Below, piece by piece: positions 1 through 64,000 of a stretch of DNA of 64,000 bases. A model generated the notes under the pieces. That model was not told the origin of the DNA and did no database searches. It saw only the letters and a list, made by a program, of their open reading frames with translations. The stretch spans positions 256,001-320,000 of the forward strand of contig JAVJQW010000008.1 in the NCBI GenBank assembly GCA_040218735.1, in the 5' to 3' direction. The stretch is from Deltaproteobacteria bacterium. Lineage in GTDB: Bacteria; Myxococcota; Kuafuiibacteriia; Kuafuiibacteriales; Kuafuiibacteriaceae. Position 1 is the first letter of the stretch. The number at the start of each line of letters is the position of its first letter. The position numbers and the translations under genes are program-made.

Positions 1-1
1 C

Positions 2-217
2 GACGCCACCCAGCACGCCGCGATTCGCGAGCTCCTGGAGGAGGTCGGTCGCTTCCGCCTCCTGACGCAGCTCAAGGCGAACTGCTCCATGGACGAGGCA
101 ATGACGCTCGACCTCATCGACGACGTGCTGCCGAAGAGCCTGGATCCGCGACCCGACCTCGGCGCGGTCGCCGAGCGCTGGGTCGCGTTGTTTCGTGGGT
201 TGGCCGAGCTCCGCTGA
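2..217 (+). CDS. 3' end of a hypothetical protein (runs in from outside the window)
   Basis: Frame 2 is open from base 2 to TGA at 215-217 (DATQHAAIRELLEEVGRFRLL...FRGLAELR*), with GC3-rich codons typical of the real genes here. Confidence 0.7.
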   Translation, partial: DATQHAAIRELLEEVGRFRLLTQLKANCSMDEAMTLDLIDDVLPKSLDPRPDLGAVAERWVALFRGLAELR

Positions 218-229
218 GCTCCGGCCGAC

Positions 230-820
230 TCAGTCTTCGTCGTCCTCTTCGACTTCGAAGACGCGGATCTTGCGCTCGGCGCCCTCGCCCTCGCTCTCGG
301 AGCTGACGCCGTCGATGTTCTTGATGAAGTTGTGGACGACCCACCGCTCCTTCGAGTTCATCGCGTCGAGGATCACGTCCTCGCCGTCCTCCAGCACGCA
401 GTTGACCGCCTCCTGGGCGATCGCCTCGAAGTGCTCGTGGTCGACGCCTTCGGGTTTGTCACCGCGCGGGCGCCGGCCGCGTCCACCGCGGCCCCGATCC
501 CGATCCCGGTCCCGACCACCGCGACCTCGGTCGCGTCCGCCGCGGTCGCGATCCCGGCCTCGGCCTCGATCCCGGTCTCGACCACCGCGATCGCCGCGAT
601 CCCGGCCACGGCCTTCGGAGCGCGGGGCGGCCTCGGGCTGCTTGTCCGCCATCCCCTGGACGGCGACGACGTAGCACTGGCGCTCTTTGAGACCCTCGAT
701 GGTGACCCCATCGAGCTTACGAATCTCGAGCTGGTCCTTATCGACTTCGAAGTGCGCGGCGGCCTTGTCGAGCGCCTCGTCTTCGGAGGTCGCGAAGTAC
801 TCTTTCTCGTAGATCTTCAC
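230..820 (-). CDS. Jag/EloR-like RNA-binding protein (Jag_N + R3H; KH domain apparently replaced by an RG/RD-rich linker)
   Basis: GTG at 818-820 preceded by GGAGG; N-term EYFATSEDEALDKAAAHFEVDKDQLEIRKL resembles Jag_N; C-term MNSKERWVVHNFIKNIDGVSSESEGEGAERKIRV is an R3H (RxxxH) motif. Confidence 0.8.
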   Translation of the reverse strand: MKIYEKEYFATSEDEALDKAAAHFEVDKDQLEIRKLDGVTIEGLKERQCYVVAVQGMADKQPEAAPRSEGRGRDRGDRGGRDRDRGRGRDRDRGGRDRGRGGRDRDRDRGRGGRGRRPRGDKPEGVDHEHFEAIAQEAVNCVLEDGEDVILDAMNSKERWVVHNFIKNIDGVSSESEGEGAERKIRVFEVEEDDED

Positions 821-854
821 TGACCGGCCTCCGTAGCACACCCGCTCGGGTCCG

Positions 855-2042
855 TCACGCGCGCCGATCGAACCACGCGCCGATCGTCGCTTCGTAGTGC
901 GTTTCGTACAGCCGGCTCAGGGTCAGGAACATCGTGACCACCAGCGGCCCGTACAGGATCCCGATGACGCCGAAGACGGAGAGGCCGCCGATCAGGCTCA
1001 GGAAGATGAGGAGGTTGTGCATCTTCATGTGCGAGCCGATCAGCCGCGTCTTCACTACGTTCTCCACGAACAGCGCCTGCACCGTGTTGACCGCGAGGAA
1101 CGCGACCGCCGCGAGGGGGCGGCCGGTCAGCGCCATGAACACCGAGGCCGGGATGACGACCACCATGATCCCCGCGAGCGGGAGGAACGCGAAGATGGTC
1201 ATCACCGTCCCCCAGAGCACCGCCGAGGGGAGGCCGAACGCCGCCATCGTCAGGCCGCCGATCACCCCCTGGATCAGGCTGCCGATCCCGTTGCCGAAGA
1301 GGATCGCTCGGCCGACGGATCCGAACTGCGTCGCGATCAGCTCCTCCTCGTGCGTGGGCAGCGGCGACAGCCGGTAGATGTAGCGCTTGAGCTTCCCCCC
1401 GTCGATCAACAGGTAGAAGACCATCACCATCATCATCACGAAGTGAAAGAGGATCGCGAAGACGTTGCCGAGGATCGTGTTGATCTGACCACCAAGGAAG
1501 GTCGCCGCCGCGCCCGCCGCGCCCGTCGCCAGGTCCCGTAGGGCCTTCGGTGAGTACTCCACACCCGCGAAGTCCGCCGCGCGTCGCACGGTCCGCGCGA
1601 CCGGTGAGTCGCCGAACAAGAACTCTTCGAGGACCGCGACGGACTCACCGACACGATCGAACGCCACGACGGCCTCGGCCGAGAGGCTCCCGACCAGGAA
1701 GGCCGTGGGGATGAGTACGAGGAACACGATGACCACACACACCAACGACGAGGCCAACCAGGGCCTCTTCAGCCTGGGCATGAACCACTGGTAGAGCGGG
1801 CGCGACAGGTACACGAACAGCAGCGCGAGGATGATGTCGGTGACGAAGTCGAAGAAGACGTAGATGAACGCCGCGATCGTCCCGAGGAAGAGGATGAGGA
1901 AGAAGCTGATCGCGAGGGACTCGGGGCCCCCCTCGTCCTTCGCATTGCCGGGGGCGGGGAGGTTGGCGTCGAGCTCCGCGGCGAGCGGCGCGACGGGCGT
2001 CTTCGGCGGGATCTGGGGATGCGGCGGGAACTCTTCGGCCAT
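855..2042 (-). CDS. AI-2E family transporter (PerM/YdiK-like)
   Basis: Multi-TM protein with family motifs FYLLIDG, SLIQG, VENVVKTRLIG, LIFLSLIGGLSVFGVIGILYGPL. Confidence 0.9.
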   Translation of the reverse strand: MAEEFPPHPQIPPKTPVAPLAAELDANLPAPGNAKDEGGPESLAISFFLILFLGTIAAFIYVFFDFVTDIILALLFVYLSRPLYQWFMPRLKRPWLASSLVCVVIVFLVLIPTAFLVGSLSAEAVVAFDRVGESVAVLEEFLFGDSPVARTVRRAADFAGVEYSPKALRDLATGAAGAAATFLGGQINTILGNVFAILFHFVMMMVMVFYLLIDGGKLKRYIYRLSPLPTHEEELIATQFGSVGRAILFGNGIGSLIQGVIGGLTMAAFGLPSAVLWGTVMTIFAFLPLAGIMVVVIPASVFMALTGRPLAAVAFLAVNTVQALFVENVVKTRLIGSHMKMHNLLIFLSLIGGLSVFGVIGILYGPLVVTMFLTLSRLYETHYEATIGAWFDRRA

Positions 2043-2061
2043 CGACCGTCTCCTCCCGCGT

Positions 2062-3702
2062 TCAGCGCGGGCCCTTCATCGGGGGCAACGGTAACACGGG
2101 CGGCCGGTAGTAACGTGTCGTCGCGCGCTGCAGCTCCAACTCGTCGACCAACATCGACGGCGCCACCGTGCTCACCGGGACACTACCGCTCTCCGCGTAG
2201 CAGTAGCTGTTGTCGACCTCGTAGTCGCGGCCGAACGCGCGGATGCGCTGAATCGCCGCGAGCGGCGTGCCGATGAAGTTCACGTTCCGCACCCGCTCCT
2301 CGTGGCCCGTCTTGGGATCGACGCGGTACACCTCGGTCGGCACGCCCTTGAACGCCTGGAAGTCGTAGTGGTCGGTGCGCGTCTCGCCGCTCGAGACACG
2401 CTTCACGATGATCCCGTGCGGAAGGTTCTTCTTCGTCACCGCTTCGAGGAGTTTGTCCTTCAGCTCGTCCCAGGAGTGGCGCTGATCGCTCTTCACCACG
2501 AGGTTCGCCATGCGCGCCATCGGGTCTTGATACCGCTCGTGCCGACCGTGCCCGTTCGAACGTTTGATCCCCTTCGCGCAGGCGCGACTCATCAAGAAGG
2601 TCTGGAGCACGCCGTCCTTCACGAGCTCGACCGGTCGCGCCGCGACACCCTCGTCGTCCACCTCGTAGTGACCGAAGAGCGGCTTGCCCTCCCACGTCGC
2701 GAGCGTGGGATCGTCGATGAGATCCACGCCGTCCGGGAGGATCTTCTTGCCGACCTTCTCCGCGAACGTCTGCCCCTCGGTGCGGGAGATCATCCGCTCG
2801 CCCTCCAGGCGGTGACCGATGGCTTCGTGGAACACCAGCCCGGTCGCGAGCCCGGACATCAGCGCCGGCCCGGCGTAGGGCTCCATGGGTTCGGCCTTCG
2901 CGAGGCTCAGGAGGTCCTCGTGAATCTCGTCGATCGCGCGCTCGACCTCGCTGAGTTTGGGGAGCTGCTTGGGATCCGTCGCCTGGAAATACCGCGCCGA
3001 GTGCAGGTACACGCCGTCCTTCGTGAGGTACCAGGCGTTGATGATGACTTCGTAGTAGTTCTCCTGCGCGATGAACTTCGAGCCCTCGGAGTTCACGAAC
3101 ACGCGGCACCGCGTCGCGCCGCGGATGCGGACGTAGGGGTCGACCAGGTTCTTGTAGCGCTTGAACAACCCCGACGCACGCGCGACGAAGTCCTCCCACC
3201 GCTTCTGTGAGAACTTGGGCGCCTCCAGCGGGCGGTTCCGAACGAGTTTGTCCTCCTTCGAGAACGAAGGCGCCTCCGCCTTCAGGCGCTGCTCCACGAG
3301 GATCTTCTTCTTGTCGTAGTAGTCGTGCAGCGCTTCCCAGTATTTCAGCTGGGTGAGTTTCCAGAACGCGTAGCGCACCGCCTCCGGATCCGCGTCCTTC
3401 GGGCCGACCAACCAGTTGTAGGACTCGCGGTCGTAGAGGTCCGTCGTGAGCGAGCCGTCGACGGTCTGGTCCAGCCGGTACGAACCCACCCGAATCTCCG
3501 AATACAACTCACAGGCCTCGATGGGTTCCGCGTTGAAGACGGCACCGTACCGACCCCAGACGTCCATGCCGCGCGTCCAGTGGAGCAGATACGACATGAA
3601 GAACGGCTTGGGGTGCCCAGCCAGCTTCATGCCCTTCATCGAACGACGGAGCTCCTGCCCCATCACGCGCTGCACGGCGCGGCTCTTGTCGGTGTCGAGC
3701 AT
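2062..3702 (-). CDS. TldD/PmbA family metalloprotease
   Basis: HEAIGHRLEG zinc motif, LIDDPT, YEVDDEGV, SNGHGR, RMANL and C-terminal YCYAESGSVPV; ATG at 3700-3702 overlaps the upstream stop (TGATG). Confidence 0.9.
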   Translation of the reverse strand: MLDTDKSRAVQRVMGQELRRSMKGMKLAGHPKPFFMSYLLHWTRGMDVWGRYGAVFNAEPIEACELYSEIRVGSYRLDQTVDGSLTTDLYDRESYNWLVGPKDADPEAVRYAFWKLTQLKYWEALHDYYDKKKILVEQRLKAEAPSFSKEDKLVRNRPLEAPKFSQKRWEDFVARASGLFKRYKNLVDPYVRIRGATRCRVFVNSEGSKFIAQENYYEVIINAWYLTKDGVYLHSARYFQATDPKQLPKLSEVERAIDEIHEDLLSLAKAEPMEPYAGPALMSGLATGLVFHEAIGHRLEGERMISRTEGQTFAEKVGKKILPDGVDLIDDPTLATWEGKPLFGHYEVDDEGVAARPVELVKDGVLQTFLMSRACAKGIKRSNGHGRHERYQDPMARMANLVVKSDQRHSWDELKDKLLEAVTKKNLPHGIIVKRVSSGETRTDHYDFQAFKGVPTEVYRVDPKTGHEERVRNVNFIGTPLAAIQRIRAFGRDYEVDNSYCYAESGSVPVSTVAPSMLVDELELQRATTRYYRPPVLPLPPMKGPR

Positions 3703-5543
3703 CAGGTGCGCTTCCCCATGTTGAACAGGTAGTAGCCGAGCGCGGCGAACAGCAGCAGCCCGACGATCGTGGGTAGCTCCACGCCGAACCCGGGAGGTTT
3801 GGAGCCGGTGAAGAAGCCGTACGCCGAGAGACCGACGCCGACGAACCCGACGCCCGCGACGAGCCCGGACGCCGCGAGCACGCCCGCGTCGGCGCCTTCG
3901 TTCTCGGTCTTCTGCGCGCCGCGCTTGACGATCATGCTGATGATTCCGCCCGCGAGGATCGGCGTCATCGTCGAGAGTGGGAGGTAGAGGCCGACGGCCA
4001 CCGCGAGCGGCGGGAGCCGCAGCACGATCGGGATCAGCGTCAACGCCGCGCCGAGCAGGAACAGCCCCCACGGCACGCGCGCCTCGAGCACACCTTCGAC
4101 GATCGTCTGCATGAGGGTGCCCTGCGGCGCCGGCAGCTCCTTGCTGCCGAACTGGTACTGCCCGGCGAGGAGGATGATCGCCCCGGAGACGAACGTGATC
4201 GCGGTGAGGATGCCGACGATCTCACCGATCTGCTGCGACCGCGGCGTCGCCCCCACGATGAAGCCGGTCTTGAGATCCTGACTCACGTCTCCGGCCATCG
4301 AAGCGGCGACACACACCACGGTGCCCACGGTGAGCGCGGTGGTCTTGCCGACCATGTCGGTCCAGCCGAGCGCGTAGAAGACGAGCGACGTGCCGAGCAG
4401 CGTCACGATCGTCATGCCGGACGTCGGGTTCGAAGACACGCCGACCAGCCCCACGATGCGCGAGGACACCGTCACGAAGAGGAACGCGAAGATGCCGACG
4501 CCGAGCGCGCCCACGATGCGGAGCGGGATGCCCGCGTTTCGGCCGAGCACCTGCGGCGCCACCGCGACGACCACGAGCACGGCCGCGACGATCCCGAGCA
4601 CCACGCGCATGTCGAGGTCGCGCTCCGTCGAGGCCACCTCCTCGTCCGAGCTGCGGTTCTTGAGGTGCTCGAGGCCGGCCTTCAGCGAGCGCACCATCAT
4701 CGGCGCGGACTGCACGATCGTGTAGACACCCGCGGTCGCGACGCCGCCCGCGCCGACATAGCGGATGTAGTTGTTCCAGATCTTCGACGGCGACAGCTCG
4801 CCGAGCCCGGTGGGCGGCGTGGAGAAGAGGAACAACAGCGACGACTCGCCGAACGCGGCGAACGCCGGGATGAGGATCAGCCAGGACACCGCCGCGCCGA
4901 GCACCATCAACAACCCGATGCGCGGGCCGAGGATGTAACCGACGCCGAGGAGCGCGGGCGACAGCTCCATGCCGGCTTCGGCTTTGCCGAACCGCACCGC
5001 GGCTTCGCCGTGCCACATCTTCCCGAAGCTCGAGAGGAACTTGAACAGCGCGCCGAGCCCGAGGCCGACGAACACCGGCCGCGCCGAGGCGCCCCCCGCG
5101 TCGGCGGCGCGCAGCACGTTCGCGCACGCGGTGCCCTCCGGGTAGGGGAGGTTGTCGGCTTCCTCGACGATCAACGCGCGCCGCAGCGGCACCATGATCA
5201 GCACGCCGAGCAGGCCGCCGCAGCCGCCGAGGACGATGAGTTGGAGCAGCTCGGGATCTTGGCCCCACAGGAACAACGCCGGCGTCGTGAAGATCAGACC
5301 GGACGCGAGTGAGCTCGAAGCCGAGCCCACCGTCTGGGACATGTTCGCTTCGAGGACGCTGCTCCCCTCGCGCTTCGACAGCGCCGAGAAGATCGCCACG
5401 GTCATCACCGCGACCGGGATCGAGGTCGAGACGGTCAGCCCGACCTTCAGCCCGATGTATGCGTTGGCGGCGCCGAACAGGATCCCGAGGAAGATGCCCG
5501 TGGCGATCGAGCGTGCGGTCAGCTCCTTCAACCGGCCCGACAT
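3702..5543 (-). CDS. OPT family oligopeptide transporter
   Basis: ELTARSI...ANAYIGLKVGLTVSTSIP, LPYPEGTACA, SSNPTSGMTI, QDLKTGFIVGATPRSQQIGE, LPAPQ motifs; start MSGRLKEL at 5543. Confidence 0.95.
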   Translation of the reverse strand: MSGRLKELTARSIATGIFLGILFGAANAYIGLKVGLTVSTSIPVAVMTVAIFSALSKREGSSVLEANMSQTVGSASSSLASGLIFTTPALFLWGQDPELLQLIVLGGCGGLLGVLIMVPLRRALIVEEADNLPYPEGTACANVLRAADAGGASARPVFVGLGLGALFKFLSSFGKMWHGEAAVRFGKAEAGMELSPALLGVGYILGPRIGLLMVLGAAVSWLILIPAFAAFGESSLLFLFSTPPTGLGELSPSKIWNNYIRYVGAGGVATAGVYTIVQSAPMMVRSLKAGLEHLKNRSSDEEVASTERDLDMRVVLGIVAAVLVVVAVAPQVLGRNAGIPLRIVGALGVGIFAFLFVTVSSRIVGLVGVSSNPTSGMTIVTLLGTSLVFYALGWTDMVGKTTALTVGTVVCVAASMAGDVSQDLKTGFIVGATPRSQQIGEIVGILTAITFVSGAIILLAGQYQFGSKELPAPQGTLMQTIVEGVLEARVPWGLFLLGAALTLIPIVLRLPPLAVAVGLYLPLSTMTPILAGGIISMIVKRGAQKTENEGADAGVLAASGLVAGVGFVGVGLSAYGFFTGSKPPGFGVELPTIVGLLLFAALGYYLFNMGKRT

Positions 5544-5569
5544 ACAACGGGCGACCGGACCGGTAAACC

Positions 5570-6655
5570 TCAGCGGCGCGTGAGCTCCAGCTCGCTGTCG
5601 GTGTCGACCGACGCCATCCCGCCCATGCTCGTCTTGCTGGTGATGCGGCCCTTCAGCGACTGAAGCGTGCCGGCCTTCCGGTTCATGACGATCGTCGCCC
5701 ATCCGTCGACGCGCATCTTGGTGTCGACGGTCGCGCCGGGGGCCGCGCCCCCACCGCCCATGCCCGGCATCCCGGACAGATCGATGCCGCCCATACCCGG
5801 GACGCCGCCGAGGTCCGGCATCCCGCCGCCCATCGCCATGTCGTCGTCTTCGTCGTCCTCGGGCGCGTCGACCGGTGCCTTCATGGCGGCCTTGGTCTCG
5901 AACGTCGTCTTCACGCGCGTCTTCTTCGGCGAAGGGTCGAGTATCTGCGCGGTGACCCGCGTGTCGTTCGAGAGGTTCGGGTGGTTCATCGCGACCTGCA
6001 CCGCGCCGTCGCCCACCGCGCCGTCGGGGAGGCGAAGCAGCTCCATGAACATGCGCGGCACGAGGTCCACGCGCGGCGTGTCCTGGCGGATCTTCACCCG
6101 GCGCGTCTTCTTCTGCTTCGCGACCTTCTTCACGCTGGCGCCGCCCGAGAGGCGTCCGGTGTTCGGATCGATCGTCGCCCAGACGGTGACCTCTTCCTCA
6201 CCGTCGTTGACCGTGCCCACGGCGCCGTTCGGTCCGACCTGATTCGTGACCACGACGTTCTGCCCCTCCTGCACGATCAGGTAGACGTGCTCCTGGAACG
6301 TGAAGCGACCGCGGCGGTCGACGGTGACGAGGCTCTTCAGCGAGGACGGCGGGAGCCCTTCGATCGTCCCGAGCACACGCCCGCTCTCGTCGCGCACGGT
6401 GAACGACTCGATGTAGAGCGTGCCCTCCGCGGTGCCGTCGGGGCGCACGCGATCGATGCGGAGCGTGAACGTCGAGTCGGTCGTGGTGCGCTGTGCGATC
6501 TTCATGCCCATCGTGGACATGTTCATCGTGTCCTTGGACTTCGCGGCGAAGCGGTGCTTCGACCCCTTCTTCCAGGTATAACGCAACGTGGTGGCGTCGG
6601 CGGTGGCGCCGGTGAACAGGCAGGCCGCGACGAACGCGGCGGAGATCGTCTTCAT
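5570..6655 (-). CDS. secreted hypothetical protein (beta-rich, with an acidic and Met/Gly-rich segment)
   Basis: Signal peptide MKTISAAFVAACLFTGATADA; GGAGG upstream; coding-like codon usage. Confidence 0.75.
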   Translation of the reverse strand: MKTISAAFVAACLFTGATADATTLRYTWKKGSKHRFAAKSKDTMNMSTMGMKIAQRTTTDSTFTLRIDRVRPDGTAEGTLYIESFTVRDESGRVLGTIEGLPPSSLKSLVTVDRRGRFTFQEHVYLIVQEGQNVVVTNQVGPNGAVGTVNDGEEEVTVWATIDPNTGRLSGGASVKKVAKQKKTRRVKIRQDTPRVDLVPRMFMELLRLPDGAVGDGAVQVAMNHPNLSNDTRVTAQILDPSPKKTRVKTTFETKAAMKAPVDAPEDDEDDDMAMGGGMPDLGGVPGMGGIDLSGMPGMGGGGAAPGATVDTKMRVDGWATIVMNRKAGTLQSLKGRITSKTSMGGMASVDTDSELELTRR

Positions 6656-6753
6656 CGATTCGAACCCTCCCAGGTGTGTTCGCCTAAGACGGTCTCGGGG
6701 GCAACGGATTCATTCGGTTCGGACGTTCGAATCGGAGCGCGTACACTGCCGGC

Positions 6754-8784
6754 ATGAAGGTCCGGGTGCTCGCGTTCCTCGTGCTCGGCGCGTGCGCGCA
6801 CGATCCGCTGCGCGCGGCCGACGACGCCTTCGACCGCGGTGACTACGTCGACGCGATCGTCCACTACCGACGCTTCGAGTACCAAACCCGGAAGCAGCAG
6901 CTCCCGTGGGGGCAGCGGGGCCACGTCGACGAGCGGCTCGTCGCGTCCTGGACGGCGTTGCTGGAGCCGACGTTCCAACGCATCGAAGAGCTCCTCGCCG
7001 ACGGCCGCCCGATGCACGCGTTCGACCTCGCGTGGCGCATCACGCCGCACCGGTTGCTGTTGTTGCCGCCGGACCGTTACCTCCCGCCGCCGGAGGCCAG
7101 AGCATGGGACGCGCGGGTGCGCGACCTCCTACGGCGCGCCGGGTACGAAGCGGTCGGCGCCAACGATCCGGATCGCGACGTCGAGGAGATCGCGGCGCGG
7201 TGGTGGTCGATTCGCCGCGAGTTCAAGATGCTCCCGACTGGTCTGACGACGCCGATGAACACGTATGTCGACGGACGCATCGCCGAGGAGATGGCGATGT
7301 TGGCGACGGGGGGCGAGCCGGAGGCGGCGCTGCAGCTCGCGACCGATCTCGGGGGTTTGATGAAGAGCCCGAGTCGGCTCCGTTCGGTGTGCCACGAAGC
7401 CGGGCTGTACCTGCGCGGCGAGGAGGGGGACGAGGTGAAGCGGCTCCACCGGCAGGAGCATCACCTCGAGATCGCGCACGACCTTCAGCAGCGGATGCCG
7501 CGACTGGCGTTCCTGCACGCGCAGGCGGGGCAGCTGTGGGCGGCCGCGAACGGTCGGGACCTTCGGCTCCCACCGATCGTGATCCGCGAGAACGTCCCGC
7601 CGTCGGCGCAGCCGCCGATCCGCGTGCGTTCGATCGCCGGGTGCAAGGAGGCGTCGAAGCTCGAGTCGACGTTGCGTCGCCTCATCGAGCGCAAGGGGAC
7701 GGGCAAGCCGTTCCACGTGGATGTGGAGTTGACGTCCTGCCGGTGGGACGAGCGCCGCCGGACGACGTCGCGCGAGACGACGTTCGACTACGACACCACC
7801 GTCGCCGAGACCGAGCTCGTTCCGGTCTGGGAGACGTACGTCGAGCCGAAGTGTCGCACCGTCACCGCGTGCCGGCATCCGTTCGAGAAGACGCACGCGT
7901 GGGGCAACACGTACCGGTACTGCCGCGAGAACGACACGTACGAGACGGTGTCGTGTGTCGACCAGACGTACCGGCGTCAGGTGATGCGACCGAAGAAGGT
8001 CCATCGGAAGAAGACGCAGAAGATCCGCACGACGCAGTGGGCATCGTTCTACAACGCCGACATCGCCGTGGAGGGGGTCGCGAAGATCGCGGGCAACGGG
8101 GAGGTCGTCACGGTCGACGCGAAGGGAAAGGGGACCGGCGCGTGGGGCGGGTACGATTCGGTGCGGCAGATCGACGCGAAGATCGCGCGCGGCGTCGGTG
8201 TGAGCGCGGCGATCTCCAGAGCGCTGTCGCCGCTCGTCACGAAGGTCCGCGGCGCGGTGTTCCGCGAGGCGCAGCGGGGACGTGCGACGTGGGACGCGAA
8301 CAAGGACAAGACGGCGCAGGAGTTGGTCGCGCGCGCGGCGTCGCTGCGCGCGGAGGGAAAGGACGACGAGGCGTTCGAGGCGCAGCTCGTTGCGTTCCAG
8401 GACTTCGGTGCGAAGCCGACGAAGGAGGACTTCGCGCGGTTTGACGCGCGCCTCGACACGCCGGACGAGCCGCGCGTGCGCTTCGTCGAGCGCGAGCGTG
8501 ACGGATCGCTGAACGTACGTTTGCGCAACCTTCGTTTGGCGTCGGAGAAGACGTACCACTGTCCGAACCCGCAGCGTCCGCAGGCGCTGATACGCGCGCA
8601 TTCGAAGGTCGCGTTCGGCAACGGCGAGAAACCGGGGTTCGGTTCTTCGGAGTGGGCCGACGAGATCGAGCGTCGCCTGTACACCTGGGAGCTGTACGAT
8701 CCGCCGGAGCACCTCCTGAAGGTGGATCGTGAGACGGCGATCGAGCTGGCGAAGAAGCGGTCGCGGGGTCGGATCAGCCGCTGA
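6754..8784 (+). CDS. hypothetical lipoprotein with an N-terminal TPR-like motif
   Basis: Lipobox VLGAC; ADDAFDRGDYVDAIVHY is TPR-like; 676 aa open frame. Confidence 0.75.
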   Translation: MKVRVLAFLVLGACAHDPLRAADDAFDRGDYVDAIVHYRRFEYQTRKQQLPWGQRGHVDERLVASWTALLEPTFQRIEELLADGRPMHAFDLAWRITPHRLLLLPPDRYLPPPEARAWDARVRDLLRRAGYEAVGANDPDRDVEEIAARWWSIRREFKMLPTGLTTPMNTYVDGRIAEEMAMLATGGEPEAALQLATDLGGLMKSPSRLRSVCHEAGLYLRGEEGDEVKRLHRQEHHLEIAHDLQQRMPRLAFLHAQAGQLWAAANGRDLRLPPIVIRENVPPSAQPPIRVRSIAGCKEASKLESTLRRLIERKGTGKPFHVDVELTSCRWDERRRTTSRETTFDYDTTVAETELVPVWETYVEPKCRTVTACRHPFEKTHAWGNTYRYCRENDTYETVSCVDQTYRRQVMRPKKVHRKKTQKIRTTQWASFYNADIAVEGVAKIAGNGEVVTVDAKGKGTGAWGGYDSVRQIDAKIARGVGVSAAISRALSPLVTKVRGAVFREAQRGRATWDANKDKTAQELVARAASLRAEGKDDEAFEAQLVAFQDFGAKPTKEDFARFDARLDTPDEPRVRFVERERDGSLNVRLRNLRLASEKTYHCPNPQRPQALIRAHSKVAFGNGEKPGFGSSEWADEIERRLYTWELYDPPEHLLKVDRETAIELAKKRSRGRISR

Positions 8785-8817
8785 CGTCCGGGCCCGGATC
8801 GACTAAGGGTCGCCTCG

Positions 8818-10119
8818 ATGAGCGAGACCTGGATGCGACTGCTGTCGGCGCGTCAGCTCGGACGGAAGGCGCCGTCGGGCGTGCCGTACCGAACGGCGCA
8901 CCAGCGCGACTTCGATCGCATCGTGTTCTCGACGGCATTCCGGCGCCTCGCGGACAAGACGCAGGTCTTCCCGCTCCCGGACAACGACCTCGTGCACTCG
9001 CGTCTGACGCACAGCCTGGAGGTGTCCTGTGTCGGGCGTTCGCTGGGGACGATGGTCGGCGGTGAGCTCATCGCCCGGCACGCGCTGCCCGAGCTGTCGC
9101 CGCGCGACTTCGGCGACATCGTCGCGGCCGCGTGCCTCGCGCACGACATCGGCAACCCGCCGTTCGGTCACGCGGGGGAGGACGCGATCGGGAGCTGGTT
9201 CGCGGAGCGCCCCGACATCACCGCGTCGCTCACGGAGCGGGAGCGGTGGGACCTCGAGAAGTTCGAAGGCAACGCGCAGGGTTTCAGGATCCTCACGCGC
9301 CTGCAGATGCCGGCCAACTACGGTGGGCTGCAGCTGACGTGCGCGACGCTCGGCGCGTTCACGAAGTACCCGCGTCAGGCCGGACCGCGGCTGGAGGCGG
9401 CGGGGGTCGCCGGTAAGAAACACGGCTTCTTCCAGACGGAGCGCGCGTTGTTCACGGAGGTCGCGGAGGAGACGGGTGTTCCGTCGCGCGGCGAGCTCGC
9501 GTGGGGGCGTCATCCGTTGGCGTGTCTGGTCGAGGCCGCGGACGACATCTGCTACGCGATCCTCGACATCGAGGATGGGTACCGGCTGGGGCACGTGGGT
9601 TACGCGGAGGTGTTCCCGCGGCTCGAGCCGATCGCGGCGCGGGACGATACTTATCGGCGTCCGAGTGACGACGAACCCAAGGAGGCGATCGCTTACCTCC
9701 GTGCGAAGTCGATCAACCAGCTCGCCCAAGAAGTGCGCGCGGCGTTCCTCGATCTGGAGTCCGAGATCCTCGGGCCGGGTCTGAAGGAGCCGCTGTCCAC
9801 GGTCATCGGCGCGGGTGAGTTGCTCGAGGACGTCGTGGGTTTTTCGCGCTCGCGTTGTTACCGCGCGCAGGAAGTCGTGGAGATCGAGCTCGCGGGTTAC
9901 GGCGTGTTGCAGACGCTGCTGTCCGAGCTGGTGCCGGCGGTCTTGTCGACTTCGCCGACGAAGAAACAGACGAAGCTCCTCGACGCCATACACCGGCACC
10001 CCGCCGAGGACCTCGGCGCGTACGAGCGGCTGCTGCTCGTGACGGACTACCTGTCGGGGATGACGGACTCGTACGCCGTCGCGTTCTTCAAGAAGCTGCT
10101 GGGGACGAGCTTGGTGTGA
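8818..10119 (+). CDS. dgt: deoxyguanosinetriphosphate triphosphohydrolase (HD-domain dNTPase)
   Basis: RDFDRIVFSTAFRRLADKTQVF, HSRLTHSLEV, LAHDIGNPPFGHAGE, FEGNAQGFR, EAADDICY, DYLSGMTD. Confidence 0.95.
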   Translation: MSETWMRLLSARQLGRKAPSGVPYRTAHQRDFDRIVFSTAFRRLADKTQVFPLPDNDLVHSRLTHSLEVSCVGRSLGTMVGGELIARHALPELSPRDFGDIVAAACLAHDIGNPPFGHAGEDAIGSWFAERPDITASLTERERWDLEKFEGNAQGFRILTRLQMPANYGGLQLTCATLGAFTKYPRQAGPRLEAAGVAGKKHGFFQTERALFTEVAEETGVPSRGELAWGRHPLACLVEAADDICYAILDIEDGYRLGHVGYAEVFPRLEPIAARDDTYRRPSDDEPKEAIAYLRAKSINQLAQEVRAAFLDLESEILGPGLKEPLSTVIGAGELLEDVVGFSRSRCYRAQEVVEIELAGYGVLQTLLSELVPAVLSTSPTKKQTKLLDAIHRHPAEDLGAYERLLLVTDYLSGMTDSYAVAFFKKLLGTSLV

Positions 10120-11063
10120 ACGCGCTCCAGAGCATCGAGGCCTTCGTCCGGGTCGCCGAGACGCTGAGCTTCTCGAGGGCCGCGCGGCGCCTGGGGGTCT
10201 CGCGCTCCGTCGTGACGACGCGGGTCAAGCAGCTCGAAGACACGATCACCGCGCCGCTCTTTCACCGCACCACCCGCAACGTCACACTCACGGAGATCGG
10301 TGAGACCTTCTATCCGGAGTGTGCGGCGCTCCTTCAAGACTCCGAGGATCTACTCGAGCGAATGCGTGAGATGAAGGGCGCGCCCGCCGGGGTCCTGCGC
10401 GTGCACGTGCTCCCCGGGTTCGTGCACGGTCAGTTCGTCGAGCTCATCGGTGCGTTCCAGAAGAAGTACCCGGCGATCATGCTCGACCTCACGGTGAGTG
10501 ATTCGATCGTGGATCCGGTGCGCGAGGGCTATGACTGCGCGCTGCAGATCTTCAACCCGGTCTCGGACAGCCTCGTCGCGCGGCGCCTTTTTCCGTGGCG
10601 CCCCGTCTTCTGCGCGCACCGCGACTACCTCGCGGAGCGGGGCGCGCCGTCGACGCCGGAGGCGCTGACGTCACATCGGCTGGGTCTCTACTCGCGCTAC
10701 CCATCGGGCGACGTGTGGAACTTCGCCCGGGAGGGCGTCGAGCACAGCGTCGAGCTGCAGCCGTACTTGCGCACCAACAGCGTCTTCCTGTTGCGTGACT
10801 ACGCGTGCAGCGGCGCCGGTATCTCGTGTATCCCGACGCTCCTCGCGTACGACGGTCTGATCGACGGGACGCTCGAGATCGTGCTCCCCGACTACGAGCT
10901 CGCGTCGTTCTGGTTGTGCGCGGTGTATCCGTCCGCGCGCAGCGTGACCCAGAAGCTGCGCGTGTTCCTCGAGAGCCTGGAGGCGGCTCCGCGCGCGGAG
11001 TCGCCGTGGGATCAGGTGCTCATCGAGCGGGGTCTGTTGTCGACGACCCCCGAGCTTCGCTGA
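10116..11063 (+). CDS. LysR family transcriptional regulator (CrgA/DmlR-like)
   Basis: GTG overlapping the dgt stop (GTGA); HTH FVRVAETLSFSRAARRLGVSRSVVTTRVKQLE, LFHRTTRNVTLTEIG. Confidence 0.93.
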   Translation: MNALQSIEAFVRVAETLSFSRAARRLGVSRSVVTTRVKQLEDTITAPLFHRTTRNVTLTEIGETFYPECAALLQDSEDLLERMREMKGAPAGVLRVHVLPGFVHGQFVELIGAFQKKYPAIMLDLTVSDSIVDPVREGYDCALQIFNPVSDSLVARRLFPWRPVFCAHRDYLAERGAPSTPEALTSHRLGLYSRYPSGDVWNFAREGVEHSVELQPYLRTNSVFLLRDYACSGAGISCIPTLLAYDGLIDGTLEIVLPDYELASFWLCAVYPSARSVTQKLRVFLESLEAAPRAESPWDQVLIERGLLSTTPELR

Positions 11064-11133
11064 TTGTTCGGAAATCGCGACAAGTGAAGCGGGCGGGGTT
11101 GTCTTGTCTCCCCGCCCGGGGCGGACGCATCGT
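11064..11133 (+). promoter_or_regulatory. putative LysR operator (T-N11-A within a TTGT...ACAA dyad, 11064-11083) plus a putative promoter (TTGTCT-N18-CATCGT) for the dioxygenase
   Basis: TTGTTCGGAAATCGCGACAA lies directly after the LysR stop; -35-like box at 11104-11109, -10-like box at 11128-11133, 7 nt before ATG 11141; a 9-bp GC inverted repeat (11090-11098 / 11110-11118) straddles the -35. Confidence 0.5.
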
Positions 11134-11140
11134 GGTCGCG

Positions 11141-12100
11141 ATGACCCGAGAAGCACCTCAGCTGAAGCGACACCACCACATCACGCTCTGCACCGGCGGC
11201 GCGCAGGAGGACTACGACTTCCACACCCAGGTCCTCGGTCTCAAGAGCGTCAAGAAGACCGCGCTCTACGACGGCGACGTGCCGATCTATCACCTCTACT
11301 ACGGCAACGACGTCGGTCAGGAGAGCACGCTCGTGACGAGCTTCCCGATGCGTCAGTCCGGTCGAAAGGCGCGCAAGGGATCGAATCAGATCACGAAGGT
11401 CTCGCTGTCGATCCCCACGTCGGGGTTGGAGTACTGGAAGAAGCGCCTCGTCGAGCATGGGTTCGACGTCAGGGCCGAGGAACGGTTCGGTGAGCAGATC
11501 CTCGCGTTCGCACACCCCTGCGGCATCGACTACGAGCTCGTCGCGATCGCCGACGACGACCGCAAGCCCTACGGCGGCTCCGACGTCCCGAGTGAGCTCG
11601 CCATCCGCGGCACCCACGGCATCACCGTGACGGTCCGCGAGCTCGAGCACTCCGAGGAGTTCATGGTCCAGGCGTGGACGGGCGAGAAGGTCGGCAGCGA
11701 CCGAAACTTCACGCGCTTCGCCGTGGGTGAGGGCGGCACCGGGACCCTCGTCGACTTTGAGGTGAAGCCCGACCTCGCGCCGGGCGGTTGGATGTACGGC
11801 GAAGGGATGGTCCACCACTGCGCCTTCCAGATCGACGACCTTGACGCGCAGGCCGACATGAAGTTCCGGTTGGAGGGGCTCGGCTTCACCGACGTCTCCG
11901 ACCGGAAGGACCGCGGCTACTTCGAGTCGGTCTACGTGCGGACACCCGGCGGCGCGCTCTTCGAGGCCGCGGTGTCGAAGCCGGAGGGCATGACGATCGA
12001 CGAGCCGTTCGAGAAGCTCGGGACGTCGTTTCAGGTCCCGCCGGTGTTCGCCGACCGCGCCGACGAGATCTTCGCGTCGCTCGAGAAGCTCGAATGGTGA
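11141..12100 (+). CDS. VOC-family ring-cleaving dioxygenase, LinE/PcpA (hydroquinone 1,2-dioxygenase)-like
   Basis: HHITLCTGGAQ, KKTALYDGDVPIYHLY, RKGSNQ, GEGMVHHCAF, GFTDVSDRKDRGYFESVYVRTPGGALFEA closely follow the LinE/PcpA motifs as I recall them. Confidence 0.88.
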   Translation: MTREAPQLKRHHHITLCTGGAQEDYDFHTQVLGLKSVKKTALYDGDVPIYHLYYGNDVGQESTLVTSFPMRQSGRKARKGSNQITKVSLSIPTSGLEYWKKRLVEHGFDVRAEERFGEQILAFAHPCGIDYELVAIADDDRKPYGGSDVPSELAIRGTHGITVTVRELEHSEEFMVQAWTGEKVGSDRNFTRFAVGEGGTGTLVDFEVKPDLAPGGWMYGEGMVHHCAFQIDDLDAQADMKFRLEGLGFTDVSDRKDRGYFESVYVRTPGGALFEAAVSKPEGMTIDEPFEKLGTSFQVPPVFADRADEIFASLEKLEW

Positions 12101-12795
12101 GCTCCGCGATCGCGAACCCTCACCTCGTGGCGCCGTTGACGCACCTCGGCGCGCGAGAGCCCCGCGTGGTCGTGATCATGCTGCACGGCCGGACGCACGA
12201 CCCGGGTGTCCTCGCGCGCGACGTCGTGGACCACCTCGACGTGCCGGGCGTCGCGTACGTCGCCCCCACGGCGGCGGGGCGCGTCTGGTATCCGCGCTCG
12301 TTCCTCGCGCCGTTCGCAGAGAATGAGCCGGACCTCGGGCACGCGCTCGCGAGCGTCGATGTCATCTCCGATGCGTGGGTCGAGCGCGGCGTGCCTCGTG
12401 AGGCCCAAGTCATCTTGGGTTTCTCACAGGGCGCGTGTCTCGCCTGTGAGTACGTCTACCGTCGACGCGCGCAGCGCTTCGGCGCACTCATCGCATTCAC
12501 CGGTGGGTTGCTCGGACCGCGCGGGACGAACTGGGACGTGCCGGTCAGCGCTTGGGCGGGGATGCCGGTCGTGCTCGGCGGGAGCCGTGAGGACCCGTGG
12601 GTTCCGTACGACCGAATGCAGGAGACGGCCACCGTGATGCGCTCGGGCGGCGCCGTCGTCGAGTCCTACTACAAGGACGGCGACGAACACGCGGTCTACG
12701 CGCCGCAGCTCCGGGTGGCGCAGGAGATCTTGGCGTCGCTCGCCGGTCAGTCCTGGTCGTCGGCGGTGAGCTCTTCGAAGCGGTTGCCGGCGTAG
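12094..12795 (+). CDS. phospholipase/carboxylesterase (alpha/beta hydrolase, MhqD/YodD-like)
   Basis: MLHGR, WYPRSFLAP, GFSQGAC nucleophile elbow, DPWVP and a C-terminal His; overlaps the dioxygenase stop. Confidence 0.88.
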   Translation: MVSSAIANPHLVAPLTHLGAREPRVVVIMLHGRTHDPGVLARDVVDHLDVPGVAYVAPTAAGRVWYPRSFLAPFAENEPDLGHALASVDVISDAWVERGVPREAQVILGFSQGACLACEYVYRRRAQRFGALIAFTGGLLGPRGTNWDVPVSAWAGMPVVLGGSREDPWVPYDRMQETATVMRSGGAVVESYYKDGDEHAVYAPQLRVAQEILASLAGQSWSSAVSSSKRLPA

Positions 12796-14075
12796 CGCGC
12801 GGCGAAGACCCAGACGAGCACCAGCGCGATCGTGATGATCGAGAGGTAGCGCATGCTCGCGATGTCGTTCGACAGCAGCGTGGTGATCAGCAGACTGACG
12901 CCGACCGCGAGCGCCTTCGCGAAGCGCTGGACGAACATGTCGATGAAGGCCTTCGCCTTGTACTTCTCGTCGCGGGAGGTCGGGGTGTAGAGCGCCTCGC
13001 GCGCGGACTGGTTGATCGAGTAGTTGAGGCCGTTGTCCGAGACACTCAGTGCGCCGCCCACGTAGAGGATCGGCATCGCGAGGTACGCACCCGAGGCGAG
13101 CATGATCGCGACGGGCATGATGAGGAGCGCGACCGTGTGGCGGAAGTTCGAGAGGATGTAACTCGTCAGGAACAGCTGCACGAAGAGGCCGAGGCCGTTG
13201 GTGATCGCGTAGGTGGTGCCGAACGCCGAGCCCAGCTCGTCGGCGGCGAGGAGCTCCTCGAAGGTCACCGTGAACTGGAAGTCGAGCATCGTGGAGATGA
13301 TCTCGTAGAGGCCGACGATCGCGACGATCGCGAGGAGGTAGCGCGAGCGGAACACGATGCGCGCGCCGTCGATCGCGGGGTTGCCACCGTCCTCCTCCTT
13401 CGCCTCGTCCCCCGGACGATCCGGCGGTGGGTTCGCGTCGACGATGCGGCCCGCGAACACCGCGAGGATCGCGATGACCACCGTGATGCCGATCCCGATG
13501 CCCATCCACGCCCCGAAGGAGATCGACTTCACGCTCTGCGCGACGAACATCGATCCGAACGCGCCGCCCGACACACCACCCAGGATGATCGGGCCGTAGG
13601 TTCGCTTCGCGGCGGAGGGGCTGAAGCTGTCGTTGAGGAACGCGAAGAACGTCGCGACCATCAGTGTGTTGTAGAGGTCACCGAAGAGGTAGAACAGCCA
13701 CGCCTTCACCTCGGTGGGTTCCTCGCCGAGCACCAGGAAACCGCCGAAACACACCGCGCAGAACGCGCAGAACGCGAGGGTGAGTTGCTGCCGGCGGAGG
13801 CGCCTCGCGAGCGTGGAGAACACGATCACGGCGCCGAAGGCGACGACCATGTTCATGACCTTCGCGATGAGCTCCGCCTGCGAGCCCTCGAGCTGCCACC
13901 CGAAGAGATCGAGCTTCCCCTGGGACTTGTAGAAGCCGATGAACATCGCCTTCTTCAGCGGCTTCACGATCCAGAACGTGGTGATGACCGCGAAGAAGTA
14001 GCTGAACATCAGGAGCGTGAGCGGGAGCTCGTTCCGCTTGATGTTCATGAAGGCAGAGAGGGGGTTCTTGGCCAT
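12747..14075 (-). CDS. NTT/TLC (ATP/ADP translocase-like) MFS transporter, stand-alone
   Basis: About 12 TM segments; IVKPLKKAMFI, FFAFLNDSFSPSAAKRTYG, NYSINQSAREALYTPTSRDEKYKAKAFIDMFVQRFAK. Confidence 0.85.
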   Translation of the reverse strand: MAKNPLSAFMNIKRNELPLTLLMFSYFFAVITTFWIVKPLKKAMFIGFYKSQGKLDLFGWQLEGSQAELIAKVMNMVVAFGAVIVFSTLARRLRRQQLTLAFCAFCAVCFGGFLVLGEEPTEVKAWLFYLFGDLYNTLMVATFFAFLNDSFSPSAAKRTYGPIILGGVSGGAFGSMFVAQSVKSISFGAWMGIGIGITVVIAILAVFAGRIVDANPPPDRPGDEAKEEDGGNPAIDGARIVFRSRYLLAIVAIVGLYEIISTMLDFQFTVTFEELLAADELGSAFGTTYAITNGLGLFVQLFLTSYILSNFRHTVALLIMPVAIMLASGAYLAMPILYVGGALSVSDNGLNYSINQSAREALYTPTSRDEKYKAKAFIDMFVQRFAKALAVGVSLLITTLLSNDIASMRYLSIITIALVLVWVFAARYAGNRFEELTADDQD

Positions 14076-14084
14076 GAATCTAAC

Positions 14085-15215
14085 TCAGAAGTTCGCGGTG
14101 ACGCCGGTGTGGATGGCCACCTCGTTGGCGAAGTCGGAGAAATCCCAGTACTCGCCGGATAGCTTGATGCGGAGACCACGCTGCACGACGATGTTCACGC
14201 CGAGGGTCTCCCGGAGGATGGCGCTGGTACTTCGCAGCGCAGAGCTCGCGAGCACGTTGCCCTTGCGTCTCATCCCGTCGAGGCGCCCGAAGACTTCCAA
14301 GTAGTCCGTTATCGGGTACTCGGCTTCGATGTAGAAGCCATCCTTGGTAAAGAAGTTCTTCTTGGGATCGAACTCGTAGCGGAAGCGTTCGTCGGGGTTG
14401 CTCCCGACGGCGAACTCCGTCTTCCGGAAGAGATACTCACCGCGTATGACCAGCGCGTCGAAGCGTAAGTAGACGTCCGCGCCTAATATCAAATACTCCA
14501 GATCCGCCGCTGGGTCGTAGTGGCCGTACATGCCCGATAACCCGAATGTCCCGTTCACGTAGTCCGTGAAGTTCAAGGTGAGGGCGGCCCGACCTCCTAC
14601 GGCGGGCTCGGAGTTGTTGTCGACGTAGTACAGCGAGCCGGAGCGTGACTGCACGAAGTCGAAGTCGAAGGCGTCGTTGTTGCCCTTGAATCCGCTGACG
14701 ACGTAACCGGCGTAGTCGAGCTGGGCGTCGTCGCCGAACCACTGCGTCCCGTTCACCTCCAGCCCGTTGTCCACGTACGGGGCCGGCACGATGCTCATGT
14801 TCCACTCGTTGCGGCGGAGCATGCGGCCCATGTCGTAGGGGAGGGGTTTGGAGTTTGCGCGGTGGTTCGCCGGGTCGTGGCGAAGGAGGAAGTCACCGAA
14901 CGCAGGGTTCATGCGCCCGACGCGGAAGTTGAGTTGGTCCGCGACGCGCATGTCCACGTAGGCCATGTCCGTCTCGAAGCCGTGGCAGCCGTAGCAGATC
15001 TTCACGTTGGCGCTGAAGTTCTCCGTGAAGTCGACGGCGAGTTTCACCGCGAGCTCGGTGGTGAACCCGTCGAACGTGAAGTTGCGCCCGTTCACGGAGG
15101 TTGGCACGGCGAGGTAGTCGAGCTGCGCCGAGCCGGCGAAGTTGCGTTCGATCTCGTAGGCCGAGGCCGTCGCGGGGAGCAGAGTCACGAGCAGCAGAGG
15201 CAGGAGCTTCTTCAC
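14085..15215 (-). CDS. outer-membrane beta-barrel (porin-like) protein containing a CxxCH motif
   Basis: Signal peptide (PATASA), amphipathic beta strands, porin-like AYVDM..NFRVGRMNPAFG, C-terminal Phe; CYGCH encoded at 14982-14996. Confidence 0.8.
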   Translation of the reverse strand: MKKLLPLLLVTLLPATASAYEIERNFAGSAQLDYLAVPTSVNGRNFTFDGFTTELAVKLAVDFTENFSANVKICYGCHGFETDMAYVDMRVADQLNFRVGRMNPAFGDFLLRHDPANHRANSKPLPYDMGRMLRRNEWNMSIVPAPYVDNGLEVNGTQWFGDDAQLDYAGYVVSGFKGNNDAFDFDFVQSRSGSLYYVDNNSEPAVGGRAALTLNFTDYVNGTFGLSGMYGHYDPAADLEYLILGADVYLRFDALVIRGEYLFRKTEFAVGSNPDERFRYEFDPKKNFFTKDGFYIEAEYPITDYLEVFGRLDGMRRKGNVLASSALRSTSAILRETLGVNIVVQRGLRIKLSGEYWDFSDFANEVAIHTGVTANF

Positions 15216-15598
15216 GGCGCCGCCTCACTTCCGCTCGCCCCGCCGGCGCTGTCCGGCGCGGTGCGCTGGGATGGGTTCTCTTCCTCCAGGTAGTGTTTGA
15301 GGAAGACGAGGATCTTTTCGCCGTCGGCCTTCGAGATCCCGGAGCCGGCGTGGTGCCGCATCCGCTCGACGTAGGCGACCCAGTGCGAGAAGTCGTCGAT
15401 CTGCGCGTTGAGCGGTCGCGACAACGTGTGGCACCGCGAACACCGCGCGGCGAAGAGGCGGTAGGCCTCCTGCACGTTCGGTGGGTACTTCGCGACCCGC
15501 TCCTCCGGGAGTCCGCCCCGCAGGGTGCTTCGCCCGGTCACACACGCGACGAGCGCGAGGGCGGCGAGCGCGACGAGGAAGCGCTTGTCAGTTGTCAC
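15212..15598 (-). CDS. monoheme c-type cytochrome lipoprotein
   Basis: Lipobox LVAC; LFAARCSRCHTL (15428-15442); WVAYVERM gives a candidate distal Met. Confidence 0.85.
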   Translation of the reverse strand: MTTDKRFLVALAALALVACVTGRSTLRGGLPEERVAKYPPNVQEAYRLFAARCSRCHTLSRPLNAQIDDFSHWVAYVERMRHHAGSGISKADGEKILVFLKHYLEEENPSQRTAPDSAGGASGSEAAP

Positions 15599-16052
15599 GG
15601 GCGCCCTCCGCGATCCAGTCGGCGATGAGCCGGCGCTGCGCTTCGGTCAGGAACGGCGGGCCGTCGAACGGCATCTGCGACCCAAACGGCGGGCCGGGGT
15701 TGATCTTCTGCCACAGGATGCTGTCGCACGGCTGCCCTTCTACGATGACGCCCGAGAGGCTGTTGTTTCCGCCGGCGCGCAACCCGGCGAAGCTCGAGAG
15801 GTCGAGGCCGGTTTGTTCGAAGCCGATCGGGTTGGGGTCCGTGGGTTGGTGGCACGAGCAACCCACCGGGCCGGCCTCCTCCCGGAGGATCGGCTGGATG
15901 TCCTGCGAGAACGAGACGTCGGTGTCCGGATCGGAGTCGTCGTTCACGCAGCGGCCCGCGATCGCGGGGCCGACGGCGGGGTCGAACGTGTCGACGACGT
16001 CGAGGCAGCCCCCGACGCCGACGCACAACGCGAGTACGCCCCAGCGCTTCAC
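15588..16052 (-). CDS. lipoprotein with a planctomycete cytochrome c (PSCyt1)-like domain and a non-canonical CxCH motif
   Basis: GTG overlapping the upstream stop (GTGA); lipobox VGGC; VSFSQDIQPIL...GCSCH...GLDLSSFAGL...SILWQKI...QMP...LIADWIAEGA. Confidence 0.8.
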   Translation of the reverse strand: MKRWGVLALCVGVGGCLDVVDTFDPAVGPAIAGRCVNDDSDPDTDVSFSQDIQPILREEAGPVGCSCHQPTDPNPIGFEQTGLDLSSFAGLRAGGNNSLSGVIVEGQPCDSILWQKINPGPPFGSQMPFDGPPFLTEAQRRLIADWIAEGARDN

Positions 16053-17032
16053 AGCGAACCCTTCGTTCGCTGGATTGGGCAGTTCACCAGCACGTCCTTC
16101 TGACGCGATATCGGCGGGACGACCTGCGAAGACACGACGTTCATCCCGACCGGGTCGTAGAACTGATCTTCCGCGGAGAGCCCGACCGCGGAGGAGGACG
16201 TGTCGATCGATAGGTAGTCTTCCTCGACCCGCACCACGGCGAGGTACCACAGCGGTGAGTAGCGCGGGCCGTCGAGACCGGACGCGAAGATGTTGTTCGA
16301 GTCGTTGAGGAGCTGGTCTCCCGTGATGTCGACGCCGCTCACGAACTCATAGAGCGGCGCACCTTCGTCGATTCGCTGGAGCACGTACACCGGGTACACC
16401 GGCATCTGGAGCTTCTCCGGCTCGAGACGTAGGAAATCGGTGAAGACCACCCAGTCGACGCGCTGATTTCGGTACCAAACCCAGCTCGGGTTCGCGTACT
16501 CATCTGGGTTCTGTCGGACCTGGATCTCCGTTTCTCGCAGGACCACGGGGCAGTTCGCCACCCGATCCGTCGCGGCGGGCTCCTGGAGGATTCCGGCGCG
16601 GATGCCCGCGTCGATCCCCTCGCGCGACCAGATGCGCTCGCCGTTGTACTTATCGGTCGTGTAGACCGTGAACACCCGCCACCACGGGGTGTAACCGGTG
16701 TCGCCGGGGATGACGTCGATGATCGTGCGGCCGATCTGCTGACCGTCCGGGCCGATGATTTGGTAGAGCGGCGCGATGAACGTGGCGTTGGGGCCGTCGA
16801 CGTTCCAGTACCAGATGCTCTCGCCGTCGGCCCAACCCTTCAGATACGCAACCTGCGACGCGAACTGCGCGATGTTGCTCGCGAGCGCCGGGTCGTCCTC
16901 GACGTGTTGGACCATTGCGGGGTCCACGTCGGGGTCCCCGAAGAAGGTCGACAGCGGGACATCGTCGTCCTCGGGGGGTTCGAGACACGCTCCGCACAGC
17001 AAGAGCGGTATCAACAGCCAGAGGGATCTCAT
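16049..17032 (-). CDS. lipoprotein with two internal repeats (Y[TS]P[WL]W ... NCP)
   Basis: Lipobox CGAC; GYTPWWRV...VANCPV and RYSPLWYL...LVNCPI; GGAAGGA SD upstream. Confidence 0.8.
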   Translation of the reverse strand: MRSLWLLIPLLLCGACLEPPEDDDVPLSTFFGDPDVDPAMVQHVEDDPALASNIAQFASQVAYLKGWADGESIWYWNVDGPNATFIAPLYQIIGPDGQQIGRTIIDVIPGDTGYTPWWRVFTVYTTDKYNGERIWSREGIDAGIRAGILQEPAATDRVANCPVVLRETEIQVRQNPDEYANPSWVWYRNQRVDWVVFTDFLRLEPEKLQMPVYPVYVLQRIDEGAPLYEFVSGVDITGDQLLNDSNNIFASGLDGPRYSPLWYLAVVRVEEDYLSIDTSSSAVGLSAEDQFYDPVGMNVVSSQVVPPISRQKDVLVNCPIQRTKGSL

Positions 17033-17051
17033 GCCGGTCCTTCCATCGGGG

Positions 17052-19205
17052 TCACAGGTCTCGGGTCGAGTAGGCGAGGGAGAATTCGATCGGAACGGCG
17101 CCCGTGTCGGGGTGAGGCATCCGCGCGGAAGCGTAGGCGTCTTCGAGGCATGGGCCTACCCCCGGCAGTCCCCCGGCGGTCACTTTGCGCAATCGGCCCT
17201 GCACGGTGATCGTCGCCTTCACGTTTACGCGTCCTTTGCGGTGCACGCCGCCGCGCGCGAGGGCGCGGCGCATACAGGCGTGGGCTTCGGTCTTCTTGCG
17301 CTCGAGCGCGGTGCGGATCCGGTTCTTCGACAGGCCCCCCGCCATCTCGATCGCCGCCATCTCGACGTCGACGCGGAAGCTCGACCCCAGCTTGGGCGGT
17401 CCCGCCGGCGTCGTCGTCGCGACCTTCACGGGTTTGGGCGCAGGTTGCAGGACCTTGGGCGGCGCCGCCTCGAGGGTCTTGGGGGGCGCGGCTTCGGCCG
17501 GAGGGGGCGGGGGCGGCGGCGCGCGACGCACACGTCGTTTACGCCGTCGGCGCTTGGGGGGATCCTTCGCATCTTCACCGGCGGCGAGCCGGTTCGCGGT
17601 GGGCGCACCGCCGGCGCGGGTGTCGGCGGGGTTCGCGCCGAGGGCTCCGTCCGAGCCGTGGGCGTTGCCGTCCGTGCCGTCGGCGTCGTGGGCTTTGCCG
17701 TTCGTGCCGTGGGCGTTGCCGTCCGAGCCGTCGGCGTTGCCGCTCGCGGCGCCCTCGGTCGTGCCGTCTCCGTCGGCCCCAGCGCCGTTCGCATTGGCGG
17801 CGCCGTTCGCGCCGTCATCGCCGTTCACGGACGCTCCGTCCGCCGCGCTCGCTCCGTCTTGGCCCCGCCCGGCGTTCGCGGTGCCTCGGCTCTGCGCCGC
17901 CCCCACGCGCGCCTCGTCCGCGCTGCCCGGCGCGACCTCGACCACGGCCCGCCCGTCGCGCCCCAGCCACAGGAACACCGCCAGCGCGCCGACCGCCATG
18001 AGCGCGAGCGCCCCCGGTATGAGCGCGATGAGCGTCTTGCCGAGCCCCGGCGCCGGCGGCGCGGTCACGGGGACCGTCGCGGGCGGCTCCGTCGTCGCGG
18101 CCATCGTGCGCGCTTGGCTCACCGCGCGATCCACCCGCGTGGCGCCCCGATCCGCGGCGGGCATCGGCTTCGTCGCCGCGATGGTCTCCTCGAAGACCGT
18201 CGCGACCGCGGTCGAGCCGCGCTCCGCCGGGGCGCGCGACGGCGGCAGCTCGAGGTCACCGATCTCCGCGGTCCGCTTGATGAGCGGCACCGAAGCCATC
18301 CCGGTCGTCGACGGCATGTCCAGGCCCGCCTCGCGCAGCAGCTCGCGCAGGGCGTCGCGCCCCTCGCGCGCGTCGAAGCGCTCCGCCGGGTCCTTCGCGA
18401 TCGCCTGCATCACGATCTGCTCGAGGCGCGGGTGCGGCGTCACCCCGAAGCTCTCCATCTTCGGCGGCGGCTCGGAGATGTGCTTCATGAGCACGCCGGT
18501 CGGCGACTTCGCCCGGAACGGCGTCCGCCCCGTGAGCATCTTGTACATGATGACGCCGCACGAATAGATGTCGCTCTTGGCGTCGAGTGGCTCCCCGCGC
18601 GCCTGCTCCGGCGACATGTACGCGGGCGTCCCGAACACCGCGCCCTGCCGGGTGAGCGGCCCGATCGAGCCGTCGTTCGCGTCGAGGATCTTCGCGAGCC
18701 CGAAGTCACAGACCTTCACGAAGTCCTGCACCGGTCCGTCCTCGCTGATCTTCTCGATCAGCATGACGTTCCCCGGCTTCATGTCGCGGTGGATGATGCC
18801 CCCCGCGTGCGCGGCCGCGAGCGCCGAGAAGACCTGCGACATGATCCAACACAGCCGCGTCGTCTCGATCTTCATCTGCTGGCGCAGCACGGCCTGAAGG
18901 TCCTGCCCCTCCAGGAACTCCATCGCGATGTAGAGCAGCCCCTCGTCCTCGCCGAAGTCGAGGATCTGGACGCTGTTCGGGTGGTCGAGCCGGCTCGCGG
19001 CCCGGGCCTCCGCCTTGAACCGCCGCGCGTGGATCTCGGGCGCCCCCTCCATCCGGAGGAGCACCTTGATCGCGACCGCCTTCGCCAGCCCGGTGTGCTG
19101 GGCGCGGTACACCTTCCCCATCGCGCCGCTCCCCAGCAGCTCCAGGATCTCGAGCTTGCCGCCGATGACGCGCCCGAGCAGGGGATCGATCGAAACTGGG
19201 TCCAT
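17052..19205 (-). CDS. membrane Ser/Thr protein kinase with a G/D/A/N-rich linker and a C-terminal extracytoplasmic domain
   Basis: LGSGAMGKVY, VAIK, HRDMKPGN, DFGLAK, GTPAYMSPEQ, DIYSCG; TM segment LIALIPGALALMAVGALAVFLWL; start MDPVSID at 19205. Confidence 0.92.
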   Translation of the reverse strand: MDPVSIDPLLGRVIGGKLEILELLGSGAMGKVYRAQHTGLAKAVAIKVLLRMEGAPEIHARRFKAEARAASRLDHPNSVQILDFGEDEGLLYIAMEFLEGQDLQAVLRQQMKIETTRLCWIMSQVFSALAAAHAGGIIHRDMKPGNVMLIEKISEDGPVQDFVKVCDFGLAKILDANDGSIGPLTRQGAVFGTPAYMSPEQARGEPLDAKSDIYSCGVIMYKMLTGRTPFRAKSPTGVLMKHISEPPPKMESFGVTPHPRLEQIVMQAIAKDPAERFDAREGRDALRELLREAGLDMPSTTGMASVPLIKRTAEIGDLELPPSRAPAERGSTAVATVFEETIAATKPMPAADRGATRVDRAVSQARTMAATTEPPATVPVTAPPAPGLGKTLIALIPGALALMAVGALAVFLWLGRDGRAVVEVAPGSADEARVGAAQSRGTANAGRGQDGASAADGASVNGDDGANGAANANGAGADGDGTTEGAASGNADGSDGNAHGTNGKAHDADGTDGNAHGSDGALGANPADTRAGGAPTANRLAAGEDAKDPPKRRRRKRRVRRAPPPPPPPAEAAPPKTLEAAPPKVLQPAPKPVKVATTTPAGPPKLGSSFRVDVEMAAIEMAGGLSKNRIRTALERKKTEAHACMRRALARGGVHRKGRVNVKATITVQGRLRKVTAGGLPGVGPCLEDAYASARMPHPDTGAVPIEFSLAYSTRDL

Positions 19206-19326
19206 CCAGGTCCTCGCCGCCAGCTTACCTACAAGCCACGACCCTGGCGACAAACCAAGCCGCGAGCTCGGACCCCTCGCGTGCTCTGGTAAAAAAGCCG
19301 GCCCCATGTGAAGGATTCCGGGTTCA

Positions 19327-22300
19327 ATGGCTGAAACGCCGGTCGATCCGGGCAGTTCGCCCGAGCCGACGTCGCTCGGCTTCTCGCTGGGGTTCATCGA
19401 AGGATCCGCGCTCGTCTCCCTGACCGATCGCCGGCTCGCCGAAGGCCTCGTCGTCCGCGCGCTCGACCTGCAGCTCGCCGAGGTCGAGTTCCCGCTCAAC
19501 CTCGAGGGCGGCGCCGAATCGTTCCAGCGCCGCTCGACGGCCCTCCGCAGCCTCGTCCTCGACGTCCACGTCGAGCTGATCGGCCGCGCCCTCACCGAAG
19601 CGCTCGAAGACGGCCCCCTCGAAAGCGTACACGTACGCACCGAGGGCGATCGCCTCACCGTCGAGGTCGGCCTCGCCGACGCCACGTTCGTCGGCACCGT
19701 CCTGCTCTCCCACGACGCCGACCGCACCGTGCGCCTTCACCTCCTCGACCCGATCGTCGTCGGGCCTTCGAAGATCGACGCGTGGTCGATACCCCCGCTG
19801 CTCCTCGACGCCGCTCGTCGCGCGCTGGGCGCCGAGAGTGAGCGCATCGCCGAGTCCCTCCGCCTGGCCGGCGCCACCACCTTTGCGATCGACCCCGCCG
19901 ACGCGCTCCTGTGGGGCCTCCTCCCGCCGCACGGCTGGAAGGTCCCGCACCACGACGAGGCGCCCGTTCACCGCGTCTCGATCACCCCGACGGGCTTCGT
20001 CCGCGTCGCGCTCGGTGCGCCCTCGAAACACGCCGACACCGACGCGGGGACCGCCGCCGACGAGCAAGATGTCTTGCGCGCGCTCGCCCGCGACGACATC
20101 GAGAAGTCGCTCGGCCTCGCGCGCGAGAAGCTCGACCGCGGCGACGCCGTCGGCGCGTTCACCGAGATGCGCAATCGCCTCGACGCATCCGGCGGTCCCG
20201 ACGCCCTCGTCGCCCGTCTTCTCGCGCTCGGCGCGACCGTCGAACGCCTCTTCGATGAGACGAACGACCTCGCCGACGATCGCCTCGAGAAGGACCCCGC
20301 GGACGTCCGCGCGCTCCTCGCCAAGGGGGCGATCGCGTCGGCCGAAGTGCGCGCCGACGAGGCCGCCGACGCCTTCGAGCGCGCGGGCCGCAAGCTCAAG
20401 GCCGAGGCCCACCGCCGCGCCGCCGGGCTCGCGTTCCGCGCCGCCGCCGCGGCCGTCGCGCGCCTACGGAAGAAGGGCTCCGCGAAGCGTCGGGTGCGGT
20501 TGCTCGAGGACACCATCGCGCTGCGCCCCGACGACACCGTCGCGCTGTCGGCGCTCGTCTCGGCGCTCCCCGCGCAAGGTCGCGCGCCCGCCGCCGTCCG
20601 CGCGGCGCGCCGCCTCGCGAACCTCGCGAACGATATCGACACTCGCGTGCTCGCCCACGTGTCGGCGGGTGAGCTGCTGCGCGATCCGATCGGCGATCTC
20701 CCGCAGGCCCAACGTGAGTTCGAGCGTGCGCTGCGGATCCGCGAGGACGATCCGGCGGCGCTCGAAGGCCTCGCCCGCGCGGTGATGGACGCGGGCGAGC
20801 CGCGTCGCGCCGCGGTGATCTTCGAGCAGCTGATCGAACGCGCCGAGGCGGACGGTCAGCGGGACCGCGCGGCGCGGATGTCGCTCGCGCTCGGTGATCT
20901 CTGGCGCCCGCTCGACGCCGAGGCGGCGATGCTCCGCTTCCAGCGCGCGCGCGAGCTCGATCGCACGAGTGTCCCGGCGCTCGCGCGCATCGCGGAGGTC
21001 GCGATCGAACACGGCGGCAACGAGGCCGCGATGGAGGCCGTCGAGTCCGCGCTCCCGATGCTCGACGAGGGACGCATCGGCGGGGACCGTGCGGCGGCGC
21101 TGTCGTTGCGGCTGACCGCGGGGCGCCTCTACGAGGAGCACGCGGACCTGATCGAGGAGGCGATCGTCCAGTACGACGCCGCGCTCGCGCTCGCGCCGAA
21201 CACCACCGAGGCGCTCGTCGCGCTCTCGCGTCTGTACGAGCGCCAGGGCAACACGCAGCACCGCGCGGAGGTGATCGATCGGCACGCGAAGCTCCTGGTC
21301 GGCGCCGGGGATCTCGAAGGCGCGGCCAAGGCGTGGGTCGAAGAGGCGCGGATTCACAAGGACGACCCGAAGCGGGTCGAGCGGATCCGCAGCGCGATCG
21401 TCGAGGGGCTCGCGAAGGAGCGCTCGCACCGCGGGCTGCTCGACGCGCTCGTCGAGATCGCTTCGCTCGGGGACGACGCGTCCGCGCAGATCGACGCGAT
21501 CGATCGCCGCCTGCTGCTCGATGATCCGCCGCAGGTGCGCGCGCCGCTGCTCACGCGCCTCGGTGCTGCGTTCGAGTCCGCGGCCCGCGAGGTCGAGGCG
21601 GCGCGCGCCTACGAAGAGGCGGTCGCGTGTGACGAGCGGAGCAAGGAAGCGATCCACGCGTTGTCGCGGATCTACCGTTCGCGTGACGACCACGAGCGCC
21701 TGGCGGGGGTGCTCGCGCTCGCCGGGCACCTCGCGGTCTCGGACGAGGAGCGCGGCGATCTGCTCACCGAGCGCGCGAGGCTCCTGAGGACGCTCGGCCG
21801 CGACGACGAAGCGTACGCTTCGATCCAGGACGCGCTGAAGGCGGCGCCGGAGTCCTCGGCCGCGCTCGCGGTCGCGACGAAGCTCGCGATCAAGCTCAAC
21901 GATCACGAAGCCGCGAAGCGTCACGCGCTGCACCGGCTCGCGCAGTCGGAGTCGCTGACCGCGGACAAGAAGCTGCCGATCTACGTCGACCTCGCGCGGG
22001 TGGCGGAGGCGACCGAGCGTCGCGACGAGCTGATCGACGCGCTCGAGCACGCGCGGGATCTCGCGGACCCGGAGAGTGAGACCGGTCGTCAGATCGCGGC
22101 GCGCCTCGCGCGGGAGCTGTACGGCGCGGAGCGTCTCGAGGAGCTCGCGGAGCTTCAGAGACGACGCGGTCGCGTGGCGACGGCGGCGGCGACGGAGCGC
22201 GCGGAGCGCTTCATCGAGGCCGCGCGGTTGTCGGCGCGTCTAGCGCAGCACGAGCAGCTCGTCGAGGACGTCGAGGAGGCGCTGTCGATCCTCGGGCGCA

Positions 22301-25300
22301 AACGACAGGAGGTCGAGCTGAAGCTGAAGGCGCTCGACGTCCTGGAGTCCCACGCTCGTCAGCGCGAGGACCTCGCGTTGCTCGCGGACGTCCTCGGGCG
22401 CCGCGCGTCGTTCGTCGGGCAGGCCGAGGAGAAGGAGCGCCTCTGGCTGGAGCAGGCCGACGTCTTCGATCGCATCGAGCGTTACGACGACGCGGTGAAG
22501 GCGCTGCAGGGGGCGTCGGATGCGCTGCCGTCTTCGTTCAAGCTCGCGGAGCGCTACGGGCGCGCGGCGCAGCGCGCGATGAAGAGCGGCGAGGCCGCGG
22601 AGGCGTTCGGGCGTGCGGCGCAGATCGCTCGCGCGCGCGGCGAGGTCGAGCTCGGGTTGGAGATGCACGGGCGCGCCGCCGAGACGTACGCGCTCATGCG
22701 CGATCGCGAGGCCGCCGCGGAGCACGATCGCGCTCTTCTGGAGCTGTCCGGTCCGTCGACCCGCTCGCCGTACCTCGCGGGGGCGATGGAGCGCCTGGAG
22801 CGGTTCGGTCGCGACCACGACGATCCGGAGCTCCTCGCCGACATCCTCGGTCGCCGCGCGAACGAAGCGCGCCCCGAAGACGCCGCGCGGATGCTCCTCG
22901 AGAAGTCCGAGGTGCACCTCGCCGGGGAAGGTGGGGAGCGCGACGGTGTCGATGCGCTGCGGCGCGCGCGTAACCTCGCGCCGCCGGGCACGCAGGTCGC
23001 CGAGGCGATCGACGATCGGCTCGTCGAGATCCTGGAGCAACTCGGCTTGCACGCCGAGCAGGCGGCGGTGCTCGTGGAGCGCGCGGACCGAGCGCCCGAG
23101 GGGGCGTCGAAGGCGGAGCTCTACTTCCGCGCCGCGGAGCTGTACGCGGAGCGGCTCCGAGATCGCGGGATGGCGTTGTCGCGCGCGCAGGCTGCGGTGC
23201 GCGCGGACCCGAGCCACGACGAAGCGCGGGCGCTGCGCATTCAACTCCTGCGCGCCGGAGGGCGTCGCGACGCGCTCGCGGAGGCGTTGGCGGAGGAGGC
23301 CGAGCTGTGCCGCGACGCGCGTCGTGCGGCAGAGCTTTGGTTGGAGGCGGCGCAGATCATCACGCCCGTCGACAACCATCATGCGCTCGATCCGCGCGAG
23401 GTCGAGCAGAGCCTTCAGCTCGTGCGTCGGGCCGCGACGGCGTCGCCGTCGTCGGTGGCGGCGTTCGAGGCCGGTGCGGTCTACACGCGGACGCTGGAGC
23501 GCGCGGACGAAGAGGTCGTGCTGCTCGGGCACGTCGTCGAGCGCGCGACGGAGGCGTCGAAGCGGATCGCGGCGCGCATTCGTCGCGTGGATCTGTTCGC
23601 TGGTCCGCTGCGACAGCCGGCCGACGCGCAGACGGAGCTGATGCTGATCCTCCCGGAGCTCGTCGGGTTGCAGAGCGCGGAGTGTGCGGCGATCGAAGCC
23701 GAGCTCCCCGCCGAGTCCGCGCGGCGCCTCGAGGTCGCGGAGCACGGCGGTGTGCGCATGGCGCTGCTGCAACTCGGGTTGACGCTCACGGAGCTGCAGC
23801 AGGACTGGACTGCGCACGTTCAGGTGTTGATGTGGCTCGTCGACGTCTCCGCCGACGCGGAGGTTCGTGCCGAGCTGCGCACGCGCGCGGGCGGTGTTTT
23901 GGAGTGGAAGCTCGGTGACGGCGAGGGCGCGGAGCGCGAGTACCTCGCGGCGCTCGCGTTGCTCCCCGGCAACGACCGCCCGAAGCAAGCGCTCGAGAAC
24001 TTCTACATGGCGGTGGATCGCTTCGCGGACATCGCCGACAACCTCGGGACCGAGACGCTCGTCGAAGTATGGGGGCGCCTCGGGGACGACGAGCCCCCCA
24101 ACCGCCTGATCGCCGCGGCCGAAGCGCTGTGGCCCAAGCTCCCGGAGGGGAGCGACGAACGCGCCGAGGTGCAGCTCCGGCTCGCCGACTTGTACGTGCA
24201 GCGCGATCGCGAGAGCGAGAGCGCCGACGCCGTTCACATCCTCGAGCAGGTCGAGCAGCGCGCGCCGCGGCAGTTCCAGGACGCGGCGCTCGAACGGTTG
24301 CGCGTGTTCTTCCTCGAGAAGGAGCGCGCGGACCTCTACTGCGACGTGCTCCGCCGACAGGCCGAGCGCCTCGAAGACGACCACAAACGTGCGCTCGCCC
24401 TCGCGGAGCTCGGCGAGGCGTTGGAGTGGAAGCTCGGGGACGGGCTCGCCGCGGAGAACGAGTACCGCGCGGCGCTCGCGGCGGACGCGGAGTGTGTCGA
24501 GGCGAAGCGCCGCCTCGCGCAGCTGCTCTCCTCGCAGGATCGGTTCGAGGAGATCGGTCGTGAGCTCGGCGTCGAGACGCTGGAGGGGGTGCTCGTCGAG
24601 CTCCTCGGTCAGGGCAGCCGCGACCGCGAGCGCGCGATCGCCGCGGCGGACGCGCTCGCGCCGATCCTCCCCCCGGAGCGGGTGGGCGGGGTCTGGCTGC
24701 GGGTCGCGGATTCGTTCGAGGTGGACGAGCCGACCGACGCCTCCGCGAAGGCGGTGCGCGTCGCGTTGCAGCGCGCGTCGGAGGCCGACGGTCCCAACCA
24801 GAAGCAGGCGCTCACCCGACTCACCGCGTGGCTCGCGCAGGCGAACGATCGCGGGGAGCTCGCGAACGTGCTGCGTCGCCGCGTCGAGATGGAGAAGGAC
24901 CCGGAGCTTCGGGCGTCGCTCCAGCTGGAGCTCGGGCGGCTCGTGATGTCGATGCTCTCCGAGTCCGAGGGCCCGGGGCGCGAGGCGATCGAAGAAGAGG
25001 CCGAGCGCGAGCTGCGCTCCGCACTCGAGACGGACGCGCGCAACGAAGAAGCGCGCGCGCTGCTGGAGCGCCTCTACCTCGAACGTGCGCGGTACCTGGA
25101 GATCGGCCGGGTGCTCGGACGCGAAGTCCTCGAGCGGCTGCGGGTCGAGGGTGAGACGTCGGGTGACGTCGCGCAGGCGCGCGGCGCGGTGGCGGCGCTC
25201 GCGGAGATGTCGGAGGGGTCCGAGCGGGCGGGGTTGCTCGTCGAGCTGGTCGGCTACGCAGAGGACGCGGAGGGGCAGCCCGGTTGGCCGCGGACGCCGG

Positions 25301-28300
25301 AGGATCTCTATCGCGCGGCGCTCGTCGCGGACTCTGGGCACGGCCCGGCGCGCGAGGGCCTGCGGGCGTTGCTCGAATCCGAGGGCCGGTACCGCGAGAT
25401 TGCGGACGCGCTCGATGTCGCGGCGCTCGTCGACACGCTGGAGGGGCTGCGTCGCTCGGATGACGATCGGCACCAGGTGCTGCCGGCCTCCCTCGCGTTG
25501 GCGAATGCGCTCGAGAACACCGGCGCGCCGCGCTCTGCGCAGGCGACGCTGTGGACGGAGATCGCGTCGCTGCACATCGAGGACGAGGACTCCGAGGCCG
25601 CCGAGCGTGCGCTGCGCGAAGCGTTGGCGCTGCAGTCGGACCACGAGGATGCGCGCGAGCTGATGCGGGAGCTGTTCGTCGCGGAGCGTCGGCTGGAGGA
25701 GCTCGCGGAGATCGACGAAGCGCTCGTCGCAACGACGGCGCAGCGCGCCTCCGAGACCGGGGACGCCGCGCTGCAGATCGACGCGCTGGACGTGCTGGCG
25801 TCCCGGAAGTCCGGGGAGCGTCGCGCGGACACGTTGGTGTGGATCGCGGCGTTGGAGCGCGAGCGCGGCTTCGCGGACCGCGCGGAGGCGCGGCTGATCG
25901 CGGCCATCGAAGCGCACGCACCGCACGCCGTCGCGCGCGCCGAGCTGGAGGGGCACCTGTGGCGCGAGCGGAGGTTCGCGGACGTGGTGGAGCGCCTCGG
26001 TGCGACGGCGCTGCTCGCGCGGGTGACGCGGGAGGTGGACGACGATCCCGATGGCGTCGTGGCCGCGGCGAACGCGACGCGCGATCTCCTGGAGCCCGCG
26101 GATCGCGCGCGGCTCGACGAGCTGATCGCGCCGGTGCAGGGGCTCGAAGCGCTCGAGCGCGCGAAGGCCATTTGGGACGAGCTCGAAGACGCTGCGGGTC
26201 GCTTCCGCGTGCGCCAGGCCATCGTGGATCTGCGACGCAAGGAGGGCGACGCTGCGCAGCTGCTCCTCGCGTTGGAGGGCGCCCACGCGTACGCGACGAA
26301 CGCCGAAGACCGCGCGCGAATCGCGGTCGAGCGTGCGGGGATCATGACCGCCGCCAACGATCGCGATCGGGCGCGTGCGCTCGTGGAGCCGCTCGTCGAC
26401 GACCTCACGCTGCCGCGCAAGGAACGTCAGGACGCGGCGCGGCTGTTGGTCGAGGATCTGCTCCCCGAGGTCGCCGCGGCGCCGTCCGAGGACGTGCTCG
26501 AGCTACGCGCGCGATCGCTGGAGGTGCTCACGGAGCTGCCGTCGGCGGGGCCGCCACCGGGCGACGTCGAGAAGTGGTTCGTGCAGCTGTCGAAGACCCG
26601 CGAAGCGCTCGACTACGACGCGGGCTCCGTGGCGCAGCCGCTCGAGTCTGCGCTGCGCGTTCGCAGCCAGGAGGACGACGGGATGGAGATCCGTCGTCGC
26701 CTCGTCGAGTTGTACGAAGAGGTCGGCGACTGGGCGCAGGCCGAGCCGCACGCGTCGGTGATCGCGGAGGCGGACGACCGCCCCGAACAGTGGGTGCAGC
26801 TGTCGGAGCTGCGCGCGTGGCTCGACGATCCGCAGGGCGCTCAGTCCGCGCTCGATCGCGCGCTGGAGCTCGACCCCGCTTCGGAGTCCGCGCACGAGTC
26901 GATGATCCGCCTCGCCGAGCAGACCGGCGAAGCCACCTCGGTGATCACGCGGCTGGAGGCGTGGGCGGAGGTCGACGCGAAGGGTGAGGCTTCGGATCGT
27001 GCGAAGCGTCTGCTGCGCGCGGCGGAGCTCGCGATCGAAGCCGGCGACGCCGAGCGCGGTGCGCTCCTCGCCGAGCGCGCGGTGACGTTGGTTCCGCGCA
27101 AGGATCCCTCGGTCGAACCCATCGCGTTGGAGGCGTGTGCGATCCTCGCGCCGTCCGGGCTCGCCGACGCCCGCATCGCGATCCTCACGCGCGTGGTGCA
27201 GGAGGCGGGGGCGGACGTTTCGTCGTCTTCGCGCATCGCGCTCGCCGACCTGTTGGTGGAGCAGGACCGGATCGACGAGGCGCGCACGGTCGTCGAGCAG
27301 GGCGTGCACCGCGAAGCCGCCGAGGACGATCCGCTCCTGGATCGCCTCGTCGAGATGACCCGATCCCTCACGCCGGACGCCGGTGCGCGCAGGATGCTCG
27401 CGACCGCGGAGCGCCTCGGTGCGGGCCCCGCGGCGCGTCGCCTGCGCATGGCGGGCGCGGAGCTCGCGGAGTCGGCGGGGGAGCGTGAGACGGCGCGTGC
27501 GGCGCTGACGAACATCGTCAGCGAGCTGGGCGGCGAGGCGACGAAGGCGCGCGAAGCGCTCGTTCGAATCACCCGCGATCTCGACGATGCACCAGCGCTG
27601 GTTGCGGCGCTCGAAGAGGCCGCGCTGGACGCCTCGACGTCCGTCGAGCGCGCAGAGAAGTGGGCGGAGGCGGCGGCGGTGGCGGACGAGCGCCTCGACG
27701 ACCCGGAGCGCGCCGAGCTGCTCCTGTCGCGCGCGATCGCCTCGCAGCCGAACGACGTCGCGCTCCGGCAGCGCCGAATCGATCTGCTACAGCGGCGCGG
27801 TCGGTGGTTCGATCTGCTGGAGGCGTACGCGTCGGAGGCGGAGCGTGCGGAGGGGCCGGCGAAGATCGAGTGGCTCGAACGCCGCGCGACGTTGGCGTCC
27901 GAGCGGCTCGGCGACGAAGCCACGCTCGCGGCGTCGCTCGAGCAGGCGTTCGACCTCGGCGGCGACGTTCAGCACGCGATCCGCGCGATGCAGGCGTACC
28001 GGAACACGTACGAATTCGACGCGCTGCTGTCGCTCGCGGAGCGCGTGCCGGTGAAGGCGCCCGAGGTTCGTACCGTCGTCGATCTGTTGATCGCGGACGC
28101 GATGGAGTCGCTGGGGCGCATCGAAGAAGCGCGCGCGATGTTGGAGCGCCTCGCGGCGGAGCAGTTCGACGTCCCGCTCGTTCAGCACCGGTGGTGCACG
28201 TTCCTTCACCGTCACCGCGACCTCGAGCTCCTCGCGCGTGCGCTGGAGACGATCGCCATCAACGTCGAGCCGCGCGAAGGGGTGCGGTGGCAGCTCGCGG

Positions 28301-31300
28301 CGGTGCGGGTGTTGCTCAAGCAGGTCGACGATCGTGTCGCCGCGGAGGCCGGGTTGGCGAAGGCGCTCGAGATCGTCGGGCAGTGGCTCGACAGCCCGGG
28401 TGCGATCTCCGGAGACCTGTTGCCGGGGCCCACCGCGAGCCGCGGTCTCACCGAGCGCGCGATGCTCGACGCGCCGCTCCTCGATCTCTCCCACCTCGCG
28501 GATCGCCTGGGGAACGGCAAGCTGCGGGTCGATGCGCTGCGTCTGTACGCGCAGTCCCTCGTGGAGGGGCCGGAGCAGTGGCGTGCGCTCTTGCTCCTCG
28601 CGGCGGCGGAGCGCGACACCGGTGATCTCGAAGCGGCGGAGTTCACGCTGCGCGGCGTGGTCGATGCGGTGCGCGAGTCGGCGGAGGTCTCGTTCGTGGA
28701 TCGCGTCGAGGCGGAGCGTTCGCTCGGCGCGTTGCTCTTGGATCGCGGACACGTCGAGGAGGCGATCGTCGCGCTCGAGCACGCGTCGAAGATGCTGGCC
28801 GACGCGCAGCCGATCGAAGACGAGAAGGACGAAGCCGCGCACGAGCGCGCGCAGGTGCTGGTGTTGCTCGCGTCGGCGTACCGCACTGCAGACCGCGCGC
28901 AGGAGGCCGTCGACAAGATGATCGCGGCGCGTGCGCTGGATCCGGCGGCGGTGCCCGAGCCGCTGCTCGACGACGCGATCCAGGCCGCCGGCCCGTCCGA
29001 GGAGCTCGCGCGGCAGCTGCAACGACGGGCCGACGGGATGTCCGTGCCGCGGGAGCGTGCGGCCGCGCTGTACGAGGCGGCGCAGACCTGGGAGTCGATC
29101 GGTCGCCCCGAGCGTGCGTTCGAGCCGTGGATCGCGGCGCACGAGGCGGATCCGTCCAACTCGAAGATCGCGGTGCGTCTGCAGTCGGCGCTGTACGAGT
29201 CGGAACGGCACGTGGATCTCGAACGACACCTCGCGCGGCGCATCGCGGGTGAGGATCTGACGGGCGCCGAGAACGCGTCGCTGCGGCTCGCGCGCGCGAA
29301 GATCCTCGACCGGCGACTCGGTCTGACCGACGAGGCGTTGCGAGAGCTGGAGCACGCGGCGCAGCTCGTGCCGCAGAGCTTCGAGGTGCTGACGGCGCTC
29401 GCGGATCTCGCGGATCGCATCGGTCGCGACGATGTCGCCGGCGACGCCTACGCGCGGCTCGCGACGGTGGCCACGACGGAGATCGCGAAACGCCGGGCGC
29501 TCGCGAAGCGTGCATCGATCCTGGAGCGGGCGGGGCGATCGCAAGGTGCCTTGCAGTGCCTCGAAGAGGCCGTCGATGGAGCGCTCGCGGTTTCGGTGGT
29601 TCCGCGCGCGCTCGTCGAGCGGCTCGCCGTCGGGTACGCGGCGCGGGGCGCTCACGCGGAGGCGGCGCGGGTCTGGGTGCGGGCTTCGTCCGTGCTCCAG
29701 GGCGCCGAGGCCGCAGCCTGTCTGTTCCGCGCCGGAGAGATTCGGCGCGCCGAGCTCGACGATCGCCGCGGGGCGATGGCGGCGCTCGACGCCGCGGCGC
29801 GCAAGGCGCCCGACGATCTCGGCCTGCGCCGTGCGGTCATCCACCTCGCGAAGACCGTCGGCGACGGCGGCAAGGTGGAGCGCCACACCCGCGAAGCGCT
29901 GGAGCGTGCGCGTCGCCTCGGCGCGATGGACGCCGCACGAACCTTCGAGGCCTCGCAGCGTATGAACGGCGACGCCGAGGGTGACGAGGCCTACCGACAG
30001 GAGCGCGCGCGCCTCGATCGCTCCGGTCGTGTCGCGGACCTGGCGCAGTTCGTCGCGTTGGAGGCCGAGAAGGTCGACGATGACGAGCTTCGCGCGGAGC
30101 GTTTCGCGCAGGTCGGCCGGCTCTACGCGGGCAGCAAGCTCACGGACCGCGGGGTGCGCGCGGCGCAGGCGTACGCACGTGCGCTCGACGCCAACCCGGA
30201 CCACGTCGAGGCGCTCGCGTTCCTCGCGCGCGCGGCCGCCGAGACCGAGGACTGGGAGCACGCCGAGACCCACGTCTCGCGGCTCGAAGCGCTCGGCGGG
30301 CCGGACTGGCCGGCGCCCGAGTTCGAGCTGTTCGCGGCGCACGTCGCTTCCGCGCGTGGTGACACCCAGCGTGCGTTCGGTCGGCTGTTGCAGGCGGCGT
30401 CGCGCGACCCCGGATCGCTCCGCGCACGACGCGAGCTGATCTACTACGCCCACCGCACGGACGACGCCGACGTCGCGACGCGCCTCGTCGACGACTACGA
30501 AGGCCTGCTCGATCCGGTGCTGGACGTCGACGCGCTCGCCGCGGTCCACGCCGAGCGAAGCCTGGTGAGCCTCACCCACGGTGACTCCGCGCGCGCGCTC
30601 CGAGAAGTCGAGCGCATCCTGGAGGTCGCGCCGCAGGACGAACGTGCTCACCGGATCCGCCGCAAGATCCTCGAGCAGAGCGGCGAGACACACGACCTCC
30701 TCGACGCGTTGGAGGACGAAGCCTCGCGGAGCACGGACGACGACGAGGCGCGCACGTTCTGGCTGCGCGCGTTGGACGTCGCCGACGGCTCCGGCGACGT
30801 GCGCCGCGCGCGTCGGATCGTGGCGGCGCTCGAGCCCCTCGCCGTCGACGAGGCGTTGTGGCGACGGCTGTTCGCGCACCACCGGCAGCAGCTCGACGGC
30901 GCGGGGATGTTGCGCGCGATGGATCGACTCGGACCGGACGTCGCAGACGATCTCGACGTCGAGGCGCGCGCGACCCTGGTGAAGGCGTGCTTCGAGGCCG
31001 GCCGGGTCGACGAGGGCGCACGCATCTTGGTCGGCACGACGAACGACGCGCTGATCGCGACGGCGGGCCGTGCGTTCATCGGGGACGAGGGCGCGGCGAT
31101 CCCGCGCGTGGTGACGCAGACCCTCGCCGCGCTGAAGGATCGCGCGGGTGGCCTCCTGGTCGTGGAGCGCCTGCACGAGGTCGTGCCCAACGATCGTCGT
31201 GTCCTGGAGCGGCTCGCGGGGGCCTACGCCGCCGACCCGGCGCGGCACGCCGACGCCGCGCGGGTGTTGCGATGTTTGCTCGCCGAGGAGCCGGCGGACC

Positions 31301-31827
31301 TGGAGCACCTGCGGCGTCTGATCGAGGTGGCGCCGGACGACGCCCACGGCGCACGCGCCGCGCTCGCGTGGATCGAAGACGGGGAGATCTTGCTGCACGG
31401 TTGGACGCAGCCGGGCGAGGACGGTTCATTGTCCGGGATCGCCGACGACCTGGGCGTCGCCATCCACATCGTCGAAGGCGGCGGCATCGAAGTGACGTTC
31501 GGCGCCGAGGGCCTCGCGGTGGGCGAAGCCCTCGCGGTCGACGCAGGGCCGACGGAGCTACGGTTCCTCGCGGTCCGCGCCCAGGCCCTGTACGAAGGTG
31601 CGACGGTCGCCGCCGCCAACCAAAGCGGTCTGTCCGCGACGGGGGACCTCGCGGGTGCGATTCGCGCGCTGCGGCGCCTCGAGCCGCGCACGTGGTCGGA
31701 GCGGGTGGAGTCGGCGCGAGACCGGCTGGCCTGTTCGCGTCGATGGCGGCCGATCTCCGACCTCATCGCCTTTGCGGTGAGCACCGCGTACATCCCGCCC
31801 CCGGCGCCGAAATTTGCTCGGTTCTAG
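19327..31827 (+). CDS. giant (4166 aa) TPR/alpha-solenoid protein
   Basis: 12.5 kb uninterrupted frame with GC3-biased codons; many TPR-like units (AQREFERALRIREDDPAALEGLA, AIVQYDAALALAPNTTEALVALSRLY, AYARALDANPDHVEALAFL). Confidence 0.9.
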   Translation: MAETPVDPGSSPEPTSLGFSLGFIEGSALVSLTDRRLAEGLVVRALDLQLAEVEFPLNLEGGAESFQRRSTALRSLVLDVHVELIGRALTEALEDGPLESVHVRTEGDRLTVEVGLADATFVGTVLLSHDADRTVRLHLLDPIVVGPSKIDAWSIPPLLLDAARRALGAESERIAESLRLAGATTFAIDPADALLWGLLPPHGWKVPHHDEAPVHRVSITPTGFVRVALGAPSKHADTDAGTAADEQDVLRALARDDIEKSLGLAREKLDRGDAVGAFTEMRNRLDASGGPDALVARLLALGATVERLFDETNDLADDRLEKDPADVRALLAKGAIASAEVRADEAADAFERAGRKLKAEAHRRAAGLAFRAAAAAVARLRKKGSAKRRVRLLEDTIALRPDDTVALSALVSALPAQGRAPAAVRAARRLANLANDIDTRVLAHVSAGELLRDPIGDLPQAQREFERALRIREDDPAALEGLARAVMDAGEPRRAAVIFEQLIERAEADGQRDRAARMSLALGDLWRPLDAEAAMLRFQRARELDRTSVPALARIAEVAIEHGGNEAAMEAVESALPMLDEGRIGGDRAAALSLRLTAGRLYEEHADLIEEAIVQYDAALALAPNTTEALVALSRLYERQGNTQHRAEVIDRHAKLLVGAGDLEGAAKAWVEEARIHKDDPKRVERIRSAIVEGLAKERSHRGLLDALVEIASLGDDASAQIDAIDRRLLLDDPPQVRAPLLTRLGAAFESAAREVEAARAYEEAVACDERSKEAIHALSRIYRSRDDHERLAGVLALAGHLAVSDEERGDLLTERARLLRTLGRDDEAYASIQDALKAAPESSAALAVATKLAIKLNDHEAAKRHALHRLAQSESLTADKKLPIYVDLARVAEATERRDELIDALEHARDLADPESETGRQIAARLARELYGAERLEELAELQRRRGRVATAAATERAERFIEAARLSARLAQHEQLVEDVEEALSILGRKRQEVELKLKALDVLESHARQREDLALLADVLGRRASFVGQAEEKERLWLEQADVFDRIERYDDAVKALQGASDALPSSFKLAERYGRAAQRAMKSGEAAEAFGRAAQIARARGEVELGLEMHGRAAETYALMRDREAAAEHDRALLELSGPSTRSPYLAGAMERLERFGRDHDDPELLADILGRRANEARPEDAARMLLEKSEVHLAGEGGERDGVDALRRARNLAPPGTQVAEAIDDRLVEILEQLGLHAEQAAVLVERADRAPEGASKAELYFRAAELYAERLRDRGMALSRAQAAVRADPSHDEARALRIQLLRAGGRRDALAEALAEEAELCRDARRAAELWLEAAQIITPVDNHHALDPREVEQSLQLVRRAATASPSSVAAFEAGAVYTRTLERADEEVVLLGHVVERATEASKRIAARIRRVDLFAGPLRQPADAQTELMLILPELVGLQSAECAAIEAELPAESARRLEVAEHGGVRMALLQLGLTLTELQQDWTAHVQVLMWLVDVSADAEVRAELRTRAGGVLEWKLGDGEGAEREYLAALALLPGNDRPKQALENFYMAVDRFADIADNLGTETLVEVWGRLGDDEPPNRLIAAAEALWPKLPEGSDERAEVQLRLADLYVQRDRESESADAVHILEQVEQRAPRQFQDAALERLRVFFLEKERADLYCDVLRRQAERLEDDHKRALALAELGEALEWKLGDGLAAENEYRAALAADAECVEAKRRLAQLLSSQDRFEEIGRELGVETLEGVLVELLGQGSRDRERAIAAADALAPILPPERVGGVWLRVADSFEVDEPTDASAKAVRVALQRASEADGPNQKQALTRLTAWLAQANDRGELANVLRRRVEMEKDPELRASLQLELGRLVMSMLSESEGPGREAIEEEAERELRSALETDARNEEARALLERLYLERARYLEIGRVLGREVLERLRVEGETSGDVAQARGAVAALAEMSEGSERAGLLVELVGYAEDAEGQPGWPRTPEDLYRAALVADSGHGPAREGLRALLESEGRYREIADALDVAALVDTLEGLRRSDDDRHQVLPASLALANALENTGAPRSAQATLWTEIASLHIEDEDSEAAERALREALALQSDHEDARELMRELFVAERRLEELAEIDEALVATTAQRASETGDAALQIDALDVLASRKSGERRADTLVWIAALERERGFADRAEARLIAAIEAHAPHAVARAELEGHLWRERRFADVVERLGATALLARVTREVDDDPDGVVAAANATRDLLEPADRARLDELIAPVQGLEALERAKAIWDELEDAAGRFRVRQAIVDLRRKEGDAAQLLLALEGAHAYATNAEDRARIAVERAGIMTAANDRDRARALVEPLVDDLTLPRKERQDAARLLVEDLLPEVAAAPSEDVLELRARSLEVLTELPSAGPPPGDVEKWFVQLSKTREALDYDAGSVAQPLESALRVRSQEDDGMEIRRRLVELYEEVGDWAQAEPHASVIAEADDRPEQWVQLSELRAWLDDPQGAQSALDRALELDPASESAHESMIRLAEQTGEATSVITRLEAWAEVDAKGEASDRAKRLLRAAELAIEAGDAERGALLAERAVTLVPRKDPSVEPIALEACAILAPSGLADARIAILTRVVQEAGADVSSSSRIALADLLVEQDRIDEARTVVEQGVHREAAEDDPLLDRLVEMTRSLTPDAGARRMLATAERLGAGPAARRLRMAGAELAESAGERETARAALTNIVSELGGEATKAREALVRITRDLDDAPALVAALEEAALDASTSVERAEKWAEAAAVADERLDDPERAELLLSRAIASQPNDVALRQRRIDLLQRRGRWFDLLEAYASEAERAEGPAKIEWLERRATLASERLGDEATLAASLEQAFDLGGDVQHAIRAMQAYRNTYEFDALLSLAERVPVKAPEVRTVVDLLIADAMESLGRIEEARAMLERLAAEQFDVPLVQHRWCTFLHRHRDLELLARALETIAINVEPREGVRWQLAAVRVLLKQVDDRVAAEAGLAKALEIVGQWLDSPGAISGDLLPGPTASRGLTERAMLDAPLLDLSHLADRLGNGKLRVDALRLYAQSLVEGPEQWRALLLLAAAERDTGDLEAAEFTLRGVVDAVRESAEVSFVDRVEAERSLGALLLDRGHVEEAIVALEHASKMLADAQPIEDEKDEAAHERAQVLVLLASAYRTADRAQEAVDKMIAARALDPAAVPEPLLDDAIQAAGPSEELARQLQRRADGMSVPRERAAALYEAAQTWESIGRPERAFEPWIAAHEADPSNSKIAVRLQSALYESERHVDLERHLARRIAGEDLTGAENASLRLARAKILDRRLGLTDEALRELEHAAQLVPQSFEVLTALADLADRIGRDDVAGDAYARLATVATTEIAKRRALAKRASILERAGRSQGALQCLEEAVDGALAVSVVPRALVERLAVGYAARGAHAEAARVWVRASSVLQGAEAAACLFRAGEIRRAELDDRRGAMAALDAAARKAPDDLGLRRAVIHLAKTVGDGGKVERHTREALERARRLGAMDAARTFEASQRMNGDAEGDEAYRQERARLDRSGRVADLAQFVALEAEKVDDDELRAERFAQVGRLYAGSKLTDRGVRAAQAYARALDANPDHVEALAFLARAAAETEDWEHAETHVSRLEALGGPDWPAPEFELFAAHVASARGDTQRAFGRLLQAASRDPGSLRARRELIYYAHRTDDADVATRLVDDYEGLLDPVLDVDALAAVHAERSLVSLTHGDSARALREVERILEVAPQDERAHRIRRKILEQSGETHDLLDALEDEASRSTDDDEARTFWLRALDVADGSGDVRRARRIVAALEPLAVDEALWRRLFAHHRQQLDGAGMLRAMDRLGPDVADDLDVEARATLVKACFEAGRVDEGARILVGTTNDALIATAGRAFIGDEGAAIPRVVTQTLAALKDRAGGLLVVERLHEVVPNDRRVLERLAGAYAADPARHADAARVLRCLLAEEPADLEHLRRLIEVAPDDAHGARAALAWIEDGEILLHGWTQPGEDGSLSGIADDLGVAIHIVEGGGIEVTFGAEGLAVGEALAVDAGPTELRFLAVRAQALYEGATVAAANQSGLSATGDLAGAIRALRRLEPRTWSERVESARDRLACSRRWRPISDLIAFAVSTAYIPPPAPKFARF

Positions 31828-31848
31828 GGGGTCTGCTACCTCAAAACG

Positions 31849-34146
31849 ATGGGACGAGTGTTCCGGATCGCGTGCTTGAGCCTCGTGATCTTCACGCTCG
31901 ACGCGGCGCCGACGGTGTCGTGGGCGCAGGTCGACGAAGAGGTCACCGACGACGAAGGTGATGACCTCGCGGACGCGCTCCCGGACGAGGAGATCACGGA
32001 GGACGAAGACCTCGAGGAGGACGTCACCGAAGACGACGACGACCTGAAGGGGGAGGACGATCCGCCGCCGCCCGTCGAGACGCCGCCGATCACCACGAAG
32101 CCCGTCGCGCCTCCCCCGCCGCCCCCGGTGCCGATCGTCGACGACGACGACGACAACCCGCCGCTCACCGTCGACGAGATACCGCCTCCGCCGAAGACGA
32201 TCGAGCCGTCGCCCGCCAGTGATCTGCGCTTCGAGGAGGAGGACGCCCCGCCGCCCCTTCCGCCCGCACCCAAGGATCCCGCTCCGGCGGATCCGACACC
32301 GGCGGCGACGACCGCGCCCGCGCCCACGACGGCGCGCAGGACCGCGTTGCCGAGGCTCGACCTCCCCGAGGAGGAGGCCGAGTCCGTCATCACCGAGCAG
32401 CGTCTGCTGGAGCACATCGAGGCGCGCGCGAACTACGTGCGACTGGAGGAGACGACGAGCGCCGACGTGGAGCTCGGGTACATCGAGGAGGCGCGTCGTG
32501 CGCTCGGTGCGCGAAACGTCGTCGTGGCCTCCGCGGCGCTGCTACGCGAGTCCCACGGCGCGTTGGGAGCCGGCCTCGGCGATCGGGCGATCCAGCTCGC
32601 GGAGGCTGCGGCGCGGCTGTCACCCGACCTCTCCGCGGCGCACTGGATGCGCGCGCGCGCCTACTGGGCGAAGGACCCCACGCAGGTGGCGCTCATCGGC
32701 GGTGCGATGATCGATACGTTGCGGGCGAAGCTGCTCCGCTTCCGCAACGTGGTGTCGCTGCTGTCGAACATCGCGGTGCTCTTTGCGCTCGCGTTGCTCG
32801 GGACGATCACGCTCTTCGCGTTCGTGCAGCTCGTGAAGTACGTGCGGTATCCGGCGCACGACTTCGCGTCGATCTGGCCCAACTTCGTCGGCACGGGCGA
32901 GGCGGTGATGTTGTTCCTGATCCTGATCGCGGTCCCGCCGGCGTTGGGCTTCGGGTTCCTGCCGGCCGTTGCGCTCACGCTCGCGATCACCATGGCCTAC
33001 CAGTCGAGCCGCGAGCGTGCGGTCGCGCTGATCATGCTCGGGCTGTTGGCGTTGACGCCTGCGATCCTCTACGTCGCGGCGCCGCTCGTCACGTACCACG
33101 GGTCCGTGACCGACGCGATGGCCTCGGCGATGGACGAGGCGTTCACGGCAGACGAAGAGAAGCGCTTGGAGGCGCACCTCGCGAAGAACAAGAACGACTA
33201 CGCGACCTCCCTCATCCTCGCGCACCGACTTCGGCAGCGTGGTGAGTTCGCGCGGGCGGAGCTCGCCTACGAGAAGGCGATCCGCGCCGACGGCAGCAGC
33301 GCGCTCGCGCGCAACAACCTCGGCGTCGTGCAGGCGCTGCAGGGGCGGCTCGACCAGGCGCTGAACACCTTCCGTCGCGCGGCCTCGGCGAACGAGCTCG
33401 CGCAGCCGCACCTCAACATCGCGTCGATGGCTGCGGAGAACGCCAACTTCGAGGAGGCGAACCGGAGGCTCGAACAGGCGCGGACGATCGATCCGGATCT
33501 CACGCTCGCGTACACCCAGCTCGACGGTGGGTTGCCGTTGAACCAGAAGCTCCAGGAGGCGCGCATCGGGCAGGGGCTGCTGTGGAGTCGGCTCTTCGAG
33601 GCGGACTCGGAGGAGAGCCTCGCGATCAGCCGTGAGCTGTGGCGGCCGATCGGCGGGCGGTTGCCGCCGCTCGGGATGCCGATCGTCGCGATCATCGCGG
33701 CGCTGCTCGGCCTGGCGACGGTGCGGTTGTCGTCGCACTTGTCGACGCCGTGCCCTCGCTGCGGGATCCCGGCGGATCGCGGATCCCCCGCGCACTTCTG
33801 CGCGCAGTGTGTCTCGGTGTTCCTGACGGCCGTCGCGGTGGAGCCGCAGGTGCGCGCCGCCAAGGAGACGCAGGTGCGCCGGCACCAACGAAGCCGGCGC
33901 TACGTGGAGCGGGTGCTCTCGATCGCGGCCGGCGTCGGTCAGATGTACGGGAGCCGCCCGCTGATCGGTTCGTTCCTGACCTTCTTGTTCCTCTTCACGG
34001 TGGCTGCGGCGTTGTTCCCCGAAGGGTTCGTCGTCAGTCGCTGGGACATCTACATCGACGACGCGGGGCGCTCGCTCGCGGCCGGTCTCGCGCTGGGCTG
34101 CGCCGGCGTGCTCGCGCTGTTCTCGCTCAGGAAGTCGTTCAACTAG
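31849..34146 (+). CDS. TPR-containing integral membrane protein with an acidic/Pro-rich N-terminus and a CxxC...CxxC motif
   Basis: Signal peptide, several TM segments, TPRs (ARNNLGVVQALQGRLDQALNTFRRA), CPRCG...FCAQC. Confidence 0.85.
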   Translation: MGRVFRIACLSLVIFTLDAAPTVSWAQVDEEVTDDEGDDLADALPDEEITEDEDLEEDVTEDDDDLKGEDDPPPPVETPPITTKPVAPPPPPPVPIVDDDDDNPPLTVDEIPPPPKTIEPSPASDLRFEEEDAPPPLPPAPKDPAPADPTPAATTAPAPTTARRTALPRLDLPEEEAESVITEQRLLEHIEARANYVRLEETTSADVELGYIEEARRALGARNVVVASAALLRESHGALGAGLGDRAIQLAEAAARLSPDLSAAHWMRARAYWAKDPTQVALIGGAMIDTLRAKLLRFRNVVSLLSNIAVLFALALLGTITLFAFVQLVKYVRYPAHDFASIWPNFVGTGEAVMLFLILIAVPPALGFGFLPAVALTLAITMAYQSSRERAVALIMLGLLALTPAILYVAAPLVTYHGSVTDAMASAMDEAFTADEEKRLEAHLAKNKNDYATSLILAHRLRQRGEFARAELAYEKAIRADGSSALARNNLGVVQALQGRLDQALNTFRRAASANELAQPHLNIASMAAENANFEEANRRLEQARTIDPDLTLAYTQLDGGLPLNQKLQEARIGQGLLWSRLFEADSEESLAISRELWRPIGGRLPPLGMPIVAIIAALLGLATVRLSSHLSTPCPRCGIPADRGSPAHFCAQCVSVFLTAVAVEPQVRAAKETQVRRHQRSRRYVERVLSIAAGVGQMYGSRPLIGSFLTFLFLFTVAAALFPEGFVVSRWDIYIDDAGRSLAAGLALGCAGVLALFSLRKSFN

Positions 34147-34148
34147 TC

Positions 34149-35333
34149 ATGGCGCTGAAGGGCACGATCAAGGACTTCGGTGTTGCCGACATCTTCCAGC
34201 TGATCAGTCAGCAGGGGAAGACAGGCGTCCTCGTCTTCAGCAACGACGTCGACGAAGTGCGCGTGTACTTCAAGGACGGCTCGGTCGTTCGGGCGAGCAA
34301 CACGCTGCGCACTGCGCAGATGTTGTTGGGCAGCCTGATGGTACGCGCGGCCGTCGTCAGCGACGAGCAGCTGCAAGAAGCCTTGCGCGAGCAGCAGCGC
34401 ACGTTGAAGCGCCTCGGCGCGGTCATGGTGGAGCTGGGGTACGTCGACGTCGAGATGGTGAAGGACTTCGCCACGCTCCAGATGACGGAGACGATCTACG
34501 CCCTGTTCGAGTGGAAGTTCGGGACGTACGAGTTCGAGAGCGTCGACGTCGAGCCCTCCCCCGAGGGGGTCCTCCCGATTCGTGCCGAGACGATCGTCAT
34601 GAACGGGATCCGGATGACGGACGAGTGGCCGAGCATCCGCGAGAAGATCCCGTCGTACACCTGGCGCGTCGAAGCGGTCCGGCCCCTCCCCGAGGAAGAG
34701 GAGTCGTCCGCCTCCGACAGCGACGAGTTCGACTTCTCCGCGCTGGGCGAGGGGGGCGGCACGACGGCGTACAACTCGATCGGCGCGTTCGAGCGCAAGA
34801 TCTTCGGCCTCATCACCCCCGAGCGCACCGTCCAGGAGATCATCGACCGATCGCGGCTCGGTGAGTTCGAGGCGTGTCGTGCGCTGAGCACGTTGATGAC
34901 CGAGGGGTACATCCGGGTCATCAAACCCACGCCCATCGAGGACGAAGACGCCCCGAAGGTGCGCGTCGACCCCGCGATGCGGATGCGTCGCATCGGCGGG
35001 ATCTTGGGCCGCATCGTGGTGAGCGCGGGGCTCGTGGTGGTCGGCGCGATGCTCGCGGGGCGTGCGGCGGCGTTCGTCGGCGGCAAGAACAGCGTCAGCG
35101 ATCTGACCTACGCGCCGAGACCGGTCGAGCGTCGTCTCGCCGAGGCCCAGATGCACCGGCTCCGCCGCGCGATCGAGGTGTACCGCTACGAGCGCGGCGC
35201 GTACCCGACGAACCTCGCGCGCCTCGTCGAAGTCGGGCTCTTGCAGGACGACGACATCCGCTTTCCGTTCGAGGCCAACTACTTCTACCGCGTGGTCGGC
35301 GAGACCTACTCCTTGCTGCCGCCGGTCCACTGA
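34149..35333 (+). CDS. DUF4388 (PatA-N-like) domain membrane protein
   Basis: MALKGTIKDFGVADIFQLISQQGKTGVL, VYFKDGSVV, LFEWKFGTYEF; TM near the C-terminus; starts 2 nt after the upstream stop. Confidence 0.88.
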   Translation: MALKGTIKDFGVADIFQLISQQGKTGVLVFSNDVDEVRVYFKDGSVVRASNTLRTAQMLLGSLMVRAAVVSDEQLQEALREQQRTLKRLGAVMVELGYVDVEMVKDFATLQMTETIYALFEWKFGTYEFESVDVEPSPEGVLPIRAETIVMNGIRMTDEWPSIREKIPSYTWRVEAVRPLPEEEESSASDSDEFDFSALGEGGGTTAYNSIGAFERKIFGLITPERTVQEIIDRSRLGEFEACRALSTLMTEGYIRVIKPTPIEDEDAPKVRVDPAMRMRRIGGILGRIVVSAGLVVVGAMLAGRAAAFVGGKNSVSDLTYAPRPVERRLAEAQMHRLRRAIEVYRYERGAYPTNLARLVEVGLLQDDDIRFPFEANYFYRVVGETYSLLPPVH

Positions 35334-36304
35334 AGCGAAGCCGCTGCGTAGGCCGCCGTCACGTCGCCGACGACGCGAGCGCCGTGCTCACCCGGCACGG
35401 GGTTCGGGCCCTCGCCGCGGATCGCCGCCACGAAGCCGCGTGCGACCTTGGCGACCGTGTACTCCTCGGGGACGTCGACGCGCTCCTGCTCGCGGCCGCG
35501 TACGCACGTGAGGGTGCGACCGATGAAGTCCGCTTCGAGGCCCCCCGCCGGTCCGTAGAACGCGAAGCGCATGTGGCGCGAGCCGGACACCTTGCTTGAC
35601 GCGACGTGCCCCGGGACGCGCTCCTGGTGCGAAACCTCGGCGCCCTCCAGCTCGAGGAGGACGAGCGCCTGGTCTTCGACGCGTGTGAACACGGTCCGGG
35701 TCATCGAGGCCGCGCGGACGTGGACGGCGCGCGGGCGCGTCACGAAGCGGAGCGCGTCGAGTGTGTGGATTCCGGTCTGGATCAGGACGCCGCCGCCGGC
35801 GAGCTCGGGGTCGTCTTCCCAGCCGAGGCCGCGTGGCTCGATGCGTTGTTCCAGGCAGAAGCCGGTGAGCCCTCTCAGCTCGTCGATGCGTGCCGCGAGG
35901 GCGACCACGAGGGGATCGAAGCGGAGGGTTTGGGCGACGGTGAGGAGGGTCCCGGTGGCCTCGAAGTTGGCGACGATCGTCTGGGCCTCTTCGTAGGTCC
36001 GGCCGAGCGGCTTCTCGCAGAGCAGAGGCTTGTTCGCGGCGGCGGCGACGCGCGCGATGTGGGCGTGGTGACCGGCCGGGACGGCGGCGATGACGGCGTC
36101 GACGGCGTCGTCGCGGATCAGGGCTTCGAGGTCGTCGACGTACCGGGCGCCGAAGCGTTCCGCGGCGGCGGTGCCCTGGGTTCGGTCGCGGCGCCAGACG
36201 GCGACGAGGTGGGCGCCGGGCACGTCGCCGCGCACGATGTGCTGCGCGTACCGCGTTCCGTGGAGCCCCAGGCCGAGGAGGCCGATGCCGATCGACTTCG
36301 TCAC
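35306..36304 (-). CDS. Gfo/Idh/MocA family oxidoreductase
   Basis: IGLLGLGLHG Rossmann motif, LLCEKPL, AGGGVLIQTGIHTLD; GTG start at 36304. Confidence 0.9.
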   Translation of the reverse strand: MTKSIGIGLLGLGLHGTRYAQHIVRGDVPGAHLVAVWRRDRTQGTAAAERFGARYVDDLEALIRDDAVDAVIAAVPAGHHAHIARVAAAANKPLLCEKPLGRTYEEAQTIVANFEATGTLLTVAQTLRFDPLVVALAARIDELRGLTGFCLEQRIEPRGLGWEDDPELAGGGVLIQTGIHTLDALRFVTRPRAVHVRAASMTRTVFTRVEDQALVLLELEGAEVSHQERVPGHVASSKVSGSRHMRFAFYGPAGGLEADFIGRTLTCVRGREQERVDVPEEYTVAKVARGFVAAIRGEGPNPVPGEHGARVVGDVTAAYAAASLQWTGGSKE

Positions 36305-36370
36305 GGACGGGAGCTTACCGGGGACGTCGGGTCGACGGTAAGGCGGGGCGTCGGTTAGCCTCGGTTCGGC

Positions 36371-37648
36371 ATGGGCAAGATGATCGGAGGTTTCGTCGTC
36401 GCGGTGATCGTCGGAGGCGGCGGTGCTGCGGCGCTCAACGTGTTCGCGCGCGACCTCGCGCCACCGCCGGTGATGCGTGCGCCGAGCAACCTCCCGGATC
36501 CGGACGACGTCGCGCTGGTCGAGGTGGTCGGCGAGGTGCGCGCGCTGATGCCGGACGGCCAGTGGCGGCACCTGCGGCAGGGCTTCTCACTCCAGCGGCC
36601 GACGGGGCTCGACGTCATCGGGCCCGAGGCCCGCGCAACGATTCGTTTCAGTGGAGTGACGCTGTCCGCGTCGCTCGGCGCGAAGGTGCTGATCGGCGCG
36701 CCCGGCGGGACACTCGGGTTGCAGGTCGAACGGGGCCGCGTCGTCGTCACGCGTACGGGCCGTGACATCTCCACGCACCTGCCGCGTCATGACACCGTGG
36801 TGCACGGGCCGTCCTACGGGATCTGGGCGCACGACGACTCCGTGGCGGTCGCGGTGCTCGGCGAGCGCGCCGAGATCGAACACCTCGGTGAGGAGCCGGT
36901 GCGTTACGGGCGTGCGCGAGAGATCGTGTTGAATCGGACGCGCGCCATCCCGACGGTGCTCGACGAGAAACTCGAGATCACCGTCTTGGACAAGAATCGT
37001 CGTGGGCGGCGTTATCGCTTCCGTGCGCGGGCGGCGCGCAACGCCATCATTCGGCACAAACGAAGCGATGACGCGTACGACACGATCGAGACGGACCTGT
37101 CCGGTTCGTTCAGCGTGGAGCTCGACAACGAGGAACCGGCCGACGGGGAGCTCGTCGCCTACGACGCCGCGGGGCGCAGCGCACAGATCGGGCGCCCGTC
37201 GCGCTCGCTCGCGAGTGTCCTGATGGCGTTGAGCGACGCCGAGAACCCGACGCCCGCCAACGCCACCCGGGAGGAGGCCGAGGCGCTGCGAGATCTGGGC
37301 GATCGGAAGGCGCCCCCGACGCGGGCCGCGCCTCCGCCTCCCGCGCGCGCCGCGCCCCCGCCGCCACGCGCCGCGCCGCCGCCTCCGCCGCCCGCTCGCG
37401 CGGCACCGCCGCCGCCCGTGCGCGAGGCGCCGAAGCCCACCCCCGCCGCGAAGCGCGTCGAGGCGAAAGCGACGCCGCCGCCGGTGAAGCTGACGCCGCC
37501 CCCTCCGCCGCCGAAGGTGCGTCCGAAGACGCCGACGATCGGTGAGAAGCCGGAGGCGCCGGCGCCGAAGGGGCCGCCGGTCGCGAAGGATGTCGACGTG
37601 GACTTGCTCGACGATCCCGACGACGAGATCGACGAAGACGATCTGTAG
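36371..37648 (+). CDS. membrane-anchored protein with a FecR-like beta domain and a Pro-rich C-terminus
   Basis: N-terminal hydrophobic anchor; LVEVVGEV, LQVERGRV, VAVLGERAEI resemble FecR strands; RAAPPPP repeats. Confidence 0.65.
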   Translation: MGKMIGGFVVAVIVGGGGAAALNVFARDLAPPPVMRAPSNLPDPDDVALVEVVGEVRALMPDGQWRHLRQGFSLQRPTGLDVIGPEARATIRFSGVTLSASLGAKVLIGAPGGTLGLQVERGRVVVTRTGRDISTHLPRHDTVVHGPSYGIWAHDDSVAVAVLGERAEIEHLGEEPVRYGRAREIVLNRTRAIPTVLDEKLEITVLDKNRRGRRYRFRARAARNAIIRHKRSDDAYDTIETDLSGSFSVELDNEEPADGELVAYDAAGRSAQIGRPSRSLASVLMALSDAENPTPANATREEAEALRDLGDRKAPPTRAAPPPPARAAPPPPRAAPPPPPPARAAPPPPVREAPKPTPAAKRVEAKATPPPVKLTPPPPPPKVRPKTPTIGEKPEAPAPKGPPVAKDVDVDLLDDPDDEIDEDDL

Positions 37649-37653
37649 CGCCC

Positions 37654-38649
37654 TTACGGGCCGACCAACCCCTGGAACCTGAACCGCGCCTGGGACAGCG
37701 CGTTGTCGAACGCGCTCTCCGTGCCGGCGGAGATCACTTCGCCGAGGCTGTTGTCGGTGATGAGGTCGTCGAGGTCCGTGCGGGCGTCCTGCGTCAGCGC
37801 GACGCCGAAGGTGTAGAGGTCATCGCGTGTGTCGCCGCGCGCGCCGGCGATGCCGATGATCGCGTTCTCGAAGCTGCCGAGCGCGCCACGGTCGGGGCCG
37901 GCGCTGATGACGAGCATCGCGGGCCGTCGGGCGCAGACCGCGCGTGTCCTCAGGCGCGAGCTCGCGAGGATCAGCGTCTCGAAGGTGCGCACCTCGCCGC
38001 GGTTGCCGGTGCGGAACTGATCGAGGCCTTGCTTGATGGCGTCGGTGTTCTCGGTGCCGGCGACGATCTCCGTCGGCTCCGTCGGTCCGTGGGCGAGGAG
38101 AGAGAACGAGGTGTTCGGCGGAAACGCGGGGAGGTCCAAGAAGCTCTGGAGCGAGTCGATCACGCGGTTGCCGAGCGCGGCGTTGGCGAGCTGCATGTGG
38201 CTCGACGCGTCGAGCACGATGCCGATCTCGATGAAGCGCGGATCGGAGTCACAGACCGGCAGGCCCATCATCTCGATTTCGACTGTCGCGGGGGAGCCGG
38301 CCGGCAGCGAAGTCTCGATACAGCCGCGGGAGACGACGTTGTCGTCGAGGTCGAGTACGGTCAGGTCGATCGCGATCGCCTGTCCGCGCGGGACTTCGTC
38401 GAGCACGCCGATGGCGGGGTCGATCGGGTAGGCGGTGCGGGCGCGGTGGATGACGGTCGCGACGTCGCTGACCGCCTCGTAGCGCACGGCCATGAGCGTT
38501 TCGCAGTCTTGGTCGGAGATGACGGAGATCTCCGCCGTGCGTCCGGCGGCTTCGACGAGCTCGTCGGAGAAGTCGGCGACGATGAGGTCGGGATCACCTC
38601 CGCAGGCGAACGTCGCGAGCGAGAGGACAAGTGCGGCGCGGACCCTCAA
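37654..38649 (-). CDS. vWA-domain lipoprotein (start uncertain)
   Basis: Lipobox TFAC; IVLDASSHM MIDAS-like motif, MLVISAG, LYTFGV; TTG at 38647-38649 taken as the start. Confidence 0.7.
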   Translation of the reverse strand: MRVRAALVLSLATFACGGDPDLIVADFSDELVEAAGRTAEISVISDQDCETLMAVRYEAVSDVATVIHRARTAYPIDPAIGVLDEVPRGQAIAIDLTVLDLDDNVVSRGCIETSLPAGSPATVEIEMMGLPVCDSDPRFIEIGIVLDASSHMQLANAALGNRVIDSLQSFLDLPAFPPNTSFSLLAHGPTEPTEIVAGTENTDAIKQGLDQFRTGNRGEVRTFETLILASSRLRTRAVCARRPAMLVISAGPDRGALGSFENAIIGIAGARGDTRDDLYTFGVALTQDARTDLDDLITDNSLGEVISAGTESAFDNALSQARFRFQGLVGP

Positions 38650-38698
38650 ATCGCTGATCAGGATCCCCCGCGCGGGCGCCGAACGCAATGTGGCCGTT

Positions 38699-41272
<2,574 letters not shown>

Positions 41273-41298
41273 CGCGGGCGTTTCGCCGCGCTTTTACC

Positions 41299-42453
41299 TC
41301 ACTGGTTTTTTCGAGACCAGGCTTCCTGGAACTGCGCCGCGACCTGCGCGTGCTTCTCAGGGTTTCGATCCAAAACGACCGCTCGATCGTTTTCGAAACC
41401 GATCCCCCACGGCTCCAGCACCCGCGTCCACGCCTTCGTCAGCTCCGCGGCCGGGCGATCGTGCAGCGCGACGTGCTCCGCGATGTACTGGTTCACGATG
41501 CGCGCGATGGCATCCGTGACGTCGTCGCTGCTGGTGACGCCGCCGAAGAAGACGGAGGCGTCGGTCCACTTGCCGGACTCGAGGGTGGCGTCGTGGAAGT
41601 TCGTGAGGGTGTCGCTGGAGAGCTGGTAGATCAGCTCCTCGGGGAGGTGCGCACGGGTGGCGAGGTACGCTTCGCGCCACGCATCCCAGTCGGGTCCGGA
41701 CGGTGCGCGGCCCTCGAGGAAGTGGGTCGCCCACGACGGCTCGAATGTGCCGCACACGTCGTAGAAGCGCTGCGCGTTCTCGGCGGCGACATCGTCGTAA
41801 CCGGCGCGCGCGTACAGCGGCGCGCAGTCGATCGTGAGCCCCGCGGTGCGCGCGAGGACGAACGTCGAGCTCGGGTGGTGCTGCGACTGAACGGCCATCT
41901 TCGCGACTTCGCGATCGACGCCGTCTTCGTCGAGGTGCGGGTGGGTGACGCGCACCAGCTCGACGGAGCTGCGCCACATCTCCGGATCGCCGTACGCGAC
42001 CATCGTGTGGCTGACGAGCATCTTGTCGCCCGCGCTGAGGTGATCGAAGTCGGCGACGCGCTCGTAGCGTTTCGATCCGTCGAGCCGCTTCATCGCGGGG
42101 AAGAGCGGTGCGGCCTCGTCCATCGGGACGACCTTGACCGAGTCCGCGAGCGCTTGCGCGAACGCGCGGATCGGATCGGCGGTGTCCGTGAGCGTGTGGC
42201 AGAAGAGGTCTTCGATGTTCCCGGTGTTGGCGGGGTTGCGGTTGCGCTCGCCGAGGCGGAGGAGGTGCTCCGCGACGATGCGTCGTTGGTCCGCAGACAG
42301 GAGGCCTTCGCGTTCGAACGCAGTGAGCCGTTCGTTGAACCGAGCGATGCTGCCTTGGTGCGCTTCGCTCAGGGCGCCGAGCCGCTCCCGGAAGCGGTCG
42401 GACGCAATGTGGTTACGGCCGTTCATCGAGTGATCGAAGGGAACGCTGACCAC
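41299..42453 (-). CDS. hypothetical protein
   Basis: 384 aa frame with coding-like composition filling the gap between clp and coaBC; no recognisable motif; the start could be the ATG at about 42426. Confidence 0.65.
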   Translation of the reverse strand: MVSVPFDHSMNGRNHIASDRFRERLGALSEAHQGSIARFNERLTAFEREGLLSADQRRIVAEHLLRLGERNRNPANTGNIEDLFCHTLTDTADPIRAFAQALADSVKVVPMDEAAPLFPAMKRLDGSKRYERVADFDHLSAGDKMLVSHTMVAYGDPEMWRSSVELVRVTHPHLDEDGVDREVAKMAVQSQHHPSSTFVLARTAGLTIDCAPLYARAGYDDVAAENAQRFYDVCGTFEPSWATHFLEGRAPSGPDWDAWREAYLATRAHLPEELIYQLSSDTLTNFHDATLESGKWTDASVFFGGVTSSDDVTDAIARIVNQYIAEHVALHDRPAAELTKAWTRVLEPWGIGFENDRAVVLDRNPEKHAQVAAQFQEAWSRKNQ

Positions 42454-42518
42454 TACAACTAACTCCGATGCCTCATCGTGTCGATATTCGAGCCTGCCTC
42501 ATCCGGCACGCGTTGTGA

Positions 42519-42532
42519 GTGACCCGGGTCAC
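42519..42532. promoter_or_regulatory. perfect palindrome GTGA-N6-TCAC (CRP/FNR-family-like site) in a divergent intergenic region
   Basis: GTGACCCGGGTCAC between the divergent starts at 42453 and 42600. Confidence 0.4.
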
Positions 42533-42599
42533 GAGGGGGACGACTTCGCGGGACATTTGTTGGAACGCGCGGCGCCGGCCCTGCTAGCGTCTCCATTCG

Positions 42600-43811
42600 A
42601 TGCAGGGGCGAAGACCGCGTGTGCTGCTGGGCGTCAGCGGGAGCATCGCGGCGTACAAGGGTGTCGAGCTGCTCCGCGCGCTGTCGAAGGCCGGCGCGGA
42701 TGTGCAGGTCGCGTTGACACGTGGTGCACGGGCATTCGTGCAGCCCCTGACGTTCGAAGCCATCAGTGGCCGCCCCGTGTTGACGGATGTCCTCGCCGTG
42801 GACGGAGGCCAGATCGGGCACGTCGAGCGCGCGCACGAGGTGGATCTGCTGCTCGTGGCGCCGGCTTCGGCGAACCTCATCGCACGCCTTGCGCACGGGA
42901 TGGCCGACGATCCGGTCACGGCGATCGCGCTGTCGACCGAGGCCCGTCGCATGTTCGCACCTGCGATGGAGTCGGGCATGTGGCGTGACACTGCGACCAC
43001 CGACAACGTCGCGACGCTCGAGCGTCGCGGCTGGGTGCGGGTCGGTCCGGCGTCGGGGGCGCTCGCGTCGGGGCGCAGCGGTGTGGGGCGCATGGCGGAG
43101 CCGGAGGAGATCGCGGCGTGCGCGCTTGCGTTGCTCGGTCCGCAGAATCTCGCCGGCCGGCGCGTCGTGATCACCGCGGGGCCGACTTGGGAGCCGCTCG
43201 ATCCGGTGCGCTTGCTGACGAATCGGTCGACGGGATCGATGGGCATCGCGATCGCCAACGCGGCGGCGCGCCGTGGCGCGGACGTGCAGCTCGTGCTCGG
43301 ACCGACGCACCTGCGTCCGGCGGCGGGGGTCGTGGTGCACGCCGTCGAGACCGCGGAGCAGATGCTCGCGGCGGCGTCGGCGATCGACGACGTCGATGTG
43401 CTGATCGCAACCGCGGCCGTGAGTGATTTTCGTCCGCGCGCGGCGCAGGATCGAAAGCTCAAACGCGGGCACGCGGGGGCCGACGTGCTACAGCTCGACG
43501 AGAACCCGGACGTGCTCGCGACGTTGAGCGCGCGGTGGCGCGCGACGCGGCCCGAGCTGGTGGTCGTGGGGTTCGCGGCGGAGACCGAGGACCTCGTCGC
43601 GAACGCGCGCGACAAGTTGGCGCGGAAGGGCTGCGACCTGGTCATCGGCAACGTCGTGGGCGCCGCGCGCGGCTTCGGGGCCGGCGAGACGGAGGTCGTG
43701 GCGGTGCGCGCCGAAGGTGAGACCGCGTTCGGCCCGGCCACGAAGGACGCCGTCGCCGAGTTCGTCCTTGATCAGGTCGTGAGCGTTGAGGAACAACGTT
43801 CGCGCGCATGA
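42600..43811 (+). CDS. coaBC: bifunctional phosphopantothenoylcysteine decarboxylase / phosphopantothenate-cysteine ligase
   Basis: GVSGSIAAYK, APASAN, APAM, ITAGPTWEPLDPVRLLTNRSTGSMG, AAVSDF, VGFAAET. Confidence 0.97.
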   Translation: MQGRRPRVLLGVSGSIAAYKGVELLRALSKAGADVQVALTRGARAFVQPLTFEAISGRPVLTDVLAVDGGQIGHVERAHEVDLLLVAPASANLIARLAHGMADDPVTAIALSTEARRMFAPAMESGMWRDTATTDNVATLERRGWVRVGPASGALASGRSGVGRMAEPEEIAACALALLGPQNLAGRRVVITAGPTWEPLDPVRLLTNRSTGSMGIAIANAAARRGADVQLVLGPTHLRPAAGVVVHAVETAEQMLAAASAIDDVDVLIATAAVSDFRPRAAQDRKLKRGHAGADVLQLDENPDVLATLSARWRATRPELVVVGFAAETEDLVANARDKLARKGCDLVIGNVVGAARGFGAGETEVVAVRAEGETAFGPATKDAVAEFVLDQVVSVEEQRSRA

Positions 43812-45208
43812 CTGATCCCTACGCCGCGCTCACCGACATCGTTCGCCAGCTCGAGACGGAGCTGGAGTGGGCCGCGCGCACGGGGATCGAGGTCGCCGAG
43901 ATGAAGGCGCCCGCGAAGCGCCCGGAGCCGGCGCCGGAGGCACGCGGGGATCGCGGGGATCGCGGGGATCGCGGAGATCCGCGAGACGCACGCCGCGATG
44001 ATCGCGCGCCACCGCGCGACGATCGCCCGCCCGCGCGCGACGACGACGGCCCCTCGCGTCACGGGCGTGACGACCGTGCGCCGACGCGCAACGATCGCCC
44101 GCCCGCGGATCGTGGGGAGGCCCGCGACGCGCGTTCGCAGGACCGCGGTGCGCCGCGCGACGACCGCGGGCCGCCGCGTGATGATCGCGGCGATGAACGC
44201 CGTGACGATCGCGGGCCCCCGCGCGATGACCGCGGCGACGACCGCCGTGACGACCGCGGGCCGCCGCGTGACGATCGCGGCTACGACCGCCGCGACGATC
44301 GCGGGCCGCCGCGTGACGATCGCGGCGATGACCGCCGCGACGATCGCGGGCCGCCGCGTGACGATCGCGGCTACGACCGCCGCGACGATCGCGGGCCGCC
44401 GCGTGACGATCGCGGCGCTCGGCGGGATGAACGCGGCTACGACCGCCGCGACGATCGCGGCCCCCCGCGCGACGACCGGCTTCCCCGGCGCGACGACCGC
44501 GGCTACGATCGCCGCGACGACCGCGGCCCCCCGCGCGACGACCGAGGCTACGATCGCCGCGACGACCGCGGTCCCCCGCGCGACGACCGCGCGCCTGCGC
44601 GCGAGCCCCTTCACGTGCTCCAGCAGCACCTCGACGCCGCGCCGGACCTCGACGCGATCCGGGCGGTGCTCGGCGACTGCACGCGCTGCAAGCTGCACGG
44701 GCAGGGGCGCCGGCAGATCGTGTTCGGCGTCGGCAACCCGCGCGCCGACATCATGTTCGTCGGCGAGGGGCCGGGCGCCGAGGAGGATCGGCGCGGCGAG
44801 CCGTTCGTCGGCAAGGCCGGGCAGCTCCTGACGCGCATCATCGAGGGCGGCATGGGCCTGCGCCGCGACGACGTCTACATCGCGAACATCGTGAAGTGCC
44901 GCCCGCCGAAGAACCGCGACCCGGAGCCGGACGAGGTCGAGGCGTGCGAGCCGTTCCTCAAGGCGCAGATCCGCGTCGTGCAGCCGAAGGTGATCATCGC
45001 GCTCGGCCGCTACGCCGCCCAGACCATCCTGCGCGAGCGCACCCCCATCACGCGCATGCGCGGTCAGTGGCGCGAGTACGAAGGCATCCCGCTCATGCCG
45101 ACGTACCACCCGGCCTACCTGCTCCGGAACCCGGCCGAGAAGCGCCCCGTCTGGCAGGACATCCAGGCCGTGCTGCAGCGACTCGGCCTCGAGATCCCGC
45201 AGCGGTGA
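43808..45208 (+). CDS. family-4 uracil-DNA glycosylase with a long N-terminal Arg/Asp tandem-repeat region
   Basis: CTRCKL Fe-S motif, [34 protein letters not shown]; ATGA overlap with coaBC. Confidence 0.93.
44155..44592 (+). repeat. coding tandem repeat, about 45 bp / 15 aa unit ([12 protein letters not shown][Y/D]DR), about 9 copies
   Basis: Recurrent cgcgacgatcgcgggccgccgcgtgacgatcgcggctacgac-type units with synonymous variation. Confidence 0.9.
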
Positions 45209-45261
45209 GCGCGCCCACGCTTGCGTCGAGCGCGCTCCGTTCGCGATCATCCTCCGCGACG

Positions 45262-46347
45262 ATGCGGCGCCTCTCTGCCATCGCGTTCCTGACGCTCGCT
45301 GCGTGCTCCGGCGGCGACGACGGCGACGACGCCCCGCCGCAGACGAGCGGCATCGCCCTCGACGCGCTGTGCGCCGAGCTCGCCGAAGCCGACTGCGACC
45401 GCGCGCAGGCGTGTGACCTCCTCGCCGGCAACTTCGATCACGACGCGTGTGTCCGCCGCCAACAGGCCAACTGGTGCGCGCCCACGGTCGCGGCGATCGA
45501 CGCCGCGGTCGACGACGGCGTCGTCGCGTACTTCGAGCTCGCCGCGCGTGAATGCCGCGGGGCCATCACCTCCCGCTCCTGCGCATTCGGCTTCGACTAC
45601 GATCTGCTCGCGCTCCCCGAGTGCCGCGCGATGCTCGAAGCCGCCGGCACCGAGGGCGACGCATGCCCCTTCGACACCGCGTGCGCCGACGGCTTCTGGT
45701 GCGACGCGAGCGCCGCGTGCCCGGGCACCTGCCGACCGTTCCTCGCGAACAACGCCAACTGCACCTTCGGCGACCGCTGCGCCGACGGCCTCTTCTGCGG
45801 CGTCACGTCCCAGCGCTGCCTCGCGCAGGTCGCGCTCGACTCCGTCTGCGAGCTGTCGATCGCCGGCAACAGCTGCCGCCCCGGCGGCTTCTGCGACACG
45901 TCCTCTCCCGGCGAGCCCGTGTGCCGCCCGGTGCGTGGGCGCGGCGAGGGCTGCCAGTCCGACTTCGAGTGCCTGATCGGCGCCGCGTGTATCCGCAACC
46001 GGTGCTCGGCCGGCGAGGACGGCGACAACTGCCAGGACGGCGCCGACTGCGACTTCGGCCTGGTGTGCGGCGGCATGCAGTGCACCGCGCCCCGCGAGCC
46101 GGACGCCCCCTGCAGCGCCGCCGTCCCGTGCCGCGTCGGGTTCCGCTGCATCGAGGGCAGCTGCACGGCGGAGAAACTCGCGGGTGAAGCCTGCATCGGC
46201 GACGACGAGTGTCTCCTCGGCCGCTGCGAGGACGACCTCTGCGTCGAGGCCTTCGACGACGGCGTCACCTGCACGATGTCGCGCGAGTGCCTCCCCGATC
46301 GCACCTGCGACGACGTCTGCACCGCAATCCCGCTGGCGTGCGGCTAA
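45262..46347 (+). CDS. cysteine-rich repeat lipoprotein
   Basis: Lipobox LAAC; about 40 Cys in repeated GxxC-x4/5-C-xxG-xxC-x3/5-C units. Confidence 0.85.
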   Translation: MRRLSAIAFLTLAACSGGDDGDDAPPQTSGIALDALCAELAEADCDRAQACDLLAGNFDHDACVRRQQANWCAPTVAAIDAAVDDGVVAYFELAARECRGAITSRSCAFGFDYDLLALPECRAMLEAAGTEGDACPFDTACADGFWCDASAACPGTCRPFLANNANCTFGDRCADGLFCGVTSQRCLAQVALDSVCELSIAGNSCRPGGFCDTSSPGEPVCRPVRGRGEGCQSDFECLIGAACIRNRCSAGEDGDNCQDGADCDFGLVCGGMQCTAPREPDAPCSAAVPCRVGFRCIEGSCTAEKLAGEACIGDDECLLGRCEDDLCVEAFDDGVTCTMSRECLPDRTCDDVCTAIPLACG

Positions 46348-46371
46348 GAGCGTCGCTACCCTCGCGCCCTC

Positions 46372-47172
46372 GTGAACGCGTGGCTGCAAGCGCTGGTGCT
46401 CGGCATCATTCAGGGGCTCACGGAGTTTCTGCCCGTCTCTTCGTCCGGGCACCTCGTCCTGTTCCAGCAGTGGCTCGGTGAGGCGTTCTCGTTCAAGAAC
46501 GAGGCGCTCGCGTTCGACCTCGCGCTGCACGTCGGCACGCTGATCCCCGTCATCTACTTCTACCGCGCCGACGTGAAGCGCATCGCGACGAGCGTCCTCA
46601 CGTTCAAACGCGACGACGACTTCAACATGGCCGTCTACGTCGTCCTCGCGACGATCCCCACCGGCCTGATGGGCGTGCTCCTGAAGGATCACTTCGAGCA
46701 GATCTTCCACTCGGTGCGCGCCGTATGCATCGCGCTGCTCTTCACCGGCGCGCTCCTGATGGCGACGAAGTTCCTCGAGAAGGATCAGAACGCCGCGCGC
46801 CCGCTCACCGCGTGGATGGCGCTCGCGATCGGTGTCGCCCAAGGCTTCGCGATCACCCCCGGCATCAGCCGCTCCGGCACGACGATCGCCGTCGCGCTGA
46901 TGCTCGGACTCGCGCGCGAACGCGCCGCGACGTTCTCCTTCCTCCTGTCGATCCCCGCGATCCTCGGCGCCGTCGTCCTCACCGCGAAGGACGGCGTGAC
47001 GTTCGACACCGCGTCGCTCGGGCCCCTCGCGGTCGGCTTCTTCGCGGCGATGATCGTCGGCTACCTCGCGCTCGCGATGCTCGTGGCGCTGGTCAAGAAG
47101 GGCGGCCTGTACCGCTTCGCGTTCTACGTTTGGCCCGTGGCCATCATCGGCCTCATACTCGACGTGCTCTGA
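46372..47172 (+). CDS. uppP: undecaprenyl-diphosphate phosphatase
   Basis: GIIQGLTEFLPVSSSGH, LHVGT, QGFAITPGISRSGTT, FSFLLSIP. Confidence 0.97.
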   Translation: MNAWLQALVLGIIQGLTEFLPVSSSGHLVLFQQWLGEAFSFKNEALAFDLALHVGTLIPVIYFYRADVKRIATSVLTFKRDDDFNMAVYVVLATIPTGLMGVLLKDHFEQIFHSVRAVCIALLFTGALLMATKFLEKDQNAARPLTAWMALAIGVAQGFAITPGISRSGTTIAVALMLGLARERAATFSFLLSIPAILGAVVLTAKDGVTFDTASLGPLAVGFFAAMIVGYLALAMLVALVKKGGLYRFAFYVWPVAIIGLILDVL

Positions 47173-48518
47173 AGATCCGTTGCCATGCGTGCGGGCACGC
47201 GTTCGACGCGCCCGCCGGAAGCGTCGAGGTGAAGTGCTCCGAGTGCGGCACACGCATCACGCTCACCGCGATGGAGACCCGCGCCAAACCCGGCGCGTCG
47301 GACGCCGTCGACGGCCACGCGCTCCTCGGCCGCGTCCTCGGCGGGTACCGACTCGACGCCGTCATCGGCGGCGGCGGCATGGGCATCGTCTTCGAAGCGC
47401 GCCGCACCGCGAAAGCCGAAATCGACGGCCCCGAAGTCGCCGCCGTGAAGGTGCTCTCGTCCGCGTTTGCGCGCGACCCCGACTTCGTGCGCCGCTTCGA
47501 ACGCGAAGCCGACGCCCTCCTCGCGCTCCGCCACGACAACCTGATCCACGTCTTCGGCAAGGGCGAGGACGAAGGCCTGTACTACTTCATCATGGAGCGG
47601 TTCGATGGCGAGGATCTCCGCAGCCTCATCCGCCGCGGTCCGATCGATCGCGACACCGCCGCGAAGATCGTCGCCGCCGCCGCCGCCGGGCTCGCGCACG
47701 CGCACGACCAGGGCGTCGTCCACCGCGACGTGAAGCCCGCCAACATCCTCGTGCGTTGCGACGACGAACGGTGCGTCGTGAAGGTCGTCGACTTCGGCGT
47801 CGCGCAGCTCGCCGCGCCCGACTACACACTCACCGCCCTCACGCACTCGAACCTGATCCTCGGGACAGTGAATTACATGTCGCCCGAGCAGCGCACCGAC
47901 GCCGCGAACATCGATCGCCGCGCCGACATCTACGCGCTCGGCGTCGTCGCCTACGAGCTGCTCACCGGGCGCCTCCCCATCGGCGCCTTCGAGCCGCCGA
48001 GTGGCCTGACGCGCTCGCTCCCCGGCGCGGTCGACAAGGCCGTGCTCTCGGCGCTCCGCCGCGACCCGGCGAAGCGCCCCGCGTCGGTCCTCGCGTTCGC
48101 CGCCGCGCTCGAGAAGGCGCTGCGTCCGTCGCGCACGTGGGCGGTCGTGAGCGCGGGCCTCGCCGCCGCGGCGATCGCGGGGGTCGTCGTCGTCGCGGAC
48201 CCGTTCGCGCCGAAGCCCGTCGAGAAGATCACCGCGGCCGAGCAGGTCGCGAAGGCGCCGGAGCCGGCGAACACCGCGCAGGTCACGGAGGCGCCCGAAG
48301 TAGCGGAAGAGGCGTGGTCACCGCCGCCGCAGTTGGAGCAGGTCGCCGCGCGCATCCGCGAGGACGTCGCGTTCATCGAGAAGCAGTCGGATCCGCCCGC
48401 GCTGACGACGAAGAAGCCGAAGGCGAGGAAACGTCGTGCGAAGGTGCCGCAGAAGATCACTTCGAAGAAGAACGCCTCGAAGAAGGCGCCCTCGAAGAAG
48501 GCCCTCGACGGGCGCTAG
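47169..48518 (+). CDS. Ser/Thr protein kinase with an N-terminal zinc ribbon (start codon uncertain)
   Basis: CHACG...CSECG; IGGGGMGIVF, AAVK, HRDVKPAN, DFGVA, GTVNYMSPEQ; TM segment and Lys-rich tail. Confidence 0.88.
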   Translation: MKIRCHACGHAFDAPAGSVEVKCSECGTRITLTAMETRAKPGASDAVDGHALLGRVLGGYRLDAVIGGGGMGIVFEARRTAKAEIDGPEVAAVKVLSSAFARDPDFVRRFEREADALLALRHDNLIHVFGKGEDEGLYYFIMERFDGEDLRSLIRRGPIDRDTAAKIVAAAAAGLAHAHDQGVVHRDVKPANILVRCDDERCVVKVVDFGVAQLAAPDYTLTALTHSNLILGTVNYMSPEQRTDAANIDRRADIYALGVVAYELLTGRLPIGAFEPPSGLTRSLPGAVDKAVLSALRRDPAKRPASVLAFAAALEKALRPSRTWAVVSAGLAAAAIAGVVVVADPFAPKPVEKITAAEQVAKAPEPANTAQVTEAPEVAEEAWSPPPQLEQVAARIREDVAFIEKQSDPPALTTKKPKARKRRAKVPQKITSKKNASKKAPSKKALDGR

Positions 48519-48790
48519 AGCGAGCTCTTCAGGTTCGGCGCGGGTTTGAAGGCCACGGTCTTCGACGCACCGATCTTGATCTCGACGCCAGTGCGCGGGT
48601 TGCGACCGACGCGCGCGGCGCGTTTGCGAAGCGTGAACGTCCCGAAGCCCGGATAAGCGAACCGCTTCTCCTTCTTCACCGACTTCGCGATGTGGTCGAA
48701 GACTTCATCGACGAGCTGCCCGAGGGCCCGCTTGGAGAGGTCCTTCCCGGCCCCTTTTTGCAGCTTTTCGATGAGTTCCGCTTTGGTCAT
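48515..48790 (-). CDS. HU family DNA-binding protein
   Basis: MTKAELI, GFGTF, RAARVGRNPRTG, VAFKPAPNLK. Confidence 0.97.
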   Translation of the reverse strand: MTKAELIEKLQKGAGKDLSKRALGQLVDEVFDHIAKSVKKEKRFAYPGFGTFTLRKRAARVGRNPRTGVEIKIGASKTVAFKPAPNLKSSL

Positions 48791-48847
48791 ACGCGCGACT
48801 TCTCCGCCTCTTCAATGTCTCGAGAGTTGCTCGAACGAGCGTCGGCG

Positions 48848-48876
48848 AACCTAGGTGCCGGGTTTCGAAGTGTCAA
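48848..48876 (-). promoter_or_regulatory. sigma70-type promoter for the HU gene
   Basis: Minus strand reads TTGACA-N17-TAGGTT, about 57 nt upstream of the HU ATG and overlapping the end of the kamA-like gene. Confidence 0.75.
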
Positions 48877-49999
48877 CGTGAAGATCGGCGCGCAACACGT
48901 CGTCCGCCGGATCCAAGTATCGCGCCGACGCCCCCGTGTACGTGCGAAACGTCGTCGCGCGTCCGTCGCGATCGACGACCCACTCCGGCAACATCGTCAC
49001 CTTCCCCAGACCGCCCGGCACGTCGACGCAGAACTGCGGGACCGCGAGCCCGCTCATGTGTCCGCGCAGTCCGTCGACGATCGAGAGGCCGACCTCCAGC
49101 GGAGTTCGGAAATGTTCGATGCCCTCCGCCATGTCGCACTGGTGCAAGTAATACGGCGTGACCCGCATCCTCACGAGCCGACGGTTGAGCGCCGCGATCG
49201 ACTCGACGTCGTCGTTGATGCCACGCAACAACACCGTCTGGTTGTAGACGACGAGCCCCGCGTCGACGAGCTTCGCGCACGCCGCTTCGGCTTCGTCGGT
49301 GCACTCCTTCACATGGTTGAAGTGCGTCATCACGTAGACCGGTTTGTACTTCGACAGCACCGACACGAGTCGGTCCGTCACGCGCATCGGGCACGTCACC
49401 GGCATTCGCGTCCCCACGCGAACGATGTCGACGTGCGGCGCCTCGCGAATCCGCGCGAACATGTGGTCGAGCTGGTTGTCGCCGAGCATCAACGCGTCGC
49501 CGCCGGACACGATGACCTCGCGGATCTCCTCGTGCGCCGCGATGTACTCGAACGCCTCGTCGAGTAACGCACGCGTAGACTGCCGCTCGGTGCGTCCGAC
49601 GATCCGACGCCGCGTGCAGAACCGGCAGTACACCGGACACCGATCCGTCGACAGCAACAGCACGCGATCCGGGTAGCGGTGCACGAGGTTCGGCACGACC
49701 TCACGCGGCACCTCGCCGAGCGGGTCGGCGAGCTCGCCGATGCGCACCGTCGCCTCCTCGCGACGCGGCACGATCTGGCGTCGAATCGGACACGTCGGGT
49801 CCGAGGCGTCCGCGAGCAGCGCGTAGTAGGGCGTCACGCCGAACCGGAACAACGCCTTCGTCTCGTCGAACCCGGCGCGCTCCGCGTCGGTGAGGTCCAG
49901 GACGCGCTCCAGCGAAGCGACGTCATCGATGCGGTTCTTGACCTGCCATCCCCACGCGCCGAACTCCTCGTCGGACACGCCTTCGAAACCGCGTCGCAT
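48851..49999 (-). CDS. KamA family radical SAM protein (lysine 2,3-aminomutase / EpmB-like)
   Basis: ADPLGE, LVHRYPDRVL, CPVYCRFCTRRR, SGGD, HFNH, NQTVLLRGIND, PYYLHQCD, PGGLGK. Confidence 0.95.
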   Translation of the reverse strand: MRRGFEGVSDEEFGAWGWQVKNRIDDVASLERVLDLTDAERAGFDETKALFRFGVTPYYALLADASDPTCPIRRQIVPRREEATVRIGELADPLGEVPREVVPNLVHRYPDRVLLLSTDRCPVYCRFCTRRRIVGRTERQSTRALLDEAFEYIAAHEEIREVIVSGGDALMLGDNQLDHMFARIREAPHVDIVRVGTRMPVTCPMRVTDRLVSVLSKYKPVYVMTHFNHVKECTDEAEAACAKLVDAGLVVYNQTVLLRGINDDVESIAALNRRLVRMRVTPYYLHQCDMAEGIEHFRTPLEVGLSIVDGLRGHMSGLAVPQFCVDVPGGLGKVTMLPEWVVDRDGRATTFRTYTGASARYLDPADDVLRADLHVDTSKPGT

Positions 50000-50036
50000 C
50001 TCGACCGATCAAGGACGCCGCGCGGTGCGAGTCAAG

Positions 50037-50738
50037 TCACCGGTCCGCGATGAAGGTGGTGCCCTCTTGCGCGTAGGTCAGCTGCGCCTCGTCGACGCAG
50101 TACGGAAACACCAGCTCGTCGGCCGTGTCCGGGTCGAGCGTGAACCGACTGCCCGCGGCTTCGTACTCGCCGTCCCGGGTGAACGACTGCGTGCCCTGGT
50201 AGTTGCAGTCGCAGCCGCCGTCGGTCTTCGTGCAGGTGGTCCTGCCGCCGAGCAGCGTGACCGTCACGTACGCCTCGGTCTCGGAGCAGTCCTCTCGGCT
50301 GCAGTAGGCCGCGTCGAAGTCGGCGTCGACCGACCAGGTCTGGGCCGCCGTGTAGGTCCCGGCGTCGGCGTTGAAGCTGAGGCGGCCCGAGCCCGCGAAG
50401 GTCGCGTGGCTCACGGTTGCGCCCGGGCAGATGAACTTCAGCTCCATCTCGAACCAGCCGGCCCCGCAGATCTCGTTCAGGTTCCACGCCCCGTCCAGGT
50501 CGCCGCCGCAGGCGTCGGCGAGGCCCCACCCGGGGAGACACGTGGGCGGGCCGCCGTCTCGTGTCGGGCCGCCGTCCCGGGTCGGGCCGCCGTCGGGGGA
50601 GACATTGCCGTCCGGCACGCCGCCGTCGGGGGCGTCGACACACAGGCCGCCCTGGGCGCAGTCGAACCGGTCCGCGTCGAGGTCGCGCTCGACCGAGCAC
50701 CCCGCCAGACCCAGCACGACGAACACCGCCCAACGCAC
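50037..50738 (-). CDS. hypothetical Cys-containing lipoprotein with DGG repeats
   Basis: Lipobox LAGC; PDGGPTRDGGPTRDGG; ACGGDLDGAW. Confidence 0.75.
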   Translation of the reverse strand: MRWAVFVVLGLAGCSVERDLDADRFDCAQGGLCVDAPDGGVPDGNVSPDGGPTRDGGPTRDGGPPTCLPGWGLADACGGDLDGAWNLNEICGAGWFEMELKFICPGATVSHATFAGSGRLSFNADAGTYTAAQTWSVDADFDAAYCSREDCSETEAYVTVTLLGGRTTCTKTDGGCDCNYQGTQSFTRDGEYEAAGSRFTLDPDTADELVFPYCVDEAQLTYAQEGTTFIADR

Positions 50739-50792
50739 GCTTCTACCTACCTCGAACCGCGCCTCGGCGGCGCGCTGTGACGGCCGTACGTG

Positions 50793-51011
50793 TCACTTCG
50801 ACTTGTCACTCTCGATCGCGGCCTCGATCTCCTGGAGCTTCGCCTCGAAGTTCTCGGGGGTGATCTCCGCCTCGACCTCCTCCGCGAAGTCGGCCTCCGT
50901 CGGGATCGCGCTGGGCGCCACCACCACCGGCGCGGCCTTCGCGGGCGGCTGCTCCTCGGGGCACGCGGTCAGCGCTCCGAGCACGAACACACCCCCCACG
51001 ATCCGACGCAT
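50793..51011 (-). CDS. small acidic lipoprotein
   Basis: MRRIVGGVFVLGALTAC lipobox; ATG overlaps the upstream stop (TGATG). Confidence 0.75.
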   Translation of the reverse strand: MRRIVGGVFVLGALTACPEEQPPAKAAPVVVAPSAIPTEADFAEEVEAEITPENFEAKLQEIEAAIESDKSK

Positions 51012-51577
51012 CACTTCGCCGCCTCCCGCTTCTCGGCGAGCTTCATGAGCCACATCGAGTGACGCACGCGCTCCTTGTCACGCACCGCTTCGATGCGTCC
51101 GAGCAGGGCGACGTTCCCCTGGTCGGCGGCGAGTGATTCGATGCGATCCAGCTTCGCCATCCGCTTCACGTGAAGCTCCAGCGCCTGCTGGACCGCGGGC
51201 GGGATCTTGCTGGAGGGGAGCACCTTCGCGACCCGCTGCGCCCGCATCGCGCGCGTGCGCTCCGCCTCGCGTTTGTCGGCGCGCCGCGCGGCGATGCGCG
51301 CCTGCACCGCGTCGATCTTCGCCTGGTCCGCGGCCGAGCGCTCGGGCGGCGCATCCTTCGGCGCTTCGGTTTCCTTGGGCACCGGCTTCTTGTTCTTCTT
51401 CGAGGCGCCGACCGCCCGATCCCCGCGCTTCGCGTTGTCGGCGTCGAGCATCGGCCCCGGCGAGCGCTTCGCCGCGGGCCCGCGCACGTTGGGGCGAACC
51501 TGCGACGGCTTCAAGGGTTGCTGCGCGAGCGCAGCGCTCGACACGAACAGGCTCGCCGCGACGACGAGCGCCCTCAC
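51011..51577 (-). CDS. secreted basic helical protein
   Basis: GTG overlapping the helicase stop (GTGA); signal peptide ending AALA-QQP. Confidence 0.72.
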   Translation of the reverse strand: MRALVVAASLFVSSAALAQQPLKPSQVRPNVRGPAAKRSPGPMLDADNAKRGDRAVGASKKNKKPVPKETEAPKDAPPERSAADQAKIDAVQARIAARRADKREAERTRAMRAQRVAKVLPSSKIPPAVQQALELHVKRMAKLDRIESLAADQGNVALLGRIEAVRDKERVRHSMWLMKLAEKREAAK

Positions 51578-54042
51578 AGCGCCTCCGGCAGCAGCGGCGA
51601 CGGATCGGAGACACTCGTCACCCACAGCTGGTGCACGGCGCGCGTCGCCGCGATGTGCAGCAGGTGCCGCGCCTCGCGCATCGCGGGGTAGGTGTTGTTG
51701 TTCACCTCCGCGAGCACCACGTAGTCGTACTCGAGGCCCTTGATCTGCGTGACGTCCACGACGTCGATGCCCGGCGCAAACGTGAAGTCCTTGCCGTAGA
51801 CCCGACGCAGCGACGGCACCTCCGACTTCTTCAGGCCGCCGTAGTAGATGTCCGCCTGCGCCGCGTAGCGCGCGACCACCGCGATGTTCGCCTTGCGCTC
51901 GCGCAGCACCAACGAACGGAGCGACTCCCCGAGGAACGCGATCGCCTCCCCCGTGGACCCGAAAGTGAACTGCTCCACCGGCGCCCCGCTCCGCGGAACG
52001 ATCGGCGCTTCGGGATCCGCGAGCGGCCCGAGCACGTGCCGAGCGAAGTCGACGATCTGCTGCGTCGAACGGTAGCTGATGCGCAGCTGGTCGATCGTCA
52101 CGCCGGAGATCCCGACGTCCTCCAGCATCGACTCCCAGGTGTCGAACCCGTTGTCGAAGATCAGCTTCTGCGCGGTGTCACCCGCGAGCGTCATGCTCTC
52201 GCGCTTCGTCAACGCACCCCGCAGCACGCCGATGTCCGTCGGCGACAGGTCCTGCGCCTCGTCGACGATCACGTGCTCGTAGCTCACCGTCCGGTTGCTC
52301 CCCGCGATCGGCAGGCCGCCGTACTTGAGCTGCGTGAGCTTCAGGAGCAGGGCGTCGTCGTGTTCGTCGAGCCGGCCGTACGGGAGGTCTTCGTCGAGCT
52401 GACGCCCGTCGATCCCCACGCCGTAGTCCTCTTCGTTCGACGGCTTCTTCTCGCGCGGCGCCGAGAACCCGAGCTGACGCTCCGCCTCCGCGCGCGCCTG
52501 TTTGTCGGCGCCGCGTCCGCCGTCGTCGTCGTCCTTCTTCGACGGCTCGTCCTCGCACTGCATCCCGACCCACTTCACGAGCTCGTCGATGTCCTCGCGG
52601 CTGATCGCGCCGCGACGCTTCAACACCGCCTCGGCGATCAGCTTGCGGTCGGTGAGGAGGTCGGCCCAAGCGGCGTGCACGTCCGACGCCGCGGAGCGCG
52701 CGCGGCGCAGCGCACCGAGCATCGCGTTCTTGCTCTTGCTGGTGACGCCGGCCCGCGACGCGGCGGCCCCCTCCAGCCACTTCGACATCTCGCGGATGCG
52801 CGGCAGCAGCGCGAGCTTCGCGATGCCGTCCCACTTGTCGACGACCGCGTTCTTCGCGGGCGCGTCGGCGCGCTTCGCGAGCTGCTCGCGCACACCGTCG
52901 GCCTCGCGGTCCACACCGAGCTCCAGCACGTTCAACACGCCGGGGTGTTTCTTCAGCTTCGACACCGCCGCGGGGACGTCGCGCACGTACTTCTGCTTCA
53001 GCTCCGGCAGGACCTTCTTGCGCGTGCGCTTCATCCAGTCCTCGAGCGTCACGACCTGCGTACCGCCCACGTCGAGCGACGGGAGGACGCGCGAGATGTA
53101 CTCGGTGAGCGGGGCGCTCTTCACGACCACCGCCATCTTCTTCGCCGAGAACGTCGCCGGATCCGCGAAGTGCAGGTACGCAGCGCGGTGCAGCGCGACC
53201 GTCGTCTTACCGGAGCCGGCGCCGCCCTGAAGGATCACGATCCCGCTCTCGGGCTGCGTGATGAGCTCGAACTGCTTCGGATCGATCAGCGCGGTGATCT
53301 CGCGGAGGTGTTTGTCCTCGCGCAGCGATTCGTCGCCGACCACACCGAGCTGGCCCGGCTCGAACTTCGCCGGCGGCTCGTTGAGGGAAGGCGGCCGCGA
53401 CGCGACCCCCGCGCCCCCCGCCAGCGTCGGCCGACGGTCGATCGGGATCGACACCCACGTGCCATCCCCCCGCCGCGCGACGGAGCCGGTCGCCCACGTC
53501 ACGCGCCGCAACTCACCTTGCACGATGGAGACGGTGCGCCGCGCCTCGACGATCCCCGACACCGGGCGGTTGCCGAACTGCTCGTCGTAGTCGTCGCCCT
53601 CTTCGTAGCAGTAGTAGATCCGGGACACCGGCGCGTTGCGCCAGTCGACGATCGCGACCTCGCTCCCCGGCTTCACGAACGCGCGGCTCCCGATCAGGAC
53701 GTCGCGCACCTTCTTGCCATCGTTGAGCTTGAGGTGTCCGAAGTAGGGGCACTTCGCGTCGACCGGGAGGCTCCGCCCCTTGCCGTTCGCCGCACCGAGC
53801 GCCTGCATTCGGTACATCTCGGCGATCAGCGGCGCGAGGTCCTCGACCCGCGCCTCCGCGATCTGGTCACGCAGCGCGATGAGCTCGGTGTCGTAACCCG
53901 CGGCGCCGGCGCGATCGAGCTCGTCCTGCGCGAGCTGCTTCTGCACCTTCGTCAGGAGGGTGAGCTCCTCGTCGATGACCGCGGCCTCGAGTGTGCCGGG
54001 CTGGACGACATCCAGATCCGTTTTGGGGTTCGGTTTCGTCAC
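51574..54042 (-). CDS. HelD-like / UvrD superfamily ATPase
   Basis: PYFGHL, IVDWRNAPVSRIYY, QGGAGSGKTTVALHRAAYL, VDEAQD, AGDTAQ, ISYRST, KGLEYD, AATRA; GTGA overlap with the M23 gene. Confidence 0.88.
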   Translation of the reverse strand: MTKPNPKTDLDVVQPGTLEAAVIDEELTLLTKVQKQLAQDELDRAGAAGYDTELIALRDQIAEARVEDLAPLIAEMYRMQALGAANGKGRSLPVDAKCPYFGHLKLNDGKKVRDVLIGSRAFVKPGSEVAIVDWRNAPVSRIYYCYEEGDDYDEQFGNRPVSGIVEARRTVSIVQGELRRVTWATGSVARRGDGTWVSIPIDRRPTLAGGAGVASRPPSLNEPPAKFEPGQLGVVGDESLREDKHLREITALIDPKQFELITQPESGIVILQGGAGSGKTTVALHRAAYLHFADPATFSAKKMAVVVKSAPLTEYISRVLPSLDVGGTQVVTLEDWMKRTRKKVLPELKQKYVRDVPAAVSKLKKHPGVLNVLELGVDREADGVREQLAKRADAPAKNAVVDKWDGIAKLALLPRIREMSKWLEGAAASRAGVTSKSKNAMLGALRRARSAASDVHAAWADLLTDRKLIAEAVLKRRGAISREDIDELVKWVGMQCEDEPSKKDDDDGGRGADKQARAEAERQLGFSAPREKKPSNEEDYGVGIDGRQLDEDLPYGRLDEHDDALLLKLTQLKYGGLPIAGSNRTVSYEHVIVDEAQDLSPTDIGVLRGALTKRESMTLAGDTAQKLIFDNGFDTWESMLEDVGISGVTIDQLRISYRSTQQIVDFARHVLGPLADPEAPIVPRSGAPVEQFTFGSTGEAIAFLGESLRSLVLRERKANIAVVARYAAQADIYYGGLKKSEVPSLRRVYGKDFTFAPGIDVVDVTQIKGLEYDYVVLAEVNNNTYPAMREARHLLHIAATRAVHQLWVTSVSDPSPLLPEAL

Positions 54043-55094
54043 GAGGACCTCGTTCTCAGCTCGCCCCAGCGCGCCAGCTCGTGGCGAGCCTTCACGCGCT
54101 CGGACTCGGGGAGACGTCGGCGGAACGTCTTGTGGAAGCGGAACGGATCGATCACACGACCGTTCCGCTCGAGCTGGTAGTGCAGGTGCGGCGCGGAGCT
54201 GCGTCCCGTATTTCCGGAGCGGGCGAGGACCTGACCGCGTTTGATGCGCACGCCCGGGCGAATCTTCTGACCGATGCCGTCGAGGTGGAGGAAGTAGGCC
54301 GTGACGCCCTTGCCCTCGATGTGCAGGCAGTTGCCGTTCCGGCGGCGCGACCAGTTCCGGCGCACGACGCGCCCGTCGAAGGGCGCGACGATCGGCTCCC
54401 CGATCGGCGCCTTGAAGTCGACGCCGCGGTGTCCGCGCCCGTCGCGCAGCAGCGAAGTGATCTGCTCGTACTTCTGTATGGGCGAGTGCTCGAGGCGCTT
54501 CTCGATCTCGTATCCCTCGGCGTCGTACCAGCGCGCGAAGGCGTCGCCGTCCGCCTGGTAGTGCACCGCGGCGAGGGTGCGCCCGAGCTTCTCGCTCCGC
54601 AGCCACAGCGCGTGGATGAGGGGCTCCTCGTCGTCGCGCATCTCGTACACGACTTCGATGACGTCGCCGCGCCGGAGGTCGCGACGGACGTCGAGCCACC
54701 ACACCAACACACGCTTCGCGACCTGGGTGAGCTGCGCGCCCGCGAACTGGTCGCCGACGACCTTCACGATCGACGCCTCCAGGGATCCCTCGATCACCGC
54801 GGTGAGGTACTCGGGCCCGGTCACCTCGGCGGCGGGCGCCTCGGGCGCTTCGGGCGCCGGGCCGATCGTCGGTTGGGGTTCACGCGGGAGGTCGGCCGTC
54901 GCGGCTTCGAGCTCGGCCGGCTCCATCTTCGGCGGCGCGACGAGCGGGACCTCGGCCTCGATCGCGGGCGGCTCCGCCTTCGCCTCGTCGCGGCACCCGG
55001 CGGTCGCGAGCAGCGACAGCGCCGACAACACACCGAAAGCCCCTGCGCGCGCCCGCGAGGACGCGATTTTCCGCCGCACCGTCACCCGCGCCAT
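54039..55094 (-). CDS. M23 family murein DD-endopeptidase (MepM-like)
   Basis: HRGVDF, YFLHL, SGNTGRSSAPHLHY, VIDP; N-terminal hydrophobic/lipobox segment (ATAGC). Confidence 0.92.
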   Translation of the reverse strand: MARVTVRRKIASSRARAGAFGVLSALSLLATAGCRDEAKAEPPAIEAEVPLVAPPKMEPAELEAATADLPREPQPTIGPAPEAPEAPAAEVTGPEYLTAVIEGSLEASIVKVVGDQFAGAQLTQVAKRVLVWWLDVRRDLRRGDVIEVVYEMRDDEEPLIHALWLRSEKLGRTLAAVHYQADGDAFARWYDAEGYEIEKRLEHSPIQKYEQITSLLRDGRGHRGVDFKAPIGEPIVAPFDGRVVRRNWSRRRNGNCLHIEGKGVTAYFLHLDGIGQKIRPGVRIKRGQVLARSGNTGRSSAPHLHYQLERNGRVIDPFRFHKTFRRRLPESERVKARHELARWGELRTRSS

Positions 55095-55166
55095 CGAAGC
55101 AATTGAGCACCCTGCCTCGCCCGATCTCCCTGCACAACCCCTATTTGGGGTAGCGTGCGGCGAAAC

Positions 55167-57107
55167 ATGGCCGACGAGACCACGCAGTTCCTCCAGCAAG
55201 TCAGCCTCTTCGAACACGTCAAAGCGGAATTCCTGCCCTCCATCGCGCAACGCCTTGAGGAGCGCGTGTTCTCCCGGGACGAGGTGATCTTCTCCGAGGG
55301 GGACTCCGGTGACACGCTGTACATCATCAAGGCGGGCTCCGTCGGCGTCCTCCTGATCGACCCGGCGGTCGGCTTGCGGTTCGAGCTCGCCCGGCTCCGC
55401 ACCGGCCAGGTCTTCGGCGAGATGGCGCTCCTCACCCGCCACCGCCGCTCCGCAACTTGCATTGCGATGGAGCCGACCTCCTGCCTCGTATTGGACAGCA
55501 AGACCTTCCACGCGATCGTCGAGCGCATCCCCCAGGTCGCGCTGGCGGTCGCGGAGGTCCTCGCCGAGCGCGTCGAGCAGCTCAACCGCGAGCGCGGACA
55601 AAAGCAGGTCTCGCTGTCGGACCTCGAGTTCGACCCCGACGTCTACCGCCTCGTCCCGTCGCGCATCCTCGAACGCCACCGCATGATCCCGGTGCACATC
55701 AAGGACGGCGTCCTCACGCTGGCCTGCACCGACGTCGAGGACCTCACCGGCATCGACGAGGTCCGACGCATCGTCCGCGGCGTCGAAGTCCACGAGATCG
55801 GGATCAGCGAGAACGACTACCGCGGCTTCCTCCGCGCGCACGCCGCTCAACTCCCGAAGGAGACCAAGGGCCAGCAGAAGGCGCGCCTGGAGGCGGTGCA
55901 CTGGGTCGACGTCGACGAGGGCGTCCTCGCCGACGCACGCGGCGACGAGATCAAACTGCTCGTCGACATGATCGTCTCGCAGGCGGTCGACCTCGAGGCG
56001 TCCGACATCCACATCGAGCCGGAGCTCGACGCCGTGAACGTTCGCTACCGTGTCTCAGGCGCGCTTGTGCGCCGCCCCGGCAAGGCGATTCCGCGCTCGT
56101 ACCACCGCGCGGTCGCGTCGCGCATCAAGGTGCTCGCGGACCTCGACATCAGCGAACGTCGCCGCCCGCAGGACGGCCGCATCTCGTGCCGCGTCGGTCC
56201 GCGCGCGTACGACCTGCGTGTCTCCACGATGCCCACCCACGAAGGCGAGAAGGTGGTGATGCGACTGCTCGACACCTCCGCCGCAGTGCAGCCGCTGTCG
56301 CAGCTCGTGCTCGCGGAGAAGGTGTGCCGCGTCGTGAACCAGATGGCGCAGCGCCCGCACGGCGTGGTGTTCGTCGTGGGGCCGACCGGCAGCGGCAAGA
56401 CGACGACGCTCTACTCCGCGGTCGGCATCCGACGGCGCGAGGACACGAACATCGTCACCGTCGAGGACCCGGTCGAGTACAACATCCCGGGCATCACGCA
56501 GGTGAGCGTGAACTCCGACATCGGCCTCACGTTCGCCTCGGTGCTGCGCGCGATCCTACGCCAGGATCCGAACGTCATCCTTGTCGGCGAGACCCGCGAC
56601 GCCGAGACCGGGAAGATCGCGCTGGAGGCGGGCCTGACCGGGCACCTCGTGCTCACTTCGCTCCACACCAACGACGCGATCGGCACGATCCAGCGCCTCC
56701 GCGAGATGGGCCTCGAGAACTACGCGATCGCCGCGGCGCTCGTCGGCGTGATCTCGCAGCGGCTCGTGCGTCGGCTCTGTCCGGTCTGCGCGCAGGACGC
56801 GTCGCCGTCCAAACATGTCCTCGAACAGCTCGCGCTCGTCGACATCCTCTCCCGCGACTACGACGGCACCCTCAAACGCGCGCGCGGCTGCGAGACCTGC
56901 GCCGGCACGGGTTACCGCGGGCGCGTCGGCGTCTACGAGATCCTCGTCGCCGACGACGGGCTGCGGCAGGAGATCATCAACGACGGTAGCCAGTTCTCCC
57001 TCCGCGAAGCCGCCCGCAAGGGCGCGTTCGTCCCGATGGCCCGGTACTCGAGTTACCTGCTCACCTCCGGCATCACGACGCCCGAGCAGGTTCTCGCGAT
57101 CCACTGA
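55167..57107 (+). CDS. cNMP-binding domain fused to a PilB/GspE family secretion ATPase
   Basis: IFSEGDSGDTLYIIKAGSV...FGEMALL...RRSAT (CAP/cNMP); ASDIHIEP, PQDGR, GPTGSGKTT, TVEDPVE, LRQDPNVILVGE, GHLVLTSLH, CPVC/CETC. Confidence 0.93.
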   Translation: MADETTQFLQQVSLFEHVKAEFLPSIAQRLEERVFSRDEVIFSEGDSGDTLYIIKAGSVGVLLIDPAVGLRFELARLRTGQVFGEMALLTRHRRSATCIAMEPTSCLVLDSKTFHAIVERIPQVALAVAEVLAERVEQLNRERGQKQVSLSDLEFDPDVYRLVPSRILERHRMIPVHIKDGVLTLACTDVEDLTGIDEVRRIVRGVEVHEIGISENDYRGFLRAHAAQLPKETKGQQKARLEAVHWVDVDEGVLADARGDEIKLLVDMIVSQAVDLEASDIHIEPELDAVNVRYRVSGALVRRPGKAIPRSYHRAVASRIKVLADLDISERRRPQDGRISCRVGPRAYDLRVSTMPTHEGEKVVMRLLDTSAAVQPLSQLVLAEKVCRVVNQMAQRPHGVVFVVGPTGSGKTTTLYSAVGIRRREDTNIVTVEDPVEYNIPGITQVSVNSDIGLTFASVLRAILRQDPNVILVGETRDAETGKIALEAGLTGHLVLTSLHTNDAIGTIQRLREMGLENYAIAAALVGVISQRLVRRLCPVCAQDASPSKHVLEQLALVDILSRDYDGTLKRARGCETCAGTGYRGRVGVYEILVADDGLRQEIINDGSQFSLREAARKGAFVPMARYSSYLLTSGITTPEQVLAIH

Positions 57108-57112
57108 AGCGA

Positions 57113-57688
57113 ATGACCGAGCTCGAATCACTCCCCCGGCTCGACACCGAGCGTCTCGTGCTGCGGAGGCCGCGCGACGAGGACACCGTCGGCCTCTTCG
57201 CGATCTACGGCGATCCGGAGGTGATGCGTTACTGGAGCCGCGGGCCGATGACCGACGAGGACGAGGCCCAGCAGCTCATCGACGACATCCACGACTACTT
57301 CGCCGCGCGTCCGCAAGAGCTGGTGGAGTGGGTCGTCGCGCGACGCGAGGACGACTTCGTGATCGGCACGGTCACGCTCGCTTCGATCTCACACGCGCAC
57401 CAGCGCGCGGAGATCGGGTTTGCGTTCGCGCGCTCCGAGTGGGGCAAGGGCGTCGCCTCCGAGGCCGTGACCGCGGTGTTCGACTTCGCGTTCGAGCGCT
57501 TCGGGATGCTGCGCATCGAAGCCGACGTCGACCCGGAGAACACACGGTCGCTCGCGATGCTCGAGCGCTTCGGCTTCCAGCGCGAGGGGTACCTACGCGA
57601 ACGCTATCGCGTCGGCGGCGGGGTGCAGGACACGGTGATGCTCGGATTGCTGGCCCGCGAGTGGGCGGCCCATCAGTCGCCGCCGTAG
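57113..57688 (+). CDS. GNAT acetyltransferase (RimJ/RimL family)
   Basis: LDTERLVLR, RAEIGF, WGKGVASEA, PENTRSLAMLERFGFQREG. Confidence 0.92.
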   Translation: MTELESLPRLDTERLVLRRPRDEDTVGLFAIYGDPEVMRYWSRGPMTDEDEAQQLIDDIHDYFAARPQELVEWVVARREDDFVIGTVTLASISHAHQRAEIGFAFARSEWGKGVASEAVTAVFDFAFERFGMLRIEADVDPENTRSLAMLERFGFQREGYLRERYRVGGGVQDTVMLGLLAREWAAHQSPP

Positions 57689-58716
57689 ACCAGCGCCAGG
57701 TACGTGTTCATCAACGCTTCGCCTTGGTCCATGCGCGCGACCGCCCAGAGGTTGCGGTCGTAGCTGTACTCCGGACCGAGCGTGTAGCTCGACTCGCCGA
57801 GCGCGTACGCTGCGATCGCGTCGGCCTCGAGCTCCCAGTCGAACCCGTAGTCGCCTTCCTTTAGGCTGGCCGCCCGCCACGCGTATCCGTGTCGGTAGTT
57901 CATCGAGATCGGCGTCCCCGCCTCGATGAACTCCTCGGCTGGTTCACCGTTGGCGTCGCGATACACAATCGTGTGCTCCCGCGTCGTCGTGAACGAGTAC
58001 CTCGAGTAGTCGACCTCGAACTGATGCGTGAGCTGATGTCCGATCTCGTGGGCGATGAGCTCCGTCGGGGTGAAGTCTTCGGTGTGATAGAACGTCGCGT
58101 GGTAGAGCTGGATCGAGTCGTTGCTGTTGACGGCGTACTTCTCCCCGAGCATGGGCTGGTTGATCCGCTGGAAGGCGAGTGTGTCTCCCTCGCCGACGTA
58201 CACGTCGCGGAACGCTTGCTGCGGTGACTCCACGTCGTAGCCCTCGGCCACCGCCCGGTCGTACGCGGCGGCGGCGCTCGACGTGACCGCCACGTACACC
58301 GCTTCGATCTCCTCGGGCGTCCACGTCCCGGGGCCCTGCAGGTCGACGCCGTACTCTCCTTCGAGCGCCTCGACCATCGCGAGCGCCTCGGCCATCGGCA
58401 CGGCGTCCGCCGCCGTCACCTCAGCGAAGTGAGGCGATCGGTAGGTGTACGTCGCGGTCGGGATCCGCACTTCGATCCCGAAGTCCTCGAGGAGCGCGGT
58501 CTGGTCCGCGACGGCGGAGACGAGGAGCGCCTCGACGTCCGCGTCGTCGCAGAGCCCGCTCGGCTCGACGCACGGCGCCGTCGGTTCGAGGACGTCCGGG
58601 CAGCTCACGATCTCGATCGTCGTCGAGGGTTCGCCGGTTTCGTCGACGGAGGTGATCGTCTCCTCGACGAAGTCGGGGGTGTAGACGGCGTGGTCGCCGT
58701 GAATCGTGCAAGTCAT
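57673..58716 (-). CDS. acidic HExxH (gluzincin-like) protein, paralog 2
   Basis: LIAHEIGHQL plus a downstream ELEADAIA; start MTCTIHG preceded by GGAG. Confidence 0.75.
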   Translation of the reverse strand: MTCTIHGDHAVYTPDFVEETITSVDETGEPSTTIEIVSCPDVLEPTAPCVEPSGLCDDADVEALLVSAVADQTALLEDFGIEVRIPTATYTYRSPHFAEVTAADAVPMAEALAMVEALEGEYGVDLQGPGTWTPEEIEAVYVAVTSSAAAAYDRAVAEGYDVESPQQAFRDVYVGEGDTLAFQRINQPMLGEKYAVNSNDSIQLYHATFYHTEDFTPTELIAHEIGHQLTHQFEVDYSRYSFTTTREHTIVYRDANGEPAEEFIEAGTPISMNYRHGYAWRAASLKEGDYGFDWELEADAIAAYALGESSYTLGPEYSYDRNLWAVARMDQGEALMNTYLALVYGGD

Positions 58717-58735
58717 GGGTCGTCTCCGTCTTCCG

Positions 58736-60256
58736 TCAGTCCTGCATGTCGCCGGGGGCTTCGCCGTAGACCGTGAGCAGCACGGCATCGAACGCCGCCT
58801 CGCCTTGCTCCTGTCGCGCGACGGCGTAGGTGTTCGTCTGGAGGTCGTACTCGCCACCGAGCGCGTACGTGTCGGGATCCAGGATGTAGCCGGTCACCGC
58901 GTCGGTCTCGATCTCTTCCACGTCGTCGCTGCTCCGCACCGCGAACGTGTAGCCATCGACCACGTTCTCGAACGTCACGACCGTCCCCGCGTCGAGGGTG
59001 TCGGTGACGACGCCGTCGTCGGTCAGGTACGTGATCGGTTGGTCTTCCTGGAGCGTGTACTCACCCGTCGCGACATAGTCGGGGTTCGTGAAGAAGATCA
59101 GCCGGTGCGACAGCTCGTGTGTCGCGAGCTGAAGGGGCGTGAAGGCCGGGTCGAGACCGGGCTCGAGATCCAAGCGCCCCGAGCTGTAGAACGCCGAGTT
59201 CGACATCGTGATGGTGGAGCCGCTGATGTACGCGAAGGCCCCCTCGTAGGTGGGGCCGTTGTAGCGGTTGAACGTGAGCGTGCCCGTCGTGTCCCCGGTG
59301 TTGTTCGGGTTGTTGACCCACAGGTCCCGGAAGACCTGATCGGGGCTGTCCACGTCGTAGCCGAGCTCCAGCGCGCGGTCGTACGCCTCCGCCGCGGACG
59401 CCATGACCGCGCCGTAGACGACCTCGATCTCGTCGGGCGTCCACGGAATCGTCGACCCGACTACCTGTCCGAACTCGTTTTCGATCGCGGTCGTGTTCGG
59501 GTTCGAGTCGACGTAGTTGCCGGCGTCGTCGAGCACCGGTTCACCTTTGTCGTTGAGTGTCGGCAGCGCGCCCGTCGTGCCCAGCTCGACGCCGTACGCG
59601 TCCAGCGTCTCGACCATGGCCAGCGTCTCGGTCAGCTCGTCGACGTCGCTCGGCAGGATCGGTCGATACCTCGGCCTCCCACCGCTGCGGACCTCCCCGT
59701 CGACGGGCATCTGCACGTCGATGCCGTACTCCTCGAGGAGCGTCTGCTGCGCTTGGGCGGCGACGATCATGTCGGCCGCGATCGCTTCGTCCTCGAGCGG
59801 CGTGCCGTCGGCGTTGAAGAACGCGATGTGGTTGTTGTCGATCCAGTCGATGTCGACGTTGTCGATGACGTCGCTGCGCACCCAACCGTCGACCGTCTCC
59901 CCGCCGCTCTCGTACTGCACGGCGTACCAGAGGTGACCGTCTTCGTCGGGGACCACGGTCTGTCCGGTGACGGTGACGTCACCGGCGAACGGCGTGGCGT
60001 CGCCCGAGAGGCTCGGGTCGGAGCGGATGTTGGCGTTCACCGTGGCCGTGCCGGTTCCGTACTCCGGCTCTTCGACGTCGTCCTCGTCCGAACACTGGTC
60101 GGCCGGCACGGTCTCGATGACCAGCACCTGAACCGTCTCGACGTCGGGGACGAGGGTGATCGTCGTCGTGACGTCGCCGGTGGTTTCGTCGATGGAGGTG
60201 TTGATCTCCGGTCGGAGGGTCGGCCGGTCGACGAACGTCGTCGTGGTGCAAGTCAT
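58736..60256 (-). CDS. acidic SH3b-like + HExxH protein, paralog 1
   Basis: ANIRSDPS...WYAVQY...GWVRSDVI (bacterial SH3-like); LATHELSHRL; EIETDAV. Confidence 0.78.
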   Translation of the reverse strand: MTCTTTTFVDRPTLRPEINTSIDETTGDVTTTITLVPDVETVQVLVIETVPADQCSDEDDVEEPEYGTGTATVNANIRSDPSLSGDATPFAGDVTVTGQTVVPDEDGHLWYAVQYESGGETVDGWVRSDVIDNVDIDWIDNNHIAFFNADGTPLEDEAIAADMIVAAQAQQTLLEEYGIDVQMPVDGEVRSGGRPRYRPILPSDVDELTETLAMVETLDAYGVELGTTGALPTLNDKGEPVLDDAGNYVDSNPNTTAIENEFGQVVGSTIPWTPDEIEVVYGAVMASAAEAYDRALELGYDVDSPDQVFRDLWVNNPNNTGDTTGTLTFNRYNGPTYEGAFAYISGSTITMSNSAFYSSGRLDLEPGLDPAFTPLQLATHELSHRLIFFTNPDYVATGEYTLQEDQPITYLTDDGVVTDTLDAGTVVTFENVVDGYTFAVRSSDDVEEIETDAVTGYILDPDTYALGGEYDLQTNTYAVARQEQGEAAFDAVLLTVYGEAPGDMQD

Positions 60257-60268
60257 GCCCCGAACAAC

Positions 60269-60285
60269 AGCAAGGCGAGTGCCAG
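60269..60285 (-). promoter_or_regulatory. sigma54 (-24/-12) promoter
   Basis: Minus strand reads CTGGCACTCGCCTTGCT, matching TGGCAC-N5-TTGCW; it ends 12 nt before the ATG at 60256. Confidence 0.75.
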
Positions 60286-60374
60286 CGTTCAGGGGTCTTC
60301 AGGTGGGTCGAGTCGTGGGCACTCGGCGTCCGCTTGCACTCGAACGGGTGCGGGCGATCGGCCGAGTGACCACG

Positions 60375-60926
60375 CTACATCTTGCGGAGCTCGAGGCCGG
60401 TCGCCGACAGGCTGACCGTGCGCTCGGTCTTGCCGTCCTTCTCGGTCTCCTTCACGGAGACCTTGCCTTCGACCGTCGCCCACATGCCTTCGGAGAAGTC
60501 CGGCACGAGGATCTTGCAGCTCGGCGCCGCGACCTTGATGGCCTGCGAGCCCTCCGCGATCTTGAACGAGCAGCCGTTCGACGACGCCTCGGTGACCTTG
60601 CCGGTGATCTTCATCGGCTGGCCGTCGATCTCCGACGCCTTCGAGAACGCGATCGCAACGGAGACTTGCTCCTTCGCGGACAGTTTGTCGCCGCGGCGGA
60701 CGATGCCGTCCTCATCGACCTTGTTGCGGATCGCCTTGATCTCCTCCGGCGACTTCTTCGGAGGGGCCTTCTTCTCGGGCGCCTCCTTCTTGGGCTCCGG
60801 CGCCTTCATCGCCGCCTCTTTCTTGGCGGGCGCGGGCTCGGTCTTCTTTTCGGCGCAGCCGCCGCAGCCCGCGAGGAAGGCGAGCAAGAGCGACGAAGCG
60901 ACGGTACGGGCAGAGTGCTTGTTCAT
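60375..60926 (-). CDS. lipoprotein with an OB-fold (DUF4920-like) domain
   Basis: Lipobox LAGC; Lys/Pro linker; MKITGKVTE...GCSF...ATVEGKV...LSATGLEL. Confidence 0.7.
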   Translation of the reverse strand: MNKHSARTVASSLLLAFLAGCGGCAEKKTEPAPAKKEAAMKAPEPKKEAPEKKAPPKKSPEEIKAIRNKVDEDGIVRRGDKLSAKEQVSVAIAFSKASEIDGQPMKITGKVTEASSNGCSFKIAEGSQAIKVAAPSCKILVPDFSEGMWATVEGKVSVKETEKDGKTERTVSLSATGLELRKM

Positions 60927-61025
60927 GGGCGCCGGCCATAGCCCGAGAGCCCCCGCCAGACCACTACGTTTCGTGCTTTCGTCGTTGCGGTGGACGCGCC
61001 GCCGCCCTAACGTCTGCGGCTCCAA

Positions 61026-62234
61026 ATGGGACAGATCGAAGCGAAGAAGATCATCGTTGCGTACTCCGGCGGTCTCGACACGTCGGTGATCATCACGTGG
61101 CTGAAAGAAGAGACGGGTGCGGACGTCGTCGCGTTCACGGCGGACGTCGGTCAGGGCGAGGAGCTCGCGCCTCTGGATGAGAAAGCGAAGAAGACGGGCG
61201 CGTCGAAGCTGATCGTCGAAGATCTTCGCGAAGAGTTCGTGCGCGATTTCGTGTTCCCCGCGCTGCGCGCCAACGCCGTATACGAGGGGACGTATCTGCT
61301 CGGGACGTCGCTCGCGCGCCCGCTGATCGGCAAGTACCTCGTCCACCACGCCAAGGCGGAGGGCGCCGACGCCATCTGTCACGGCGCGACCGGCAAGGGG
61401 AACGATCAGGTGCGCTTCGAGCTGACGGCGTACGCGCTGCACCCGGAGATCAAGGTCATCGCGCCGTGGCGCACGTGGGCGATGAAGGGCCGCTCGGATC
61501 TGATCGAGTACTGCGAGAAGCGTGGCATCGAGATCACGGCGACGAAGGAGAAGCCGTACTCGATGGACCGCAACCTGTTCCACATCTCGTTCGAGGGCGG
61601 AATCCTCGAGGACCCGTGGATGGAGCCGAACGACGACATGTTCGTGTTGTCGGTGTCGCCGGAGAAGGCGCCGGACGAGCCGGAGTACGTGGAGATCGAC
61701 TTCGAGCGCGGCAACCCGGTCGCGGTGAACGGCGATCGGCTCGGCCCGGTGGACCTGCTTACGAAGCTCAACACGCTCGGCGGCAAACACGGCGTCGGTC
61801 GCGTCGACATCGTCGAGAACCGCTACGTCGGGATGAAGTCGCGCGGCGTCTACGAGACGCCCGGCGGGACGATCCTTCACGTCGCGCACCGCGGCGTCGA
61901 GCAACTCACGATGGACCGCGAGGTGATGAACCTGCGCGACTCGCTCATCCCGCGCTACGCGCAGCTCGTCTACAACGGCTACTGGTACGCGCCGGAGCGC
62001 GAGGCGCTGCAGGGCATGATCGACCAGTCGCAGGAGAAGGTCACCGGCACCGCGCGCATCAAGCTGTACAAGGGCAACGCGACGCTCGTCGGTCGCAAGG
62101 CTTCGGTGTCGCTCTACTCGACGGCGCACGCGTCGTTCGAGGCGGAGGACGTCTACAACCAGGCGGACGCCGACGGCTTCATCAAGCTCAACGCGCTTCG
62201 CCTCCGCCTCCGCGCGCAGCAGCTCGTCGATTGA
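61026..62234 (+). CDS. argG: argininosuccinate synthase
   Basis: [57 protein letters not shown]. Confidence 0.98.
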
Positions 62235-62238
62235 ATCG

Positions 62239-63021
62239 ATGTCCGAGCGGGACCACTACGGTGACGGCGTTTGGTACGACGCCGAGTACGTCCACATCCG
62301 CTCGGACATCCCGTACTACGAACAAGTCGCGCGCGAGACCGACGGCTCGATCCTCGAGCTCGCGTGCGGCACAGGTCGGCTGACCTTCCCGATGGTCGGC
62401 GCGGGCGCGAAGGCGCTCGGCGTCGATCTCGCGCCCTCGATGATCCAGCGCGCGCTCGAAAAACGCGCGGCGCTCCCGCCGGAGGGGCAGTCACGGATCG
62501 CTTTCCGCGTCGGTGACATGCGGACGATTCGGCTCAACAAGAAGTTCGACGCGGTGGTGCTCGGCTTCAACACCCTCATGCACATGACGGAGGACGACCA
62601 CCTCCTCGCCGCGTTGAACACCGCCCACGCGCACCTCGAGGACGACGGTCGGTTCCACTTCGATCTGCACACGCCGTTTCCGTCGCTCCCGGACCGCGAC
62701 CCGAACGGGCGCTACGACCCGCAGCAGATGATCGATCCGCGCACCGGCGACCGGTACATCGTGAGCGAGAACCACGCGTACGACGCGCGCCGGCAGATCA
62801 ACGTGATGTCGTTCTACTACCGGCGCGCCAACGAGCAGGGGGAGCCGGTCGGCCCCGAGACCCGCGCCGAGCTCGCGCTGCGCGTGCTCTTCCCGCGCGA
62901 GCTCGACTACTTCCTGCGCGTGGCCGGGTTCGAGGTGGTGGGGGACTACGACGACTTCGAGCGCACCGCGCCCTTCTCGGGGCGCGGTGGTCGCCGCGTC
63001 GTCATCGCCAAGAAGGCCTAA
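62239..63021 (+). CDS. class I SAM-dependent methyltransferase
   Basis: ILELACGTGR, GVDLAPSMI, VGDMR, FDAV. Confidence 0.9.
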   Translation: MSERDHYGDGVWYDAEYVHIRSDIPYYEQVARETDGSILELACGTGRLTFPMVGAGAKALGVDLAPSMIQRALEKRAALPPEGQSRIAFRVGDMRTIRLNKKFDAVVLGFNTLMHMTEDDHLLAALNTAHAHLEDDGRFHFDLHTPFPSLPDRDPNGRYDPQQMIDPRTGDRYIVSENHAYDARRQINVMSFYYRRANEQGEPVGPETRAELALRVLFPRELDYFLRVAGFEVVGDYDDFERTAPFSGRGGRRVVIAKKA

Positions 63022-64000
63022 CGCCGCTTCGCGGAGCGGCCGCGGGAGACGCTCTTGCTCGAGCGCGAGGACGACTTGGACGTCCGGCTCGAAGACTTCG
63101 AGCTGCTCTTGCTCGCCGGTCGCGAGTACGACTTCGACGACGACTTGAAGCTCGGGGTCGAGGCGCGCCGGGGCGCCGATACGGACCGCTTCGGAGACGA
63201 ACGTCGCACCGAGGGCGTCGTGCGCGCGCGCGACGGGACGAGCTTGCGCGAGCGGGTCTTCGGCGCGCTCACCGGTCGTGACGACGAACGCGAAGGCGTG
63301 AACGAAGAGCGCGACGGGGCGCTGCGCTTACGCGACGGCGCGAACGAAGAACGCGACGGCGCGCTGCTCGCACGCGACGGCGTGAACGACGAGCGCGGGG
63401 TCTTCCGAGCGGGCGCGTTCGATCGGGTCGAAGCGCCGACGTCGGGCCTCGTCTTCGGCGCGACGCGGCCGAGGCGCTCGTTCCGCTCCTTCACGATCGG
63501 CGCGCGCGGCGCCGGTCGTCGGATCGTGCCGAGGTCCACCGAGCGTGAGCGACCGTTGTGCGCGGGGCGCTTCACGGCGGGTGACCTCGAGCGCGACTTC
63601 ACGACGGGCGTGTGGGCCTTCGTCGCGGAGCGCGCGCGACCGTCGCCGGCGGGCCGTGCGCGAGCGCCATTGCCGTCGGCGGGGCGAGCGCGCGTCGCGT
63701 TCGCGGGCGCCGGATAGTGTCGGCGCGCCACGTGGCCTCGGCGCCGCGGGCCGGCGACGTAACGTCGGAACGCGCGCCGTCCGGCGAACGCGTTGCGGCG
63801 GGCGTAACACCACGAGCTCGGGTAGAAGCCGAGGGACCAGCCGCCGCCGACCCAGATCGAGCTGGGCGGGAGCGGAGCCCACCCGACGTAGCCGGCGTCG
63901 TAGCTCCACGCGACCCACGCGGGGCCCCACTCGGAGCCCGGCACCCAGACCCAGCCGTACACCGGGTCGTACGCCCAGCGCCCGTAGTGGAACGCGGCCC
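63018..64000 (-). CDS. DUF6600-like protein, 3' part (5' end outside the window), with a Ser/Arg-rich tail
   Basis: FHYGRWAYDPVYGWVWVPGSEWGPAWVAW...GWAPLPP; 14-aa repeats SAPSRSSF[TA]PSR. Confidence 0.8.
   Translation of the reverse strand, partial: AAFHYGRWAYDPVYGWVWVPGSEWGPAWVAWSYDAGYVGWAPLPPSSIWVGGGWSLGFYPSSWCYARRNAFAGRRAFRRYVAGPRRRGHVARRHYPAPANATRARPADGNGARARPAGDGRARSATKAHTPVVKSRSRSPAVKRPAHNGRSRSVDLGTIRRPAPRAPIVKERNERLGRVAPKTRPDVGASTRSNAPARKTPRSSFTPSRASSAPSRSSFAPSRKRSAPSRSSFTPSRSSSRPVSAPKTRSRKLVPSRARTTPSVRRSSPKRSVSAPRRASTPSFKSSSKSYSRPASKSSSKSSSRTSKSSSRSSKSVSRGRSAKRR

Follow-up and report, generated by a model that had tools for sequence, protein, structure and literature searches.

Four of the six co-oriented genes analysed here form a conserved and apparently undescribed module. 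It consists of a core triad, encoding a PSCyt1/FoxE-type lipoprotein (PSC), a class I cytochrome c (CYT) as well as a β-barrel of the outer membrane, together with a Ser/Thr kinase. Judged by their sequences, the three core genes travel together, fuse with one another and each keep a Cys/His motif and a Met. The module is best read, with about even confidence, as a redox relay of low flux that crosses the outer membrane and feeds into signalling. The genes are located in a window of 64,000 nucleotides from a genome designated G000:

17052..19205, minus strand: Ser/Thr kinase gene, intact ORF, 717 aa
16049..17032, minus strand: DUF7482 two-repeat lipoprotein gene, intact ORF, 327 aa
15588..16052, minus strand: PSC gene, PSCyt1/FoxE-type monoheme lipoprotein, intact ORF
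15212..15598, minus strand: CYT gene, class I monoheme cytochrome c lipoprotein, intact ORF
14085..15215, minus strand: barrel gene, 16-strand OprP/OprO fold, intact ORF, 376 aa
12747..14075, minus strand: TLC/NTT-like MFS carrier gene, intact ORF, 442 aa

From kinase to carrier, the junctions between the six ORFs are +19, -4 (GTGA), -11, -4 (GTGA) and +9 nt, and their GC3 is 0.86-0.95. The six minus-strand genes, the junctions and the Cys/His motifs of a preliminary description are all present, a lipobox-like Cys occurs in three proteins, in line with the three lipoproteins claimed, and the proposed β-barrel is modelled with 16 strands. The three heme-type motifs, CSCH in PSC, CSRCH in CYT and CYGCH in the barrel, are also present and conserved, but that of PSC is a contracted CxCH rather than a standard CxxCH, a departure that the description had missed. 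The single RNA run found (share 0.07) contains short pieces of related sequence, none bridging genes. A promoter and terminator scan gave no signal above shuffles, a plasmid search gave no match, and a literature search found no paper on the barrel or the gene set, which supplementary tables of electron-transfer surveys could list.

The AF2 model of the barrel has a pLDDT of 87.4. The CYGCH motif, residues 74-78 (nt 14982-14996), falls between strand 3 (67-77) and strand 4 (79-92); in the model it caps the hairpin of these two strands on the outer side, a predicted outer loop, and loop 3 contains the invariant Met129 (nt 14829-14831). C74, C77, H78 and M129 are invariant in 48 barrel homologs with a mean column identity of 20%, while the two inner residues of the motif occur as 19 different pairs. 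Since the Cys, His and Met are invariant at such low identity and the inner residues vary freely, the motif is not due to chance. CxxCH and Met are found together in 82 of the 83 barrels that score above 200 bits, the remaining one being cut by a contig end, and neither is found in any of 19 weaker-scoring barrels. This sequence pattern indicates that the outer-membrane channel probably carries its own heme. A single-Cys remnant of the motif is left in L078 and L132 and the three barrels of L124-L126 are heme-less; since all five loci keep PSC and CYT, some clades can do without the barrel heme. The top Foldseek matches are OprO and OprP (E 5e-13, TM about 0.6), to which there is also a remote sequence match (3.6e-5). 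PF07396 gives a weak match to 51 of 77 members, the window barrel scoring 15.6 bits against a Pfam cut-off of 20.9. Barrel profile A1 has no match among PDB sequences, and an atlas search places the barrel in unnamed or 'porin' clusters.

PSC scores 23.3 bits against Pfam PSCyt1 (PF07635, cut-off 22). Its motif is C65-S-C67-H68, and Met127, part of the distal Met-Pro motif M127-P128, is the probable distal heme ligand. The two Cys and the His do not vary in any of 45 rows and M127 is kept in at least 90%, while the spacing differs by clade, being CxCH in that of the window and CxxCH or Cx4CH elsewhere. The PSC family profile matches FoxE (5mab) at 9e-22. CYT has both the CxxCH (CSRCH) and the distal Met (Met80) of class I, aligns to PDB 3a9f at 1e-10 and is related to cytochrome c_z/SorB; its C53, C56, H57 and M80 are invariant in 55 of 55 rows. 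PSC and CYT of the window have a single heme motif each, and CYT is the probable periplasmic relay. A CcmE/F/H/A/B/C-like cluster is present in G000. It is improbable that the barrel CxxCH is instead a disulfide or metal site, or that the hemes bind a gas (O2, NO), giving sensing without trans-membrane electrons. Such a role would suit a motif on a tight outer hairpin, an unusual site for heme c, as well as the non-standard CxCH of PSC, the two barrels that retain CxxH only, and the group 1 truncated globin lipoprotein that precedes the kinase in seven Polyangiaceae-type loci. However, the pattern here, in which a His directly adjoins the second Cys, the inner residues vary freely and the distant Met is lost along with the motif, is that of a His/Met heme c, and six-coordinate His/Met hemes are suited to electron transfer and unsuited to gas binding. 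A functional CKCH motif is also reported in PMC7096707, which cites Ferousi 2019.

Among 64 myxococcotal barrels, CYT is nearby in 60 and PSC in 57; among 15 planctomycetal barrels (the phylum of G401), the counts are 15 and 11. The core synteny persists with rearranged gene order across the two phyla. Distant heme-less barrels, taken as a control, have CYT in two of 14 cases and PSC in none of 14, against 40 of 42 true members with either gene. CYT is fused N-terminal to the barrel in at least 21 distant homologs, among 150 representatives listed, and PSC, CYT and barrel are fused in two proteins; metagenome scans with two fused proteins gave no match, and a cluster look-up of 10 distant members yielded no taxonomy. 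Further PSC fusions occur, with an MtrC-type decaheme in L130 and with an EB_dh domain in L071. The slot of the proposed surface lipoprotein is elsewhere occupied by a decaheme, EB_dh/DOMON, globin or cupredoxin protein. In L025 and L027 a cupredoxin takes the place of PSC; being encoded on the opposite strand, it is weak evidence. The barrel is common. In the phylum of the window, strong matches (E<1e-60) occur in 74 of 401 genomes by hand count; in that of G401, 13 of 301 genomes have matches at E<1e-80. The preliminary description had named a lack of synteny elsewhere and unconserved motifs as findings that would count against it, and neither was observed. What is supported of its proposal is a trans-envelope redox module, conserved, mostly monoheme and distinct from MtrAB, Pcc and Cyc2.

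The six-gene unit of that description is rejected in favour of a conserved core of PSC, CYT and barrel, since the carrier adjoins none of 79 barrels (none of the 64 myxococcotal ones) and the DUF7482 lipoprotein only 11 of 64. The latter is limited to the clade of the window and is an exchangeable, clade-limited accessory. Its 327 aa contain two stretches of Pfam PF24298 (DUF7482), with an Asn-Cys-Pro in each repeat of the consensus and without a heme motif; blastp of the two halves gave no alignment, the repeat resting on Pfam and the consensus. The model (pLDDT 94.9) has no Foldseek match at E<=0.001 (best Z 2.6), which does not demonstrate a new fold, and an atlas search gave no match. The lipoprotein is probably surface-exposed, and three of 97 homologs have a T9SS sorting domain.

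The carrier matches Pfam TLC (TLC/MFS) at 6e-16 but scores 62.7 bits against TIGR00769, whose cut-off is 387.2, so that it falls in the broader TLC family only. Its closest relatives in G004 and G063 are on different contigs from the barrel. It is possibly co-transcribed in the window and is rejected as a member of the module, being a local neighbour only. It had been proposed as the inner step of a redox-coupled uptake pore, in which the hemes would oxidise or reduce a metal or oxyanion at the mouth of the pore and so permit its entry. OprP and OprO, the closest solved folds, are anion channels, and many invariant Arg, Lys, Asp and Glu are kept in the barrel. Since the carrier was beside no barrel in a count of 32 as well as in the larger one, and no other importer recurs near the module, uptake is very improbable. 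A CusA/B/C-like efflux cluster, read by eye, is present near L069, a single case.

The kinase, which the preliminary description underweighted, is the most informative neighbour of the module. It has a kinase domain (residues 19-281; Pfam Pkinase, 2.8e-49) with intact catalytic motifs, a single TM helix (392-410), a low-complexity, Pro-rich periplasmic linker of about 195 aa and, at the C-terminus, an AgmX/PglI-like (TonB C-terminal-like) domain in which two Cys are conserved as a pair; the periplasmic part covers about residues 415-717. NF033768 matches the tail at 3.9e-7, with 30.1 bits against a cut-off of 40, and reaches E<=0.1 for 23 of 25 tails; a kinase-tail profile has no match in the PDB. 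Adjacent kinases of the window's clade mostly rank the window kinase 1-3 among about 260 G000 matches, and the Ser/Thr kinase is suggested to be a clade-specific output of the module.

A membrane signal transducer, counted on the same strand within 3.5 kb, adjoins 53 of the 64 myxococcotal barrels; as these loci are related to one another and had been chosen among the top matches, the figure perhaps reflects four or five independent events. The background is 12.4% of 5000 random positions in G000. Four of the 11 loci without a transducer are cut by a contig end, and only one of the 15 planctomycetal loci has one. There are four types: Ser/Thr kinases like that of the window, PEGA kinases unrelated to it, SpoIIE/anti-sigma switches and chemoreceptors. 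Each type maps to a separate clade of a barrel tree built by a quick method and midpoint-rooted, in which L081 (a duplicate of L004) and L013 are wrongly labelled 'other'. The PEGA kinases, whose genes are positioned between barrel and CYT, belong to another subfamily (the window kinase ranks 132-160 for them). In L079, one CYT copy adjoins the SpoIIE gene and the barrel is 7 kb off. The periplasmic parts of the transducers (AgmX-like, PEGA and dCache) are unrelated, and three adjacent kinases (L002, L003 and the upstream copy in L007) end just past the TM helix, which argues against one fixed docking surface. The transducer may regulate the module rather than read it. A second G000 module contains a CYT paralog (99.2%), a Cyc2-motif porin, a cupredoxin-like lipoprotein and a CheA-like dCache-HAMP-Hpt kinase; this second module is found again in relatives.

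The main rival, which is unlikely, is a metabolic electron conduit, either for Cyc2-like Fe(II) oxidation or as an MtrAB substitute feeding surface MtrC/OmcA decahemes, with a transducer that only regulates it or shares its promoter. The barrel has the same fold as that described for Cyc2 (PMC8406198), and PSC resembles the Fe(II) oxidase FoxE. In several f14 loci the module contains or adjoins MtrC-family decahemes (type MtrC/MtrF), one of them a PSC fusion, and these suit respiration as well; the planctomycetal loci are the triad alone, and L116, read by eye only, runs on into a Rieske/cytochrome b-like pair. On the other hand, all three core proteins of the window are monoheme, and the topology would place the outer-rim heme at too great a distance from the periplasmic cytochrome for electrons to cross quickly in a single step. 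The recurring neighbours include no quinol oxidase or reductase, G000 has many separate multiheme genes (35 with four or more motifs), and a plain wire needs no repeated gain of different transducers.

In a signalling relay, the role proposed for the module in Myxococcota, the Ccm system would attach heme c to PSC, barrel and CYT, with the barrel heme at the outer rim, ligated by His78 and probably Met129. PSC and the exchangeable surface lipoprotein, here DUF7482, would equilibrate with an external oxidant or reductant. The redox change would then pass through the pore to periplasmic CYT, a small redox-active solute or hopping being likelier than direct heme contact, and an inner-membrane transducer, in the window the Ser/Thr kinase, would read CYT or the barrel complex; the kinase linker and TonB-C-like tail could span the periplasm. 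The low flux would make the output a signal, not respiration. A broader proposal, tentative at somewhat below even confidence, is a new class of trans-envelope signalling. A heme-porin in the outer membrane would be the receptor, responding to the redox state that surfaces, minerals or prey present and handing electrons on to a small cytochrome in the periplasm, and the inner-membrane proteins that read this cytochrome, whether kinases, phosphatases or chemoreceptors, would be interchangeable. On this view, some Cyc2 homologs of Myxococcota would be receptors of this kind, not iron oxidases. Porin-cytochrome systems are interpreted as respiratory wires, and cyc2 serves to mark iron oxidation in genomes. 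A sensor would show how bacteria detect the redox state outside the outer membrane, give myxobacterial Ser/Thr kinases a defined input and warn that some Cyc2-like genes mark signalling. A wire would be a new minimal conduit and may explain MtrC-type decahemes without an adjoining MtrAB pair. Either way, the barrel offers a simple test of heme c carriage on a porin outer loop.

Of the known systems, the phosphate porins OprP and OprO give the best fold match to the window barrel and a remote sequence match, but identity is 12-13%, the Pfam score is below its cut-off and the window barrel adds a heme motif. The barrels of MtrAB, PioAB and Pcc are heme-free and have 20 or more strands, whereas that of the window has 16 strands and an invariant CxxCH, and the neighbouring PSC and CYT have one motif each. 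MtrCAB, PioAB, MtoAB and Geobacter Pcc, as described in PMC4245776, likewise combine a porin with periplasmic and outer cytochromes in one cluster, and MtrC-family decahemes join the module in f14, but their periplasmic cytochromes have 8-14 hemes and their heme-free barrel is larger. GM18_3465, given there as the sole predicted heme-bearing conduit barrel, is set apart by its description (10 motifs, 21 strands). FoxE of Rhodobacter ferrooxidans (5mab; PMC10654088) has two heme domains, each matched by PSC including the Met-Pro ligand motif; unlike FoxE, PSC is a lipoprotein with one heme and a Cys spacing that varies, and foxYZ-like genes were not seen among its neighbours. Myxococcus GltG and GltJ, according to PMC11761067, share with the kinase a TM helix, a long disordered linker and a TonB-C-like end domain, which in them is predicted to reach a periplasmic/outer-membrane complex; for the window protein the proposed partner is the heme-porin module, and its cytoplasmic part is instead a Ser/Thr kinase. 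In the fused cytochrome-porins Cyc2/Cyt572, too, a 16-strand OprO/OprP-like barrel goes together with one c-type heme motif (PMC8406198; PMC13741234), and the planctomycetal CYT-barrel fusions copy the Cyc2 layout, with the cytochrome ahead of the barrel. However, Cyc2 is defined in PMC8406198 by an AxPxFAR[Q/K][T/Y] motif five residues before a CxxCH in an N-terminal domain. The window barrel is without AxPxFAR (among 125 aligned rows PxFAR turns up in one, well away from the heme motif), its CxxCH belongs to the barrel itself, on a predicted outer loop, and membership is therefore rejected. Compared with the Cyc2-motif protein that G000 also encodes, it gives no significant match (7.9%). It is tied to signal transducers and depends on PSC and CYT as separate proteins; it would work in the manner of Cyc2 without being a Cyc2.

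The six ORFs and five junctions of the preliminary description hold, and its heme-type cysteine motifs are conserved to a degree far above chance expectation, with one correction: the motif of PSC, the PSCyt1/FoxE-type monoheme lipoprotein, is CxCH, not CxxCH. At 32 loci from species-representative genomes, found in the first search with the barrel (the CYGCH outer-membrane protein), tblastn detects CYT, the class I monoheme cytochrome c lipoprotein, in 32/32, PSC in 30/32, a kinase (a membrane Ser/Thr kinase in the window) in 29/32 and the DUF7482 repeat lipoprotein in 6/32. The NTT-like carrier, originally counted as a member of the unit, is found by tblastn at 0/32, and its closest relatives (56% and 49%) sit on contigs other than the barrel's. 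That the module serves redox-coupled uptake is improbable. TldD/OPT-like genes directly follow the barrel in loci L001-L003, which suggests a later insertion of the carrier together with its neighbours.

Neighbouring features in the window
2065-5543, minus strand: TldD-like and OPT-like genes (assigned by eye), 7-10 kb downstream
12747-12795: 49-nt overlap of the carrier 3' end with a convergent carboxylesterase ORF (12094-12795), which comes after a glyoxalase/dioxygenase and a LysR-like gene
19327-31827, plus strand: TPR-rich protein of 4166 aa, transcribed away from the kinase with 121 nt between the two genes; homolog at the equivalent position in L001, L002, L003 and L005

Genome G000, the window's own, which has a parallel module, encodes five TLC-like carriers (contigs C8, C17, C21, C42 and C70) that measure 744-983 aa and carry long extensions at the C-terminus, several followed by cyclic-nucleotide-binding-like proteins (by eye).

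The wider barrel profile A2 (48 rows) matches in 116/401 genomes of the window's phylum and 58/301 of the planctomycetal phylum of G401, and its scores separate a family with the heme motif from a distant, heme-less one. Wide regions were taken for 50 of the A2 matches, chosen from the top of the lists; with 4 duplicates removed, the neighbourhood count covers 64 myxococcotal barrels. On the same strand and within 3.5 kb, CYT is near 60 of these, PSC near 57 and both near 54, while the 15 planctomycetal barrels have CYT in 15 and PSC in 11. Gene order in this triad varies (PSC-CYT-barrel, PSC-barrel-CYT, barrel-PSC-CYT). Among 14 heme-less control barrels, CYT lies within 1.5 kb in 2 and PSC in none; in the same control, PSC or CYT is close by in 28/29 and 12/13 true members.

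No family model covers the barrel in family-model searches. Its predicted structure (pLDDT 87.4) has 16 strands, with OprO/OprP as best structural matches, long loops alternating with short turns, and a C-terminal Phe. Given this alternation and terminal Phe, the hairpin of strands 3 and 4 would carry residues 74-78 at its outer tip, and long loop 3 would contain Met129. The CxxCH and the Met are both present in 82 of 83 barrels above 200 bits (one read by eye, the remaining one ended by a contig edge, some near-duplicates included), and neither occurs in 19 weaker-scoring barrels; a His/Met heme c would be expected to give this pattern. G000 carries a Ccm-like maturation cluster. Five motif-less barrels that keep both PSC and CYT count against a barrel heme, and a site without a role in electron transfer is an unlikely reading. 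One earlier predicted barrel with heme motifs in its loops (10 motifs, 21 strands) is described in PMC4245776.

CYT resembles the cytochrome c_z heme domain (3a9f, 1e-10) and SorB. In the window's clade CYT is a lipoprotein, but since the lipid cysteine is mostly absent in families f9 and f14, a soluble periplasmic form can also exist. PSC shows similarity to each of the two FoxE domains (9e-22), and its Cys spacing varies with clade (CxCH, CxxCH or Cx4CH); shorter and longer heme motifs than CxxCH have precedent (PMC7096707). A Cys-x-Pro-x-Val-Gly motif follows the lipid cysteine in 31/45 PSC proteins (window 15588-16052 included), and also occurs in PSC-replacing cupredoxins and several decaheme lipoproteins (L025, L027, L066, L129, L131). 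This motif may serve as a signal for sorting or for binding to the barrel.

In 21 of 150 listed representatives, a fusion places one or two CYT domains ahead of the barrel (a 22nd match, P0164, is a fragment and was left out); 2 of the 21 additionally contain a PSC-like domain. PSC itself also occurs in fusions: at the end of an MtrC/MtrF-type decaheme (L130), with an EB_dh domain (L071) and, in planctomycetal lipoproteins, with Ig-like stalks. These hint at a cell-surface PSC; the two PSC-CYT-barrel fusions argue the opposite way.

The DUF7482 slot holds DUF7482 in 11/64 myxococcotal barrel loci and EB_dh lipoproteins in 11; elsewhere it also holds truncated globins, decahemes or an inverted cupredoxin. 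All identified occupants being redox or heme proteins, the accessories are suggested to tune the input of the module. DUF7482 (window 16049-17032) has no heme motif and, in the fold search, no match to solved structures; its fold is predicted with very high confidence, and Asn-Cys-Pro ends each repeat. In Polyangiaceae-type loci (L008:3881-5226 and 6 others), a truncated-globin lipoprotein and a 200-230 aa protein precede the kinase.

A transducer (Ser/Thr kinase, SpoIIE phosphatase or chemoreceptor) adjoins 53/64 myxococcotal but only 1/15 planctomycetal barrels; for random positions in G000 the share is 12.4%. In the barrel tree, built by a quick method, transducer types occupy separate clades.

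Transducer types in the barrel tree
AgmX-like-tail kinases: the window's family and Polyangiaceae records
PEGA kinases: separate clade
dCache-HAMP-SpoIIE, anti-sigma kinase and STAS protein: separate clade
Chemoreceptors: separate clade

With most tail-bearing kinases as queries, the window's kinase ranks 1-3 among about 260 G000 matches, the exceptions being L025 and L027 (ranks 30 and 16); with PEGA kinases it ranks 132-160. These ranks and the separate clades indicate separate gains of two or more kinase subfamilies plus two further systems, and it is these few gains, not the 53 loci, that constitute the evidence for the link. The kinase tail resembles the AgmX/PglI domain, with a score below cut-off; three barrel-adjacent kinases have no tail. 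PMC11761067 describes the related tails of GltG/GltJ as spanning the periplasm and resembling TonB-C. The gene set, the fusions, the conserved ligands, the fold and the maturation genes are shown; a redox relay that the transducer reads, with presumed heme attachment, sidedness, contacts, direction and purpose, has about an even chance of being correct. The triad may be an ancestral conduit that became a sensor in Myxococcota; that it acts as a metabolic conduit is possible but doubtful.

A CYT paralog in G000 heads a second gene run.

Second module of G000
L133:5517-11594 (G000:C56:85516-91593): CYT paralog (C56:85516-85875) to CheA-like membrane kinase

The paralog is followed by a second monoheme protein, a membrane protein, a cupredoxin-like lipoprotein (identified by eye, no Pfam match), a Cyc2-motif porin and a dCache-HAMP-Hpt kinase. 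A di-heme peroxidase precedes this module, which recurs in relatives. Among six regions around close homologs of the Cyc2-type gene, CYT is present in five (the sixth is a short contig), a CheA-like kinase in three and a histidine kinase or cyclase in two others; four more distant Cyc2-type genes have no CYT. The small CYT family thus connects two unrelated heme-porins with transducers. According to PMC8406198, it is uncertain what divergent Cyc2 homologs do.

The literature searched, supplements and subscription papers lying outside its scope, contains no description of the barrel or gene set. A tentative proposal, with a chance somewhat short of even, is that the module represents a signalling receptor of a new type. 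Identity with MtrAB/Pcc was rejected. The module would work like Cyc2, yet its barrel gave negative results in two Cyc2 tests; it is classed as a variant of the porin-cytochrome systems.
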